A DNA stretch of 64,000 nt. It comes from Anaerobutyricum sp. (GTDB lineage Bacteria > Bacillota > Clostridia > Lachnospirales > Lachnospiraceae). Made by a program: the position numbers and the translations under genes. The notes under the pieces are model-generated. The model made no database searches. It was not told the origin of the DNA and saw only the letters and a program-made list of their open reading frames with translations. The first letter of the stretch is position 1. Every line of letters starts with the position of its first letter. Below, in pieces: positions 1 to 64,000 of this stretch. The stretch covers positions 30,705 through 94,704 of the forward strand of contig CAVHRK010000025.1 of the NCBI GenBank assembly GCA_963638365.1, in the 5' to 3' direction.

Positions 1-1049
1 TTCTCGGAGTTTTCCATAACAACATACTCTGCTGCTAACGGATCAATTCCGTAAATATACTCGGAATAGTTTGCTGCCGTGCTCTTGCCGTTGTTGAAGT
101 AAATGAGGGATCCCGAGCCGTTCGGCACCAGCATGTAGCCGTCCTCATCGGTTCCTGCGCTTCCTAAGTAACGCAGCATCTGGATACGGAAGATCGTACC
201 GCCTCCGTTTTCCTCGACTCCCTTCATGGGGATGGATACTTCCACGCCATCCTCACTAAGCCGGTACTCCAACGGAATCAGGAAGGAAATCGGCATAACA
301 CCTTCCACTCCGGAGTTTTCCATTTCACGCATATAATCGGCTGTGGTAAAGCCTGCATTTTCAAAGTACTTATTCAGCTTACGAAGCTGGGATTTTCCTT
401 TTACCGTGGATTCGAGCATTTCCATGTAGCCGTCTGCTACCGTGCTTTCCACGAATTTCTTTCCTACGAACTTCGCTTCATCTGCGGGAAGCTGATCCAT
501 CACCTGCTGCAGAGTCTCTGCACTGATGTACTGCGGCACAATACCGGTCGCACTCGAAAGATCTCCGATGGTATAAAGGAAACGGACTCCGTTGTCAATC
601 TTTTCTACGGAAAGCTGCTCTTTTGCTACGCAATAGCTGTAGGAATCGTAGGTTCCCTGTGTTCTTGAGGTATTAAAGTAATCCACAATCAACTGGGATT
701 TCATATAGTTTAGGTTCGTCTCATTGGCAATGCTGTCTTCTTCGGCATTTACGGGATTGGAGTAAACCGTTTCCCCGTTACGCTTGTCATAGAAAGCAAC
801 TTCACCGTCTGTTTCATTGATGTACAGCTTCAGATTATTGTTCTCGGCAGCCAGTACCATGCCATCCACATCACTGCTGCTTTCCTTGATGGGCGTAAAC
901 TCACTGCCCTCTTCATAATCATAGGAGCTGACGTAATCCTCGTACTTGTTATAAGAATAAAAATGTACAAAGAAGTAAACAACCCAGATCACAACGATAA
1001 GAAGGATGAGACCTAAAATGCCGTACAATAATTTTTTACTTTTCTGCAT
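1..1049 (-). CDS. Membrane-anchored extracellular protein, 3'-truncated by the window edge (first 349 codons visible); DUF5696-like by recollection only
   Basis: Absent from the ORF track because its stop lies outside the window. Hand translation from the ATG (revcomp of 1047-1049) gives MQKSKKLLYGILGLILLIVVIWVVYFFVHFYSYNKYEDYVSSYDYEEGSEF.. and I saw no in-frame stop down to position 1. A GGAGGGGGAG Shine-Dalgarno sits just upstream. There is one N-terminal hydrophobic helix. The gene starts 12 nt after the Yip1-like gene stop. Confidence 0.6.
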   Translation of the reverse strand, partial: MQKSKKLLYGILGLILLIVVIWVVYFFVHFYSYNKYEDYVSSYDYEEGSEFTPIKESSSDVDGMVLAAENNNLKLYINETDGEVAFYDKRNGETVYSNPVNAEEDSIANETNLNYMKSQLIVDYFNTSRTQGTYDSYSYCVAKEQLSVEKIDNGVRFLYTIGDLSSATGIVPQYISAETLQQVMDQLPADEAKFVGKKFVESTVADGYMEMLESTVKGKSQLRKLNKYFENAGFTTADYMREMENSGVEGVMPISFLIPLEYRLSEDGVEVSIPMKGVEENGGGTIFRIQMLRYLGSAGTDEDGYMLVPNGSGSLIYFNNGKSTAANYSEYIYGIDPLAAEYVVMENSE

Positions 1050-1061
1050 GTTCTCCCCCTC

Positions 1062-1694
1062 CTAGACTCTGTAAATCAGTTCCTGATAGATGCTGTAGAA
1101 GAAGTTGTATACCTGGCTGATGAGGTCTGCGAACAACAGCACTACGAAAATGATAATAAACATCGCAACAAATGTCAGGAATATGGTGATCAGTGTTTTA
1201 CCCAACGTGTAATTATGTACCTGCATGATTCCGATCAGAATCATGAATAAGCCATAGGCAATTCCGATTCCCAGAATCATGAAGTAAAATGCTTCTTCAT
1301 TCTGTGCCACAGCCTGGCTGACTATGGTTGCCAGATTGTAACCAAAAATCAGAGGAATCATGGCATAACCAACCGCTATGGAAATATCCTTAAGCCGCCC
1401 CTCTCCTTCCATCAGACAGGTGATGGACCAGTTGGAAATACAGAACAGGAGGTAAAGCAATAAGACCGCTACCAGTTCCGTTAATGCACTGACATCGAGC
1501 GGATCCACGTCATTCACAATGAAGCTTGCCTGAATCCGGTTGATGGAAAAGCTTAGGGAAAACAGGATGACCAGTAAAATGGCGATCGGAACGCTTCCCC
1601 GTTCCCTGTGGCGGATTTCATAATATCCGTCCGAAGGATGACTTACGGTATAGAACGCATATTTCCATTTGTCCTTGGAGAATAACTGTTTCAT
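1062..1694 (-). CDS. Yip1-domain-like polytopic membrane protein (210 aa)
   Basis: ORF track. About five hydrophobic helices, e.g. VPIAILLVILFSLSF, LVAVLLLYLLFCISNW, FYFMILGIGIAYGLFMILIGIM, LITIFLTFVAMFIIIFVVLLFA. Its ATG shares one base with the stop of the upstream NHL/TPR gene (TGATG). The family assignment is recalled, not searched. Confidence 0.7.
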   Translation of the reverse strand: MKQLFSKDKWKYAFYTVSHPSDGYYEIRHRERGSVPIAILLVILFSLSFSINRIQASFIVNDVDPLDVSALTELVAVLLLYLLFCISNWSITCLMEGEGRLKDISIAVGYAMIPLIFGYNLATIVSQAVAQNEEAFYFMILGIGIAYGLFMILIGIMQVHNYTLGKTLITIFLTFVAMFIIIFVVLLFADLISQVYNFFYSIYQELIYRV

Positions 1695-3196
1695 CAGGTA
1701 AGCCCTCCTTCCTGTTTTGCTTTCTTCTGTGCCCGGTAGGCTTTGATTTTCTTTTTCAGGAAATATTTATAAACAATTCCGAATACAACGAGTATTCCGA
1801 GAATGGTCATAAACACATTCATGTTCTCGGTAAGGATCTCATTCCGGTAACGCTTCCATGCCACGGAATAATATTTCCGGTTCATACCAAGCTCTAAGTA
1901 TTTCATCGCGGTTTTATTCTCGCCTGCGGTCAGGTAAGCCTTGCCGATACCGCTGTTTGCAAGCTCATTGTTCTCATCGAGTTTTAATACCTGTTGCCAG
2001 ATGTCAATCGCCTGTGTTTCATCTCCGTCGTATCGTAAGCCCACGGCTTCATTGATGAGGCTTCCGTACTTCGTTGCAGAAAACTTCATGATCGCTCCGT
2101 AATAGGAATCGAGAACAATCAGCTCATCATCCACCATTTCAATGGCAACCGGTGTTGTGAAGGTTCCCTCCTGTGTTCCAAGTCCTCCGAAGATATACAG
2201 AAGATTTCCTTCCTTATCGTAGGTAAAGACTCTGCCACGCTTACGGTCTAACAGGGAATAAATTCCCTTATCCCGGTAAACCACATCGGTAATTTCACTG
2301 GGTCCTCCATATTTTCCATTCGAGATCACCCAGAGGTCACCGCCGACATTTTCGTTTTCACCCTTCTGGATGACATCCTTACCCTGGGGATTCAGTCTTC
2401 TTACGGCCTGCGTTCCTTCCGAGTCAATGTTGGTTGCGTAGATGAATCCGCCCGGATCCACATCCATACCGGTAAACTCGGTCGGAATGTAAAGCTGCTG
2501 TTTGGAACGCTCTTCCTTGGTTGCGATCTTTCTCCAGAATTTTTCCCAGAGTGTAATCTTAACTTCGATTGTTCCGTAATATCCGGTAAAGCTTCCATCG
2601 CTTTCGAAAAGAAGAATTCCTTCGAATGCATTCCTGGAAATAACGTAAACACGGTCTGCGTAATCCACCGTTACCTTAATCGGGATAAAATCAAATCCTT
2701 CTTCCAGAATTTCGGACTGCGGATTATCAATGATCTTGATAAACTCTCCTTCCGGAGTAAGAACTACGATTCTCTTGTGCATGGAATCTGCTACATAAAG
2801 CGCTCCGCTTTCGGAAACACATACACCGTAAGGCTGGTCGAAACCGTCCTCCTTTCCATCATTGGAAAAGTGGTCAATGATCCGGACGGTCTGTGTCATT
2901 TCGTGATTCAGGACAACGATCCGGTTGTTCTTCGTATCTGCCACATACACCTCTCCATCGGGTGCCACGCACAAATCCTGCGGCTCCACGAAATTCGTGG
3001 TTCCCACATTCTGTCCGGTCACGGAACCGTTCGGGACATAGGCTGCCGGTGTCTCAACGACATATTCACGGTAATTGTAATTATAGGTATCATACGGAAG
3101 TTCATCCGCATAAGCATTCACGGAAACTCCGGTTGCTGCTACCACTACTGCACCAAGGAGAGCGGCTGTTCTTTTTATGATTGTTGTTTTCTTCAT
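1694..3196 (-). CDS. Secreted NHL-repeat beta-propeller protein with TPR-like segment and C-terminal membrane anchor (500 aa)
   Basis: N-terminal signal peptide (..VSVNAYA/DE). Repeated NHL-like units: PQDLCVAPDGEVYVADTKNNRIVVL, PYGVCVSESGALYVADSMHKRIVVL, VDYADRVYVISRN, PVAIEMVDDELIVLDS. A TPR-like stretch (AIDIWQQVLKLDENNELANSGIGKAYLTAGENKTAMKYLELG) follows, then a C-terminal helix VFMTILGILVVFGIVYKYF and a Lys-rich tail. Confidence 0.75.
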   Translation of the reverse strand: MKKTTIIKRTAALLGAVVVAATGVSVNAYADELPYDTYNYNYREYVVETPAAYVPNGSVTGQNVGTTNFVEPQDLCVAPDGEVYVADTKNNRIVVLNHEMTQTVRIIDHFSNDGKEDGFDQPYGVCVSESGALYVADSMHKRIVVLTPEGEFIKIIDNPQSEILEEGFDFIPIKVTVDYADRVYVISRNAFEGILLFESDGSFTGYYGTIEVKITLWEKFWRKIATKEERSKQQLYIPTEFTGMDVDPGGFIYATNIDSEGTQAVRRLNPQGKDVIQKGENENVGGDLWVISNGKYGGPSEITDVVYRDKGIYSLLDRKRGRVFTYDKEGNLLYIFGGLGTQEGTFTTPVAIEMVDDELIVLDSYYGAIMKFSATKYGSLINEAVGLRYDGDETQAIDIWQQVLKLDENNELANSGIGKAYLTAGENKTAMKYLELGMNRKYYSVAWKRYRNEILTENMNVFMTILGILVVFGIVYKYFLKKKIKAYRAQKKAKQEGGLT

Positions 3197-3212
3197 CTCG
3201 CCCCTCCTTACA

Positions 3213-4106
3213 TCAGTCTTTCATACCGGACGTTGTCATGGTTTCAAGGACATTACTCTGACACGCCAGGAAGAAGATAATCGGTACTGCCGCCACAACA
3301 AAGGTAACGGCCGCTGCTGCACCGGCTCTCGCCGTACCGCCTGCTGCGATCTGCTGCAGTGCAAACTGTAACGGCTTTAACTGCTCATCACGCAAAAACA
3401 TGCTTCCGGTATTGCCCCACATCTGCTGGAACTGGAAGATGGCCAGTGTCAGCCATGCAGGCTTTACATTCGGCATAACAATCTTCCAGAATACCTGATA
3501 TTCGGAAGCGCCATCGAGTCTCGCCGATTCCATAAGGGAGGTCGGAAGCTGCTCCATAAACTGCTTCATCAGATAAAGTCCCATACCATAGGAGCACGCA
3601 GGGAGGATCAATGCCAGATAATTGTTATTGATGCCGAGCCAGCTGATAATCATATAGTTCGGAATCTGGGTAACCGTCCAGGAAAACATCATGGATAAGA
3701 CAACCATGTTAAACAAAAGCTTCTTTCCCGGAAACTCATGCTTGGCAAGCGGATAAGCGGCCAGGGATGCTAAAATGACATGCCCCACGGTTCCGAATCC
3801 GGTAATGATAATCGTGTTTAAGATATATCTGGAAAACGGCACCCAGGAATCACTCATAATTGAGAACAGATCCGTAAAGTTTTCCAGTGTAGGGTTCCTC
3901 ACGAAAATCTTCGGTGGGAACTGATAAATTTCATCGAGCGGTTTTAAGCAGTTATTGATAATCATGACAAGCGGCAGTGCCATAAACACACCACAGATTG
4001 CCATCACAAAGAATAACAGGCTGTTTCCCGCCATGGAACGGTTTAATTTCTTCTGTCTGGGTTTGAAGAATCGATACTTTTTCTTTTTCATATAATCTTT
4101 TGCCAT
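3213..4106 (-). CDS. Carbohydrate ABC transporter permease (MalG/LplC-like)
   Basis: Six hydrophobic segments and an EAA-loop motif (ESARLDGASEYQVFWKIVMP). Abuts the preceding permease gene with 0-nt spacing. Confidence 0.9.
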   Translation of the reverse strand: MAKDYMKKKKYRFFKPRQKKLNRSMAGNSLLFFVMAICGVFMALPLVMIINNCLKPLDEIYQFPPKIFVRNPTLENFTDLFSIMSDSWVPFSRYILNTIIITGFGTVGHVILASLAAYPLAKHEFPGKKLLFNMVVLSMMFSWTVTQIPNYMIISWLGINNNYLALILPACSYGMGLYLMKQFMEQLPTSLMESARLDGASEYQVFWKIVMPNVKPAWLTLAIFQFQQMWGNTGSMFLRDEQLKPLQFALQQIAAGGTARAGAAAAVTFVVAAVPIIFFLACQSNVLETMTTSGMKD

Positions 4107-5036
4107 CTATTCTCCCACCCTTCCTAATAATTTCTGAACCAGTTTATTGGTACCAACCATGAGCAGGAAAAGAACCGTTGCAATCGCGGATGCATAACCC
4201 ATATCGAATCGGGTTGAGCCATAATCCAGAAGGTGGGTTACCACGGTTGCACCTGCATAGTTTACGGAAGGATTACCGGCAAGCTGTATGGAAATATCCG
4301 CTACCGCAAAGGACTGGGTAATCTGCATAACCGCACCGAACATCAACTGCGGTTTCATGGCCGGAAGTGTGACATACCACAATTCCTGCCAGCGGTTCTT
4401 GACGCCGTCCAGCGCAGCGGCTTCATAAAGGCTCTTATCTACCGTCTGTAAACCTGCGATAAAGGAAAGGAAACCGGTACCTAAGGAGAGCCACAACTGA
4501 ACCACGATCAGACAGGGAAGGATGTACTTGGCATCCTGCATCCACAGCTTCTGCTCGTTGATGATTCCCCATTTTAAGAGAATACCGTTTAAGTAACCGT
4601 AACGGTCACCGGATAAAATGAGGCTCCATACCATGTAGGCATTACCACAGATGGACGGTGCATAAAAGATCAGGGTAAGCACCGTACGGATCTTGCTGGA
4701 AAACTCATTGATGATCCAGGCAAATAACAGACAGAGCAGGTAGCTGATCGGTCCGGTTACTACTGCAAAGATCAGGGTGTTCTTTAAGGAAATCAGGAAA
4801 ATATCATCCTCCAAAAACAGCTTGATGTAATTGTTCCAGCCGTTAAAGGTCGGCCACTCCAGCATGTTAAAGTAGGTAAAGCTCAAACAGATGGAGGTCA
4901 GTACCGGCAGAACCGTAAAAAGAAAAAACAAAATAAAATAAGGTGCCAGCATAATGTAGCATGCTTTATTCTTTTTTATCTGGTAGCGGAGCGTTCCCTG
5001 CTTCTTTGCTACCGCCAAAGCTTCACTTGACGCCAT
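4107..5036 (-). CDS. Carbohydrate ABC transporter permease (MalF/LplB-like)
   Basis: Polytopic, with EAA-loop motif EAAALDGVKNRWQELWYVTLP. Its start abuts the stop of the 1004-aa binding-protein gene. Confidence 0.9.
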   Translation of the reverse strand: MASSEALAVAKKQGTLRYQIKKNKACYIMLAPYFILFFLFTVLPVLTSICLSFTYFNMLEWPTFNGWNNYIKLFLEDDIFLISLKNTLIFAVVTGPISYLLCLLFAWIINEFSSKIRTVLTLIFYAPSICGNAYMVWSLILSGDRYGYLNGILLKWGIINEQKLWMQDAKYILPCLIVVQLWLSLGTGFLSFIAGLQTVDKSLYEAAALDGVKNRWQELWYVTLPAMKPQLMFGAVMQITQSFAVADISIQLAGNPSVNYAGATVVTHLLDYGSTRFDMGYASAIATVLFLLMVGTNKLVQKLLGRVGE

Positions 5037-8000
5037 TTATTTGCCCTCCTTCTGCAGATCTTCCAAGGTCGCAAGACCAAATTCTTTTCGTTTATAGGTA
5101 ATCTCATCATTGATGTAAAGTACCTTATCCATCAGCTCTTCTCTCGGTGATGCGGTATCGGTATCCGTCGTTACCGTGTAGAATGCGTTGTTTACATTAC
5201 GCCAGGAATAATAACCACCCGGTACCTGCGGAATGCCCTTTACCCAGGTAAAGGCTTCGGACAGTGCTTCGTAGGTATCCACCGGCCACGGCATGTTCTC
5301 AAAGGCTTCCTGATTGGCGGTTGCCACTCTGGCCGCGGATCCCATCAGGGATTCCATTTCCCGGTCAAATAAGGTCTGTACCTCTGCGGAGGTCCACCAT
5401 TTCAAGAACTCCCAGCAGGCATCCTTTTCTTCCGTATCTGCCATGATCATGCTGGCAAGTCCGGTACATCCAACCGAATGATCCACGGTTCCGTCTTCCT
5501 TTACGGTTCCGGGAACTACGGTGAAGTCCCAGAGTCCTGCAATATCCGGAGCGGAAACCTCCAAATTGTTATACGTTGTATAATCGGCAATGATGATCGG
5601 GCACTCACCGGTACGGAAACGCTCTTCCACGCTCGTCGTCTTATCCAGACCGTAATCGGTGTAGTACTCACAGTATTCCTTAAAGGTATTGACTGCAATG
5701 TCCGAATCCAGTGCGGAGGAAATTCCTCCCTCGTTGTAATACTCTCCACCGTTCTGGTAAAGCAGCATCGCGTAAACCTGTTCGGTCGGCAGCATACCAA
5801 ATTCCATCTGATTCTTGGCAAGCACGGACATCGTGACCTTTACTTCATCCCAGGTCTGTGGGATCTCCATGCCAAGCTCTGCTAAAATATCTTTCCGGTA
5901 GAACATCACCGGGAAGGTCTGTGTTTCCGGAAGTGCATAGACCGAACCGTCAAATCCAAATGCGGTCAGTGCACTGTCATAGAATCGCTCGGAAACGCTA
6001 TCAAAATCCTCAAACTGCGTCAGATCCAGTACTGCATTACGAAGTCCGTAGTTCACCGGCGTATCGTTACCGGTATTCAAAACCGCTCCGGCAATACCGT
6101 TGGTATTTGCAACCTGGATTGCCACATCCGGCCCTTCTCCTGCCAGTTCTGCACGAAGCAGGGTGTTCATATCGACAAGCTGTACATTCACATTAATGCC
6201 ATACACACTGGTAAAGGACTCATCGATCAGAGACCGGATAACATTCGCCTGATCCCGTCCGGTTCCAACCCAGAGTGTAATGGTCGTTGCATCACTCTCT
6301 TCGGAATCCGTTGCTCCTAACGAGTTATAGTCAATAATGAAGGAATAGAACAATCTGCGGATTTCATATACAAATTTATCCCAGAAGGAATTGTGTTCGA
6401 TCTTATTTTCCTTACCAGGTGAATACACCTGAATCCGGTCGATCTGTAATGGCTGTTGGATCACCTGTGTAATCCAGGTACCGCAGGCACGTACATTCTG
6501 CTTATAGGTGGATACGACCTTTACAAAACGTTCTTCATCGGCAATCAGATAATCGAGCTGATCCCTCATGGTGATCAGTACAGTTTCCTTATCGGAGGTC
6601 CGTCCGGAAGCTGCCCGGAGATCCAGGATCGCCTGATCGAGCTGATCCCTTACGGCCGTCATTTCTGCACTCAGTCCGGGAAGTGAGCTTTCAATCTGGT
6701 AGTCACGGTAGGTATCGGGTGATACACCGGTGATACGGATGACCTTACGGTAAATGGCATTCAACTGGGAAACACAATCCTGTACGCTGGAAATAACTTC
6801 GGAGAAATCACCAAGTACCACTTCCATTCGTAAAGTATGGGTTCCCTTTTCCAGATAAAAGTCATAGGGGTTTCCGTCCGCATCGGAGAGTACATCGCAT
6901 CTCCACTGGGAATCGTAGGTAAACCCGTAATCTTCCATTTCTTTAAAAGGAACTTCCCCATCAATCGTAATCTTTCGTGATACATAAATACCACGCATGA
7001 AGTTCTGTTTATCAAACAGGGAAATATTGACGTAACCGCTTTCCGGCACTTCAAATTCCCATTCCATCCACTGTCCTGCATCCGACCAGCTCTCTCCGCC
7101 GATCGTGTTGTTCAGAAGTTCCTTCGCGCTTGCCGGATAAACCGCCGGCGAAGACTGATCCTGCTTGGGATAAAGCATCTGGGAAGAGGTCTTCGTCACA
7201 TTCTCTGCCTGAATGGTAAGGTTCACATCAGTCGTTGCCTTAACCCCTTCTGCTTCCCACTGTTTCTTTACTTCTTCGTAGGGCTTCACTTCCTCTGAAT
7301 TCTTAAGATATAACTTATGAATCAGCATCGGCTCTCTCTGGGAGTTCATGGAAATCGTATGCGTGCCCTTCGTGAAATACACACATAACGGTGTGGTGAT
7401 GTAACCATTGCTGTCATACAGGCTTGCGGTTACCCATTCCGGAATTTCCACGGAAGTCGGCTTCATGTCATTATTCTGATTGTCCTTCCTCCAGGCGATG
7501 TCATATACTCCGTTTGCGAAACTCTCCTGCGCCACATCGGTAGACCAGACTCTCGAAAACTCAATCAGGGAAAGCTCTCCATAAGGGAGTTCTCCATCAA
7601 TAAAGAAGCTTCTCTGAATTTCGGAATTCTTACCTTCTACCGGATAATATTCAACCTGAAGTTCATACATGCCTTCTGCCGGAACATCCACTTCAAATTC
7701 AATATAGCCGTTTTCACTGGTCAGCACACTGTCTCCCGGCATTCCTTCATAATCGGAATAAATCTCCGGTGTCTTTTCACGGTCGCCTTCCATATAACTG
7801 ATGTAATCCGAAGCATTGATCTCAATCGTATCCTTCGGATAAGCAGCTCCTGCATGCTCATTCAGATACTCCATGAAACCGGGGATTTCATCGGCTACAG
7901 AATATGTACTGACAATTTCACGCGCTTCCTGTTGTGTTAAAGATGCTTCTGCTGCAGAAACATTCAGACTGCCAAGCTGCAGCGACGTTGCAATCTCCGC

Positions 8001-8051
8001 CACTGTAATCAGCAGCGCGATGCATTTTTTCTTAGTTGCTCGAAATTTCAT
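5037..8051 (-). CDS. Giant extracellular solute-binding protein (1004 aa): signal peptide, two tandem beta-sandwich/CBM-like modules, helical linker, C-terminal ABC sugar-binding domain
   Basis: Signal peptide ending ..LNVSA/AEA, with no lipobox Cys. There is an internal duplication: GYIEFEVDVPAEGMYELQVEYY..RSFFIDGELPYGEL..FTKGTHTISM versus QWMEWEFEVPESGYVNISLF..RKITIDGEVPFKEM..LEKGTHTLRM. From about residue 590 the C-terminal part has the typical family-1 SBP character (ITLWVGTGRDQ.., ..LPETQTFPVMFYRKD..). Confidence 0.85.
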   Translation of the reverse strand: MKFRATKKKCIALLITVAEIATSLQLGSLNVSAAEASLTQQEAREIVSTYSVADEIPGFMEYLNEHAGAAYPKDTIEINASDYISYMEGDREKTPEIYSDYEGMPGDSVLTSENGYIEFEVDVPAEGMYELQVEYYPVEGKNSEIQRSFFIDGELPYGELSLIEFSRVWSTDVAQESFANGVYDIAWRKDNQNNDMKPTSVEIPEWVTASLYDSNGYITTPLCVYFTKGTHTISMNSQREPMLIHKLYLKNSEEVKPYEEVKKQWEAEGVKATTDVNLTIQAENVTKTSSQMLYPKQDQSSPAVYPASAKELLNNTIGGESWSDAGQWMEWEFEVPESGYVNISLFDKQNFMRGIYVSRKITIDGEVPFKEMEDYGFTYDSQWRCDVLSDADGNPYDFYLEKGTHTLRMEVVLGDFSEVISSVQDCVSQLNAIYRKVIRITGVSPDTYRDYQIESSLPGLSAEMTAVRDQLDQAILDLRAASGRTSDKETVLITMRDQLDYLIADEERFVKVVSTYKQNVRACGTWITQVIQQPLQIDRIQVYSPGKENKIEHNSFWDKFVYEIRRLFYSFIIDYNSLGATDSEESDATTITLWVGTGRDQANVIRSLIDESFTSVYGINVNVQLVDMNTLLRAELAGEGPDVAIQVANTNGIAGAVLNTGNDTPVNYGLRNAVLDLTQFEDFDSVSERFYDSALTAFGFDGSVYALPETQTFPVMFYRKDILAELGMEIPQTWDEVKVTMSVLAKNQMEFGMLPTEQVYAMLLYQNGGEYYNEGGISSALDSDIAVNTFKEYCEYYTDYGLDKTTSVEERFRTGECPIIIADYTTYNNLEVSAPDIAGLWDFTVVPGTVKEDGTVDHSVGCTGLASMIMADTEEKDACWEFLKWWTSAEVQTLFDREMESLMGSAARVATANQEAFENMPWPVDTYEALSEAFTWVKGIPQVPGGYYSWRNVNNAFYTVTTDTDTASPREELMDKVLYINDEITYKRKEFGLATLEDLQKEGK

Positions 8052-8090
8052 ACCCTCTCATTACCTCCATGCATTAATGGGAATCTCTCG

Positions 8091-8795
8091 TTACTCATAG
8101 TACCATGCATCTTCACCCGGAGCGGGTGCAGGCATATATTTCCGAAGTGCTTTTTCCATCAGGAATGTGCTGGCGAAGCAAAATGCTCCCGGCCAGATAA
8201 AAATCATTGGGATTGGCAGGTAACGGAACCAGACAAACACAAGTAGTAAAAGTCCTGCCAGCAATATGGCTGTATACGGCAGGAACCGTACCGCCATAAC
8301 AAAAGAAAGCTTTACCATGGAAGAGATCTTCATGGTAAACCGTGACATCACGGGAAAGAGATAAATCAGAATGGCCCCTGTTATTACCAGAAGGCCTATG
8401 TAAAACTTCTGTAAGAATAACCCTGTCTCCTCCCCCGAAACTGCAGCTATATTCCACAAATACCAGATCAGTGAAATCCAGATCCCTGCCCCGACCGTAA
8501 TAAGGCTTCCTTTTACAAAGGTCCTTTTAAAGGAGGCCCAGTATTCCAGAAGCGGATAGCTCCGGTCCCTTCGTATGCTTTTCATCATCGCATAATAAAA
8601 CGAAGTGACGGCTGCGCCAATGGTAAACACCGGCAGACAGGAAATCAGAAATACAATATTTAAGATAATCACCCAGCCGGCCTTCGTCATGTAATACATC
8701 AATGGACTCTCCGGTGCAAACGGCTTAGGTTTCTTTTTGATTTTATAGGGATCGTTTTCTTCCTTGCGGCGGTCCCTTTTCTCTTCGTGCATCAT
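8091..8795 (-). CDS. DUF624/YesL-like integral membrane protein
   Basis: The pattern ..AGWVIILNIVFLISCLPVFTIGAAVTSFYYAMMKSIRRD.. is typical of YesL-type proteins found in Firmicute sugar ABC loci. Family name recalled, not searched. Confidence 0.7.
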   Translation of the reverse strand: MMHEEKRDRRKEENDPYKIKKKPKPFAPESPLMYYMTKAGWVIILNIVFLISCLPVFTIGAAVTSFYYAMMKSIRRDRSYPLLEYWASFKRTFVKGSLITVGAGIWISLIWYLWNIAAVSGEETGLFLQKFYIGLLVITGAILIYLFPVMSRFTMKISSMVKLSFVMAVRFLPYTAILLAGLLLLVFVWFRYLPIPMIFIWPGAFCFASTFLMEKALRKYMPAPAPGEDAWYYE

Positions 8796-9920
8796 CTAAA
8801 AGCCCTCCCGGATGGGATAGGTTTTCAGATCCGGAAGATCTTCTAACGTAATCACATCTTCATCGTTGTATGCTTTTTTCAGCATCTCTTCCTCGGTATA
8901 CGTTTCATCCAGTGTGATGATCGACATACTCTTTACAACGAACTCACCCTGCCAGGTACACCACATGCCCCACATGGCTCCGTCTCTCTTGGCAAGCTCC
9001 GGATCAAATACACAGCCATTCTCCGTCATGTAAACTAGCTTATGTCCGGCACTGTAATTCGTTGCCGCATTCAGATATTTGGAAATCTGGGAGGTATATA
9101 CATGCTCTCCCGGATAAATGTCCTCTCCGATAATATCGACGTACTCATCTCCCGGATACCAGTCCTTGTCCTGACCGTTCCATACCCAGATCAGATTATT
9201 CAGTCCATATTCCTTCGTAAACTTCTCATACATGGCAATGTAAAGCTTCTTATAACTCTCCGGCCCTGCTGCGCCCCACCAGAACCATCCTCCGCTTGCT
9301 TCATGCAAGGGGCGGAACAGGATCGGCACATGGGCATCCTTAAGAATGGTCAGCTGCTGTGCAATCACATCCATATCACTCATTAAAAGCTCGTAGCCTT
9401 CCTCATCTTCCCCGTTCATGATTTTCGCAAGATCGAGGTTCGTATTCGATGTATAAAAGCTTCCTCCCCAGTCACCGGTAATGTAAGGCTCCGGTGCCGT
9501 CCAGTGCCAGTGCATGGCAACAATCTGTCCATTCTCCCATGCCGTCTGTGCATATTCGGTAGTATAACCCGTGGTTCCGTGTGCCACCCTCGACGGGGAA
9601 TAATCCATAAAGTCCATGGCAATGACCGCCGGAAGCTTTCCTGTTGTTTTCTTAATCGCCTGAATTTCCTTTCCGTAAGGTCCCTGGTCGCAGGTCTGTC
9701 CGGACAGGATCTTCGTCCCGTAAATATCACACAAATAACTGTATAATGCCCTCGCTTCGTCCGAAGCTTCCGGATTACACAGTGGTGTATCAATCTGATA
9801 AATGCTTTGATTCTCCGTTTCGGAATTTGTCATTTCTGTTCCCTTATTACCGCATCCTGCCAGTACCATTCCCAACACTCCCATCAGGATTGTTCCTACG
9901 AGAACTTTCTTGCTGCTCAT
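8796..9920 (-). CDS. Glycoside hydrolase family 26 lipoprotein (putative beta-mannanase)
   Basis: Lipobox MVLAGC. GH26-like motifs AMHWHW, FRPLHEASGGWFWWG (acid/base Glu context) and LVYMTENG (nucleophile context). First gene of the operon. Confidence 0.8.
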   Translation of the reverse strand: MSSKKVLVGTILMGVLGMVLAGCGNKGTEMTNSETENQSIYQIDTPLCNPEASDEARALYSYLCDIYGTKILSGQTCDQGPYGKEIQAIKKTTGKLPAVIAMDFMDYSPSRVAHGTTGYTTEYAQTAWENGQIVAMHWHWTAPEPYITGDWGGSFYTSNTNLDLAKIMNGEDEEGYELLMSDMDVIAQQLTILKDAHVPILFRPLHEASGGWFWWGAAGPESYKKLYIAMYEKFTKEYGLNNLIWVWNGQDKDWYPGDEYVDIIGEDIYPGEHVYTSQISKYLNAATNYSAGHKLVYMTENGCVFDPELAKRDGAMWGMWCTWQGEFVVKSMSIITLDETYTEEEMLKKAYNDEDVITLEDLPDLKTYPIREGF

Positions 9921-9924
9921 CAGA

Positions 9925-9975
9925 TAACCTTCCTTTAACTTTGTTAGTAACCTAATTTATAACTTTATTTATAAC
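9925..9975 (-). repeat. Five phased GTTA motifs (TAAC on the plus strand) with 11-12 nt periodicity, running through the SD up to 2 nt upstream of the GH26 start codon
   Basis: Minus strand reads GGTTATAAATAA AGTTATAAATTA GGTTACTAACAA AGTTAAAGGAA GGTTATCTG ATG. TAAC is found at 9925, 9936, 9948, 9960 and 9972. Confidence 0.6.
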
Positions 9976-10125
9976 CTTTTGTTATACTTAAAAATGTACT
10001 ATCATTAACTCTTCTATACACCATTCATAATTGCTAATAATATTGTTTTCTTGCGCTTTTTGTAAATTTTGTACAGTTACACAAAATCAGCCCCCCCTTT
10101 TTGTGAATTATTACAGAAGATATAG

Positions 10126-10171
10126 ATAAAAAAAGAGTTATGTAAAACATAATGCATGTTTTACATAACTC
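10126..10171 (-). terminator. Rho-independent terminator after the decarboxylase operon
   Basis: Perfect 16-bp inverted repeat GAGTTATGTAAAACAT / ATGTTTTACATAACTC (10135-10150 and 10156-10171). On the minus strand it is followed by TTTTTTTAT. Confidence 0.75.
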
Positions 10172-10202
10172 ATAATAACCTTAATCGGTAAATTTTAATA
10201 AA

Positions 10203-11636
10203 TTAAATCGGGTAAGCTGCATTCTTGGTATCTGCCTGTGTCAGATCTACCTTTTCCTGCTGTGCCTGACGATACTTGAAGAAGTCGGTAGCAACCTGCG
10301 GGAATAATGCGTAAGATAATACGTCTTCATCCTGCTGCTTCCATTCCTTCATTTCAGACTCTAATTTGTCCATTTCGTTGGTTAAGCCTGCTGCATCTGC
10401 AGAACGGGATGTAAATCTCTGTTCACCTGGAATAACCTTATCAATTACTTCCTGATTCATCGGCTTAACGGTCTGTCCATACTTACCACGAAGCAGATCC
10501 TTGAACTCACCTGTTGCCATCTTATATCTCTCGCCCATAAGAACGTTAAATACAGCCTGTGTACCAACGATCTGGGAAGAAGGAGTAACAAGAGGGGGTT
10601 CACCACAGTCCTTACGAACTCTCGGGATCTCTTCCAACACATCCTGATACTTATCTTCTGCATGCTGTTCCTTTAACTGGCTAACCATGTTGGAAAGCAT
10701 ACCACCGGGTACCTGATATAATAAGGTCTTAATGTTAACGCCAAGAACCTTGGTGCTCATTAAACCGCTCTCTAAGCACTGTTCACGGTAAGGTCTGAAG
10801 TAATCAGCGATCTCTGCAAGGAGATTCTGATCATATCCGGTATCATAAGGAGTTCCCTTGAAGGTCTCAACCATAACTTCTGTTGCAGGCTGGGAAGTAC
10901 CCAGTGCGAACGGAGAAATTGCACAGTCGATGACATCAACGCCAGCTTCTACAGCCTTTAAGTAGGTCATGGAAGCTACACCGGAAGTATAATGGGTATG
11001 AAGCTGGATCGGGAGCTTGGTGTTCTCCTTCATAGCCTTGATAAGCTCTGCAGCCTTGTAAGGAACAAGCAGACCTGCCATATCCTTAATACAAATGGAA
11101 TCAGCACCCATCTCTTCAATCTTCTTAGCCATATCTGCCCAGTACTCTAAGGTATAAGCATCGCCTAAGGTATAGGATAAAGCAACCTGTGCCTCACCTC
11201 TGCCTTCCTGCTTCTTAATCTTCTCGGTAGCATCTACTGCAGCCTGTAAGTTACGAAGATCGTTCAAGCAGTCGAAAATACGGATTACATCAATACCGTT
11301 TGCGATAGACTTCTCTACGAAAGCGTATACAACGTCATCTGCGTAAGGTCTGTATCCTAAGATGTTCTGACCTCTGAAAAGCATCTGAAGCTTGGTATTC
11401 TTGAATCCATCTCTTAATTTACGAAGTCTGTCCCACGGATCCTCTTTCAGGAAACGAAGGGAAGCATCGAAAGTAGCTCCACCCCAGCACTCTACGGAAT
11501 GATAGCCAACTTTATCCATCTTGTCAACGATTGGAAGCATGATTTCGGTAGGCATTCTTGTTGCAATCAGAGACTGATGTGCATCACGAAGAACGGTTTC
11601 CATAATTCCAACCGGCTTTTTAACCTGATCTGCCAT
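10203..11636 (-). CDS. Oxaloacetate decarboxylase alpha / transcarboxylase 5S-type carboxyltransferase subunit, without biotinyl domain
   Basis: N-terminus ..GIMETVLRDAHQSLIATRM.., a TIM-barrel HMGL-like region, and a C-terminal PYC/OADA association region. No AMKM motif. I prefer the second ATG (11636) because GGAGG lies 9 nt upstream of it, whereas the first ATG (11651) overlaps that GGAGG. Confidence 0.85.
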   Translation of the reverse strand: MADQVKKPVGIMETVLRDAHQSLIATRMPTEIMLPIVDKMDKVGYHSVECWGGATFDASLRFLKEDPWDRLRKLRDGFKNTKLQMLFRGQNILGYRPYADDVVYAFVEKSIANGIDVIRIFDCLNDLRNLQAAVDATEKIKKQEGRGEAQVALSYTLGDAYTLEYWADMAKKIEEMGADSICIKDMAGLLVPYKAAELIKAMKENTKLPIQLHTHYTSGVASMTYLKAVEAGVDVIDCAISPFALGTSQPATEVMVETFKGTPYDTGYDQNLLAEIADYFRPYREQCLESGLMSTKVLGVNIKTLLYQVPGGMLSNMVSQLKEQHAEDKYQDVLEEIPRVRKDCGEPPLVTPSSQIVGTQAVFNVLMGERYKMATGEFKDLLRGKYGQTVKPMNQEVIDKVIPGEQRFTSRSADAAGLTNEMDKLESEMKEWKQQDEDVLSYALFPQVATDFFKYRQAQQEKVDLTQADTKNAAYPI

Positions 11637-11666
11637 TTTATTTTCCTCCATAATATTTTATTTAAT

Positions 11667-12818
11667 TTAGAATACACCGAATACAGCCATGAATGTACCG
11701 GCAGCAACTGCCGTACCGATAACTCCGGCTACGTTAGGTCCCATCGCATGCATCAGAAGGAAGTTCGTAGGATCAGCCTCTGCACCAACCTTCTGTGAAA
11801 CTCTGGCAGCCATAGGTACTGCGGAAACTCCGGCAGAACCAATCAGCGGATTAACCTTACCCTTGCTGAGAACACACATTAACTTACCGAACAGGACACC
11901 TGCTGCGGTACCGAATGCAAATGCGATCAGACCAAGAGCAACAATCTTCAGCGTATCCATGTTCAGGAATGCTTCCGCACTTGTGGTAGCACCTACGGAT
12001 GTACCCAGAAGGATAACTACGATATACATTAAAGCATTGGATGCGGTATCGGTCAGCTGACGAACCACACCGGATTCCCTGAACAGGTTACCTAACATCA
12101 GCATACCAACAAGGGGAGCTGTGGTAGGAAGGATCAAGCTTACAACGATCGTAACGATGATCGGGAATAAAATCTTCTCAAGTTTCGATACAGGACGAAG
12201 CTGTCCCATTTTAATCTTTCTTTCCTTTTCGGTTGTAAGCAGCTTCATAATAGGCGGCTGGATAATCGGCACCAGTGACATATAAGAATATGCTGCTACG
12301 GCGATCGGTCCAAGGAGAGCGGTCTGTCCCAGTTTTCCTGCAAGGAAGATGGAAGTAGGACCATCGGCTCCACCAATAATGGAGATTGCTGCTGCGGCCT
12401 TATCATTAAAGCCCATGGCAATTGCTCCAAAGTATGCTGCGAAAATACCAAACTGTGCTGCAGCACCAAGTAAGAAGCTCTTAGGATTGGCAATCAGGGG
12501 ACCGAAGTCTGTCATCGCACCTACGCCCATGAAAATCAGGGAAGGCATGATTGCCCATTCATCTAAGAGATAAAAATAATACAAAAGACCACCGGTTCCA
12601 TTCGGTGAATCCTCGATATGCATCATAATATCCGGATAGATATTAACAAGTAACATACCGAATGCAATTGGCAAAAGAAGTAACGGTTCGAAATCCTTAG
12701 CAATTGCAAGATAAAGGAACACACATGCTACAACGATCATCAGGTAATTACCCCAGGTCAGATTAAAGAACGCGGTCTGATGAATCAGGTTGTCCAGTGT
12801 TGTTACAATATAATCCAT
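11667..12818 (-). CDS. Na+-translocating decarboxylase beta subunit (OadB/MmdB/GcdB family)
   Basis: 383-aa polytopic protein with the typical family sequence character: ..[10 protein letters not shown].., ..[11 protein letters not shown].., ..[13 protein letters not shown]... Confidence 0.9.
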
Positions 12819-12858
12819 TTCTTTTACCTCCTGTTGGTTTCGTAGCTACAAGCCTTCA

Positions 12859-13230
12859 TTAGTTTAATGTTGCAAGTGTTGCGCCTGCTTCTACCGCATC
12901 GCCAACTGCTACATCAATGCTTGCTACTGTACCATCTTCCGGAGCTACTACAGGAATTTCCATCTTCATAGCTTCTACTATGACAACCGGATCCCCTCTC
13001 TTAACTGCCTGTCCGACAGAAGCTTCGATCTTGAATACCTTACCGGCTGCACCGGCTTCTACCTTGATAGAGCCTGCACCGGTGCTTGCTGCCTTCGGTG
13101 CTGCAGCAGGAGCTGCCTTGGGAGCCGCCTTCGGTGCAGCAGGTGCTGCTACCGGTGCTCCTGTGGATGCGCCTTCTTCTACTACTACATCATATACGTT
13201 GCCGTTAACGGTAATTGTATAATTCTTCAT
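12859..13230 (-). CDS. Biotin carboxyl carrier protein (1.3S/MmdC/GcdC-like)
   Basis: Ala/Pro-rich linker APVAAPAAPKAAPKAAPAAAPKAAS followed by a biotinyl domain with EAMKME. Confidence 0.9.
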   Translation of the reverse strand: MKNYTITVNGNVYDVVVEEGASTGAPVAAPAAPKAAPKAAPAAAPKAASTGAGSIKVEAGAAGKVFKIEASVGQAVKRGDPVVIVEAMKMEIPVVAPEDGTVASIDVAVGDAVEAGATLATLN

Positions 13231-13265
13231 TGTAAAATCCTCCTAAATATAGTCATGAATGTTAA

Positions 13266-13991
13266 TTAACGTCTTCTGATACTTCTTACTACAAAGCCGT
13301 CTGTAGAAGAAGCTCCCTGGCTGGCTGCAATCGCTGCTGCAATCACTGCAACAAGCTCTGTGTCGTCTGCCTGTTCTTCTTTTTCAATAATCTGTGCAAT
13401 GGTATGATCGACTGCTGCAGTTTTGATTTCTTCCTGTTTCGGCTTCTTGGAAAATGCTGCCTGAATTTTAGGAATAAAGTTGAAACAGCTGATAATAAAG
13501 CTGATCAAAATCAAGACTACGAATACGGTTCCCATACCGAGAAGGGTATTCAGTGCAGCCTTCTCCATACCTTCTGCAAAGGTATATGTGGTATTGACGG
13601 TAAGACTGGTAAGTGCACTCTTCTCATATACGACTTCAATCGTTCCATCGTGATCCGTGCCCTTGATTTCTGCAAGGATCGTACCTTCTGTCATATCTGC
13701 ATCCATGGTGTTCTGCTTCAGCTCACCCATGCCGGTTACCACACCGATCTCTTCGATGCTGCTTTCATAACTGGAATACGCACTCTTGAAAACAGAAACA
13801 TCATAGCCCTGCTTCTCTGCTTCCTCCAGCTGTTCGCTGCTCATCTGGCTGAGTCCGTCAAAATAGTACTCTGCACAGGATAATGCATCTTCGGTAGAAA
13901 GGTAACTGGTATCGTCTGCTTTGGAGCTTCCACATGCAGTCAGACCAAGCATACAGATGATCATACCTAATACTAATAAATGTTTTTTCAT
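13266..13991 (-). CDS. Lipoprotein with about 150-aa extracytoplasmic domain fused to an OadG/MmdD-type membrane anchor
   Basis: I prefer the start MKKHLLVLGMIICMLGLTAC (lipobox), 16 nt after the upstream stop; the longer track ORF (to 14120) would overlap the carboxyltransferase gene by 113 nt. The C-terminus has the helix LLGMGTVFVVLILISFIISCF and a tail ELVAVIAAAIAAS typical of OadG-family subunits. Confidence 0.7.
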   Translation of the reverse strand: MKKHLLVLGMIICMLGLTACGSSKADDTSYLSTEDALSCAEYYFDGLSQMSSEQLEEAEKQGYDVSVFKSAYSSYESSIEEIGVVTGMGELKQNTMDADMTEGTILAEIKGTDHDGTIEVVYEKSALTSLTVNTTYTFAEGMEKAALNTLLGMGTVFVVLILISFIISCFNFIPKIQAAFSKKPKQEEIKTAAVDHTIAQIIEKEEQADDTELVAVIAAAIAASQGASSTDGFVVRSIRRR

Positions 13992-14007
13992 ATTAAGCAA
14001 TTCCTTT

Positions 14008-15435
14008 CTATACTGTGCCGTGCTTCTTTGCCGGTCTGTCTTCGCTCTTTGTAAGGAGCATTTCAAATGCGCCAATGACATACTTTCTGGTGTCAACAGG
14101 CTCAATGATCTGATCAACATATCCTCTCTTTGCTGCGCTTGTTACATTGTTCTGTAACTCAGCATATTCCTTTGCACAGACATCAATAGCATCTGCGCCC
14201 TGACCATCACAGATGATCTTAGCTGCAAGCTTGGCATCCATGGAACCGATCTTTGCATCCGGATATGCCATGGTGATATCTGCACCGATTGCCTTGGAAT
14301 TCATTGCAACATATGCACTTCCGAAAGCTTCACCAACAATAACGTTTACTTTCGGTACAGTTGCGTTTGCAAATGCGTAAGTAAGCTTTGCTGCTGCTTT
14401 GGCAATCTTCTTCTCAGCGCACTTGTCAGCCTTGTAACCCTTTACGTTGGTAAGGGATAATACCGGAATTCCGAAAGCATCACAGAAGTTAACGAAATCA
14501 GCAGCCTTCTCACATCCTGCAGGAGTAAGAACTGCATCAAACTTCTCTGCTTCGCCGTTCTCGTCATATAAAGCGGTACGGTTTGCTACAGCACCAACGG
14601 TAACGCCGTCTAACTTAATCAGGGCAGTAACCATTTCCTTCGCATAAGCACTCTTTACTTCGAATACCTGTCCGTTATCGGAAATCTGGGAAAGAGCGAT
14701 GGCAGGATCTGCTACAGCGCCTTCCATATTTTCACATGCTCTGTTCAGATCATCGGTACAGTCCTCAAAGAATGCATCGTCATCGTTATTTGCAGGAAGC
14801 ATGCTTACAAGCTCTCTGATCTTGGCAAGTACGGTTGCCTCATCAGCAACAACATCCACATTGCCTGCCTCTTCACTCTGGAATGCAGCAGATGCAGTGT
14901 CACACTTGGTAACTACGTTTCCGTCTAATGCATTGGGAGCGTTAACAAATAATTTTGCCTTGCTCTCTTCCATGAAAGTAAAGTCTGTTAAGGTCGGGAT
15001 TAAAGCAAGACCGCCGCCACAGTTACCGAAAATAGCGGTAATCTGAGGGATCACGCCTGAACTTAACACCTGCTTTTTGTAGATTTCACCGAAACCGTTT
15101 AATGCATCGGTTGCTTCCTGTAATCTTAAACCTGCGGATTCAATGAGGCCAATTACAGGTGCTCCTGTCTTCAGTGCAAGGTCATAAAGATTGGCAATTT
15201 TCTTTGCATGCATTTCACCAACGCTGCCGTTTAATACGGAAGCATCCTGGCTGTATACATATACAAGATTACCACCAATTACTCCATAACCGGTGATGAC
15301 ACCGTCAGAAGGAGTCTCAGTCTGTTTCAGATTAAAGTCGGTGCTTCTGGCTGTAACCATGGCGCCAATTTCAACGAAACTGTTGTCATCGAGTAAAGAA
15401 GCTATTCTTTGACTCGCTTGTGAAGTAGTACTCAT
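14008..15435 (-). CDS. Acyl-CoA carboxyltransferase subunit (12S / MmdA / GcdA-like, 475 aa)
   Basis: Two crotonase-fold halves: ..DGVITGYGVIGGNLVYVYSQDASVLNGSVGEMHAKKI..APVIGLIESAGLRLQE..IFGNCGGGLALIPTLTDFTFM.. and ..VGAVANRT..FCDAFGIPVLSLTNVKGY..VPKVNVIVGEAFGSAYVAMNSK... Substrate not assignable. Confidence 0.8.
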   Translation of the reverse strand: MSTTSQASQRIASLLDDNSFVEIGAMVTARSTDFNLKQTETPSDGVITGYGVIGGNLVYVYSQDASVLNGSVGEMHAKKIANLYDLALKTGAPVIGLIESAGLRLQEATDALNGFGEIYKKQVLSSGVIPQITAIFGNCGGGLALIPTLTDFTFMEESKAKLFVNAPNALDGNVVTKCDTASAAFQSEEAGNVDVVADEATVLAKIRELVSMLPANNDDDAFFEDCTDDLNRACENMEGAVADPAIALSQISDNGQVFEVKSAYAKEMVTALIKLDGVTVGAVANRTALYDENGEAEKFDAVLTPAGCEKAADFVNFCDAFGIPVLSLTNVKGYKADKCAEKKIAKAAAKLTYAFANATVPKVNVIVGEAFGSAYVAMNSKAIGADITMAYPDAKIGSMDAKLAAKIICDGQGADAIDVCAKEYAELQNNVTSAAKRGYVDQIIEPVDTRKYVIGAFEMLLTKSEDRPAKKHGTV

Positions 15436-15662
15436 ATTCTTCAGCCCTCCATTTTTATATTAAATAAATGATAACGCATTAAAGGGCGCATTGCACCCCA
15501 TAAATCATCTATGGTAGTATAACACAAAGTTTTTAAATCGCATAGGACAAATTTGCTTTTTCTGCAAATTTTTTACAAAAATTTTACCCGTGTGCCCTCT
15601 CACATATCTTTCTTTTTTCCTGCATACATATAGGATGAGTCTTTTTGAAAAAAGGATCCCCT

Positions 15663-17030
15663 ATGTCCCAGAAAAAACGATACTATTTATTCATCCTCTT
15701 TTCCCTGTTATTCCTTATTTTCTGTAGTCTTCCCGGAATACATACAGGAAATACAGCTGCGGATGTTCTTAATCATTCCATAGTCTCCGATCTGCCACAA
15801 CCGCTTTCTGTGTTCAAGGCACCATCCACCGTTGTGGATTCCTCCATACAGCCTTCCCTTACGCTCTACGCAAAGTCCGCTGTTTTAATGGACGCGGAAT
15901 CCGGGCGTATTTTATATGAAAAGAACGGATCCGAGATTCTTCCGATGGCAAGCACCACCAAGATCATGACCTGCATTCTCGCACTGGAAAACGCAGATCT
16001 CAACGATTACGCCGAAGCCTCCTCTTACGCATCGAGCATGCCCAAGGTCCATCTCGGCGTCCGTTCCGGAGAATGCTTCCGTTTAGAGGATCTGCTTTAT
16101 TCCCTGATGTTGGAATCCCATAACGATTCTGCGGTCGTCATTGCCGAGCATATTGCCGGGAGCACCGGAGAGTTTGCGGATATGATGAACCGGAAGGCAA
16201 AGGAAATCGGCTGTGAAAACACCTTCTTTATCACCCCGAACGGCCTGGATGCAGTCTCTACCTCCACGGACGGTCAGACACACATTCATTCCACCACAGC
16301 CACAGATCTTGCCCGGATCATGTCCTACTGCATCACATCCTCTCCGAAGAAAGAAGAATTCCTTACGATCACCCGCACCGCCTCACATTCCTTTACCGGC
16401 CTCCAGAAATCCGGGGAGGATTATGTTTCGGACGGACGCTCCTTTACCTGCAACAATCACAACGCCTTTTTATCCATGATGGAGGGCGCCCTCTCCGGCA
16501 AAACCGGTTTCACCGCCAACGCCGGTTACTGCTATGTCGGCTCCTTACGGCAGGAGGACCGTACCTTCGTCGTTGCCCTGCTCGCCTGTGGCTGGCCGAA
16601 CAATAAATCCTACAAATGGTCTGATACCAAAAAGCTGATGAGCTACGGCCTTGAAAATTATACGACACATACCCTACAGGAAGCCCTGCTTTCTTCCTCG
16701 GACCTTGCTCCCGTTCCGGTCTATGACGCAGCCACAGATACATGGAATGCCACGCTTTCCGAAACGCCTTATATTGAACGGGATGAAGCTTTTGTAAACA
16801 AAAAAATTCTCCTTAAACAAGGAGAACATTTTCAGGTACAATATGAATATGAAAAAAACTTAACCGCACCCGTACAGAGCGGCCAGCAGATCGGTGAAAT
16901 CCGTTATTATCTCGATGATACCCTGTACTATAAAGAAAGCATCCATGTTCCGGATCCGGTCGATGCCATTACACTTCCTTACTGCGTCCGGCAGAGCATC
17001 CGACATTTTCTGCTTTATACATCCACCTGA
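15663..17030 (+). CDS. D-alanyl-D-alanine carboxypeptidase (peptidase S11, PBP5-like)
   Basis: Motifs SxxK (ASTTKIMT), SxN (SHND) and KTG (KTGFT). I prefer the ATG at 15663 (AAAGGA 8 nt upstream) over the TTG at 15645 used by the ORF track. Confidence 0.85.
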   Translation: MSQKKRYYLFILFSLLFLIFCSLPGIHTGNTAADVLNHSIVSDLPQPLSVFKAPSTVVDSSIQPSLTLYAKSAVLMDAESGRILYEKNGSEILPMASTTKIMTCILALENADLNDYAEASSYASSMPKVHLGVRSGECFRLEDLLYSLMLESHNDSAVVIAEHIAGSTGEFADMMNRKAKEIGCENTFFITPNGLDAVSTSTDGQTHIHSTTATDLARIMSYCITSSPKKEEFLTITRTASHSFTGLQKSGEDYVSDGRSFTCNNHNAFLSMMEGALSGKTGFTANAGYCYVGSLRQEDRTFVVALLACGWPNNKSYKWSDTKKLMSYGLENYTTHTLQEALLSSSDLAPVPVYDAATDTWNATLSETPYIERDEAFVNKKILLKQGEHFQVQYEYEKNLTAPVQSGQQIGEIRYYLDDTLYYKESIHVPDPVDAITLPYCVRQSIRHFLLYTST

Positions 17031-17590
17031 ACATCACCGTCAACTTCGGCTTCTGCCTGCTGTTTGAATTCCTCAATCTGGACCGGGGACAATTCCGGCA
17101 GTTCCTCCAGGGACTTCACACCAAAGCTTCTTAAAAACTCCTCGGTTGTACCGAACAGAAGCGGCTTACCGGGTGCATCCATACGTCCGATCTCAGCAAT
17201 CAGTCCGAATTCCAAAAGGCGGTTCACTGCATGGTCACAGCTCACCCCGCGGACACGTTCGATTTCCGCTCTGGTGATCGGCTGCTTATAGGCAATAATG
17301 GACAATGTTTCCAAAAGCGTATCGGTGAGTACATATTTGCGCGGCGTCTTTGCAATTTTAATCAGATACTCATACATTTCAGACTTCGTGCACATCTGGA
17401 AGGAATCTTCTAATTCCATCAGAGTGATTCCTCTGTCCTCCCTGTCATAGTCTGATTTCATTTCCAGTAAAAGCTCTTTCGTTTCCTTTTTACTGATTTC
17501 CAGTACCGCTGCAAGCCGTTCGGTCTCAACGGCTTCTCCCATGGTAAATAAAACAGCTTCGAGTACGGCTTTCTGTTCCTTCTTATCCAT
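17015..17590 (-). CDS. scpB: Segregation and condensation protein B
   Basis: ..LEAVLFTMGEAV..ITLMELEDSFQMCTK..LETLSIIAYKQPITRAEIERVRGV.. Follows scpA by 17 nt. Its 3' end overlaps the convergent dac gene by 16 nt. Confidence 0.9.
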   Translation of the reverse strand: MDKKEQKAVLEAVLFTMGEAVETERLAAVLEISKKETKELLLEMKSDYDREDRGITLMELEDSFQMCTKSEMYEYLIKIAKTPRKYVLTDTLLETLSIIAYKQPITRAEIERVRGVSCDHAVNRLLEFGLIAEIGRMDAPGKPLLFGTTEEFLRSFGVKSLEELPELSPVQIEEFKQQAEAEVDGDVQVDV

Positions 17591-17607
17591 TTTAAAACTC
17601 TCTTTCC

Positions 17608-18354
17608 CTATCCTGCCTTTGATGTAATCCAGATATCATCAAAGATATTTTCCTGCACAATCGTGATTTTGCCCATCTTCATAAGCTCGAGAATCACCAT
17701 AAAGGTGACAATAATCTCCATCTTACTGCGCTGCTTCTCCATCAGATCCATGAAGCTGAACTTCTTATGTGTCAGAAGATACTCCTCCACATAAGCGGTC
17801 TTTCCATCCATGTCGATTTCATCTTTTTCAATCTTGCCAAAGGTACTTCGTACCGGATCAATCTTGTCCTCCTGCCGGCGCATCACCATATGGAAAAGTT
17901 CCTGCAGCTTTCCTAAATTGGCATCTCCCAAAAGCTCCTGCATGTCTATCGGAGGACGGTAATCCTCGATCTCCTTAGGCAGGGTCTTGTCCTTAAACCA
18001 GGTCTTCGCCGCATCCACCTGACGATCCTTTAATTCATAAGCCATATACTTGTACATCTTGTATTCCAGCAGCTTCTGTACCAGCTCTGCTCTCGGGTCC
18101 TCTTCTTCTCCCTCTTCGTTGACTTCCTTCGGAAGAAGCATCCGGCATTTAATATCAAGAAGCGTTGCCGCCATGACAAGGAATTCACTCATCACGTTCA
18201 TGTCTTCCGTTTCCATGGCCTTTATGTAATCCAGATACTGCTCCGTAATCATCACAATGGGAATATCATAAATATCGACTTTATTCTTTTCAATCAGATG
18301 TAACAGTAGATCCAAGGGGCCTTCAAATGCCTCCAGCTTTACCGATATTGCCAT
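17608..18354 (-). CDS. scpA: Segregation and condensation protein A
   Basis: N-terminal FEGPLDLLLHLIEKNKVDIYDIPI motif. Confidence 0.9.
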   Translation of the reverse strand: MAISVKLEAFEGPLDLLLHLIEKNKVDIYDIPIVMITEQYLDYIKAMETEDMNVMSEFLVMAATLLDIKCRMLLPKEVNEEGEEEDPRAELVQKLLEYKMYKYMAYELKDRQVDAAKTWFKDKTLPKEIEDYRPPIDMQELLGDANLGKLQELFHMVMRRQEDKIDPVRSTFGKIEKDEIDMDGKTAYVEEYLLTHKKFSFMDLMEKQRSKMEIIVTFMVILELMKMGKITIVQENIFDDIWITSKAG

Positions 18355-18366
18355 ATCAATGCTCCT

Positions 18367-19014
18367 TTAACTGCAGATTGCAATCGTTGCACTCGTTCCG
18401 AGACGGCTTGCTCCGGCATCGATCATTCTCTGTGCGGTTTCCTTATCCCGGATTCCACCGGAAGCCTTGATGCCTAAGCGTGTCCCGACTTCACCGCGCA
18501 TCAGCGCGACATCTTCTGCGGTTGCCCCGCCTGTGGAAAATCCGGTCGAGGTCTTTACAAAGTCTGCCCCTGCCTTTTCAGCAAGCCGGCAGGCCGTACG
18601 CTTCTCCTCATCCGTTAACAGACAGGTCTCGATGATGACCTTCAGCGTCTGCTTCTCGCACGCCTTGCGGACCGCCAGAATATCCTGATAAACCGTTTCT
18701 TCTTCGCCATCCTTTAATGCAGCCACATTGATGACCATATCAATTTCATCTGCGCCATCCTCGACTGCGATCGCAGCCTCCATGGCTTTCGCTTTCGTAC
18801 TCATCTGTCCGAGAGGGAATCCGACTACGGTACAGACCTTTACATCCGTCCCCTCCAGTTCCTTCTTCACAAGCGCCGTATAAAAACCGTTCACGCACAC
18901 GGACATGAACCCGTATTCCTTTGCTTCCCGGCAGACCTTAAGAACTGCTTCCTTTGTGGCATCTGCCTTTAATATTGTATGATCAAATAATTTCGTATTC
19001 AGCTTCTCCATCAT
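18367..19014 (-). CDS. deoC: Deoxyribose-phosphate aldolase
   Basis: ..[11 protein letters not shown].., ..EIDMVIN.., ..[10 protein letters not shown].. (Schiff-base Lys context). I prefer the MMEKLN start (AAGGGG upstream) over the longer track ORF. Confidence 0.85.
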
Positions 19015-19108
19015 GTACCCCTTACCAGATCTTATTATTAAAGAAATCACGTAACTATTCAGAACTTCATTCACAAAATCACAACTTTATTAGTGTACCA
19101 TTTATCTT

Positions 19109-19960
19109 TTAAGGCGTCAACTTCACAACCACAAGTTCACCCGGGTTAAAAATCCGGATCGGAAGCGTATGCGTCCCCAGACCACGGCTTAAAATCATGG
19201 TTGCCGCTCCTTCCCGGAACTCCCCGCCATCATACTTCGGAAACAACTTCATGGAAGGAGCAATCACTCCTCCAAGAACGGGAAGCCGCATCAGCCCGCC
19301 ATGCACATGCCCGGCAAATACAAGATCTGCGCCCCACGCCGCATAGTCCTCAAAGAAATCCGGATTATGGGCAATCATCATATGAAAGGAGCCAGGATCC
19401 GGCACTCCCAGATACTCCTGCACCCGATCCGCTCCCAGTATCTGCTTACGGAACTTCCGGTAATAGCGCCTGTGAATTTCCAGTCCATACAGGCTGATAT
19501 TATAATCCTTCAGATAAACATGCTCATTGGAAAGAAAACGAATCCCCATTCCGGACAGCTTTTTCCGGTAGTCCTCATACAGACTCCCGAACTCTTCTGT
19601 TTCTTCCTTGGTTTTCTGCTCATGATTGCCATTGGCATAATAAATGGGGTAGTTCTTTGCAAGCTCTTCCATCAGCTTCTGTGCCGTTACCGTTTCCTTT
19701 CCAGAAAGAGAGGTATACATATCACCGGACACAATAATGAAATCCGGATTCTGCTCCCGGATAGCACGGATGAGACGGCAGTTATCTTTTCCGAAGGACT
19801 TGTTATGAAGATCCGATAACTGCACAATTTTAAGAGGCTTAAAAAGCCTCTTGTCTTCACAGTGGTATTCCCGTATGACAAACCGGTTACAGTCAATCAC
19901 CATAACCATGCTAAAAAAGAGGGCAAGGATTACGATAAGCAACAACAGTATTTTGATCAT
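19109..19960 (-). CDS. Membrane-anchored metallophosphoesterase (calcineurin-like)
   Basis: N-terminal TM helix. Motifs LSDLHN, SGDMY, GNHE and GHVHGG. Confidence 0.85.
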   Translation of the reverse strand: MIKILLLLIVILALFFSMVMVIDCNRFVIREYHCEDKRLFKPLKIVQLSDLHNKSFGKDNCRLIRAIREQNPDFIIVSGDMYTSLSGKETVTAQKLMEELAKNYPIYYANGNHEQKTKEETEEFGSLYEDYRKKLSGMGIRFLSNEHVYLKDYNISLYGLEIHRRYYRKFRKQILGADRVQEYLGVPDPGSFHMMIAHNPDFFEDYAAWGADLVFAGHVHGGLMRLPVLGGVIAPSMKLFPKYDGGEFREGAATMILSRGLGTHTLPIRIFNPGELVVVKLTP

Positions 19961-20002
19961 ATTCCATCCTTTCCGACATAAACCATTCCCTGTTTTCTAT
20001 AT

Positions 20003-21169
20003 TTAAACAGTATAAAACATTCTCCATACTTTTTGCAAATAGTCTTTATAAACCGCCTTATCAACCGTCTGTCCTGTCACAATCGAAACGCTGCCGATCC
20101 GGTTTCCATTTAATAAGTACACGGCTTCTCCAACCGCCTCACCTTCCTGTACCGGTGCTTCCACACTTTCCGGCAGCACGATCTTCTTCTCAATTCCGGA
20201 CAGTACCTGCCCTTCCGTATCCAGATACCGGAACGGTCCCTGATAGGAAAGAGCGACGGTATCTTCCACACCGCCATTTACGGTAAGAAACGGCAGTTGT
20301 TCTTCATTCTTATCCTCATAAAGGGAACTGATGCTGTAGCCATAGGTCAGTAACGACATGGCATCCTGAAACCGTACCTTATTATTGGAAGAACCCATGA
20401 CAACCGCAATCAGATCAATATTGTCTTTGCTTGCGGTTGCAGACAGACAGTATTTCGCCTTACTGGTGGAGCCGGTTTTTAATCCGGTGGTGTATTCATA
20501 CATTTTTAGCAGCTTATTCGTACTGGACAGGGTGAAGTTGGAAGTGCCCTGTGCCGTTTCATGCACAATATCCTCCATCCAGATACCGGTATAGTTTAAC
20601 ACCTCCGGATGCTTCGTAATCAGCTCCCGTGACATGATTGCCACATCCCTCGCACTGGAATAATGACCGTCTGAATCTGTAAGTCCGCAGCAGTCCTCAA
20701 AGTGTGTATTCTCCATGCCAAGCTCCTCGGCCCGCAGATTCATGAGCTTCACAAATTCCGCTTCACTACCTGCCAGGAACTCTGCCACCGCCACGCTCGC
20801 ATCGTTTCCGGAGGCTACCGCAATGCACTTAATCATGGTTTCCAGTGTCTGTACTTCTCCTTCTTCCAGAAATACCTGTGAACCACCCATGGACTTTGCA
20901 TAGGCACTGGTCGTCACCTCACTCTGCAGAGTCACCCGCCCCGTATTCAGGTAGTCAAAAATCAGCAGTAAGGTCATAATTTTCGTAATACTGGCAGGAC
21001 TTCTCCGTTCGTCCGCGTTCTGCTCACAGATTACTTTTCCTGTGGAGGCTTCCATCAGAATGTACGACGGCGCATCGATTTCCGGTGCCGCCATGGCAGG
21101 AACCGGCACAGACACAAACAGCAGGAACGTCATCATACCGCATAGTAGTTTCTTCATCATTGATCTCAA
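20003..21169 (-). CDS. D-alanyl-D-alanine carboxypeptidase (peptidase S11), second paralog
   Basis: Signal peptide, then SITKIMT (SxxK), SGND (SxN) and KTGST (KTG). The start could be any of the first Met codons. Confidence 0.85.
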   Translation of the reverse strand: MRSMMKKLLCGMMTFLLFVSVPVPAMAAPEIDAPSYILMEASTGKVICEQNADERRSPASITKIMTLLLIFDYLNTGRVTLQSEVTTSAYAKSMGGSQVFLEEGEVQTLETMIKCIAVASGNDASVAVAEFLAGSEAEFVKLMNLRAEELGMENTHFEDCCGLTDSDGHYSSARDVAIMSRELITKHPEVLNYTGIWMEDIVHETAQGTSNFTLSSTNKLLKMYEYTTGLKTGSTSKAKYCLSATASKDNIDLIAVVMGSSNNKVRFQDAMSLLTYGYSISSLYEDKNEEQLPFLTVNGGVEDTVALSYQGPFRYLDTEGQVLSGIEKKIVLPESVEAPVQEGEAVGEAVYLLNGNRIGSVSIVTGQTVDKAVYKDYLQKVWRMFYTV

Positions 21170-21252
21170 GGCAATCTTCTCCCCGACAAAACTCTATACC
21201 TATAAATATGTTCCTGCTGCTTTAAAAATGAACTATATAAACGAATTCGTAT

Positions 21253-21843
21253 CTACCACTTCGTACGGATGCTCTCGTACAGTTCCGTAATGCGTTCCCT
21301 GCTCTTTTTGATATCTGCACTAAACAACTTCGCAAACTGGAACAGATAATCGATCGTCACAATGCAAAGTACGATCACACAGAACCGCTTCCCAAGCTGC
21401 ATATCATAGCGGTCGATCATCCCCATCACCTTACCATGCAGGAAGGTGATAATGATAATTGCATAAAAACCCCATGCAATGGTGCTCTCCAGGCAGATAA
21501 GTCCCTGGAAATTACACGGCTTATTTGTGTAGTCCCACCAGACTTCACCGAAAATCTTAAGCATCAGCCGGCCTACCAGATATTCAAATGCGGTAGCCAT
21601 AACCGCCCCTGCGCAGTAAAGAAGGAATGGATTACTCGACAGCGGCCGAAGCACCAGATAGCCGATGACTGCTCCGAATCCATAGATCGGACAGAACGGT
21701 CCCTTGCCGAAACCACGGTTCGTTAACTTCTTATTACAGATGGACATATAGATCGACTCTACAAGCCACCCCAGCATACTATAAATAATAAACGCTGCAA
21801 CCAGATGATACACATCGGTTCCAAACATCTCTTTCGTCCACAT
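21253..21843 (-). CDS. Small polytopic membrane protein (putative ABC-transporter type IV / PF06541-like)
   Basis: ..YSMLGWLVESIYMSI..GPFCPIYGFGAV.. pattern. I prefer the MWTKEMF start (GAGGGGA 6 nt upstream). Confidence 0.6.
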   Translation of the reverse strand: MWTKEMFGTDVYHLVAAFIIYSMLGWLVESIYMSICNKKLTNRGFGKGPFCPIYGFGAVIGYLVLRPLSSNPFLLYCAGAVMATAFEYLVGRLMLKIFGEVWWDYTNKPCNFQGLICLESTIAWGFYAIIIITFLHGKVMGMIDRYDMQLGKRFCVIVLCIVTIDYLFQFAKLFSADIKKSRERITELYESIRTKW

Positions 21844-21877
21844 AAAGATCCCCTCATCCTGAATCAAATATTATCAA

Positions 21878-21911
21878 GTAACAAGAAAGCCCTTAGTTTT
21901 ATCCAAGGGCT
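21878..21911 (-). terminator. Terminator downstream of rpsU
   Basis: 7-bp GC-rich stem AGCCCTT/AAGGGCT (21888-21894 and 21905-21911). On the minus strand it is followed by TTTCTTGTT. Confidence 0.55.
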
Positions 21912-21925
21912 CACGTTTACTTTAA

Positions 21926-22102
21926 TTAGTTGTATTTACGTTTTCTTGCTGCTTCTGACTTTTTCTTACGCTTAACGCTCGGCTTCTCGTAATGCTCTCT
22001 CTTACGAATCTCCTGCTGAATGCCGGCTTTTGCACAGCTTCTCTTAAAACGACGTAAAGCGCTATCTAAAGTCTCGTTTTCTTTTACGATTACGTTTGAC
22101 AT
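21926..22102 (-). CDS. rpsU: 30S ribosomal protein S21
   Basis: Below the 60-aa cutoff of the ORF track. Hand translation gives [58 protein letters not shown] (58 aa), an unmistakable S21 sequence. Confidence 0.95.
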
Positions 22103-22182
22103 TTACACCCTGACCTCCCTTCAGTCCCTTCTAGTAACATGACTGACTGGGTTATTCTTGTGTGTACTCACACACAACACAT

Positions 22183-22210
22183 ATTATATCATAAATCATG
22201 TACACGTCAA
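22183..22210 (-). promoter_or_regulatory. Near-consensus sigma-A promoter for rpsU
   Basis: Minus strand reads TTGACG-16 nt-TATAAT with an extended -10 (TGATATAAT). The -35 is the revcomp of 22205-22210 and the -10 is the revcomp of 22183-22188. Confidence 0.65.
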
Positions 22211-22283
22211 GAGAAAAATTATATATTTACGTATAATTTAATGTGATGATATATTTCAATATCATCTTCTCTGAAATTTATGC

Positions 22284-24935
22284 TTAAAGCTGTGCTGTGA
22301 GGACTTCTTCACATTTTGCAATGGCATCCGGAATACCTGCCGGGTTCTTTCCTCCGGCCTGTGCCATGTTCGGACGTCCACCGCCGCCGCCACCGACAAG
22401 TGCTGCGATTCCTTTAATCAGGTTTCCTGCATGAGCTCCCTTATCCATAGCGCCCTGTGTTGCCATGGCAACCATATTGACCTTGCCCTCACAGTCAGAA
22501 ATGAGAACAATCACACCTTCTCCGATTTTAGCCTTTAACTGGTCACCTAAGTCACGCAGTCCGTTCATATCCACACCAGCTACTGATGTTGCAAGAAGCT
22601 TTACGCCCTTTACATCCTTCACCTGGTTCATGACGTCCCCGAGTGCATCCTTGGCTGCCTTGCTCTTTAAGGATTCGTTCTCACTCTGTAACGCTTTCAT
22701 TTCTGCCATCAGATGCTCGGCCCGGTCAAGGAGCGTCGCAAGAGAAGTCTTTAATACCTTTGCTACGGCATTTAAGCGTTCTTCCATTTCCTGATAGTAA
22801 GCGGTTACATTGTTTCCGGTAATGGCTTCAATACGGCGTACACCTGCTGCAACACCGGATTCAGATAAAATCTTAAAGGATGCGATCTCTCCGGTATGTC
22901 CGACATGCGTACCACCACATAATTCCTTGGAGAAATCTCCGATCATAACCACGCGGACGGTATCTCCGTATTTCTCACCAAACAGTGCCATTGCACCGGT
23001 CTTCTTCGCTTCTTCAAGGCTCATCACCCTGGTTTCCACCGGAAAATCCTCTGCAATCTTGTCATTGACGATTTTCTCTACCTTCTTTAATTCTTCGGCC
23101 GTCATTGCCTGTCCGTGGCTGAAGTCAAAACGGGTTCTTTCTCCATCCTGATAGGAGCCGGACTGTTCCACATGATCGCCTAACACTTCACGAAGTGCTT
23201 CCTGCAGCAAGTGTGTTGCGGTATGATTCTTACAGGTATTTCCACGGTTTAAGGAAGATACGGAAAGATCCGCCTTAGCATCCTTCTTAATCACGCCGGA
23301 TACCACCTTACCGATGTGTCCGATTCTGTCGCCCGGAACCTTCACGGTATCGGTTACTTCAAACGTTCCTTCTGCGGTCTTAATGACACCGAAGTCACCC
23401 TTTTGACCACCCATGGTTGCATAGAACGGGGTCTTCGCTGTAATGATGGTTCCTTCCTGTCCTTCAGAAAGGGCATCCTGCCACTTACCGTCACAGGCAA
23501 TGGCTGCAATGCTGCTTTCTGCCTGCAGGGTATCATATCCTATGAATTCACTGACTAAGCTTTCTTCTAATTCATCATATAATGCAGTATCTGTAGAAAG
23601 CTTGGCAGAAAAGCTCTGGTTATCTCTTGCCTTCTGCTTCTGCTCTTCCATGGCTTTTGCAAAGCCTTCTTCATCAACCTTCAAGCCCTCTTCCTGTGCA
23701 AGCTCTACAGTGAGCTCGATCGGGAATCCAAAGGTATCATACAGATAAAATGCACTCTTTCCGTCGATTTCTGCAGACTTTGCTTCCTTCTTCTGCTCAA
23801 GGATCTTCTTAAATTCCTTCATGCCGTTTTCCAGAGTACTCTCGAAACGGTCAATTTCCTTCTTCAGTTCGGAAAGAACGAACTCTTTATTCTTAACCAG
23901 TAACGGATAGCTTTCTGCATAGATATCCTCAATGTACATCTGTGCAATGGTCAGCAGATCCTCGGTCTTTAAATTCAGCATACGGCCATGTCTTACTGCA
24001 CGGCGGATCAGACGGCGGAGAACATATCCAGCTCCTACATTGGAAGGAAGAAGCTTTGCTTCGTCACCGATCAGCATGACGCTGGTACGGATATGGTCTG
24101 CCAGAATACGCATGGATCTGGTCAGCTTTTCATCCTCTTCGTATTTCGTTCCGGAAACCTTCTCAATATAAGCAATTACCGGTGCAAACAGATCGATACG
24201 GTATACATCTCTTGTTCCGTTTAAGAATGCAAGAATACGCTCTAAGCCCCAACCGGTATCCACGTTCTTCTGCTTTAACGGGGTCAGATGTCCGTCATGG
24301 TGCTTCTCGTACTGCATGAATACGTCATTACCAAGCTCAGTATACTTACCGCAGTGGCATCCGGGTCCACAGTCCGGGCCGCAGTCCGGGCGGTCTGCCA
24401 CATAGAACATTTCACTGTCCGGGCCACAGGGGCCATATTCGAGTCCCCACCAGTTATCCTCTGCCGGAAGATAATATATATTCTCTTTCTTAAAGCCGGA
24501 AGCGATACGGTACTGTGCACCTTCTTCGTCTCTTGGTGCATTCTCATCTCCTGCAAAAACCGTTGCAGCCAGATGATCGGCGTCAAAGCCGAAAACCTGT
24601 GTAAGCAGTTCAAAACTCCACTGGCATCTTTCTTTCTTAAAGTAATCACCAAGACTCCAGCTTCCCATCATTTCAAAGAAGGTTACATGGCTCTTGTCAC
24701 CAACCGAATCAATATCGTTGGTACGGACACACCCCTGTACGTTGCAGAGTCTGGTTCCAAGGGGGTGCTTCTGGCCTAACAGATACGGCATCAAAGGCTG
24801 CATACCTGCTACGTTAAACAGTACACCGGTAGATCCGTCCGACACAAGGGAAACGGCTCCTACATCTACATGTCCACGGTCAATATAAAATTGTTTCCAG
24901 GTTTTTCTTAATTCATCTGAAGTGAATTGTCTCAT
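22284..24935 (-). CDS. alaS: Alanine--tRNA ligase
   Basis: 883 aa. Class II AlaRS N-terminus (..FYIDRGH..FNVAGMQPL..), editing-domain HTATHLL, and a C-terminal DHHA1-like region with a GGGGGG loop. Confidence 0.95.
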   Translation of the reverse strand: MRQFTSDELRKTWKQFYIDRGHVDVGAVSLVSDGSTGVLFNVAGMQPLMPYLLGQKHPLGTRLCNVQGCVRTNDIDSVGDKSHVTFFEMMGSWSLGDYFKKERCQWSFELLTQVFGFDADHLAATVFAGDENAPRDEEGAQYRIASGFKKENIYYLPAEDNWWGLEYGPCGPDSEMFYVADRPDCGPDCGPGCHCGKYTELGNDVFMQYEKHHDGHLTPLKQKNVDTGWGLERILAFLNGTRDVYRIDLFAPVIAYIEKVSGTKYEEDEKLTRSMRILADHIRTSVMLIGDEAKLLPSNVGAGYVLRRLIRRAVRHGRMLNLKTEDLLTIAQMYIEDIYAESYPLLVKNKEFVLSELKKEIDRFESTLENGMKEFKKILEQKKEAKSAEIDGKSAFYLYDTFGFPIELTVELAQEEGLKVDEEGFAKAMEEQKQKARDNQSFSAKLSTDTALYDELEESLVSEFIGYDTLQAESSIAAIACDGKWQDALSEGQEGTIITAKTPFYATMGGQKGDFGVIKTAEGTFEVTDTVKVPGDRIGHIGKVVSGVIKKDAKADLSVSSLNRGNTCKNHTATHLLQEALREVLGDHVEQSGSYQDGERTRFDFSHGQAMTAEELKKVEKIVNDKIAEDFPVETRVMSLEEAKKTGAMALFGEKYGDTVRVVMIGDFSKELCGGTHVGHTGEIASFKILSESGVAAGVRRIEAITGNNVTAYYQEMEERLNAVAKVLKTSLATLLDRAEHLMAEMKALQSENESLKSKAAKDALGDVMNQVKDVKGVKLLATSVAGVDMNGLRDLGDQLKAKIGEGVIVLISDCEGKVNMVAMATQGAMDKGAHAGNLIKGIAALVGGGGGGRPNMAQAGGKNPAGIPDAIAKCEEVLTAQL

Positions 24936-24961
24936 GATCTCACCATTTCTGCGTTGTTTGT

Positions 24962-25002
24962 ATTTTCAAAAGGCTCTGTGGTTCAACGCTTCCGCAGAGG
25001 CC
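24962..25002 (-). terminator. Hairpin plus T-run between glyQS and alaS (terminator or attenuator)
   Basis: Minus strand reads GGCCTCTGCGG-loop-CCACAGAGCC followed by TTTTGAAAAT. The stem is imperfect (one bulge, one mismatch). It lies only about 30 nt upstream of the alaS start. Confidence 0.45.
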
Positions 25003-25029
25003 TGATTTGTTCTTTACAGGACACTGCTG

Positions 25030-26418
25030 TTAAAAGGTAAACTTATCTACAAAGTAAGCGTCCAGATCTGCAATCGCTACACGCTCCTGCTCCATAGAGT
25101 CACGGAAACGTACGGTCACACAGTTGTCGGTTTCGGAATCAAAGTCGTATGTAATACAGAACGGAGTTCCGATTTCATCCTGTCTGCGGTAACGCTTACC
25201 AATGTTTCCTCTGTCATCAAATTCACAGTTGTACTTCTTGGAAAGCTGTGCATAGATCTTCTCTGCACCCTCATTCAGCTTCTTGGAAAGAGGAAGTACA
25301 CCAATCTTCACAGGTGCAAGTGCCGGATGGAAATGAAGTACGGTACGCACATCACCTTCTCCGATCTCCTCTTCATCATAAGCTGCACATAGGAATGCCA
25401 GTACTACACGGTCTGCTCCAAGAGACGGCTCTACAACATAAGGAACATAACGTTCATTCTTGGTATCATCAAAGTAGCTCATATCCTCACCGGATACATT
25501 CTGATGCTGGGTTAAATCGTAATCGGTTCTGTCTGCGATTCCCCATAATTCACCCCAACCGAACGGGAACAGGAATTCAATATCGGTCGTACCCTTGGAA
25601 TAGAAGCAAAGCTCTTCGGGTGCATGGTCACGAAGTCTCATCTCATCTTCCTTAATACCTAAGCTTAACAGCCAGTCACGGCAGAATGCTCTCCAGTACT
25701 GAAACCATTCAAGATCGGTTCCGGGTTCGCAGAAGAACTCCAGTTCCATCTGTTCGAACTCTCTGGTACGGAAAGTAAAGTTACCTGGAGTAATTTCGTT
25801 ACGGAAGGACTTACCGATCTGTCCGATACCGAACGGAATCTTCTTACGGGAAGTTCTCTGTACATTCTTAAAGTTCACGAAAATACCCTGTGCGGTTTCC
25901 GGACGAAGGTATACCGTGTTCTTCGCATCCTCGGTTACGCCCTGGAAGGTCTTGAACATCAGGTTGAACTGTCTGATATCGGTAAAGTTATGCTTGCCAC
26001 AGGTCGGGCAGGGAACGTTGTGTTCTTCAATGAAGTTCTTCATTTCTTCCTGTGAAAAAGCATCAATGGGTTTCTCCAGTGTAATTCCGTTCTCTTCTGC
26101 AAAGTCCTCGATCAGCTTGTCTGCACGGAAACGCTCATGACATTCCTTACAGTCCATCAGAGGATCGGAGAAGCCTCCCAGATGTCCGGAAGCTACCCAT
26201 GTCTGGGGATTCATTAAGATGGCACAGTCCACACCGACGTTATAAGGGTTTTCCATAACAAACTTCTGCCACCATGCTCTCTTCACATTGTTCTTTAATT
26301 CCACACCGAGATTTCCGTAATCCCATGTGTTGGCAAGCCCTCCGTAGATCTCGGATCCGGGATATACAAATCCTCTTGCCTTTGCCAATGCTACGATTTT
26401 TTCCATTGTCTTTTCCAT
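25030..26418 (-). CDS. glyQS: Glycine--tRNA ligase (single-chain dimeric GlyQS type)
   Basis: 462 aa, with N-terminus ..[29 protein letters not shown]... Confidence 0.95.
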
Positions 26419-26436
26419 TGTTCCATCTACCTCTCG

Positions 26437-27072
26437 TTATTTTTCTTTAAATATTACACAAATTTCCTTGGAAATCTGATCATTTTCATCCTGCTGTACG
26501 CGGAATGCTTTCGCATGATCCGCAACCTCCACACCATCCGAAGCGTAGAGAATTTTGTGGCTCATTACTACGGTCTGCGTGGTATCCGTAATCAGTACCA
26601 GAACCCCGTCCGTATTAAAAAGCTCTGCCATGCCCATGGTCTTTGACGGATCGGAAACCGCCGTATAGACCTTGTTTAAGTCAAAGCCGGACAGTCTCGC
26701 CTGTGCCGGTGTCCCGATAAAAAACGTTTCCCGGTTAAAGGCTGCATAATCCTCCGCACTCTGGTATTTCATCTCCACATCTGTAACACCGCCGTCCACC
26801 TGGACCTTCGATACGGTAATGACTTCGCTTCCCATTCTGGAATTGTAAGAGGTTACTGCCTTTAAAACCTCATCCTGCAATTCCTGCTGGCTATAGTAAT
26901 CCTGGTCAAACGGTTCACGGATCGTATCGGTTACCGTTCCATCCCTGGAAACCGTAATCACGGATCCTTCTGCGCCCGTGGTATTCCCACACGCAGTCGT
27001 TCCACCCACTACAAAAGCAGCACACAGAAGACCTGCCATAAAACGCTTCACACACTGATAATTTTTCCTCAT
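26437..27072 (-). CDS. Lipoprotein of unknown function (211 aa)
   Basis: I prefer the start MRKNYQCVKRFMAGLLCAAFVVGGTTAC (lipobox), with GAGGAG upstream. The longer track ORF starts at a TTG overlapping the recO stop. Confidence 0.6.
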   Translation of the reverse strand: MRKNYQCVKRFMAGLLCAAFVVGGTTACGNTTGAEGSVITVSRDGTVTDTIREPFDQDYYSQQELQDEVLKAVTSYNSRMGSEVITVSKVQVDGGVTDVEMKYQSAEDYAAFNRETFFIGTPAQARLSGFDLNKVYTAVSDPSKTMGMAELFNTDGVLVLITDTTQTVVMSHKILYASDGVEVADHAKAFRVQQDENDQISKEICVIFKEK

Positions 27073-27110
27073 AAAAATCCTCTTCTCCTCTTCCGGAAGA
27101 ATATACCCAA

Positions 27111-27767
27111 TCAATTATATATGAGTCCCTCAAGGATTTCAAGGCTTTTCATTTTTCGATCCACAAATCTTCTCTGATAAATCCCTGCAATTTCCTCAAG
27201 TTCCTGCAAGACTTCCTCCGAAACCTTAAACGAATACAGCTTTCCCAGGCTACTGTCCGCGATATACTGCAAGGCATACCGTGTGGATTCTTCATAGTCC
27301 TTATTCTTCGGAAGCCCCGGATATTCGCCGTTTAACACGACCGCCTTGATTTCAAATATGTATCTTACCAGCTTATTGTCATAGGCCTCATGCAGCAATG
27401 CCCGTAAGGATTGGTAAAGAAGCAGAAGCATCGCCTTTTCATCGTTATTTTCTCTCGTATAGTAATCCATCAGTTCTAAAAAGTACATGCCGTAACAGGC
27501 TTCTTCAAAATGTGTGCGCATATCTTCAAAATAATTTGCAATCACAGCCTCGCTTAAAGAGTAGGAGTTTCTGCCCTCGAAAAGCACAAATTCGCCGAAG
27601 CAGAATGGATTGGTAGCTGCCATCAGCCGGCTTCCCTGCTTGCGTGCCCCTCTGGCAAACGCTGAAATTTTACCTCTTTCTTTTGTTAACAGAACCACTC
27701 TTCTATCCGTCTCTCCTACAGGTGATGCCTCGAGCACCATCCCTGTAACCCTGACCGGTTCCTGCAT
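27111..27767 (-). CDS. recO: DNA repair protein RecO
   Basis: ..VRVTGMVLEASPVGETDRRVVLLTKERGKISAFARGARK.. I prefer the MQEPV start (GAAGGAG 9 nt upstream). Confidence 0.85.
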   Translation of the reverse strand: MQEPVRVTGMVLEASPVGETDRRVVLLTKERGKISAFARGARKQGSRLMAATNPFCFGEFVLFEGRNSYSLSEAVIANYFEDMRTHFEEACYGMYFLELMDYYTRENNDEKAMLLLLYQSLRALLHEAYDNKLVRYIFEIKAVVLNGEYPGLPKNKDYEESTRYALQYIADSSLGKLYSFKVSEEVLQELEEIAGIYQRRFVDRKMKSLEILEGLIYN

Positions 27768-27888
27768 GAATTTCAGCTCCTTCTTCCTGCTGTTTTCCGG
27801 CATCTGCGGAAGCTTCCTTCCGGTAGGCCAGATAATCTTCGATCTTTCCTGTGCTTAAAAACTGATCCCAGTAATTTACGTTTTTCAT
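27703..27888 (-). CDS. YqzL-like small protein
   Basis: N-terminus MKNVNYWDQFLSTGKIEDYLAYRKE matches my memory of YqzL-family proteins, and it occupies the conserved era-yqzL-recO position. Its last 65 nt or so overlap the recO start. Confidence 0.5.
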   Translation of the reverse strand: MKNVNYWDQFLSTGKIEDYLAYRKEASADAGKQQEEGAEIHAGTGQGYRDGARGITCRRDG

Positions 27889-27940
27889 CCTGTGCCCCCT
27901 AAATCGTCTTCTGTGATTAGGGTTTACATTTTGAAGTTTT

Positions 27941-28855
27941 CTATTCGTTATCTTTCGGATTATATCCGTAATTTTTGAGAAGCAGATCGCTGTCTCTCCA
28001 GTCCTTGCGAACCTTCACCCAAAGCTGCAGATTTACCTTTTCTTCCAGCATCTCCTCAATATCCCGGCGCGCAGACTGACCGATCTTGCGAAGCATCGTT
28101 CCCTGCTTCCCGATGATAATTCCCTTGTGGGATTCCCGTTCACAGATAATGGTGGCTTCGATATCCACAATCGTTCCCTTACTTCCTTTACGCCACTTCA
28201 TTTTCTCGATGGTTACAGCAATTCCATGAGGAATTTCTTCATCCAGACACCGTAACGCCTTTTCGCGGATGAGTTCGGCCACGATCTGCCGCTGTGGCTG
28301 GTCGGTGATCGTATCCTCATCATAAAACGCCGGTCCGTACGGCAGATATTTCATAATGCACTTAATAAGTTCTTCCGTATTTTCCTGTTTTAAGGCAGAT
28401 ACCGGAACGATCTCCTGAAAGTCCATTTCCTTGCGGTAAGTATCGATAAAACCGAACAGTTCTTCCTTTTTCACCGTATCAATCTTGTTAATGACAAGAA
28501 TCACCGGGGTTTTAATTCCTTTCAGCTGTTCGATGATATGCTTTTCGCCTGCCCCGATAAAGTTCGTCGGTTCCACCAGCCAGAGTACGACATCCACATC
28601 CCTTAAGGAGCGGGTTGCAATATTTACCATGTAATCGCCAAGCTTGTTCTTTGCCTTATGAATTCCCGGTGTGTCCACGAAAACGATCTGTCCCTCCTGT
28701 GAGGTATATACGGTCTGGATCCGGTTTCTGGTAGTCTGCGGCTTACTTGAGGTAATCGCAATTTTCTGTCCGATCAGACAGTTCATCAATGTGGATTTTC
28801 CAACGTTGGGTCTTCCGATCAGCGTGGCAAATCCGGACTTATAATTCTCCTCCAT
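27941..28855 (-). CDS. era: GTPase Era
   Basis: G1 motif GRPNVGKST, DTPG, NKID, and a C-terminal KH domain. Confidence 0.95.
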   Translation of the reverse strand: MEENYKSGFATLIGRPNVGKSTLMNCLIGQKIAITSSKPQTTRNRIQTVYTSQEGQIVFVDTPGIHKAKNKLGDYMVNIATRSLRDVDVVLWLVEPTNFIGAGEKHIIEQLKGIKTPVILVINKIDTVKKEELFGFIDTYRKEMDFQEIVPVSALKQENTEELIKCIMKYLPYGPAFYDEDTITDQPQRQIVAELIREKALRCLDEEIPHGIAVTIEKMKWRKGSKGTIVDIEATIICERESHKGIIIGKQGTMLRKIGQSARRDIEEMLEEKVNLQLWVKVRKDWRDSDLLLKNYGYNPKDNE

Positions 28856-28858
28856 GGG

Positions 28859-29926
28859 TTAATCCCTCATTTCCTGTTTCTGGTTATTCTCTATATCTGC
28901 TTTCTGTGCGTTTTCTTTATCCATATTCTTAAGATGCGCTTCATAGGCGGCCTGACGTTCCCGTTCCTTGATCTGCTGCTTTAAGGCTCTTTTCTCACTG
29001 CTCTTCTTTGACTTTTTCACGATCAGACGGATCAGCAGAATAACCGCAACAATAATCACAGCCCAGACAACGAGGTACGGAAGGGCAACCACAAATGCAA
29101 CGCAGAAATCAAGGAAGCCGTTTCCAATTCCTTTAAGGCTGTTTACAAATCCGCCCGTCATCCTCTGAAGACGTGTCTGTTCCGCTACCTGGGTATAGGT
29201 CTTTACTTCGTTAATATACAGATAGACGGTGCTGTAGGATACCTGATTGTCGAAGGTTCTCAGCTGGGATTCCATGCTTTCAATCTGATAGCGCACATCC
29301 GAAAGACGGCTCTCCAGCGTGATGATATCGTCAATGGTTTCTGCCTGTTCCAGGAGCTCTAACAACCGCTGTTGTTCGGTCTGCAGCGCCTCCTTATGGC
29401 TCTGCATATCCACATACTGCAGGGTAACATCCGTCACATTCTCATTCTTACTGATGACATTCGAGGATTCGGAAACAAGGGACAGGAATTCATCCAGCTT
29501 CTCTGCCGGAATCCGGGCCGTAATATTGGCATCACGAAGATTGCTGTAGCTGTTATAAGCACTTCCGTTATAGACATTACTGGTCTCGATATAACCGCCA
29601 AGCGCTTCGATCCTTCTTTCCACATTGGCAAGAAGGGTGTCAAACTCTTCAGTCTCTACAGACATATCGACATTCTTAATCAGCTTACGGCCGGTATCCT
29701 GTACCTTTTCCGCATTTTCTGTGGAACTGGCGGTGCTGTCATAATCCTCGCTTGCCGTTTCCTCATAATAGCTGTTGTCATAACTGTACATATCATCGCT
29801 TAAATAAGCAGAATCTGCTACTGCAGCTTCCGTCGCTGCACTCTTTGAAGAAGCACCGCAGCCGGTTAATCCTACTGCCATAAGTCCTGCTAAAACGACA
29901 TAACGCCACGTTATCTTTTTTCTCAT
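28859..29926 (-). CDS. DUF4349-like lipoprotein with coiled-coil region and C-terminal TM helices
   Basis: Lipobox LTGC. The pattern ..RKLIKNVDMSVETEEFDTLLANVERRIEALGGYIETSNV.. and the C-terminal hydrophobic segment fit DUF4349 as I recall it. I prefer the second ATG (GGAGG 9 nt upstream). Confidence 0.6.
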   Translation of the reverse strand: MRKKITWRYVVLAGLMAVGLTGCGASSKSAATEAAVADSAYLSDDMYSYDNSYYEETASEDYDSTASSTENAEKVQDTGRKLIKNVDMSVETEEFDTLLANVERRIEALGGYIETSNVYNGSAYNSYSNLRDANITARIPAEKLDEFLSLVSESSNVISKNENVTDVTLQYVDMQSHKEALQTEQQRLLELLEQAETIDDIITLESRLSDVRYQIESMESQLRTFDNQVSYSTVYLYINEVKTYTQVAEQTRLQRMTGGFVNSLKGIGNGFLDFCVAFVVALPYLVVWAVIIVAVILLIRLIVKKSKKSSEKRALKQQIKERERQAAYEAHLKNMDKENAQKADIENNQKQEMRD

Positions 29927-29989
29927 CCTTCTCATCCTCCCTTGCTTCTGACAAGAACACCCCTCTTATCCTATGCACGGAGCCGTTCC

Positions 29990-32920
29990 TTAAGACCGGA
30001 ACAGCTGCTCCATATTCATAAACAACTCTTTGCTTTCCTTTAATTTGTTTCCATTACCGACTACGCAGATATAATCCTGCTTCATAAAAGCTGCGACCTG
30101 TCTGCCAAGTCCCTGCATGATTTCCGGTGTGACAGCAAGCAGTTCATCACGCTCCCTCTGTAACCGTTCCATGGATAGCCCTGTCATGAAACCTCCCAGG
30201 GAATAAATACCCTTCACGGCCGGAGTCATCGGTGTATCCAGATCACTGATTGCCCCGATGATAAACTGGGTAACTTCCCGTTCATCCAATTCACAGCTCT
30301 CTATATAATCAGCCGCCTGCTCATAGGTCTTAATCGTTTTTTCAAGGTTCGGATCACGGTAAGAAACAAAGTATGCATCTCCGTTCCTGGCAAAGCTGCA
30401 CATACATCCGTACGCTCCACCAACCACACGGACCTGATTCCAGAGATAATCATATCCCATCATCACCTTAAGCACCTTTAAGGCACCTGTATACGGAAGT
30501 CCTTCTTTGACAAAGTTACCGGCACGGCATACATACTGGATCTGTCCGGCGGTTAAAAATCCTTCATTTTTCTTTTCAAGAACCGGTTCATACGTTTCCT
30601 TAACAATCTCCTCGGTATGGAGATTCTGGCGGAGACGGTCTACGGCCTCCTCAATTCCCGCATAGCCTTCTTCCGGTGCGGTATAATCCAGTAACAGGTT
30701 CTCCGGACGGAAGAGATATTTGCAGAGTTCCTTTAAGTTTGCAACCAGTTCTTCCTTACGATCCTCAAAATTCTTCGTAAGATCCTCAAGCAGACGATAC
30801 TGCGGAATGCCGTTTACCTGTTCGGTAATCGCTGCGGACTTTGAGAAGTATGACATGGCCCGGATTGCTGCCAGACTGTGTCCTGCACTCTGCATGGAAG
30901 CCTGCATATCGGATTTGCACTCCGTAAGGATTTCATACAGACGCTTCGTATCCGAGAAATCCGCATGGATCAGAATTTCTTCCAAAAGCTCTACCGCCTT
31001 GTCCTTCTGGTCAAATAAGAACTTCGTCCGGGCTTCAAAGGTCGGCTTAAACTTCGTCATATCATTCGCATTGGTATACACATTGAATACCATTTTCGTT
31101 CCACCGGTATGGATCCGGATTTCATTATACAGATCACTGTAGGAATAATGCTCCGTGTCAACCATTAAGGTAAAAATACTCTTTAAGATTCCAAGATAAG
31201 GGAACAGTCTTGCCGGTACATAAGAAGCATCGAATACGAGGTTCAGGTAACCAATTCCGTTCGTAAAAATGTTATGGTACAGAACGGGCGCTTCCTTACT
31301 ACCGCGCACCTCATTGACATAAGCCGCAGCTTCCTTCTTCATATCCTCTCTCTTAAGAAGCGGAATCTTCGCAAGATCCTCCTTCGGGCTCGGCTCCTGC
31401 TGATAAGCATGGAGTGCATGGGTTGCATCCACAACCGCCTGCTTTTCTTCGTCGGTCATCTGATCCTTCATCGCTGTCAGGCGGTCTGCAAGTTCCTTTT
31501 CCTTCTTTCCGGTAAGTCCCGGTACCGGTTCTACAACAACCACTGCTTTATGCTGATTATCAATAAAATATTTCTGTACCAGTTCTTCATAATAAGAGGT
31601 TTCAATCTTTTCTTTTAAGAACGCAAGCGTATCATTGGCTTCAATATGGATAAACGGCTTCTCTTTGTCATACAGCCAGCTGTCAAGTGCCTGCAGGCCA
31701 AGCATCAGTCCTCTCGGATAAGAGCCAAAGTCTGCTTCACGGTAACGGAATTCAAATTCATTTAAGGTTGCAAGAAGTGCTTTCTTGTCAATGCCCTGCT
31801 TCACAATTTTCTGCAGTTCTTCTTCAATAATGGATACGAACTGCTCCTGCTGTGCGGAAGAAGCGTTCTTTGCGGTAATGGAAAAATATGGCTGTGCAAT
31901 GCCGGTTTCGGAATAGCTGTACACCTCATCTCCGATTCCCGCATCCACAAGGGCCTGCTTTACCGGGGATCCCGGATCGGAACAGAGCACATGCACCAGC
32001 ACATCCATTGAAATATACAGTTCCCGGTCAAGGCTGCTTCCCATCGCAATATTATAGGTGAGATAAGTTTCGTTTTCTGCCGTATCATCCTCCATGACGG
32101 AGTATTCCCGCTTCACGCATCTCTTCTCTTCAAACGGCTTCTGTAACGGAATCGCCGAATCCACTTCCAATGTCTCATAAGAGGACAGATACTTTTCATC
32201 CAAGAAAGCAAGATATTCTTCCGGATCCAGATTTCCGTACAGATAAATCAGGCTGTTCGACGGATGATAATACTTGCCGTGGAACTTCAAAAATTCCTCA
32301 TAGGTAAGCTCCGGAATGACCTCCGGGTCTCCACCGGATTCCAGTCCATACGTGGTATCCGGATACAATCCGTTCATTACCTCGCGGGAAACCACATCAT
32401 CCGGAGAAGAAAAGGCTCCCTTCATTTCATTATAAACCACTCCGTTAATGGTAAGCGGCGCATCCATATCCTCCATCTCATAGTGCCAGCCTTCCTGGCG
32501 GAAAATCTTCTCTTCCTTATAAATATTCGGATAAAATACGGCATCCAGATAGACATGCACCAGATTCTTAAAGTCCTTATCGTTACAGCTCGCCACCGGA
32601 TAAACCGTCTTGTCCGGATAGGTCATTGCATTTAAAAAGGTATTTAAAGATCCCTTCGCCAGTTCGATAAACGGATCCTTCACCGGAAATTCCTTCGATC
32701 CGCACAATACCGAATGCTCCAAGATGTGTGCAACACCCGTGCTGTCCTTGGGCGGTGTACGGAAACCAATATAAAATACCTTATTCTCATCATCATTTAA
32801 AAGCAGCGTTACATACGCTCCGGTCTTCTTGTGCTTTAACAGATAACCGTCTGAATTCAGATCCCCGATGTGACGTTCTTCGATCACCTCGTATTTATCA
32901 AGTCCTTTTAAGCTTTTCAT
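29990..32920 (-). CDS. Peptidase M16C (insulinase/PreP-like zinc metallopeptidase, 976 aa)
   Basis: Inverted zinc motif HILEH near the N-terminus. Length and four-domain organisation are typical of PreP-like proteases. No signal peptide. Confidence 0.85.
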   Translation of the reverse strand: MKSLKGLDKYEVIEERHIGDLNSDGYLLKHKKTGAYVTLLLNDDENKVFYIGFRTPPKDSTGVAHILEHSVLCGSKEFPVKDPFIELAKGSLNTFLNAMTYPDKTVYPVASCNDKDFKNLVHVYLDAVFYPNIYKEEKIFRQEGWHYEMEDMDAPLTINGVVYNEMKGAFSSPDDVVSREVMNGLYPDTTYGLESGGDPEVIPELTYEEFLKFHGKYYHPSNSLIYLYGNLDPEEYLAFLDEKYLSSYETLEVDSAIPLQKPFEEKRCVKREYSVMEDDTAENETYLTYNIAMGSSLDRELYISMDVLVHVLCSDPGSPVKQALVDAGIGDEVYSYSETGIAQPYFSITAKNASSAQQEQFVSIIEEELQKIVKQGIDKKALLATLNEFEFRYREADFGSYPRGLMLGLQALDSWLYDKEKPFIHIEANDTLAFLKEKIETSYYEELVQKYFIDNQHKAVVVVEPVPGLTGKKEKELADRLTAMKDQMTDEEKQAVVDATHALHAYQQEPSPKEDLAKIPLLKREDMKKEAAAYVNEVRGSKEAPVLYHNIFTNGIGYLNLVFDASYVPARLFPYLGILKSIFTLMVDTEHYSYSDLYNEIRIHTGGTKMVFNVYTNANDMTKFKPTFEARTKFLFDQKDKAVELLEEILIHADFSDTKRLYEILTECKSDMQASMQSAGHSLAAIRAMSYFSKSAAITEQVNGIPQYRLLEDLTKNFEDRKEELVANLKELCKYLFRPENLLLDYTAPEEGYAGIEEAVDRLRQNLHTEEIVKETYEPVLEKKNEGFLTAGQIQYVCRAGNFVKEGLPYTGALKVLKVMMGYDYLWNQVRVVGGAYGCMCSFARNGDAYFVSYRDPNLEKTIKTYEQAADYIESCELDEREVTQFIIGAISDLDTPMTPAVKGIYSLGGFMTGLSMERLQRERDELLAVTPEIMQGLGRQVAAFMKQDYICVVGNGNKLKESKELFMNMEQLFRS

Positions 32921-32983
32921 CGTTTCCTTCCTCCGTTTTCTTTCCCATTCATTTCCTGTTTTACTTTACTTACGACTTTATTT

Positions 32984-33421
32984 TTAGATGGAAAAAGTCA
33001 TTAAGCCAAGCTTCGATAACTCAATCTCTTCGATCATCAGCCCGGCGGCTTTCTTCTTTGCAAGATTCATCTGAGCCAGTTCCTCCACCGTCCAGATTTC
33101 TTCCTTATAAACAATCTTTTCTTTCCCGGTCATCGTTTTCTTTACGGTCTGGGTGCGTACCTTGGCTCTTGCCTTTAGCTGCCTATAGGTTTCATATACA
33201 AAGGTTCCCTTTTCCATGTAATAAAATTCACTTTCGAGCGTTGTCTCCGGTGAAGCTTCCTTTAACAGATACTGGGAAATAATCGCCTGAAACTTAAACG
33301 GCACCCGCTCATCCTGTAAAAGTTCCTCATAGGTGTATTTCACGCCCAGCGATACCGTCCGGACATCCTGCAGTACATATTTAAAATCCTGATATTCTGA
33401 AGTTCCTTCAAAAAATTTCAT
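32984..33421 (-). CDS. Hypothetical cytoplasmic protein (145 aa), translationally coupled to the sigma-like gene
   Basis: The start MKFFEGTSEYQDF.. overlaps the upstream stop in ATGA (33418-33421). The N-terminal 60 aa of the longer track ORF are Arg/Gly/His-rich out-of-frame overlap. I recognise no family. Confidence 0.6.
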   Translation of the reverse strand: MKFFEGTSEYQDFKYVLQDVRTVSLGVKYTYEELLQDERVPFKFQAIISQYLLKEASPETTLESEFYYMEKGTFVYETYRQLKARAKVRTQTVKKTMTGKEKIVYKEEIWTVEELAQMNLAKKKAAGLMIEEIELSKLGLMTFSI

Positions 33422-34059
33422 TTCGTTGTATTCTCCTGATTTTCTTCCTGCGCAGTCTTGTTCTTCTGCTTTTTCTTCTCCTGATCGATGGCTTTCTTCA
33501 CAATGTCCTTCTCGGTCAGATCTTCCTGAATCAGCTCTTCCATGGCATCCATGACCATCTTCATGAGCATTCCTTCTGCCTCTCTGGCATGTTCGAGGCA
33601 CCCTAACATGGTAACGCCCTGTGCAAGAGCCAGATTGCCTTCCCCGACCAGATCCTCAATATAAACGCCCTGCCCGGTATAAAGCTTTGAAATCTCAATG
33701 ACCTGCGGCAGATAAATTTCAACAAGACGCTTCTGGGCATCCGTTTCTCCTGCCATGGCACTTAACAGAATGGCTTCCCGCTGACCATCGGTTACGGCTT
33801 CCATTGCAGCCAGCTCTTCTTCATACATTTTGAGGTAATCGACCTCTTCCTCTGACAGGTATTCATCCAGATCCACCGGCTCATCAATGCCGATTTTATG
33901 CTTCGTCAAATAGTCATACACCATCTGGAACTGGTCTTCCTGAAATTCCAGTTCTGCAAACGCCTCTGCAACCTGCTCCTTTGTCACGTAATTGCCCTGT
34001 TCTTTTGCAAGCTCCCGGATTTCTCCGAGCTTTTGTGCAAAAAGTACTTCTTTATTCAT
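33418..34059 (-). CDS. Sigma-70 N-terminal-half look-alike (regions 1.1, 1.2, 2.1, 2.2 only; 213 aa)
   Basis: KEQGNYVTKEQVAEAFAELEFQEDQFQMVYDYLTKHKIGI parallels SigA region 1.1. DYLKMYEEEL parallels region 1.2. AGETDAQKRLVEIYLPQVIEISKLYTGQGVYIEDLVGEGNLALAQGV parallels regions 2.1-2.2 (recalled B. subtilis SigA: [47 protein letters not shown]). Nothing resembles regions 2.3-4; the C-terminus is an acidic/Lys-rich tail. Confidence 0.7.
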   Translation of the reverse strand: MNKEVLFAQKLGEIRELAKEQGNYVTKEQVAEAFAELEFQEDQFQMVYDYLTKHKIGIDEPVDLDEYLSEEEVDYLKMYEEELAAMEAVTDGQREAILLSAMAGETDAQKRLVEIYLPQVIEISKLYTGQGVYIEDLVGEGNLALAQGVTMLGCLEHAREAEGMLMKMVMDAMEELIQEDLTEKDIVKKAIDQEKKKQKNKTAQEENQENTTK

Positions 34060-34110
34060 ATCGGTCCTTCTTTCCCAAACTTAAAATCTCGTAACTGTTC
34101 TGCAAGCGCT

Positions 34111-35007
34111 CTACTGCACATGCGTATGGGTAAACAGATGATCCTGACAGTATTCATAATTTCCGTTGCACTTCGAGCAGAAACGGAATTCCAGTTCCGG
34201 ATTCGTCTCATCCGTTCTTCCGCAGACCGCACATTTATGACGGGTGATTCCGCTGCTCTTCTTCGTTTCATGGCGTGGCTGCTGCTTCACAACCTGTTGA
34301 CGAATAATTTTAATCGGCCCCCTGCGCACCTTCTTACGGCTGGTAAAGAAAAATACCACGAAGTTAAGGAGGGAGGCGGTAATCACAAAACGGATGCCGA
34401 GGTTATAGTAAAACAGAGCCGAGCTCGTTCCATAACCGACAATGAACTGGTAAACCAGCATTGCCCCGTAAATAATGCCAAGGAACTTCACCTTGATCGG
34501 CAGAATGAAGAACAACAAAACTTCATAATCCGGGAAGGTGGCCGCATAAGCTAAAAAGATGGACATGTTGACATAGTAGGTGCTGAACATCGTCGGATAC
34601 GTGATATAGCCATCCACGGTCATCCACAGTCCAAGGCTCTGTGCCCCGAGCAGGGAACTTACTCCATACAGGATAAAGGCTCCAATCGCCGTAAAAAGAA
34701 TACCGGAAAAGATATAGACATTATACCGGTAGGTTCCCCAGGTCCGCTCTAAGCTCGTCCCGATCGAATAGTAAAAATAAAGCATTAACAGTGTCCAGAA
34801 ATCAAAGCTGTCCGGTGGAACAATCAGCCAGGTTACCAGTCTCCAGATCTGAAAATGGTGAATGATTTCATACGGATTCAAATATAAATAGGTAAAAAAG
34901 CTCGGATTGATCCATTTCATGAGGTAGCCGCATGCATAACACATAATGAGGATCAATGACAGATTCTTAATTGCATATTTGCCAAATTTCTTTTCAAAAT
35001 TACTCAT
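34111..35007 (-). CDS. Polytopic membrane protein with C-terminal cytoplasmic zinc-ribbon (298 aa)
   Basis: I prefer the start MSNFEKKFGKY (GAAAGG upstream). About 6-7 hydrophobic helices, with a rhomboid-reminiscent QIWRLVTW segment but no GxSG/His catalytic pair. The C-terminal tail is ..HKCAVCGRTDETNPELEFRFCSKCNGNYEYCQDH... Confidence 0.65.
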   Translation of the reverse strand: MSNFEKKFGKYAIKNLSLILIMCYACGYLMKWINPSFFTYLYLNPYEIIHHFQIWRLVTWLIVPPDSFDFWTLLMLYFYYSIGTSLERTWGTYRYNVYIFSGILFTAIGAFILYGVSSLLGAQSLGLWMTVDGYITYPTMFSTYYVNMSIFLAYAATFPDYEVLLFFILPIKVKFLGIIYGAMLVYQFIVGYGTSSALFYYNLGIRFVITASLLNFVVFFFTSRKKVRRGPIKIIRQQVVKQQPRHETKKSSGITRHKCAVCGRTDETNPELEFRFCSKCNGNYEYCQDHLFTHTHVQ

Positions 35008-35083
35008 TCTTCTACGCCTTTCAAAAACTATTAGTCCATTTATTCTATCATTCCGGCTCCAAAATGTAAACGTAAATGTTCCG

Positions 35084-35112
35084 TTGCTTTTTGACGATTC
35101 GTGTCGTATAAT
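35084..35112 (+). promoter_or_regulatory. Sigma-A-type promoter for the activase-fusion operon
   Basis: TTGCTT (35084-35089), a 17-nt spacer, then TATAAT (35107-35112), about 50 nt upstream of the ATG at 35161. Confidence 0.55.
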
Positions 35113-35160
35113 CACATGGTGATGAAAATTATATATATAGGAAACGAAAGGCGGTAAAAT

Positions 35161-38100
35161 ATGGAAAACAAGCAATATACACTCGGCATTGATATCGGTT
35201 CAACCACCGTTAAGATTGCCATTCTGGATAGTGCACACAACATCCTTTTTTCCGACTACAAGAGACATTTCGCAAACATCAGGGAGACACTTCATTCCCT
35301 TCTTAGTGATGCATACAGTCAATTAGGAAATATCAGGCTCCACCCCATGATCACAGGATCCGGTGGATTAACCCTTGCCAACCATCTGAAGGTTCCCTTT
35401 GTCCAGGAAGTTATTTCGGTTGCCACCGCATTAAAGGAAATTGCACCGAAAACGGACGTTGCGATTGAATTAGGTGGTGAGGATGCCAAGATAATTTATT
35501 TTGAAGGCGGTAACGTGGAACAGCGTATGAACGGAATCTGTGCCGGTGGTACAGGCTCCTTTATCGACCAGATGGCTTCCCTGTTACAGACCGATGCAGC
35601 CGGATTAAACGAATATGCCAAGGGCTACAAGTCCCTCTACACCATTGCGGCCCGCTGTGGTGTATTTGCCAAGTCCGACATCCAGCCCCTCATCAACGAA
35701 GGGGCCACCAAGGAAGACCTTGCGGCTTCCATTTTCCAGGCGGTTGTAAACCAGACCATCAGTGGTCTTGCCTGCGGCAAGCCGATCCGCGGCCACATTG
35801 CCTTTTTAGGCGGTCCGCTCCACTTCCTGTCCGAATTAAAGGCTGCTTTTATCCGCACCTTAAAGCTGGACGAGGAGCATACCATCGAAACCGAACATTC
35901 CCATTTATTTGCAGCGATCGGTTCTGCATTAAATGCCAAGGAAGAAGTTTCTTATACCATGGAAGAAATGGTACAGAAACTCTCTTCGGATATCAAAATG
36001 GAATTTGAAGTAGAACGTATGGATCCTCTCTTTGCAAGCAAAGAAGAATACGATGCGTTCTGTAAGCGCCATGAAACCCATCATGTAAAAACTGCCGATT
36101 TATCCACGTATCACGGCAACTGCTATCTGGGTATCGACGCCGGAAGTACGACTACGAAGATTGCACTTGTCGGAGAAGACGGATCCTTACTTTATTCCTT
36201 CTACAGCAGTAACGACGGCAGTCCCCTAAAGACGGCCATCCGTTCCATGAAGGAAATTTCCGAACAGCTCCCTCCCGATGTACATGTCGTCCGCTCCTGC
36301 TCTACCGGATACGGCGAACAGCTTATGAAAGCTGCTTTCCTTCTGGATGACGGTGAGGTCGAGACCGTTGCCCATTATTACGCAGCGGCATTCTTCGATC
36401 CTTCCGTGGACTGTATTCTGGACATCGGCGGTCAGGATATGAAGTGTATCAAGATCAAGAATCAGACCGTAGACAGCGTGCAGCTTAACGAAGCCTGCTC
36501 CTCCGGATGCGGTTCCTTTATTGAAACCTTTGCCAAATCGTTAAATTACAGTGTCCATGATTTTGCAAAGGCCGCGCTCTTTGCGGAGCACCCGATTGAC
36601 CTGGGTACCCGTTGTACCGTATTCATGAATTCCAAGGTAAAGCAGGCACAGAAGGAAGGTGCCAGCGTCCCGGATATTTCCGCAGGACTTGCCTACTCCG
36701 TCATCAAGAATGCCTTATTTAAGGTGATCAAGGTATCCGATGCTTCTGCTCTCGGCAAAAACATCGTAGTGCAGGGTGGAACCTTCTATAACGATGCCGT
36801 TTTACGAAGCTTTGAGAAGATTGCCGGCTGTGAAGCCATCCGTCCGGACATTGCCGGAATCATGGGTGCGTTCGGTGCCGCCCTCATCGCAAGGGAACGT
36901 TACAGTGCAGATTACGAAACGACCATGCTGCCCTTTGACAAGATTCTGTCCCTGCAGTTTGAAACCAACATGGCAAAATGTAAGGGTTGTACCAACAACT
37001 GCCGTCTGACCATTAACAAATTCTCCGGCGGCCGTCAGTACATTTCCGGCAACCGCTGCGAACGTGGTCTTGGCAAGCAGAAAAATGAGAACAATGTTCC
37101 CAATCTGTTTGATTATAAATTAAAGAGAGTCTTCGGCTATGAACCGCTTTCTGCCGAAGAAGCTACACGTGGCACCGTCGGTATTCCACGTGTCCTTAAC
37201 ATGTACGAAAATTATCCGTTCTGGGCAACCTTCTTTAAGGAACTTGGCTACCGTGTGGTTCTCTCTCCGGTATCCAACCGTAAAATTTACGAGCTTGGCA
37301 TCGAGTCCATCCCGAGTGAATCCGAATGTTACCCGGCAAAGTTAGCGCACGGACACGTGAGCTGGCTCATTAACCAGAAGGTCGATTTCATTTTCTATCC
37401 TGCTCTCTTTTATGAGCGTAATGAATTTGAGGACGCCAACAATCACTACAACTGCCCGATTGTTACCTCTTATTCCGAGAATATCAAGAATAACGTGGAA
37501 GAAATCGAACGCGGTGAAGTCATTCTCCGGAATCCGTTCATGTCCTTCCGCGACCTGAAAACCATCACCGAAGCACTGGTTCGTGAATTTAAAGAGCTTC
37601 CTTCCAAAGAAGTCATTGCCGCCAGTGAAAAGGCATGGAACGAATTAAGCGCTGCCCGTACCGACATGCAGAAAAAGGGCGAGGAAACCTTACAGTACTT
37701 AAAAGAGACCGGCAAGCGCGGTATCGTTTTAGCCGGAAGACCTTATCATATTGATCCGGAAATCAACCATGGTATTCCGGAGCTGATTACCTCTTATGAT
37801 ATTGCTGTTTTAACCGAGGATTCCGTTTCCCATCTGGCGAAGCCGGAACGCCCTTTAATTGTTTCCGACCAGTGGATGTACCACTCCCGTCTCTACGCAG
37901 CCGCAAGCTATGTAAAGACCGTGGATAACCTCGATCTGATCCAGTTAAATTCCTTCGGATGTGGTCTGGATGCGGTTACGACCGATCAGGTAAATGATAT
38001 TCTGACAGGCTCGGATAAGATTTATACCTGTCTGAAAATTGATGAGGTAAATAACCTTGGCGCTGCCAGAATCCGTATCCGTTCCCTGCTCTCTGCGATC

Positions 38101-39408
38101 CGTGTCAGGGAAAAGCTGAACAAACAGCGTACGATCCGCTCCAGTGCCATCACGAAGGTGCCCTTTACCGAAGAAATGCGTAAGGACTACACGATTCTTG
38201 CCCCGCAGATGTCTCCGATCCACTTTGACGTCATTGAGGCTGCATTCCGCGCCTGCGGCTATAACTTCGAAATTCTTGGAAACGATAACCGCCGGGCGGT
38301 GGATGTCGGATTAAAATATGTAAACAACGATGCCTGCTACCCTTCTTTGATGGTGGTTGGCCAGATTATGGATGCTTTGCTTTCCGGTAAATATGATCTC
38401 AACAAGGTAGCCGTCATTATGACGCAGACAGGTGGTGGATGCCGTGCGACCAACTATGTCGGTTTTATCCGCCGTGCCCTGGAGAAAGCCGGTATGCCGC
38501 AGATCCCGGTAATTTCCCTGAATCTGGGCGGTATTGAAACAAACCCCGGTTTCCACTTAAATGCCGAAATGCTGATGCGTGTTGCCTACGCTGCCATCTT
38601 TGGTGATATCTTCATGCGCTGTGTATACCGTATGCGTCCTTATGAGCAGACGAAAGGCTCTGTAGAAGAAGTGCATCAGAAGTGGTTAAAGAAATGCCGT
38701 GAATTCGTTTCCAGAAAGCATATGAGTTTTGCAGTCTTTAACAGGATGTGTCAGCAGATTGTGGAAGACTTTGATGCGATTCCGATTACCAATGAGGTGA
38801 AGCCCCGCGTCGGTATCGTAGGTGAGATTCTGGTCAAATATGCACCGGCTGCCAACAATTACCTTGTAGATCTCCTGGAGTCCGAAGGGGCCGAAGCCGT
38901 TGTTCCGGATCTGGTAGACTTCATGCTCTACTGCTTCTACAACCAGATTTATAAGGCCGATTATCTGGGCATGAGCAAGAAGACCTCGATGATCTCCCGC
39001 TTCGGTATCCGTGGTATTGAATTCCTTCGCGGAAGTGCACGCCGTGCCTTTGAAAAGAGTACCCACTTTACGCCTCCGTGCAGCATTTACGAAACCGTAG
39101 AAAATGCAAAAACGATTGTAAATATTGGTAACCAGACCGGTGAAGGCTGGTTCCTGACCGGTGAAATGATTGAACTGATCCACAGCGGTGTCAACAACAT
39201 CGTCTGCACCCAGCCGTTTGCCTGCCTGCCTAACCATGTCGTAGGAAAAGGTGTGATCAAAGAGCTTCGCAAGCACTATCCGCTCAGCAACATTGTTGCC
39301 ATCGACTACGATCCCGGTGCCAGTGAAGTAAACCAGTTAAACCGTATTAAACTGATGCTCTCTACCGCTCAGAAAAATCTTCACAAGAAGGAGGAAGAAG
39401 CTTCATGA
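35161..39408 (+). CDS. Fusion of two BcrAD/BadFG (HgdC-type) activase ATPase domains with DUF2229 and 2-hydroxyacyl-CoA-dehydratase (HgdB-like) domains (1415 aa); candidate fused PlsA/PlsR-type enzyme
   Basis: Two ASKHA phosphate-1 motifs ([15 protein letters not shown] at about residue 8; [15 protein letters not shown] at about residue 323). A Cys cluster [30 protein letters not shown]. The C-terminal roughly 750 aa resemble what I recall of CoA-enzyme-activase DUF2229 plus the dehydratase D-component. Confidence 0.8.
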
Positions 39409-40562
39409 TCAAACAGGAAATCAATGAACTGAAACGTCTTTATACCCCAAGCAACTGCTCCATTACCAGAATCTGCGGCTGCTATGTCGATGGTGAAAAG
39501 AATAAAAAGACTGAATTTAAAGAAGCCTTTCTCTCCCTCCCGGAAGAAGAGATTTTTAAATACTTCGAACTGCTGCGTAAAACCCTATCGGGGAGCCTCG
39601 GAAAGAATCTTTTAAATCTGGACTTTCCCCTTGCAAGCGAACAGGAAGGTGGCACCCAGGCTGCTCTTCTTGCGCTGCGGGACAGTAAATTAAAAGATGA
39701 TGCCTTAATTGAAGAGTTTTATGACCGTGTGATCGGCACTTATGAATACGTCGGCAACTACCTGATTCTGCTCATTCATGACGCTTACGACGTCCCCGGA
39801 AAAACCACGGACGGCTTAACCATGGACGATGCTTCCGATACGGTATTTGAATACATCATGTGCTGTATCTGTCCGGTGAATCTCTCAAAGCCCGGTTTAA
39901 GCTATGACAGCATCAACAACGAATTCCATAACCGTATCCGCGACTGGGTGGTAGAAATGCCAGAAACCGGCTTTCTCTTCCCAAGCTTCAACGACCGTGC
40001 GACCGATATTCACTCCACACTCTTCTATTCCAAGAATCCGGAAGAAGCGCATGGCGAATTCGTTGAAAACATTCTCGGTTGTACCATGCCCTTGTCTGCC
40101 GGGACACAAAAGGAAGCCTTTCAGGCTTTAATCGAGGAAACCCTCGGTGATGAGGTCGAATACGAAGTGGTGAAAAATATCCATGAGAATTTAACGGAAA
40201 TGATTGAAGAACATAAGGAAATTCCGGAGCCTCTGACTCTTGACAAGCATCAGGTGAAAAACCTCTTCGAAAAGAGCGGTGTCAAGGAAGAAAAGCTGAC
40301 CGATTTTGATAAGCTCTATGATGCAGCTGCCGGAGAAGATACCTCTCTCTTTGTAAACAATGTGGCGAATGTCCGCACCTTCGAAGTAAAGACTCCCGAC
40401 GTTGTTGTAAAGGTGAATCCGGAACGCGCGGATCTGGTCAACACCCTGCAGATCGATGGCAAGCGCTGTCTCGTCATTGAAATCAACGATCATGTCGAAG
40501 TGAACGGCATCACCATTCATCAGGGTGTATCCTTAGAAGATGTGGCGGATGAAGAAGTATAA
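39405..40562 (+). CDS. DUF4317-like acidic cytoplasmic protein (385 aa)
   Basis: Start overlaps the upstream stop in ATGA. The N-terminal pattern ..[27 protein letters not shown].. matches my memory of DUF4317 proteins. Not searched. Confidence 0.6.
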
Positions 40563-40613
40563 GAAATTTAATTTTATTCTTTATTTGTAATAATTGTTAT
40601 GTGTATCAATAAT

Positions 40614-40664
40614 AAAAAATGCTGATAACCAAATTCTTTTCTAAATGGTTATCAGCATTTTTAC
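40614..40664. terminator. Bidirectional rho-independent terminator between convergent genes
   Basis: Perfect 14-bp stem AATGCTGATAACCA / TGGTTATCAGCATT (40618-40631 and 40646-40659), flanked by an A-run upstream and a T-run downstream. Confidence 0.85.
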
Positions 40665-40679
40665 TGTCCTGTTAAAAAT

Positions 40680-41900
40680 TTATGCAAACAGATCACGATA
40701 CCAGCGCAGAGCCGCAATGTACGCATCATATACCTGTTTGGAATCCATGTGATTCAGTAACATGGTGCGGTCAATTTCCTGCCAGTTTGCACTCTCATAC
40801 TGCTTCACAAACTCTAATACCGGAGCGAAGTGTCCTTTGTCCTCAATGAGTGCTTCCTCGATCTCCTTAGAAACCTTCACCATCTTAAGGGCCTCTTCCA
40901 TCGGCTTATTGATAATGAGATCCAGTACGGAGAACAGTCCCATTAAGAACAACTCTCCTGCCTGACCGCCCATCTCGAAAGCAACCGCCAGATTCTCTGC
41001 GAATTTCGCACGAAGCAGGGAAACCCGCATAATCTCATTCGGACGATCTGCACAAAGCTGGTTGGTAACCGCGGTATTGATCCATTTCTTCAATTCCTTC
41101 TGTCCTAACATTGCTGCTGCATGACGGATGGAGGTAATTTCGGAATTTACCGTCATATGGTTCACCATCTTCAAAAGGGAAATTACAAGCGCGGTATCTC
41201 TTCCGATGACATCTGCTGCTTTCGTCAGATCAAAGTCCGGTTCATTCACAATATTCAAAAGTTCAATATAATTGACCTTCAACGGAGCGACCTTTGCTTC
41301 TCCCTTCGTTACCGGCATACGGTAGAACGCACCTTCATAGAGCTGATAGCCGCCCTCTGCCTTCAACTGTTCGAAAATCTCCTGTGTATCAATATTTCCG
41401 GCACAAAGCCTGATGTTCGGATAAATTTTCGTAAAATAAATTCTTGCCTTCGTAATATCAATCTTCTTATGATCGAGCAGAATATAATCCATCAGAAGAA
41501 GAACCTGACGGTAATCCTCAAAGCTGGATACAGGCAGTTTACGGATTGCCAGCTTATATCCGCTGTTCTTTAATTCCTTCAGACGGTTAACATACATATC
41601 ATTAGGCAGAACAGCATTGTCCACAAGCAGTACCACGCGGTCATGTGGTGCCTTGCACTGTTCATCAATATCCGTAAACAGGGAAATATTATTTACCGAA
41701 ATAAACACTTCCTTATCTCCGGAAAGGGTTTCAATTCCCATATTTTCAATCAGTTCAAACCCCTGAATCTGTCCTACGCCATCATTCATTCCGGTTCCTA
41801 AGAAACTGGGATTTAAAAGAAAATTCTTCTTCTGGGTAAATAAGGAATATGCCTTTACGGTCATATTTTCATCAAATAAAGGGATTAACGTTGCAAGCAT
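40680..41900 (-). CDS. EAL-like plus HDOD domain signalling protein (COG3434/YuxH-like)
   Basis: C-terminal HDOD pattern: ..VISLLKMVNHMTVNSEITSIRHAAAMLGQKELKKW... The N-terminal 200 aa are EAL-like, but the expected YELL(F/Y)R signature reads AYSLFTQ, so the catalytic Glu appears to be replaced. Confidence 0.65.
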   Translation of the reverse strand: MLATLIPLFDENMTVKAYSLFTQKKNFLLNPSFLGTGMNDGVGQIQGFELIENMGIETLSGDKEVFISVNNISLFTDIDEQCKAPHDRVVLLVDNAVLPNDMYVNRLKELKNSGYKLAIRKLPVSSFEDYRQVLLLMDYILLDHKKIDITKARIYFTKIYPNIRLCAGNIDTQEIFEQLKAEGGYQLYEGAFYRMPVTKGEAKVAPLKVNYIELLNIVNEPDFDLTKAADVIGRDTALVISLLKMVNHMTVNSEITSIRHAAAMLGQKELKKWINTAVTNQLCADRPNEIMRVSLLRAKFAENLAVAFEMGGQAGELFLMGLFSVLDLIINKPMEEALKMVKVSKEIEEALIEDKGHFAPVLEFVKQYESANWQEIDRTMLLNHMDSKQVYDAYIAALRWYRDLFA

Positions 41901-41932
41901 CTTATCTTCGCCTTTCTCTCCAAATAGTCATG

Positions 41933-41948
41933 TTTATTGTACAATAAA
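41933..41948. promoter_or_regulatory. Perfect 16-bp palindrome TTTATTGTACAATAAA upstream of the HDOD gene
   Basis: Read directly. It lies 33-48 nt upstream of the HDOD start codon and 14 nt downstream of the asparaginase stop. Confidence 0.3.
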
Positions 41949-41961
41949 ATTCATCCAGTGT

Positions 41962-42993
41962 CTACTCACCACATACTTCTTCTGTTAAAAAAGAACACAA
42001 TTTTTCATTCGAATATCCAAGTGCTCCCGCCAGAAGTGTTTTTACATAAACCATCTCTTTCGTCATTCCGTATACCGGAATTGCTCCTGCTTCCAGCATC
42101 CATACGGCAGACGCATAGGCTGCCTCCCCAGGGCAAGGAGTTACCACCACCGGGATCTTTGCTTCCCTGCACCGCGCAAGGAAAGGAAGTAGGGAATATG
42201 GTGAGTCCTGCTCCTCTTTCGCCCCTCCGATGCAGGCTGTTGCGGAGTGATACAGTCCATGTACGACTGCACGGACATCTTTATCGAGTGAAATCCGCTG
42301 ATAATTGAGTCCTACATACGGTTCAATACGAAGCACATCACTTCTCAGTTCCCCAATCCGGGACAGGTCAATTCCATTACCGTTCCGCTGGCTGCTGATC
42401 CCATCATGATTCAATTCTTCCGTTAAACATATGGCATCACGGCTATAAAAGTCATTGGAATAATCCCCGCTGCTTACCAGATGTCCACCATGATGAAGGT
42501 AACATCTTCCATCCTCATTCCGGTACACCACATAGACACCCGGATGAATTCCTGCACAGATCAGCTCTACTGAACGCCGGAAATTCTCATTTCCATTCGC
42601 GCCCTCCTGATTAAGCGGCAGCTGACTGGATACCAGAAACACCGGCACTTCCACTTTTGATAATGCGAGTGCAAGCAGGGAAGACGTATAGGCCAGGGTA
42701 TCCGTACCATGTGCAATCACAATTCCCCGATACTGCGAGAGATCACGGTTTTTCAGGAAGCAGAGTAATTCGTTCCATTTCGGAATCGTCATATTCTCGC
42801 TTAAGGTATTTAAAATGGTGACTACCTCAAATTTTTCATGTGCACAGGGAGAATCCGAATCTTCAAAGTACTGCAGGAGCAGCGCTTTTGCCTTCTGAAT
42901 GTCCACATCGCGCCGGTTCCCCTGTTCATCCCCAAAGGAACAGATCGTACCCCCGGTTAACAATAGCAAAATTTTCGCTTCATTTTCCATCAT
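41962..42993 (-). CDS. L-asparaginase family protein (type I-like)
   Basis: Both asparaginase signatures are intact: LLLTGGTICS and GIVIAHGTDTLAYT. I prefer the MMENE start (GGAGAG about 10 nt upstream), 4 nt after the ugd stop. Confidence 0.8.
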   Translation of the reverse strand: MMENEAKILLLLTGGTICSFGDEQGNRRDVDIQKAKALLLQYFEDSDSPCAHEKFEVVTILNTLSENMTIPKWNELLCFLKNRDLSQYRGIVIAHGTDTLAYTSSLLALALSKVEVPVFLVSSQLPLNQEGANGNENFRRSVELICAGIHPGVYVVYRNEDGRCYLHHGGHLVSSGDYSNDFYSRDAICLTEELNHDGISSQRNGNGIDLSRIGELRSDVLRIEPYVGLNYQRISLDKDVRAVVHGLYHSATACIGGAKEEQDSPYSLLPFLARCREAKIPVVVTPCPGEAAYASAVWMLEAGAIPVYGMTKEMVYVKTLLAGALGYSNEKLCSFLTEEVCGE

Positions 42994-42997
42994 GCAT

Positions 42998-44230
42998 TTA
43001 GTCTCTCCGGAACACATCCCTTGTATAGACCTTTTCTTTTACATCGTCCAGACAGGCATCGTAACGGTTTGCAATGATTGCCTGGCTCATTTCCTTAAAC
43101 TTCGAAAGATCATTGACTACACGGCTTCCAAAAAAGGTACTTCCATCCTCCAGTGTCGGCTCATAAACAATCACGGTTGCACCCTTTGCCTTAATCCGCT
43201 TCATAACGCCCTGAATGGAGGACTGACGGAAATTATCGGAATTGGACTTCATGGTAAGGCGGTATACGCCAACCACAACTTCCTTTTCCTTATCCAGTTC
43301 ATATTCCCCGTTCGCTTCATAGCACCCGGCCAGCTCCAGCACACGGTCCGCAATAAATTCCTTCCGTGTACGGTTGCTGTCTACGATGGCCGTCATCATA
43401 TTCTGTGGTACATCCTGATAGTTGGCAAGAAGCTGCTTCGTATCCTTAGGCAGGCAGTAGCCGCCGTAACCAAAGGAAGGATTGTTATACTGATCCCCGA
43501 TACGTGGGTCGAGACAGACTCCCTTAATGATCTGCCGGGTATCAAGGCCCTTCATCTCTGCATACGTGTCCAGTTCATTAAAATACGATACACGCAGTGC
43601 CAGATAGGTATTGGCAAACAGCTTCACGGCTTCTGCCTCCGTATATCCCATAATTAAAGTATCGATGTTCTCTTTGATGGCTCCCTGTTGTAAGAGGTGT
43701 GCAAAAGTATGGGCAGCCTCCACAAGCTCCGGATTCTCCATATCCGTTCCCACGATAATTCTGGATGGATACAGATTGTCATACAGTGCCTTGGATTCTC
43801 TTAAAAACTCCGGGCTGAACAGCATCCGGTCACAGTGGTACTTCTCCCGTACCGCAACCGTAAAGCCGACCGGAATGGTTGACTTGATTACCATAATGGC
43901 CTTCGGATTTACCTTCATCACAAGCTGGATGACCGCTTCTACCGCAGAGGTATCGAAGAAATTCTTCTTGGAATCGTAATTGGTCGGCGTTGCAATTACG
44001 ACAAACTCTGCATCCCGGTAAGCAGCTTCTGCATCCGTGGTTGCCACGAGATTTAATTCCTTTTCCTTTAAGTATTTCTCAATATATTCATCCTGAATCG
44101 GTGACTTGTGCTGATTGATCAGGTTCACCTTTTCTTCTATAATATCCACTGCCATCACTTCATTGTGCTGTGCCAGCAATGTCGCAATACTTAAACCCAC
44201 ATATCCTGTTCCTGCTACTGCAATCTTCAT
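42998..44230 (-). CDS. ugd: UDP-glucose 6-dehydrogenase
   Basis: [14 protein letters not shown] Rossmann start and the catalytic-Cys context [10 protein letters not shown]. The start overlaps the epimerase stop in ATGA. Confidence 0.9.
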
Positions 44231-45327
44231 CTGTTTTCCTCCCGACTGTAAAATTTCCGATACCACTGTGCAAAATTCCTTAACCCGGTTCGTAAATCAG
44301 TCTTCGGGCAGTAACCAAAGTCCTCCTGCAAAGCCTTCGTATCGGCATAGGTGACCGGCACATCTCCCGGCTGCATCGGTACAAGCTTCTTATGTGCCTC
44401 AAAATCATAATCTGCAGGAAGGACTCCTGCTGCAACCAGTTCCTGCTGCAGAATATCCACAAAATCCAGCAGGTTCTCCGGATGTCCTCCTCCAATATTA
44501 TACACCTTATACGGAGGAACCGGTAATCCGTCTGCCCCGTTTACCCGCTCCGGCGCACCCTTCATGACACGCACGATTCCTTCCACAATATCATCCACAT
44601 AGGTAAAATCCCTGCGGCAGTTTCCATAGTTAAAAATGTCAATCGTCTTCCCCTGAAGAAGCTTATTCGTAAAACCAAAGTAGGCCATATCCGGTCTTCC
44701 TGCCGGTCCGTAAACCGTAAAGAACCGCAATCCCGTAGAGGGAATGTTATATAGCTTACTATAGGCATGCGCAAACAATTCATTCGATTTCTTCGTTGCC
44801 GCATACAGGGAAACGGGATGATCGACCTGATCCTCCGTAGAAAACGGCACTTTCTCGTTCCCACCATAAACGGAAGAAGACGATGCATATACGAGGTGTG
44901 CAACGCCCTGTTTTCCATCATCATAGGAATGACGGCACGCCTCTAAGAGATTATAAAATCCAATCATATTAGAGGAAATATATGCATCCGGATTCGTAAT
45001 GGAATACCGTACTCCCGCCTGTGCGGCAAGATTCACAACAACCTGCGGTTCATAGGAAGCAAACACCTCCTCGACGCTCTGCCGGTCTGCAATATCTGCT
45101 TTTTTGAAAATCCATTCCGTTTCCGGATGTTCTTTGGATAACTTCCCGATTTGCTCAAGTCTCCACTCTTTAATGCGGACATCGTAATAATCATTCAGAT
45201 TGTCCATACCGATGATCCTTGCCGGAGCCTCCTCTTTTAAAAGCTTCATCACAAGATTGGCTCCGATAAATCCGGCAGCCCCGGTAATGAAAATTGTGGT
45301 TTCCTTTAGGTTTAACTTATGCATCAT
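44227..45327 (-). CDS. NAD-dependent epimerase, UDP-glucuronate 4-epimerase-like
   Basis: [29 protein letters not shown] (YxxxK), and the [11 protein letters not shown] motif typical of UDP-GlcA 4-epimerases. Confidence 0.8.
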
Positions 45328-45872
45328 TTATTCTATTAATCCCTCCAGATCATGGAATGATCTATTTTCTGATAACCCACATAAAGTAGGACTTATATGC
45401 TTTTATGTAATCAGCATACGCGCCCTACTTTTGTGACTGGTATAATTATATATACTTTACCATTAATTCAGATAATTGTAAATGTCCTCGTTGCCTCCCA
45501 CTTTATTCTCCGGAACGATTGGACAAATGATTCCCAAATAACTTCCCCTGAAATCTGAGTTTCCCTATCATCCTGAATTTAACTCACATACATTACATGT
45601 TTTGATTCTGCCCTTCTCCCAAATCCCTCAGCAAGCCTTGGGTTACTGTGATATAAGCAATTGCGGTAACCGGGCATTCATGTAATTAATCCCCCTTTCT
45701 GTTCCCATCATATAATGAAAACTGTTACTGTAAGGATTTTCACATCGAATTGCATCATTTCAGCAATAAAAAAATCTATCCTTCCTATTTGAGTCTTTCA
45801 TTGACTTGATTTCGGAAACAATCCTGAAATATGACAGTTTAAGCCCGATAAACATTTTGAAAAGTGTTGATT

Positions 45873-48137
45873 TTATCTGCTTTTCCAGATATCCCGCTCA
45901 TACTCTTCAATCGTCCGGTCGGAAGAAAAGTATCCGGCTTTTGCAATGTTCACAAGCATCATCTTCGCGAATTTCTCACGGTCGTTGTAGCAGGCATAGG
46001 CCTCTTCCTTCTTTGCACAGTACGCTTTAAAGTCAAGGAGTGTCATAAACCAGTCCTTATTTAAAAGTTCCTTCTGTAAGCGCGTAAGGTTCTCCTCCTG
46101 CCCGATCGCAAGGAGTTCTTTCGATGTAAGGAAATCAACTGCTTCCTTAATTTCCGGATCCCTGTCATAAAAGTCCTTCGATACATAATCGGCTTTTTCA
46201 TAATGCGCAATGACTTCTTCACTGGATGCGCCGAAAATAAAGATATTATCATCTCCGACAAGCTCATGGATTTCTACATTCGCACCGTCTTCGGTTCCGA
46301 GCGTTACCGCACCGTTTAACATGAACTTCATGTTGCCGGTTCCGCTCGCCTCCTTGGAAGCCAGCGAAATCTGCTCGGAAAGATCGGTTGCCGGGATCAG
46401 CTTCTCTGCCTTGGTCACATTATAGTTTTCGACCATAACCACCTTTAGGTACGGGCTTACCTCCGGATCTGCATTCACAAGCTCCTGCAGGCACAGGATC
46501 AGATGAATGATGTCCTTCGCAATCACATATGCCGGTGCTGCCTTGGCGCCAAAGATCACGGTAACCGGGGTTTCCGGTTTCTTTCCTGCCTTGATTTCCA
46601 GATATTTATGTATCACAAACAGCGCGTTCATCTGCTGCCGCTTGTATTCATGCAGACGCTTGATCTGGGTATCGAAAATACTGTCCGGATTTAAAGTGAT
46701 GTTCTGTGTTTCCTTTAAGTAAGCACACAGCTCCTTCTTATTTTCCATCTTCACATCCAGGAGCTTTTGAAGGAATGCCGGATCATCCTGATAAGCCAGG
46801 AGCTTTGTTAACTCCATGGCATCCTTCCGGTATCCTCTTCCGATCGTCTCATCAAGCAGAGCGGTAAGTCTGGGATTACAGTGTAAGAGCCAGCGCCGGA
46901 ACGTGATGCCGTTTGTCTTATTGTTAAACTTCTCCGGATATAGCTCATAAAAGGGATGAAGCTCAGTCTTTTTCAAAATATCCGTGTGCAGGGATGCGAC
47001 ACCGTTTACCGAAAAGCCGTAATGAATATCCAGGTGTGCCATATGCACGGTGTCATTGCGGTCGATGATCACTACCTTTTCATCATCGAATTTACGGCGT
47101 ACCCTGTCGTCAAGAACCTCAATGATCGGAACGAGCTGCGGCACAACCTTATTCAGATAGGCAATCGGCCACTTTTCCAGTGCTTCTGCCAGAATCGTAT
47201 GATTCGTATAGGCACAGGTCTTCGATACAATGTCAATAGCTTCGTCCATCGAAATGCCCTGCTCCATTAAAAGCCGGATCAGCTCCGGAATAATCATGGT
47301 CGGATGCGTATCGTTAATCTGGATCACCGCATAGTCTGACAGGTCATGCAGGTTTGATCCCCGCTTCACGCTTTCGTCCAGAATGAGCTGTGCACCGCTG
47401 CTTACCATAAAATACTGCTGGTAAATACGAAGCTGTCTTCCCTCTTCATCGGAATCGTCCGGATAAAGAAACAGCGTCAGATTCTTTGCAATATCCGTTT
47501 TATCAAAGGAAATGCCATCCTGCACCAGAGTCTCATCCACAGAATCCAGATCAAATAAATGAAGCTTATTGGTATGGTTTTCATAACCGGTCACATCAAT
47601 ATCATACATTCTGGCATTCACTTTGAGATCGCCAAAGCTTACCGGATAAACCACCTCGGTACGGTTTAACCAGCTTTGCGGCTCCATCCAGGGATTCGGG
47701 GTTTCCTTCTGCAGGTTCTTTTCAAACTCCTGCTTAAAAAGTCCCAGATGATAATTCAATCCGATTCCATCTCCGTTTAGACCTAAGGTTGCCATGGAAT
47801 CAAGGAAGCAGGCTGCCAGTCTTCCCAGACCACCGTTCCCAAGTGAAGGCTCCGGCTCGATCTCTTCGATTGCGGCAAGACTCTTTCCGCTCTCCGAAAG
47901 AATGGTCTTTACCTCGTCATAGATTCCTAAGTTAATCAGATTGTTGGAAAGAAGCTTGCCAATCAGGAACTCTGCGGAAACATAGTAGATCTTCTTTCCT
48001 TTCTGTTCACTCTGCGCATGCTCTCTTTCCTTTGCCATCTCTTTCACAAGCTGAAGGAGCATAACATAAATTTCTCTTTCACTTGCTTCCGGAATGGACT
48101 TTCCAAGTTTTTGTTCCAAAAATTCTTTGTTCAACAT
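45873..48137 (-). CDS. glgP: Glycogen/maltodextrin phosphorylase (GT35)
   Basis: 754 aa, with the PLP-site context [14 protein letters not shown]. Confidence 0.95.
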
Positions 48138-48161
48138 CTCATGTTCTCCTTTACGGGGGAA

Positions 48162-49004
48162 TTATCCTTTTACGGCTCCGGATGCCACACCTTTAATAAT
48201 ATATTTCTGTCCGGACAGATAAACAATAATAATCGGGATAATGGTTAACATAATACTTGCCATCATCGGTCCCATTTCCACTCTTCCGTAGCTTCCGCGG
48301 AAGTACTGGATAAGCATCGGGATCGTCTTATATTTCTTGATATCCAGCACCAGTGTCGGAAGCAGATAATCGTTCCATACCCACATGGCTTCCAGAATTC
48401 CTACAGAAATCATGGTCGGTGCCAGCATATGCATATCAATCTTAAAGAACGTCTGGATGGGGTTACAGCCATCGATCAGGGCAGCCTCTTCTACTTCAAG
48501 TGGAATGGACTTCACAAATCCGCAGAACATGAATACCGCAAGTCCTGCTCCGAATCCAAGATAGATCACCCAGATATTCCAGGGCGTGTTCAGGTGAAGC
48601 TTATCTGCGGTCTGTGATAAGGTGAACATGACCATCTGGAAAGGAACTACCATCGAAAAGACAAACAGGAAATAAAGTACCTTCGAAAGGATGCCCTTTA
48701 CGCGGGTGATGTACCACGCACACATGGAACAGAAAAGCAGAATCGCTGCTACGGAGGTAATCGTAATAAATAAGCTGTAGCCTAAGCTGTTCAAAAAGCC
48801 TTTGGCCTCAATGGCATTGATATAGTTTTCCAAACCTGCAAAGGTTTCTGCGGTAGGAAGCTGAAAAACGCTTCCGGTGCTGATGGCAGATTCCTTCTTC
48901 AGGGAATTAATCAAAATCATAAATACAGGATAAATCCACAACAGGGAGAGAATCGTCAAAATCACAACTAATATGGTATTTCCGATTTTTTTCTTTGTAT
49001 TCAT
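48162..49004 (-). CDS. Sugar ABC transporter permease (MalG-like)
   Basis: EAA loop EEAALIDGCNPIQTFFKIDM; six TM segments. Confidence 0.9.
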   Translation of the reverse strand: MNTKKKIGNTILVVILTILSLLWIYPVFMILINSLKKESAISTGSVFQLPTAETFAGLENYINAIEAKGFLNSLGYSLFITITSVAAILLFCSMCAWYITRVKGILSKVLYFLFVFSMVVPFQMVMFTLSQTADKLHLNTPWNIWVIYLGFGAGLAVFMFCGFVKSIPLEVEEAALIDGCNPIQTFFKIDMHMLAPTMISVGILEAMWVWNDYLLPTLVLDIKKYKTIPMLIQYFRGSYGRVEMGPMMASIMLTIIPIIIVYLSGQKYIIKGVASGAVKG

Positions 49005-49855
49005 TACTGCTGCACCTCCCTTGATCTGGTTGCTCTAAGCTGGAACAGGGAAATGAAGATGACCAGTGCACAGAAGATCACAGCCTTCGCCTGTCCGTAT
49101 CCCTTCCACTGCATACCGGAGCGTGCATAGAAGGTATTATAAATATTAAGCGCCATCATATCGGTCATATGGTTCGGATCCCCGCCGGTCAACGCAAGGT
49201 TCTGGTCGAACAGCTTAAAGGAATTCGTTAAGGTTAGGAAAATACAAATGGTAACAGAAGACATTACCATGGGAATTTTAATTTTAAATAAGGTCTGCAG
49301 GCGGTTTGCTCCGTCAATTTCGGCTGCTTCAATCAGGGAATCCGGAACGTTCTGTAAGCCTGCAATGTAAATAATCATCATGTAACCAATCTGCTGCCAT
49401 CCCATCAGGATAATCAGTCCCCAGTAGCCTGCGGTTGCATTTAACGCAAGTAAGGGCTGCTCTAAAATCGTCATCACGCAGTTAATCAGGATCTGCCAGA
49501 TATAACCAAGCACGATACCGCCGATGAGGTTTGGCATAAAGAACACGGTACGGAAGATATTCGTTCCGCGTAATTTCTGTGTCAGTAAAACGGCAAATGC
49601 AAATGCCAGGATATTAATACTTAAAATGGATACCACCGCAAACAATACGGTAAATCCAAACGCCCTCTGGAAAGAAGTATCCGTAATTGCTGCACGGTAA
49701 TTCGCAAGTCCTACCCACGTCGCATTTCCTACTGTTGTAAATTTACAGAAGGATAAGTATAAGCCCTCCACAAACGGAACAATAAATCCGATGATAAATG
49801 CAGCCAGCGTGGGCAGAATAAATATAACTGCATGTTTCTTTATTGCCTTCTCCAT
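49004..49855 (-). CDS. Sugar ABC transporter permease (MalF-like)
   Basis: EAA loop EAAEIDGANRLQTLFKIKIP. Its stop shares one base with the downstream permease start. Confidence 0.9.
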   Translation of the reverse strand: MEKAIKKHAVIFILPTLAAFIIGFIVPFVEGLYLSFCKFTTVGNATWVGLANYRAAITDTSFQRAFGFTVLFAVVSILSINILAFAFAVLLTQKLRGTNIFRTVFFMPNLIGGIVLGYIWQILINCVMTILEQPLLALNATAGYWGLIILMGWQQIGYMMIIYIAGLQNVPDSLIEAAEIDGANRLQTLFKIKIPMVMSSVTICIFLTLTNSFKLFDQNLALTGGDPNHMTDMMALNIYNTFYARSGMQWKGYGQAKAVIFCALVIFISLFQLRATRSREVQQ

Positions 49856-49880
49856 AACATAACCTCCATCATTACCCAGT

Positions 49881-49977
49881 CACTAAATTTGCACTTCGCT
49901 CTGCTTGTGCTCATTAAGTGTCCGGGTACCGTTCTCACTAAGCTCAGACTTCTCCTTCGGCTCGTCTTCACTAAGTG
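49881..49977. repeat. Four copies of CA(C/T)TAA(G/A) in the binding-protein/permease spacer
   Basis: cactaaa at 49881, cattaagtgtcc at 49912, cactaagct at 49936, cactaagtgttc at 49969. CACTAAGTG is itself a near-palindrome. Confidence 0.4.
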
Positions 49978-49983
49978 TTCTAC

Positions 49984-50020
49984 ATGAAAATGGGCAGACA
50001 GTGTTTTCTGCCTGCCCATT
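49984..50020 (-). terminator. Intra-operon hairpin (partial terminator or attenuator) just after the binding-protein gene
   Basis: 9-bp stem AATGGGCAG / CTGCCCATT (49989-49997 and 50012-50020). The T-run on the minus strand is short. Confidence 0.5.
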
Positions 50021-50033
50021 CCGGTTTCTTTAT

Positions 50034-51422
50034 TTACTGCTGATTGGCAAGCTCATATTCGGTTGCCCATCCATCTACGAATGCACTTACTACTGCATCC
50101 CAGTTTGCATCGGTTTCATCTGCTGCATAAGCGGTTAATGCGGCTCCTACACCATTCTTCCATTCTTCAGAAGGCATAGTTGTGAAGTTCCATGATACGG
50201 GTGTCTTGCCGGCTGCGGTATATTCGCTATCCTGCTTTACAAATAAGTTCGGAGATTCCTTTGCGTTCTTGAAAGGAATAACAAATCCCATTTCATCAGA
50301 CATGGAAGTGGTTCCCTTATCGGAAGTTACGCACCAGTACATAAAGTCAAGGGTTGCCTGAATGTCATCTGCGGAAGCCTCCTTGTTTACACACCAGTAG
50401 TTTTCTGTACCTGTACAAAGTCCCTGATTTGCTTCATCACCAACACCGATGTAAATCGGGATCATGGCAAGGTCATCATCGGTAAACTTACCGTCACCAA
50501 CTAAGTTTCCATATTCCCAGGAACCGTTCTGGAAGAATACTGCCTGCTTATTTAAGAATTCATTTCTGGAATCATCACCGGTCTTTGCTGCAAGTTCCTT
50601 GCCGCTGCAGGTGCTATTATTCACATACAGATCCCAGATGTTACGGTATGCATCAAGGTAGGTTCCTTTGATGGCCGGAGTAGATCCGATACCGTCTTCC
50701 TTATATTCGAAGTAGATCGGAAGGTTTGCAAGATGAGTCTTAAATCTCCAGTCGGAAGATCCGTCCATACCTGCGGAGGTAAATGCTGCAAAGCCAAGTT
50801 CGGAAGAACGGCTTGTGATGTCTTCTGCAACCTTCTTTAAATCTGCAAAGGACTTAATATCGTCTATGGTGTAACCGGCATCTGCAAGTAAGGTCTTGTT
50901 GCAGATCAGTCCGTAAGATTCAATAACATATGCGATACCGGAAACTGCATCGCCATCCTTTAATGCGAAATCTTCGCTTGTCAGTTCGCCATATACAGCG
51001 GATCCGGAAAGGTCATAGCAGTAATCTTTCCAGTTAGCAAGACCAACCGGTCCGTTTACCTGGAACAGAGTCGGAGCTCCGCTCTTTCCCATTTCACTCA
51101 TCAGTGTCGTTTCATAATTTCCGGAAGCGGCTGTTACAACAGTAACCGGTACTCCGGTTTCTTCGGTATAAGCCTTTGCCAGCTCCTGCCACTGTTCATC
51201 CTGCTCCGGTTTGAAATTCAGATAATATACAGATCCCGCTCCGGTACCTGCTGCTTCGCCTTCGGAAGCATCTGTGCTTTCTGCTGCATCTGTTGCTTCT
51301 GTTGTGGTATTTTCGCTGCTGTCATTTGCAGAGTCTGTAGAGGTGCTTCCGCATCCTGCAAGTACTCCGGCTGTCATTATTGCTGCCATTCCAAGGGCAA
51401 GCCATCGTTTTACATTTTTCAT
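50034..51422 (-). CDS. ABC sugar-binding lipoprotein (maltodextrin-type locus)
   Basis: Lipobox LAGC, a low-complexity Ser/Thr/Ala/Glu linker, then a family-1 SBP body. Confidence 0.9.
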   Translation of the reverse strand: MKNVKRWLALGMAAIMTAGVLAGCGSTSTDSANDSSENTTTEATDAAESTDASEGEAAGTGAGSVYYLNFKPEQDEQWQELAKAYTEETGVPVTVVTAASGNYETTLMSEMGKSGAPTLFQVNGPVGLANWKDYCYDLSGSAVYGELTSEDFALKDGDAVSGIAYVIESYGLICNKTLLADAGYTIDDIKSFADLKKVAEDITSRSSELGFAAFTSAGMDGSSDWRFKTHLANLPIYFEYKEDGIGSTPAIKGTYLDAYRNIWDLYVNNSTCSGKELAAKTGDDSRNEFLNKQAVFFQNGSWEYGNLVGDGKFTDDDLAMIPIYIGVGDEANQGLCTGTENYWCVNKEASADDIQATLDFMYWCVTSDKGTTSMSDEMGFVIPFKNAKESPNLFVKQDSEYTAAGKTPVSWNFTTMPSEEWKNGVGAALTAYAADETDANWDAVVSAFVDGWATEYELANQQ

Positions 51423-51543
51423 AGTAGTCCTCCCATTTCTTTTATGGTCCGCACCTTTCTGGAAGAGTGCGTTTCTTTGTTTTGTTGTACTTATCTTATC
51501 AAAAAATATGAAGATCCATTATCAATTATTCAACCTCAAATGC

Positions 51544-51585
51544 AAAAAAATAAACCTGACATATTTTGACATTCAGGTTTATTTT
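51544..51585 (-). terminator. Rho-independent terminator after the sensor-associated binding protein gene
   Basis: Stem AAACCTGA / TCAGGTTT (51552-51559 and 51573-51580). On the minus strand it is followed by ATTTTTTT. Confidence 0.75.
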
Positions 51586-51617
51586 GAGTAATCTTATTAA
51601 ATTTACAAATGCTGCAT

Positions 51618-52919
51618 TTACTGCTCGTTCTCAAACTCCTGCACACTCTCATCTGCCATCCGGACAAAATCCTGTGGCGTGATCTTCTGCCCAGCAAGAA
51701 GCGGCAGGGCAACTCCCAGCGTCTCTTCCTGTAAAATGGAATTCCACTTTACCTGATAGTTGGGAACGATCTGCTTTGCCCCCGAAAAGGCCTTCAGATA
51801 ATCCTTTAATACCTGTGGTTTGTCCGTCAGATCCTGATTAAAGAGGGTTTCCTTCTCTTTCTTATTATATTCTGTCCGGAACTTCAGAAATTCCACCGCT
51901 GCTTCCTTTACTTCCTCGGGATAGCCGGAAACAACCGCCCATCCAAAGGTTTCGGGGGATGCCACCAGTGTCTGCTCAGGAAAAGAAGAAAACCGTACCT
52001 CATCCCCCCGGTTTTCCGGGATCTGGTCAATCATCCAGTAACCATTCGGGATCATGGCTGCTTTACCGGAGAAGAAATTGGTATACGCCACATCATAATC
52101 CGCATGCAGTGCATCCTCTGTCGTATAGGAAAACAGCTTTTCCAAAACCTCTGCAAGGTACAGGCCGCTTACATTGTCATAGCTTTCCGGAAGCATCTCC
52201 CGCATAAAGTCTGCCCCTTCTTCGCTTTCTGCCACGGCTGCGGTTGCAATCAGCATCGGTGCCCAGCCGGTTCCTTCCGTATGAAGGGCAAGAGGCGTAA
52301 TTCCATGTTCCTTTAAGGTATCACAGCATTCCCAGAATTCTTCCCAGGTTTCCGGGAAATGATCAATTCCTGCCTGTGCAAACAACTCCTCATTCCAGAA
52401 CATGCCGGAACAGGTAAATGCCGATGTACTGATCGGTCCCAGATATACTTCTCCATCCGTATAGGTGCACCCCTGCAGCACAAACGGTTCGATGTTCGTC
52501 TTCCAGGAAAGATCCTTCTCAAGATAAGGTGTCAGGTCTTCAATTCGTCCCTCTTCGACCATCATCATATAAAAAGAAGGAACCGTACATACATCATAAA
52601 TGATTGCAGGCAGGCTGTCCGTTGCATTCATCCGTTTGAGGTTTTGCCGGTATTCCTCTTCTGTTTCCAGTACCCATTCCACATCGAGGTAATACTGCCC
52701 CGCATAGGCTTCATTGAATGCATCGGCAAGCTCCTGGTTGTTCTTCCTGCCCGTGGTCGGATCTACCGTGAAAATAATCGGAATCGAAATCACACTGTTT
52801 TCTTCCTCAACGGTGCTTTCACTCTCCGTCCCTGCACACCCTGAAACGATCATACCGCATAACATCATAAGAAGAAAGAATGCCATGCCTTTCCTGCAAT
52901 TTCTATGAATTCTCTTCAT
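51618..52919 (-). CDS. Extracellular solute-binding lipoprotein co-transcribed with the two-component system
   Basis: I prefer the MKRIHRN start (GAAGGAG 7 nt upstream). Lipobox VSGC. SBP family-1-like body. Confidence 0.8.
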   Translation of the reverse strand: MKRIHRNCRKGMAFFLLMMLCGMIVSGCAGTESESTVEEENSVISIPIIFTVDPTTGRKNNQELADAFNEAYAGQYYLDVEWVLETEEEYRQNLKRMNATDSLPAIIYDVCTVPSFYMMMVEEGRIEDLTPYLEKDLSWKTNIEPFVLQGCTYTDGEVYLGPISTSAFTCSGMFWNEELFAQAGIDHFPETWEEFWECCDTLKEHGITPLALHTEGTGWAPMLIATAAVAESEEGADFMREMLPESYDNVSGLYLAEVLEKLFSYTTEDALHADYDVAYTNFFSGKAAMIPNGYWMIDQIPENRGDEVRFSSFPEQTLVASPETFGWAVVSGYPEEVKEAAVEFLKFRTEYNKKEKETLFNQDLTDKPQVLKDYLKAFSGAKQIVPNYQVKWNSILQEETLGVALPLLAGQKITPQDFVRMADESVQEFENEQ

Positions 52920-54711
52920 GCTGTTCTCCTTCCCCCGGAATCTCGATTCTGCAGGTCGTTCCATCCGGTTCTGCCCGGTAAGTAAACCGGACCTCTTCCC
53001 CGTATTTCAGCCTCAGTCTCGTCAATACATTGCTCACCCCGTAGCCGTTTTTCGCATTCTTCGGAAACAGCTTTCTGGCTTCCGACAGGGGCCTTCCGTT
53101 CAACGCATTGATCTTTTCTGCCATTTCCCCTGCAATGGGTGTTCCACTGTTATAAACCGTAAGAATCAGCATGCCGTCCTGCTTATACACATGAATCCGG
53201 ATCTGACCGCCCTCATAGATTTCACAGAAGCCGTACTTGATCGAATTTTCCACTAGTGGCTGTAAAATAAGCTTTAACACCCAGGTTTCTTCCGGATCCA
53301 CTTCACAGTCCACCGTATAGGTAAACAGATTTTCATTCCGGATCTGCTGGATCTGCAGATAGCTCTTCACATTTTCAAGCTCGTCGCCCACCGTGACGAT
53401 CTCACTTCCCTTGCTTAACGAAAGCCGCAGATACTTGGACAGAGCCTGAATCATATTCATCGTGGTTTCTTCTTTATTAATTCTCGCCAGCATATAAATC
53501 GTATCCAGCGTATTATATAAAAAATGTGGATTGATCTGGCTGATCAGCATATTCAATTCACTGGTACGCAGCTCCTTCTGCTGGGTTCTGATCTCATCTA
53601 ACAGCTCTTTAATATTGGCAAGCATCTTGTTATAGGCATTTCCGATCTGGTCAAGCTCGGTGTTCGTATTTAAATGAATGAGTTTGCCAAAATCCTCCCC
53701 GTTAAATTCCGTCATGGCCCGGTTCAGTTCTTTGATGGGCTTTGTGAATTTGCTGGAGAAATAAATACTCAATACCACCGCAATCGCAATCACCAGCAGA
53801 TAAATCGCAAACAATACCCGGAATACCTTTATGAATCCGGCACTTAGCACCTTCTCCGGTACAAGGGTAAAAACCGAAAAGCCACATTTTTCCTGTTTAT
53901 AGACGGATAACACGCCTCCACTTATTTTCTCGTTTTGTACAATGGAGCCAACCTCTTCCGTCTGTGCATAATCTGCCAGAATGGTTTCCTGCTCCTGTGA
54001 TAACGTGAACCCCTCCGGATACCAGTACGCACAGATTCTTCCCTGCGGATCCATAATACCGACCGCTGCCTCCTGTGTCAGATTCTCCTCTTCCGTCAGG
54101 AGACTGTGCAAAAATTCCGGATCCATCTTAAAGAACAGATACCCCGGTTCATGCGCATAATTCAGACTGTGCACCTTGCGCCCAATAAACAGCGCCTCTT
54201 CGCCGGTTCCAAACAGATAATCCTTCGTGACAAACCATCTGGTATCGGCATAGGAATCCCCGAGCTGTTCCACAAGCAGGCTGTCTGCAAAATACTGATA
54301 GGGAATCTTTGAATAGGAACGGGTATACAGGTTCTTCTTATTGTCTACATAGCAGTATTCCGAAACATGATCAAGGTCTATGTAGGCAAAGTATTTGCTT
54401 AAGGAATTGCGCGCCACCTCTTCCATGGGCTTTGCCTTAAGACTCTGCTGCACCTGATCGTTCAGAATACATTCTTCGGTTACCTTCTCGGTCTTCTGAT
54501 ACAGTGTATCGAGTGAAATCCCTGTCTTTTCATTCATAAAGGTGTATTTGTCCGTGACGATCCCCATCATGATATTACGCATATAAAACCAGACTCCAAC
54601 GCTTGACAAAAACAGGGCAAGCAGAAGAAGTCCGATCGTGTATTTCAGATATTTTCTTTGAATTCCGGAGGTTGTTTTCTTCATCTTCATATGCTGAATT
54701 CTTACTACCAT
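52903..54711 (-). CDS. Sensor histidine kinase (YesM-like)
   Basis: Two TM helices flanking an extracellular domain, a HAMP region, the NPHFLYNTL box (His_kinase PF06580 type), and an HATPase C-terminus. Confidence 0.9.
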   Translation of the reverse strand: MVVRIQHMKMKKTTSGIQRKYLKYTIGLLLLALFLSSVGVWFYMRNIMMGIVTDKYTFMNEKTGISLDTLYQKTEKVTEECILNDQVQQSLKAKPMEEVARNSLSKYFAYIDLDHVSEYCYVDNKKNLYTRSYSKIPYQYFADSLLVEQLGDSYADTRWFVTKDYLFGTGEEALFIGRKVHSLNYAHEPGYLFFKMDPEFLHSLLTEEENLTQEAAVGIMDPQGRICAYWYPEGFTLSQEQETILADYAQTEEVGSIVQNEKISGGVLSVYKQEKCGFSVFTLVPEKVLSAGFIKVFRVLFAIYLLVIAIAVVLSIYFSSKFTKPIKELNRAMTEFNGEDFGKLIHLNTNTELDQIGNAYNKMLANIKELLDEIRTQQKELRTSELNMLISQINPHFLYNTLDTIYMLARINKEETTMNMIQALSKYLRLSLSKGSEIVTVGDELENVKSYLQIQQIRNENLFTYTVDCEVDPEETWVLKLILQPLVENSIKYGFCEIYEGGQIRIHVYKQDGMLILTVYNSGTPIAGEMAEKINALNGRPLSEARKLFPKNAKNGYGVSNVLTRLRLKYGEEVRFTYRAEPDGTTCRIEIPGEGEQHEENS

Positions 54712-56291
54712 TCTTTCTTATATTCGGTGGGAAGCTTCCCGGTGTATTCCTTGAACAGATGGGAAAAGTAAGAAGGATTGCTGATTCCGATCTGTTCACA
54801 GATTCCTCCGATACTTTCATTTCCGTTCTGCAAAAGCTTCTTAGCCTTTTCCATACGGCACTGTAGCAGGTATTTTTTAAAGGACATCTGCTGACTTTCC
54901 TTAAAGACTCTTCCAAAGTAAACAGGATTTAAATACACATGCATGGCAACCGCCACAATCGAAAGGTCCTCTTCCTGCAAATGCTCATCAATATAGGCCA
55001 TGGCTTCTGCCATATATTCCCGGCTGCCCTTCACCTCATGGCTTGCGGCATAGTTCTTTCGTTCCTCAACCGCCCGGCACAGAATCTTGTAGCTCACATC
55101 CACTTCCTTTGAGGCACTTAAGTTCTGCATATTGGAATAATAATTCTGGAACTGCTTTTTCAGTTCCTCTGACATGCCATAAGTCTCTTCCAAAAAGACC
55201 TCTGCATCAAGCATGACCGTGTGAAGTCTCTGGCGCTGTACCTCCTCCTGCGCAGGCAATGTGTACAGGAAATGCACAAAAGCCTCCTTCAGAGCCTTTT
55301 CATCGTTCTTGCGAAGTGCGTTTGCAATCTGCTGTTCCTCCGGCGCTGAGGGGTCTTTGGTATACTGGGAGGCACTTTCCATATAAACAGTAAACGAACC
55401 GGAACCGGCTTCACTTGCCATGGTAAACAGCTCGCAGGCCTCATCGTAACTTTTCCGGATTCCCGGAAGTCCCTTATACGGCTTGGAAATCGAAGCAATG
55501 ATCGGACTCTTTAATTCCTCCTTCGCTTCCTCTAAAAGGTGCTTTAAAGCAAGCACCGTAGCATTCTCCTTCGTGCGGATCAGGTAAACATGCGTCTCTC
55601 CCTGCCCCTGTAAGCTTAAATAAGCAAACCTCTCCCGCAGCTTTTCCTCCAGAAAGGACTTCAGGGCAAAACGCGCCGCCTCATATTCCAGGGTATTCGT
55701 AATTTTGTACGCCAGATCAATATCCGCATTCACTGCAATAAATCGGTCTTCCTTTTGGAGCGGCTGTTCCACGGTTTCAAAAACTTCGGTCAGTTTATCA
55801 AACGAAATCTGATTGAGCAGATACTTCTGTACAATGACCTGCAAAAAGCTTGTCGCATCCTTCTTTACCAGCTTTTCCCAGTTCTCCATACGCTCTTCCT
55901 TCGTCCGCTTTTCCATACAGGTGCGGTACGCATTCTGCATGGTTTCCTGCAGCTTTTCATCCTCAATCGGCTTTAACAAATAAGCAAACGCACCGAGATC
56001 GCATGCCTCCTTCGCATACTCAAAATCCCGGTACGCACTTAATACGACAAACAGGCACTCCTGTCCTGTCTGCCGTATCATATCCATCATCTCTAATCCG
56101 GTCATCTGTTTCATCCGGATATCGGTCAGTACCACATCGGGCTTTTTCTCACGGATAACCTCAATTGCCTGCTCGCCGCTTAATGCCGTACCAACCACCT
56201 GAAATCCCATCTGATCCCAGTCGTAGGTCTTAAGCAGGCCCTTTAATAAAATCGGTTCATCATCTACAATTACAAGATCCAATAATTTCAT
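54705..56291 (-). CDS. Response regulator with AraC-type HTH output (YesN-like)
   Basis: Receiver domain (VIVDDEP.., ..DVVLTDIRMKQM..) and a C-terminal AraC HTH (..ISNPSYFSHLFKEYTG..). Confidence 0.9.
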   Translation of the reverse strand: MKLLDLVIVDDEPILLKGLLKTYDWDQMGFQVVGTALSGEQAIEVIREKKPDVVLTDIRMKQMTGLEMMDMIRQTGQECLFVVLSAYRDFEYAKEACDLGAFAYLLKPIEDEKLQETMQNAYRTCMEKRTKEERMENWEKLVKKDATSFLQVIVQKYLLNQISFDKLTEVFETVEQPLQKEDRFIAVNADIDLAYKITNTLEYEAARFALKSFLEEKLRERFAYLSLQGQGETHVYLIRTKENATVLALKHLLEEAKEELKSPIIASISKPYKGLPGIRKSYDEACELFTMASEAGSGSFTVYMESASQYTKDPSAPEEQQIANALRKNDEKALKEAFVHFLYTLPAQEEVQRQRLHTVMLDAEVFLEETYGMSEELKKQFQNYYSNMQNLSASKEVDVSYKILCRAVEERKNYAASHEVKGSREYMAEAMAYIDEHLQEEDLSIVAVAMHVYLNPVYFGRVFKESQQMSFKKYLLQCRMEKAKKLLQNGNESIGGICEQIGISNPSYFSHLFKEYTGKLPTEYKKEW

Positions 56292-56394
56292 CGTTGCTTC
56301 CCCATATATAAACCTATGATTTCATCTCTTTCAGTTTACCTGCCTGATACAAAAAATCATACCAATTGTCATACACGGAATGCCAAAAATCATA

Positions 56395-58230
56395 CTATTT
56401 GGTCTGATTCAGGATTTCCATAAACTCTTCTCCTGTAATGGTTTCCTTTTCATACAGGTATTTGGCAAGTTCGTGGAGTTTGTCCTGATGGGAGCTTAAA
56501 AGCTCCATTGCGGTGCTGTAGCCCTGCTTTACCAGGGAAATCACCATATCATCAATCTCTGCGGCCTTCTGCGGAGAACAGCTTAAGGTAGCGTCTTCTC
56601 CAAGATACGCATTGTTCTGGGTTTCAAAGGCAACCATACCGAATTCCTCACTCATGCCGTACCGGGTAATCATCGCCTTTGCAAGCTTCGTTGCCTGCTC
56701 AATGTCATTGGAGGCCCCGGTGGTAATGGAATGGAAAATCAGTTCTTCGGCACATCTTCCACCTGTGAGGGTTGCAATCTTATTCGTAAGCTCTTCCTTC
56801 GTCATCAGGTTATGCTCCTCGGCATCTACCTGCATGGTATAACCGAGTGCACCGGAGGTACGGGGAATAATTGTAATCTTGGTAACCGGTGCGGACTGTG
56901 TCTGCAAAGCAGCCACAAGGGCGTGCCCGATCTCATGGTAGGATACAATGAGACGTTCCTTCGTGGACAGGACTTTATTCTTCTTCTGATAACCGGCAAT
57001 AACGGTTTCAATACTCTCTTCGAGGTCTGCCTGGGTAACAAACTTACGGTTCTCACGGACTGCACGGAGTGCGGCTTCATTTACCATGTTGGCAAGCTCT
57101 GCGCCGGAGGCTCCGGAAGCGGCTCTTGCAATGGCATTGAAATCCACCTGGTCTGCCAGTTTTACCTTGCGGGCATGTACCTTCAGAATTTCTTCTCTTC
57201 CTTTTAAATCCGGAAGTTCCACAGGGATTCTCCGGTCAAAACGTCCGGGACGGAGTAACGCCGGATCCAGACTGTCCGGACGGTTCGTTGCAGCCAGAAT
57301 CACAACCCCCTTCGAAGCATCAAAGCCATCCATCTCGGTCAGTAACTGGTTCAGGGTCTGCTCCCGTTCATCGTTACCGCCATAACCACCGCTGTCACGC
57401 TTTTTACCAATCGTATCAATCTCATCGATAAACACAATACAGGGAGCCTTTTCATTCGCCTGCTTAAACAGGTCACGCACCTTGGAAGCCCCCATACCAA
57501 CGAACATCTCTACGAATTCCGAACCGGAAATTGAGAAGAACGGTACACTGGCTTCTCCTGCAACAGCCTTGGCCAGTAAGGTTTTACCGGTTCCGGGAGG
57601 TCCAACGAGAAGTGCCCCCTTCGGACATACCGCACCGATTTCCTGATACTTTGCAGGGTTATGCAGGAAGTCAACAATTTCGGTTAAAAGCTCTTTGGCT
57701 TCGTCTTCTCCTGCTACATCATTAAAGGTAATTCCGGTTGTGGATTCCACATAGACCTTGGCATTGCTTTTTCCGAAGGACATAAACGGATTTCCTGCTC
57801 CGCCGCCTCCCATCTTTTTCATCATGTAATTGCTAAGGAGCTGTCCGAGTCCCCAGAAAATCAGGATCGGGAGAATCCATACCAGCAGGAAATTTAAGAT
57901 CGGGTTCATTTCCTTCTCTGCGACACGGCCGAACTCACAGCCTGCATCCTCCAGACGGTTCACAAGATCCGGATCATCGAATGTTGTGGTCTCGTAATAC
58001 TTCGGCTCTTCCTTATTGTTGTCCACAAAATAAATGGAATCACCGTTTAACTCTACCTTGGACACTTCCTTATTTTCTACCATGTTAAGGAACGTTCCGT
58101 AATCCACTTCCGTGATCTGATTTCTTCCGATGAGTAACGGGAACAGGAAGGTATTGAGCAGAATCAATACCACCATCGCCACAAGGTAATAAAACAATAA
58201 TGGTTTCTTGGGTCTTTCAACTTTTTTCAT
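56395..58230 (-). CDS. ftsH: ATP-dependent zinc metalloprotease FtsH
   Basis: Two TM helices, Walker A GPPGTGKT, Walker B VFIDEID, SRH region, and zinc motif HEIGHAL. Confidence 0.95.
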
Positions 58231-58233
58231 ACG

Positions 58234-59103
58234 CTATCCTCTCTTTTGCTTTTTATATTGTTTGGGCGTACACCCGGTAATGCACTTAAATTTCCTGTTA
58301 AAATTGGATAAGTTCTTAAATCCACACTGGTAAGCGGCCTCTGCTACTGCGGTTCCATCAAGGATCCTTTCACACGCCTTCTGGATCCGCAGGCAGTTCA
58401 GATACTCAATTGCTCCCATCCCGGAAGCCTCCCGGAACTTCTGCATGAAATAGCTTTCACTTAAATGAACCTGCCTGGCAAGCAGCTCTATGGTAATCGC
58501 TTCTTCGTAATGCTCTGCCATATAGTCAAGCACGGTACGGATCTCTCCCCAGGAATCGGTTTCCTGCTGGTAGATGATGGTCCCGGACTTCCCGGCATAC
58601 CACAGGAGCCGCAGCAGCTCTCCTTTCATCAGTAGGTCCGTCTGTGCACGGTTCTCCTTCGCGCAGAAAATGATATGCTCCGCACATTCTTTTAATTGCA
58701 GATAACAGGAGTTGTCGGTATGGATCGGAAGAATCCGTGCCGTTCCCCGACAGAGCGGAAAGATCATCTCCGTATAGCACCGGTCCTCATTGCTGCCAAA
58801 CATCTCGGTACTGAATACCACCGTGTCATAGCAAAGTCGTCCGTTTGTTTCAATCGCGTGCAGCTCTTCCGGCCGGATCAGTAAGATATCTCCCGGACCG
58901 ACCTCCACTTCCCGGTCTCCGATTCTCATGATCCCTTCACCATCTGTTACATAATTCAGTTCCCATTCCACATGCCAGTGAAGCGGCACGAACGGAAAGT
59001 AATCCGGAATCCAGCTTTTATAATAACTGTATGGCACAAGGTAGGAGCTGTGCTTACGCTTTTCATGTGCATTTGGTTCAAACAGTTCCTGATTTTCTGC
59101 CAC
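58234..59103 (-). CDS. AraC-family transcriptional regulator with N-terminal cupin domain
   Basis: Cupin-like N-terminal half and a C-terminal double HTH (..ESYFMQKFREASG.., ..GFKNLSNFNRKFKCITG..). Confidence 0.9.
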   Translation of the reverse strand: MAENQELFEPNAHEKRKHSSYLVPYSYYKSWIPDYFPFVPLHWHVEWELNYVTDGEGIMRIGDREVEVGPGDILLIRPEELHAIETNGRLCYDTVVFSTEMFGSNEDRCYTEMIFPLCRGTARILPIHTDNSCYLQLKECAEHIIFCAKENRAQTDLLMKGELLRLLWYAGKSGTIIYQQETDSWGEIRTVLDYMAEHYEEAITIELLARQVHLSESYFMQKFREASGMGAIEYLNCLRIQKACERILDGTAVAEAAYQCGFKNLSNFNRKFKCITGCTPKQYKKQKRG

Positions 59104-59125
59104 GCGCTCCCTTCCTTTCCAAATA

Positions 59126-59159
59126 CCATAGAATTGTACTATTTTTCCATAGAATTATA
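59126..59159. promoter_or_regulatory. Direct repeat CCATAGAATT(G/A)TA x2 with 21-bp phasing in the AraC/GH13 divergent region (candidate AraC operator)
   Basis: Copies at 59126-59138 and 59147-59159. A 21-bp spacing is two helical turns, as is typical for AraC-family direct-repeat sites. Confidence 0.45.
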
Positions 59160-59268
59160 GTAGAATAATCCTATTTAAGATAGTATTGTATCGTTAGAGA
59201 CAGGGAAAATCAATTCCCTTACCGCAGATTTAATAAAAATTTTAGATCCTGAATGATGGAGGTTACCT

Positions 59269-60816
59269 ATGAGCACAGAAAGAAAACAACCCGAATGGCT
59301 TGACAATGCCGTATTCTATGAAATTTATCCCCAGTCCTTCCGTGATACCAACGCAGACGGTATCGGTGATTTTAACGGAATTATCGAAAAGCTGGACTAC
59401 ATTAAGGAACTGGGCTGTACCGCCCTCTGGCTGAATCCCTGCTTCCAGTCCCCCTTCGGTGATGCCGGATATGATGTGGAGGACTATTACACCGTGGCTC
59501 CCCGTTACGGAACCAACGAAGATCTTGTGCATTTATTTCAGGAAGCACACAAAAGAGACATGCATATCCTTCTTGACCTCGTTCCCGGCCACACGGCCGT
59601 TACCTGCAAGTGGTTCAAGGAATCCATGAAGGCAGAAAAGAATGAATATACCGACCGCTATGTCTGGACGGACAGCGCATGGGAATCCCCGGAAAATATG
59701 GCAACCATCCGTGGCATCTCCGATCGTGACGGTTCCTGCGTAGTAAACTTCTTTTCCCACCAGCCTGCTTTAAACTACGGCTTCTATCAGCCGGATCCGG
59801 AGAAAAAGTGGCAGCAGCCCATGGATGCAGAAGGTCCCATGGCTACCCGTGACGAATTAAAAAATATCATGCGCTTCTGGCTTTCCTTAGGATGTGACGG
59901 CTTCCGTGTGGATATGGCAGGCTCCCTTGTTAAAAATGATGTAGATGGAAAAGGCACAATCGCACTCTGGCAGGACATCCGTGAATTCCTGGATGAGGAA
60001 TTTCCGGCCGCTGCCATGGTCAGCGAATGGGGCGAACCGGATAAGAGTCTCATCGGCGGTTTCCATATGGACTTCCTGCTTCACTTCGGCCCTTCCCATT
60101 ACAACGATCTGTTCCGCTGCGAAGAGCCTTACTTCTCCCGCCGTGGAAAAGGAAGCGCGAAGGAATTTGTTGCCAAGTACTGTGAAAACTATGAAAAGAC
60201 CAACGGCAAAGGTCTGATCTGCATTCCCTCCGGCAATCACGACATGGATCGTCTGGCCCGTACCCTCGATCCTGAAGAAATGAAGATCGCTTTTGCGTTC
60301 CTGCTTTCCATGCCCGGCGCGCCGTTCATTTATTACGGTGATGAAATCGGCATGCGCTATGTCGAGAACTTAACTTCCGTAGAGGGTGGCTATAACCGTA
60401 CCGGTTCCCGTTCCCCGATGCAGTGGAACACTTCCGCGAATGCAGGCTTTTCTTCCGCTCCTTCCGAAAAGCTGTATGTTCCTGTGGATCCCGACCGGAA
60501 CCGCCCGAATGCAGAAAAGGAAATGGCAGATGACACCTCCCTTTACAGTGAAGTAAAGCGTCTGATTGCTTTCCGTATGGCTCACCCTGCCCTGCAGAGT
60601 ATGGCTGCGATCCACTTCCGCTCCGACGAGGATCCGCTCGTTTACGAACGTACCTGTAACGAAGAAAAGATTCTGGTGATCATTCATCCGGCAGACCGTA
60701 ACGTAGTTGTTCGGGATGTGAAAGGTGAGATCCTTTATACCGTTGGTGGAAATGCCTCTGTGACGGAAGATGGCCTTGCAGTCGATGGTGGAACTGCCGT
60801 GTTTGTGAAATTATAG
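59269..60816 (+). CDS. GH13 alpha-glucosidase / oligo-1,6-glucosidase-like enzyme
   Basis: ..FYEIYPQSFRDTNADGIGDFNGI..LKELGCTALWLNP.., region II GFRVDMAG, region III SEWGE, region IV SGNHDMDR. No signal peptide. Confidence 0.85.
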   Translation: MSTERKQPEWLDNAVFYEIYPQSFRDTNADGIGDFNGIIEKLDYIKELGCTALWLNPCFQSPFGDAGYDVEDYYTVAPRYGTNEDLVHLFQEAHKRDMHILLDLVPGHTAVTCKWFKESMKAEKNEYTDRYVWTDSAWESPENMATIRGISDRDGSCVVNFFSHQPALNYGFYQPDPEKKWQQPMDAEGPMATRDELKNIMRFWLSLGCDGFRVDMAGSLVKNDVDGKGTIALWQDIREFLDEEFPAAAMVSEWGEPDKSLIGGFHMDFLLHFGPSHYNDLFRCEEPYFSRRGKGSAKEFVAKYCENYEKTNGKGLICIPSGNHDMDRLARTLDPEEMKIAFAFLLSMPGAPFIYYGDEIGMRYVENLTSVEGGYNRTGSRSPMQWNTSANAGFSSAPSEKLYVPVDPDRNRPNAEKEMADDTSLYSEVKRLIAFRMAHPALQSMAAIHFRSDEDPLVYERTCNEEKILVIIHPADRNVVVRDVKGEILYTVGGNASVTEDGLAVDGGTAVFVKL

Positions 60817-60896
60817 TGCAAAACGGATGCTTCCTGTGGAATCATCCAATCATCACATACACACTGTATTCTTATCATCATATAATTAGAGAAAAT

Positions 60897-60949
60897 AAAA
60901 GACATATATTTCAAAGCTTACCACTGCTTGTAAATATATGTCTTTTTAT
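60897..60949 (+). terminator. Terminator after the GH13 gene
   Basis: 15-bp AT-rich stem AAAAGACATATATTT / AAATATATGTCTTTT followed by a T-run. Confidence 0.65.
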
Positions 60950-60965
60950 GTTGCAATGCATATGA

Positions 60966-60991
60966 GAAAATGATCCAGTGGATCATTTTTG
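60966..60991 (-). terminator. Terminator after metH
   Basis: Stem AATGATCC / GGATCATT (60969-60976 and 60980-60987), with flanking A and T runs. Confidence 0.6.
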
Positions 60992-61001
60992 AGTGATCTG
61001 T

Positions 61002-63431
61002 TTAATGCGATCCGTTCATCTCTGCAAATAACCGCTCTGCATAATACACAGACTGCATGGCATCCTTTCCATAGAAATCGGCACCGATCATATCCGCATA
61101 TTCCTGCGTCAGTACCGCACCGCCGACCATTACCTTACATTCCGGAACTTCCCTGCGAAGCTGTTTGATCGTCTCTTCCATGCTTTCTACGGTTGTGGTC
61201 ATTAAGGCACTCAATCCGACAAGCGGTGCGTGACTTTCTTTCACCGCTTCCACGACCGTTTCCGGAGGCACATCCTTTCCGAGATCAATCACATCATAAC
61301 CGTAATTTTCCAGCAGAACCTTTACGATGTTCTTTCCAATATCGTGGATATCGCCCTTCACAGTTGCAATGACGATCGTTCCCTTCTTCTCCTGTGCGAC
61401 GCCCTGGCTTGCAACGTATTCCTTAATGGCTTCGAATCCGGCCTTTGCCGCCTCCGCACTCATCAGGAGCTGTGGCAGGAACATCGTTCCCTTTTCAAAC
61501 CCCTGTCCGACAAGATCCAGTGCCGGAACCAGATCTTCATTGATGATTCCCATGGTGCCCTTCTTTGGCTTACCGGTTCCGTCATCCTCTAACAACTCCT
61601 TCGTTGCCCGGAATGCCGGCTCCTTCAAGCCCTTGACGATGCAGTCCTTTAAGCTGATCGCACCTTTTCCTGCGGCTGCATTACCTGCACCACCCGCTAC
61701 ATCGCTTACGACCTTAATCTGCATCGCTGCATACTTCTCGATATAGTCCCTGCACTGGCTGTCGAAGCCGCCAAGCACACAATAGGTATCGTACGCCTGA
61801 TGCATCAAGGCCGCATTCGGATTAATGATTCCGGCAGACAGTCCGGCATCCATTGCCATCGAGAAAAAGGCAGCATTGATGATTTCACGCTGTGGCAGTC
61901 CGAAGGAAATATTGGAAACACCAAGGACGGTTCTGCCTCCCTGTGCCTTAATGCCGCGTACGGTATCCAATGTCGTTCTGGCAGAAGAATCATCCGTACT
62001 CATCGTCATGGTGAGGGCATCGATGACGATGTCCTTCCGTTTAATTCCATACTCTTCGGCGGTACGGTAAATCTTCTCTGCAATGGCAAGTCTCCCTTCG
62101 GAGGTATTGGGAATGCCATCCTCATCCAGAGTCAGACCGACAACGGTTCCGCCATACTTCTGTACCAGCGGAAAAATTGCCCGCATGACTTCGTCTTTTC
62201 CGTTTACGGAATTGATCATCGGCTTTCCATTATAAATCCGCAGAGCCTGTTCCATAGCTTCCACGTTCGTGGTATCAATCTGTAACGGAAGCGGCAGGAC
62301 GCTCTGTAATTCATAAACGGTCCGCTTCATCATGGCCACTTCATCGATTTCCGGAAGTCCCACATTCACATCCAGAATATGTGCTCCGGAATCTGCCTGC
62401 TTCACGCCCTCTTCCAGAATGTATTCCATATTCTGATCGCGGAGTGCCTGCTTAAACTTTGACTTTCCGGTCGGATTAATCCGTTCGCCGATAATCATGG
62501 GTTTCTTGCCAAGCTCTACTGCCATGGAATAAGAAGTGACTATCGTTTCTTCCTTTTCTACAAGGGGCTTTGGTACGATGTCCTTACACCGTTCCGTCAG
62601 TGCCTTAATGTGTGCCGGGGTCGTGCCGCAGCATCCACCGGCCATCCATGCGCCCATGCGGATAATCTCTTCCACATCGGCTGCAAATTCTTCCGGATCG
62701 ACATCATATACCGTCTTCCCGTTTTCCGTTCTCGGAAGTCCGGCATTCGGTGTAATCACCAAAGGCAGGGAAGAAAGCTCTGCCATCTTTTCAAAAATCG
62801 GTTTCATCTGCTTCGGTCCAAGTCCGCAGTTCATGCCAAGTGCATCCACCCGGAGTCCCTCTAACATCGCAACCACAACCTCGGGGGATGCCCCGGTTAA
62901 CATCTTATGGCTTTCATCGAAAACCACCGTTGCAACAACCGGAAGATCCGAATTTTCCTTGGCTGCAAGAACGGCCGCCTTTAACTCATAGGTATCGCTC
63001 ATGGTTTCAATCAAAATCAAATCTGCTCCGGCAGCTGCCCCGATCTTTACCACTTCCGCATAAACCGATACGGCTTCCTCGAAATCAAGCGTTCCCATAG
63101 GCTTTAACAGCTTGCCAGTCGGTCCTAAATCAAGCGCGACATAGGCATTCCGTCCACATTCTGCAACTGCCTTTTTCGCATTCTTCACCGCTGCTTCCAC
63201 GATCTCCTGCAGATTATGATATTTAAAGCGGTTAGCCCCGAATGTATTGGCAAGAATGATGTCAGCCCCGGCTTCGAGGTATTCCTTATGAATTGCAAAC
63301 AGCTCCTCCGGCTTGCTTAAATTCCATGTTTCCGGAAGTTCTCCCGGCTTCAATCCCCTTGCCTGAAGGAGGGATCCTAATCCTCCATCAAAAAAGATCA
63401 TACGTTTTCCAAGTTCTTCTCTGATATTCAT
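61002..63431 (-). CDS. metH: Cobalamin-dependent methionine synthase core (Hcy-binding, pterin-binding, B12-binding modules; no activation domain)
   Basis: 809 aa. Hcy S-methyltransferase N-terminus with the ..GGCCGTTP.. zinc-site context, a pterin-binding barrel, and the B12 DxHxxG motif GDIHDIGKN. Confidence 0.9.
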   Translation of the reverse strand: MNIREELGKRMIFFDGGLGSLLQARGLKPGELPETWNLSKPEELFAIHKEYLEAGADIILANTFGANRFKYHNLQEIVEAAVKNAKKAVAECGRNAYVALDLGPTGKLLKPMGTLDFEEAVSVYAEVVKIGAAAGADLILIETMSDTYELKAAVLAAKENSDLPVVATVVFDESHKMLTGASPEVVVAMLEGLRVDALGMNCGLGPKQMKPIFEKMAELSSLPLVITPNAGLPRTENGKTVYDVDPEEFAADVEEIIRMGAWMAGGCCGTTPAHIKALTERCKDIVPKPLVEKEETIVTSYSMAVELGKKPMIIGERINPTGKSKFKQALRDQNMEYILEEGVKQADSGAHILDVNVGLPEIDEVAMMKRTVYELQSVLPLPLQIDTTNVEAMEQALRIYNGKPMINSVNGKDEVMRAIFPLVQKYGGTVVGLTLDEDGIPNTSEGRLAIAEKIYRTAEEYGIKRKDIVIDALTMTMSTDDSSARTTLDTVRGIKAQGGRTVLGVSNISFGLPQREIINAAFFSMAMDAGLSAGIINPNAALMHQAYDTYCVLGGFDSQCRDYIEKYAAMQIKVVSDVAGGAGNAAAGKGAISLKDCIVKGLKEPAFRATKELLEDDGTGKPKKGTMGIINEDLVPALDLVGQGFEKGTMFLPQLLMSAEAAKAGFEAIKEYVASQGVAQEKKGTIVIATVKGDIHDIGKNIVKVLLENYGYDVIDLGKDVPPETVVEAVKESHAPLVGLSALMTTTVESMEETIKQLRREVPECKVMVGGAVLTQEYADMIGADFYGKDAMQSVYYAERLFAEMNGSH

Positions 63432-63556
63432 TCCTGTCTTCCCATCCGGTAACCATTCCTGATTACCTGTATTTATTCGTTCTATCAGTAATTCTATTTT
63501 ATTGAAAATTGTAAACTTCTCTCAGGTTCACATTATTTTCTACAATCTATAACCTT

Positions 63557-64000
63557 CTATGTATTTCTCCGGTAGGCACATGTGGTATTCGCACAGGCTT
63601 CGCACCCTTCGATCCGACAGTGGTTATTAACTTCACTCACACCCATAATGGCGGTAACAGACTTTTCGGGAAGCATGATGTCTCCCTCGGATAAATAAAT
63701 TCCGGCCCGCTTCGTTGCCTCAATGGTGTCTAAGAACCGGCCCTGTATGGCAAGCGGCAGATCTCCGTATCCGGGACTGAAACGCGGCCGTAAGAAAAGG
63801 TGTTCTGCCTGCAGTTCCTCTTCTAATCTTCTCTGGCATTGGTCACAGTAGGCCTCCATCGCTGCTGCTCCCACTGCCTGTAAAATCGCAGCCTTCGTAA
63901 TGTTCAGCCTGCCAAAGCGTGTCATCAGCCGGTCCACACCATTTCCCAGTGTTGCAGCAAAGTAAATGACCTCCCGGCAGCCTCGCAGATTCGTAGAAAG
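63557..64000 (-). CDS. Stand-alone methionine synthase activation (AdoMet-binding) domain protein, 5'-truncated by the window edge
   Basis: ..RPRFSPGYGDLPL.. and ..EGCEACANTTCAYR... The frame stays open upstream of the track's GVDRLM start, out to position 64000 (..LSTNLRGCREVIYFAATLGNGVDRLM..). Confidence 0.75.
   Translation of the reverse strand, partial: LSTNLRGCREVIYFAATLGNGVDRLMTRFGRLNITKAAILQAVGAAAMEAYCDQCQRRLEEELQAEHLFLRPRFSPGYGDLPLAIQGRFLDTIEATKRAGIYLSEGDIMLPEKSVTAIMGVSEVNNHCRIEGCEACANTTCAYRRNT

Follow-up and report, generated by a model that had tools for sequence, protein, structure and literature searches.

The 64,000-nt window, a stretch of an Anaerobutyricum sp. contig, carries at positions 1–9920 a minus-strand cluster of eight co-directional genes, as given by the ORF calls (Table 1). 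The original prediction had described eight such genes spaced by between −1 and 39 nt, and the coordinates match it: the intervals are 0 nt (GH26/DUF624), 39 nt (DUF624/SBP), 0 nt (SBP/permA), 0 nt (permA/permB), 16 nt (permB/NHL), −1 nt (NHL/Yip1) and 12 nt (Yip1/DUF5696). A Pfam search of the eight products agrees with all of its domain calls. Strong Shine-Dalgarno sequences lie upstream of the NHL, Yip1 and DUF5696 starts.

Table 1. Features of the locus in order of transcription, with each gene's rank in the operon
Feature	Rank	Coordinates	Strand	Basis or remark
Terminator		10135..10171	(-)	17-bp stem + TTTTTTT; ends the upstream oxaloacetate-decarboxylase-type gene; upstream operon boundary
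Promoter candidate, sigma-70-like		10037..10066	(-)	TTTACA, 18 nt, TATTAT; AT-rich leader before GH26
GH26 endo-beta-1,4-mannanase-like lipoprotein	1	8796..9920	(-)	Pfam, PDB relatives, lipobox
DUF624 / MusI-like polytopic membrane protein	2	8091..8795	(-)	Pfam, NCBIfam
Giant SBP, 1004 aa	3	5037..8051	(-)	Pfam SBP domain, PDB match
permA, MalF-type ABC permease	4	4107..5036	(-)	BPD_transp_1; motif EAAALDG...LP
permB, MalG-type ABC permease	5	3213..4106	(-)	BPD_transp_1; motif ESARLDGA
NHL/TPR type-I membrane protein	6	1694..3196	(-)	Pfam, AF2 model, Foldseek
Yip1-family five-helix membrane protein	7	1062..1694	(-)	Pfam, five TM segments
DUF5696, first 349 codons of ~860-aa protein	8	1..1049	(-)	Pfam; gene continues past the window edge

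The genes upstream of the operon are OAD_beta and HMGL-like/PYC_OADA. Behind them lies the only convincing terminator that we found (10171–10135), and a promoter-like site comes after it (10066–10037; 10 of 12 consensus matches, a consensus match only). The same site also occurs in the orthologous locus L008, from the same species (98% identity). All terminator-like matches within the eight-gene cluster fall inside coding sequence. We found no intergenic terminator inside 1–9920, none between GH26 and LacI in the extended operon, and no Rfam elements. The simplest reading is one operon, as originally proposed, given tight, conserved junctions, translational coupling that is kept across 80 species and the lack of intergenic terminators; a single transcript is read from gene spacing and absent terminator motifs only.

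Orthologous contigs (L001, L004, L005-7 and L008) extend the locus beyond the window and give a full operon of 13–14 genes (~18.6 kb), the first eight of which are those at 1–9920. Ranks 9 to 14 are permC, permD, CBM65x3, a small SBP, a further DUF624 gene and LacI. The DUF5696/permC spacing is −4 or −1 nt in 52 of 73 loci. Neither an ATPase nor a regulator had been seen in the first part of the operon. The lack of an ATPase gene is expected, since it is common for CUT1 sugar importers of Firmicutes to draw on one shared ATPase of the MsmX/MsmK type whose gene lies outside the locus; a regulator does exist, as the LacI gene at the operon's far end in the orthologous contigs.

The GH26 product (Pfam E 1.5e-64) has the lipobox LAGC, and its closest PDB structures are GH26 endo-mannanases (3zm8, E 3e-67), which points to beta-mannan as the operon's substrate. 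Compared with L008, it carries an in-frame 131-aa deletion and is missing the CBM35 module of its orthologues. The DUF624 product (Pfam E 2.8e-12) matches NCBIfam MusI_fam (E 3e-25; 89 bits, under the subfamily cut-off of 160) and is likely an accessory subunit of the first importer. PMC13008276 describes MusI as a membrane protein that the MusEFGKI importer cannot do without and whose function is unknown. That Corynebacterium maltose system is a CUT1 importer needing an extra membrane protein, which the operon's DUF624 proteins resemble, but MusI/DUF624 is distinct from Yip1 and NHL.

In the giant SBP, the SBP_bac_8/1 domain is confined to residues 605–894, and the top PDB hit, with E 2.5e-17 across residues 582–973, is Lin1841. 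This C-terminal family-1 SBP domain is preceded by a non-lipoprotein signal/anchor, two CBM6/35/Golvesin_C-like beta-sandwich repeats and a helical region. The N-terminal region keeps 33–51% identity in distant loci, and seven of eight members match Golvesin_C, with matches also to CBM_35 and GH115_C. A lipobox is absent from every giant SBP orthologue and always present in the small SBP. The operon's two permease pairs are mutually unrelated (23% identity).

The beta-mannan locus of Roseburia intestinalis is a Gram-positive polysaccharide utilisation locus (gpPUL) with a CUT1-family ABC importer. The operon resembles gpPULs in its surface GH26 mannanase, family-1 SBP, MalF/MalG-type permease pair, LacI and absent ATPase gene; the definition of a gpPUL followed here is the one quoted in PMC12827396. 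Unlike gpPULs, it has two unrelated permease pairs and two SBPs in fixed order, one of the SBPs is ~1000 aa with CBM-like modules and no lipid anchor, and conserved NHL/TPR, Yip1 and DUF5696 proteins lie between its transporters, in a core that recurs with differing GH sets.

The NHL/TPR protein consists of a signal peptide, a six-bladed NHL propeller (residues 38–374; NHL Pfam E 2e-16), TPR-like helices (376–457; the TPR match is weak) and a C-terminal TM helix (459–496) with a basic tail. The AF2 model (pLDDT 85) and the TM helix bear out the secreted six-blade-type propeller with a C-terminal helix that had been predicted. The Yip1 protein (Pfam E 4.8e-15, above cut-off) has five TM segments and a start that overlaps the NHL stop in the sequence ATGA, again as described originally. 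In 77 of 83 loci the spacing between NHL and Yip1 is −1, −4 or 0 nt, and 74 of 150 family representatives carry both in one chain, with Yip1 as the C-terminal half. With roughly half of the family fused in this way, NHL/TPR and Yip1 amount to a single protein.

In structure the modelled propeller is closer to NHL domains that bind or sense than to enzymes: its Foldseek matches include the NHL domains of TRIM71, Brat and Thin and the PknD sensor. It is improbable that the propeller is instead a cryptic lactonase or lyase. Its SGL (SMP-30/gluconolactonase) Pfam score of 31.3 bits exceeds the cut-off of 26.3, database names include 'gluconolactonase' and 'sugar lactone lactonase YvrE', and virginiamycin B lyase occurs among the Foldseek matches at rank 36 and lower. 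However, the SGL match spans residues 75–160 only (86 of 246 profile positions) and overlaps generic NHL repeats, structural ranks 1 to 35 are all taken by designed propellers or by NHL domains without enzyme activity, and the top 50 hold no lactonase, GH or PL. The conserved family-specific motifs (the signatures are LYIPTEF and GRIFTYDxEG) fall in an inserted helical segment and the TPR/juxtamembrane region rather than in an obvious metal site.

Rather than a scaffold, NHL/TPR-Yip1 could be primarily a sensor or regulatory module whose propeller binds glycan or liganded SBP. It would then relay the state of the transporter or the substrate through the membrane, either to gate transport or to inform regulators. 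In P0272, the NHL/TPR ectodomain and TM continue into a histidine kinase of YesM type (PF06580 + HATPase_c), and the gene lies directly after SBP-perm-perm and ahead of an AraC-type response regulator. The best structural matches are ligand-binding NHL domains, and the matches include the extracellular sensor of PknD, a kinase of M. tuberculosis (1rwl); it too is an extracellular six-bladed NHL propeller on a single TM helix, although PknD bears a Ser/Thr kinase where Yip1 stands here and a histidine kinase stands in P0272. We consider a sensor somewhat unlikely, since the kinase fusion was seen in one of the 10 long representatives that were domain-scanned, as against Yip1 in 74 of 150, Yip1 has no known output domain, conventional LacI, GntR or YesM/N regulators are already present in the loci, and no ligand pocket was identified.

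The DUF5696 fragment in the window (Pfam E 4.6e-29) is represented at full length by the orthologue P0121 (95% identical; DUF5696 E 1.4e-194). The protein has an N-terminal signal anchor and an ectodomain made of a beta-sandwich, a (beta/alpha)8 barrel and a second beta-sandwich, in agreement with the membrane-anchored extracellular protein originally envisaged. Its model, which is of moderate quality (pLDDT 67; 232 residues below 50, barrel loops among them), matches GH129 best (5opq, Foldseek E 2.5e-22, TMt 0.66; 5wzn, 3e-17), followed by GH101, GH36, GH31 and GH97. The three-domain architecture and fold are shared with GH129/GH101/clan GH-D-like glycosidases at E 2.5e-22 to 1e-8 (ZgGH129 3,6-anhydro-D-galactosidase, 5opq; NagBb alpha-N-acetylgalactosaminidase, 5wzn; GH101 endo-alpha-GalNAc-ases; GH36; GH31). 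DUF5696 differs from these enzymes in its low identity (8–14%, with no HMM-level similarity), its N-terminal membrane anchor and its genetic lock to ABC permeases; at the sequence level, neither a GH family nor a PDB chain was matched.

Across 73 DUF5696 sequences (22–73% identity), E754, R665 and N738 are 100% conserved, followed by N692 (97%), D336 (96%), D/E473 (95%) and D656 (93%), while D565 (74%), D716 (58%) and D648 (42%) are less constant, and a classical nucleophile and acid/base pair is not assignable from this alignment. As we read the model's secondary structure, most of the conserved barrel positions follow predicted beta-strands, which fits a pocket on the TIM barrel's C-terminal face; E754 precedes a strand. 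Going by the model, DUF5696 is probably a membrane-anchored glycosidase of a new family. A lesser but real possibility is that it has the GH-like fold but no catalysis and instead binds glycan or acts as a receptor, passing substrate on to PermCD in the role of an SBP surrogate or partner. The variable carboxylate pair and a sequence that resembles no active GH family would fit this, as would one clade that lacks the small SBP and leaves PermCD with no obvious dedicated binding protein. Against it, the conserved polar residues suit a binding site no better than an active site, the top structural neighbours are all active glycosidases, and misalignment in low-confidence loops may mask a conserved pair. 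The cryptic carbohydrate-active enzyme that had been suggested is thus more plausibly DUF5696, by its GH129/GH101/GH36-like fold, than the propeller, whose best matches are non-enzymatic NHL domains.

Relatives occur in at least 591 species genomes. The gene order, whose conservation had been proposed as a check, is maintained in practically every one of the 80 Lachnospiraceae species loci (NHL identity 65–98%); this shared order and the conserved junctions indicate an arrangement far beyond chance. The core (giant SBP, PermA and PermB, NHL-Yip1, DUF5696, PermC and PermD), which a small lipoprotein SBP usually accompanies, leaves DUF624 outside and recurs in six distant genomes (Paenibacillus spongiae, Evansella, Variimorphobacter, Mahella, Neobacillus and Tissierellaceae), where its neighbours are GH26, GH113, GH130, GH2, GH9, GH20, GH43 and GH35 and its regulators are of LacI, GntR or YesM/N type. 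It is also present among 80 diverse metagenome loci, beside differing GHs and regulators. DUF5696 is the next gene after NHL-Yip1 in 60 of 60 metagenome loci, and DUF5696-perm-perm follows in 51 of 52. One clade carries a bare seven-gene cassette alone amid housekeeping genes. It is very unlikely, verging on negligible, that the three proteins are unrelated passengers sharing an operon with transporters: the adjacency holds in sequences down to 22% identical, the genes overlap at their start and stop codons, roughly half of the family has NHL and Yip1 in one chain, and the cassette is kept, or stands alone, while the flanking glycoside hydrolases and regulators vary by taxon.

Upstream conservation is looser, with perm-perm before NHL in 42 of 57 metagenome loci and giant SBP-perm-perm in 35 of 46. 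The giant SBP gene lies downstream, past PermCD, in L111, L120, L128 and L133, and is absent within ±10 kb in eight of 46 diverse loci. NHL~Yip1, DUF5696, PermC and PermD make up the near-invariant kernel, and the trio is most tightly tied to the second transporter, beyond the window edge. The original prediction had the trio as an extracytoplasmic capture or processing complex feeding the giant SBP and PermA/PermB, which we regard as unlikely. In its favour, the permB-to-NHL gap is 13–16 nt in most loci, giant SBP-perm-perm is directly upstream in essentially all 80 Lachnospiraceae loci and all six distant genomes, and the giant SBP, never having a lipobox, may need a protein tether, which the TPR could serve. 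However, the kernel persists where no giant SBP is upstream, and DUF5696 is coupled in translation to PermC, not PermA/B. Moreover, all 80 metagenome matches reach the query's C-terminal end, so the TPR region appears retained there too. Because PermCD follows in 51 of 52 loci and the giant SBP is upstream in 35 of 46, feeding the giant SBP is not the best-supported wiring, while synteny and fusion uphold the tie to ABC import. Overall, the original interpretation is partly supported.

We infer, with somewhat better than even confidence, a beta-mannan operon built on a cassette in which a glycosidase-like DUF5696 and an NHL-Yip1 subunit lie between two CUT1 importers. Mannan would be cleaved at the cell surface by the lipoprotein GH26 and the oligosaccharides captured by both SBPs, the giant one and the lipoprotein. 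DUF5696, held by one N-terminal helix in the membrane and translationally coupled to PermC, would trim them beside the transporter as a GH129/GH101/GH36-like (beta/alpha)8 glycosidase. NHL/TPR and Yip1 would form a single six-helix membrane subunit docked on the permeases, and the extracellular propeller/TPR platform may organise, or sense the state of, the enzyme-SBP-transporter assembly. The docking is drawn by analogy with Bacillus YknWXYZ, where the Yip1-family YknW, likewise a polytopic membrane protein encoded alongside a Firmicutes ABC transporter, is required for or modulates transporter assembly (PMC4887032). YknW belongs to an exporter of another ABC type, however: YknYZ exports in the manner of MacB and works together with a membrane-fusion protein, in contrast to the binding-protein-dependent importer here, and YknW has no NHL/TPR ectodomain. 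Products would enter through both unrelated CUT1 permease pairs, with a common ATPase from another locus supplying the energy and the LacI repressor controlling expression. The giant SBP's absence from the ±10 kb around eight of 46 loci and the small SBP's absence from one clade mean that a single fixed stoichiometric machine is not established.

Bacteroidetes Sus-like systems (SusCDEFG) use TonB-dependent SusC/SusD. Their likeness to the cassette is by analogy only: in both, the genes for a transporter, for proteins that bind glycan and for an enzyme at the surface lie together and diversify by substrate, whereas the ABC importers, the parts and the envelope differ and there is no homology. 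In the literature, we found no publication describing the cassette and, in line with the original prediction, no characterised importer containing NHL/TPR, Yip1 and DUF5696 proteins. The cassette, apparently undescribed, is spread widely over Bacillota, and deep synteny and gene fusion support a functional wiring of its NHL/TPR, Yip1 and DUF5696 proteins to ABC import.

We found the eight genes of the original prediction all present, co-directional on the minus strand and with the coordinates and junctions claimed, and a Pfam search bore out the domain assignment of every product. From GH26 to DUF5696, the junctions are 0, 39, 0, 0, 16, -1 and 12 nt, the start of the Yip1 gene overlaps the NHL stop as ATGA, and strong ribosome-binding sites precede the starts of NHL/TPR, Yip1 and DUF5696. 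The cluster had been proposed to lack an internal terminator; its only terminator-like matches are weak and all lie within coding sequence, and no intergenic terminator was seen over the 18.6 kb operon of L008, a locus of the same species. No Rfam element, RNA leader or riboswitch was found at the operon. Elsewhere, the window holds a second, conventional sugar ABC locus (45873-56291, minus strand) and a 1415-aa ORF with two BcrAD/BadFG ATPase domains and DUF2229, of the CoA-enzyme activase type (35161-39408, plus strand), which is unrelated to the cassette.

Features of the operon and of the second ABC locus in the window
Feature	Position	Strand	Remark
Terminator	10171-10135		17-bp stem; closes upstream oxaloacetate-decarboxylase-type genes
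Promoter-like site	10066-10037		after terminator, before GH26
GH26	8796-9920	minus	
DUF624	8091-8795	minus	
Giant SBP	5037-8051	minus	1004 aa
Permease permA	4107-5036	minus	
Permease permB	3213-4106	minus	
NHL/TPR protein	1694-3196	minus	
Yip1-like protein	1062-1694	minus	
Membrane-anchored protein (DUF5696)	start at 1049	minus	runs off window edge
Glycogen/maltodextrin-type phosphorylase	45873-48137	minus	
Two permease-sized ORFs	48162-49855	minus	
SBP of second ABC locus	50034-51422	minus	
YesM-type histidine kinase	52903-54711	minus	
AraC-type response regulator	54705-56291	minus	

The transporter genes of the operon encode ordinary CUT1 components. PermA and PermB both match PF00528 (BPD_transp_1) as well as the UgpA/UgpE, MalF/MalG and GlcT/GlcU-like families, and the EAA loop motif is seen in their translations (EAAALDG and ESARLDGA). 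The giant SBP matches SBP_bac_8 (E 6.9e-21) and SBP_bac_1 (E 3.2e-18) over residues 605-894, and its PDB matches are sugar-binding SBPs (Lin1841, E 2.5e-17), with the likeness confined to residues 582-973. Together with the two EAA permeases, it makes up the parts of a type I CUT1-like importer. Its N-terminal part contains two repeats with weak Golvesin_C, CBM35 and GH115_C-type Pfam signals, followed by a helical region; the first 571 residues have no match in the PDB, and the first 580 are kept at 33-51% identity in all distant loci.

The remainder of the operon was recovered from related contigs. The exact NHL protein is present on three public contigs, a 95%-identical full-length DUF5696 protein (P0121, 860 aa) lies on another, and L008 (98% identity), together with long human-gut contigs carrying relatives, reveals the complete gene order: GH26(+CBM35), DUF624, giant SBP, permA, permB, NHL/TPR, Yip1 and DUF5696, then permC, permD, a 3x CBM65 lipoprotein, a 481-aa lipoprotein SBP (the small SBP), a second DUF624 and LacI. 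Immediately beyond the left edge of the window, these loci therefore show a second ABC importer as well as a regulator. A recent duplication of the two transporters was rejected, since PermA shares just 23% identity with PermC, as does PermB with PermD, and one SBP is essentially unrelated to the other. The earlier observation that neither an ATPase nor a regulator gene is visible stands for the ATPase; the regulator is the LacI gene that ends the operon in L008 and in many other loci, beyond the window edge. We found no gene for a cognate ATP-binding subunit in the window part of the operon, in any extended locus, or among ten large ORFs of the window that were scanned. Firmicutes CUT1 systems usually lack an ATPase gene of their own and share MsmX/MsmK, and in the mechanism considered here the ATPase would likewise be supplied in trans.

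The components that define a gpPUL are present, with GH26 and ABC genes in the window and LacI in related loci. The GH26 product (Pfam E 1.5e-64) is predicted to be mannanase-like, as its top PDB relatives are all characterised GH26 endo-beta-1,4-mannanases; taken with the CBM35 and CBM65 modules, the likeness suggests that this particular locus serves a mannan or glucomannan-type substrate. In this strain, GH26 has 374 aa, compared with 505 aa in orthologues of 97-98% identity (L001 and L008) and a median of 514 aa in 69 related loci. The strain has lost 131 residues (30-160 of the L008 GH26), cleanly and in frame; they follow immediately on the lipoprotein signal, in the region that holds CBM35 in related GH26 proteins.

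We scanned one genome per GTDB species with the NHL protein, using a 12-sequence alignment, and found relatives in at least 591 species genomes. The best 80 of these are from Lachnospiraceae, Roseburia, Eubacterium, Acetatifactor and Marvinbryantia (NHL identity 65-98%), and in essentially every one of their loci the order from GH26 to the small SBP is the same, as far as the contigs reach. The NHL/Yip1 junction is -1, -4 or 0 nt in 77 of 83 loci and the DUF5696/permC junction is -4 or -1 nt in 52 of 73, while junctions of about 12 nt (Yip1/DUF5696) and 13 nt (permB/NHL) are conserved across loci. By gene order and junction, the set is deeply conserved and appears to be translationally coupled.

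Six distant carriers (Paenibacillus spongiae, Evansella caseinilytica, Variimorphobacter, Mahella, Neobacillus mesonae and a Tissierellaceae MAG) have NHL proteins 33-47% identical to that of the window. The core is unchanged in all six and consists of a giant SBP (957-997 aa), two permeases, NHL and Yip1, fused or not, DUF5696 (852-865 aa) and two further permeases, with the small SBP on one or the other side. Around this constant core, the flanking enzymes (GH26, GH113, GH130, GH2 beta-mannosidase-like, GH9, GH20, GH43 and GH35) and the regulators (LacI, GntR or YesM/YesN) differ from carrier to carrier. Consequently, the core is a substrate-independent module. DUF624 lies outside this deeply conserved core; in the Lachnospiraceae operon, a DUF624/MusI-like gene stands beside each transporter (in L008, one at 18817-19452), and the two products share 35% identity.

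The same order was followed into 80 diverse metagenome loci, seeded with a fused NHL~Yip1 protein and annotated by phmmer; each count covers the loci whose contig is long enough for the gene concerned. NHL~Yip1 is followed directly by DUF5696 in 60 of 60 loci, and DUF5696 by two permeases in 51 of 52. A permease pair lies directly upstream of NHL~Yip1 in 42 of 57 loci, and the complete giant SBP-permease-permease unit in 35 of 46; in L111, L120, L128 and L133, four of the metagenome loci, the giant SBP gene is instead downstream, past permC and permD. Therefore, the trio is not tied chiefly to the giant SBP, as had been supposed: the closest link of NHL/TPR, Yip1 and DUF5696 is to the second permease pair, beyond the window edge. 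In one clade (L148, L154, L156, L162, L167, L169 and L172), the seven-gene cassette stands by itself, flanked by housekeeping genes, and no regulator, small SBP or other GH lies within 5-10 kb; here, the giant SBP has 1017-1132 aa, NHL~Yip1 is fused and DUF5696 is enlarged to 1008-1217 aa. Some carriers have more than one copy per genome or contig, which suggests a PUL-like paralogous expansion. The metagenome contig FZPS01000069.1 (L161) has DUF5696-perm-perm-sbp in tandem with NHL~Yip1-DUF5696-perm-perm-sbp, and in Paenibacillus sp. LHD-117 a fused NHL protein occurs beside an unfused one (P0412 and P0470).

The Yip1 product matches PF04893 with 56.3 bits (cut-off 28.6) over profile positions 3-172 of 173 and has five hydrophobic segments. 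Among 1.84 billion cluster representatives, 1852 relatives of the NHL protein (NHL repeats, E 2e-16 in Pfam) were found at E <= 1e-30; in 74 of the best 150, Yip1 is fused behind the NHL/TPR/TM part, as it is in 34 of 116 proteins of a profile search, including many named Paenibacillus 'YIP1 family proteins'. The topology fits such a fusion, running from a cleavable signal peptide through the ectodomain, one TM helix and a basic cytoplasmic tail to the five Yip1 helices. Based on these Rosetta-stone fusions and the matching topology, NHL/TPR and Yip1 are predicted to be one protein, encoded here by two genes.

In an AF2 model of the NHL protein (pLDDT 85), residues 38-374 form a six-bladed propeller and residues 376-457 a TPR-like stack of helices, which is followed by a long TM helix. 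The propeller had been suspected of hiding a GH or PL enzyme, which its structural neighbors do not support. Its best Foldseek matches are the NHL domains of TRIM71, Lin41, Thin, Brat and TRIM2/3, the 'Pizza' designs and the extracellular sensor of PknD (target-normalised TM-score 0.75-0.83 to NHL domains); no GH, PL or lactonase is among the top 50, and virginiamycin lyase appears only from rank 36 down. The modelled propeller is thus of the binding type. Its database label 'gluconolactonase' rests on a partial SGL (SMP-30/gluconolactonase) match over generic NHL repeats, covering 86 of 246 profile positions at 31.3 bits (cut-off 26.3). Family-specific motifs are an N-terminal PYxxYxY strand, an inserted helical segment (FW..IAT.EQR...LYIPTEF), GRIFTYDxEG and, at the TPR/juxtamembrane part, YS.A...YR.E. 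Among the propeller's relatives are proteins of 2400-7400 aa with 19-46 NHL-matching stretches (P0247, P0259, P0284, P0292 and P0377), which are probably unrelated surface proteins.

A binding propeller could also serve as a sensor, and we consider this a serious alternative. The relative P0272 joins an NHL/TPR ectodomain to a histidine kinase of the YesM type (PF06580 and HATPase_c); its gene (L094 6481-8703 and L095 2935-5157) stands between SBP-perm-perm, which it follows immediately, and an AraC-type response regulator. The P0272 contig also has a second perm-perm-NHL unit (399 aa), and the locus includes GH123, GHL6-like, melibiase and GH130 genes.

A cryptic carbohydrate-active enzyme had been suggested for the trio as a whole; the propeller is an unlikely candidate and DUF5696 the likely one. 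Full-length P0121 carries a single signal-anchor helix at its N-terminus, and the only domain that Pfam finds in it is DUF5696 (E 1.4e-194). A profile search against all PDB sequences returned no GH match, only spurious PPR matches, and by either search DUF5696 has no sequence-level homology to GH129 or GH101. Its AF2 model, of moderate quality (pLDDT 67), shows a beta-sandwich, a beta/alpha barrel (about 470-765) and a C-terminal beta-sandwich. With this model, Foldseek retrieved the GH129 enzymes ZgGH129 (5opq; E 2.5e-22, target-normalised TM 0.66) and NagBb (5wzn; E about 3e-17), followed by GH101 endo-alpha-GalNAc-ases, GH36, GH31 and GH97. As modelled, DUF5696 shares the GH129/GH101 fold of beta-sandwich, (beta/alpha)8 barrel and beta-sandwich, and it is probably a new GH family.

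An alignment of 73 members (22-73% identity) locates the conserved residues: E754, R665 and N738 (100%), N692 (97%), D336 (96%), D/E473 (95%) and D656 (93%). TIM-barrel enzymes form their pocket just after the beta-strands; by our reading of the model, most of the conserved barrel positions lie just after predicted strands, and E754 precedes one. D648 ends a predicted strand, yet it was rejected as a firm nucleophile, being Asp in only 31 of 73 sequences. The obvious catalytic pair also varies (Asp at D565 in 74% and at D716 in 58% of the 73 sequences), so catalysis is likely rather than proven. The same variation favors a live rival, in which DUF5696 would be a non-catalytic receptor with the fold of a hydrolase.

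The cassette products probably build an enzyme-coupled, scaffolded double importer. We tentatively propose, as a possibility that we judge rather unlikely, that the seven-gene core forms one supercomplex, in which the new GH and an NHL-TPR-Yip1 scaffold would couple the two importers and hold the giant SBP at the membrane. Lipoboxes give one argument that a protein, for instance the TPR platform, tethers the giant SBP: every small SBP examined has one, as do GH26 and the CBM65 protein in L008, while none was found in any giant SBP (that of the window and its orthologues in L008 and L088-L093), whose N-termini have only a signal peptide or hydrophobic anchor. Extra membrane subunits of ABC systems have precedents in the Yip1 protein YknW of YknWXYZ (PMC4887032) and in MusI of MusEFGKI (PMC13008276). 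The DUF624 proteins of this operon resemble MusI; the DUF624 product scores 89.2 bits against the MusI family NF052431, below its cut-off of 160, and is a DUF624 member that is MusI-like only. The supercomplex would be a Gram-positive counterpart of the Bacteroidetes 'utilisome'.

CUT1 parts and gpPULs are known, and what seems new is the fixed two-transporter order around NHL-Yip1 and DUF5696. No paper was found on DUF5696 (searched also as PF18952) or on Yip1/NHL with an ABC transporter, mannan or gpPUL, and none of the searchable papers described the two-transporter architecture.

ABC importers are the main uptake route for plant-glycan fragments in Gram-positive gut, rumen and soil bacteria. 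The textbook importer has an SBP, two permeases and two ATPase subunits; the cassette goes beyond this with a second transporter and three conserved envelope proteins, all in fixed order. It occurs in at least about 600 species genomes and many metagenomes, including the butyrate-producer lineages Roseburia, Eubacterium and Acetatifactor. DUF5696 would, if an enzyme, found a new CAZy family overlooked by present CAZyme annotation, and bacterial Yip1 proteins would gain a testable role if NHL-Yip1 is a transporter subunit; in both cases, the cassette offers a ready-made genomic marker of Gram-positive glycan-uptake loci. If the supercomplex exists, the surface hydrolysis, capture and uptake of a glycan would be mechanically linked, and Bacillota, abundant Lachnospiraceae of the human gut and rumen among them, would have adapted the cassette to many glycans.
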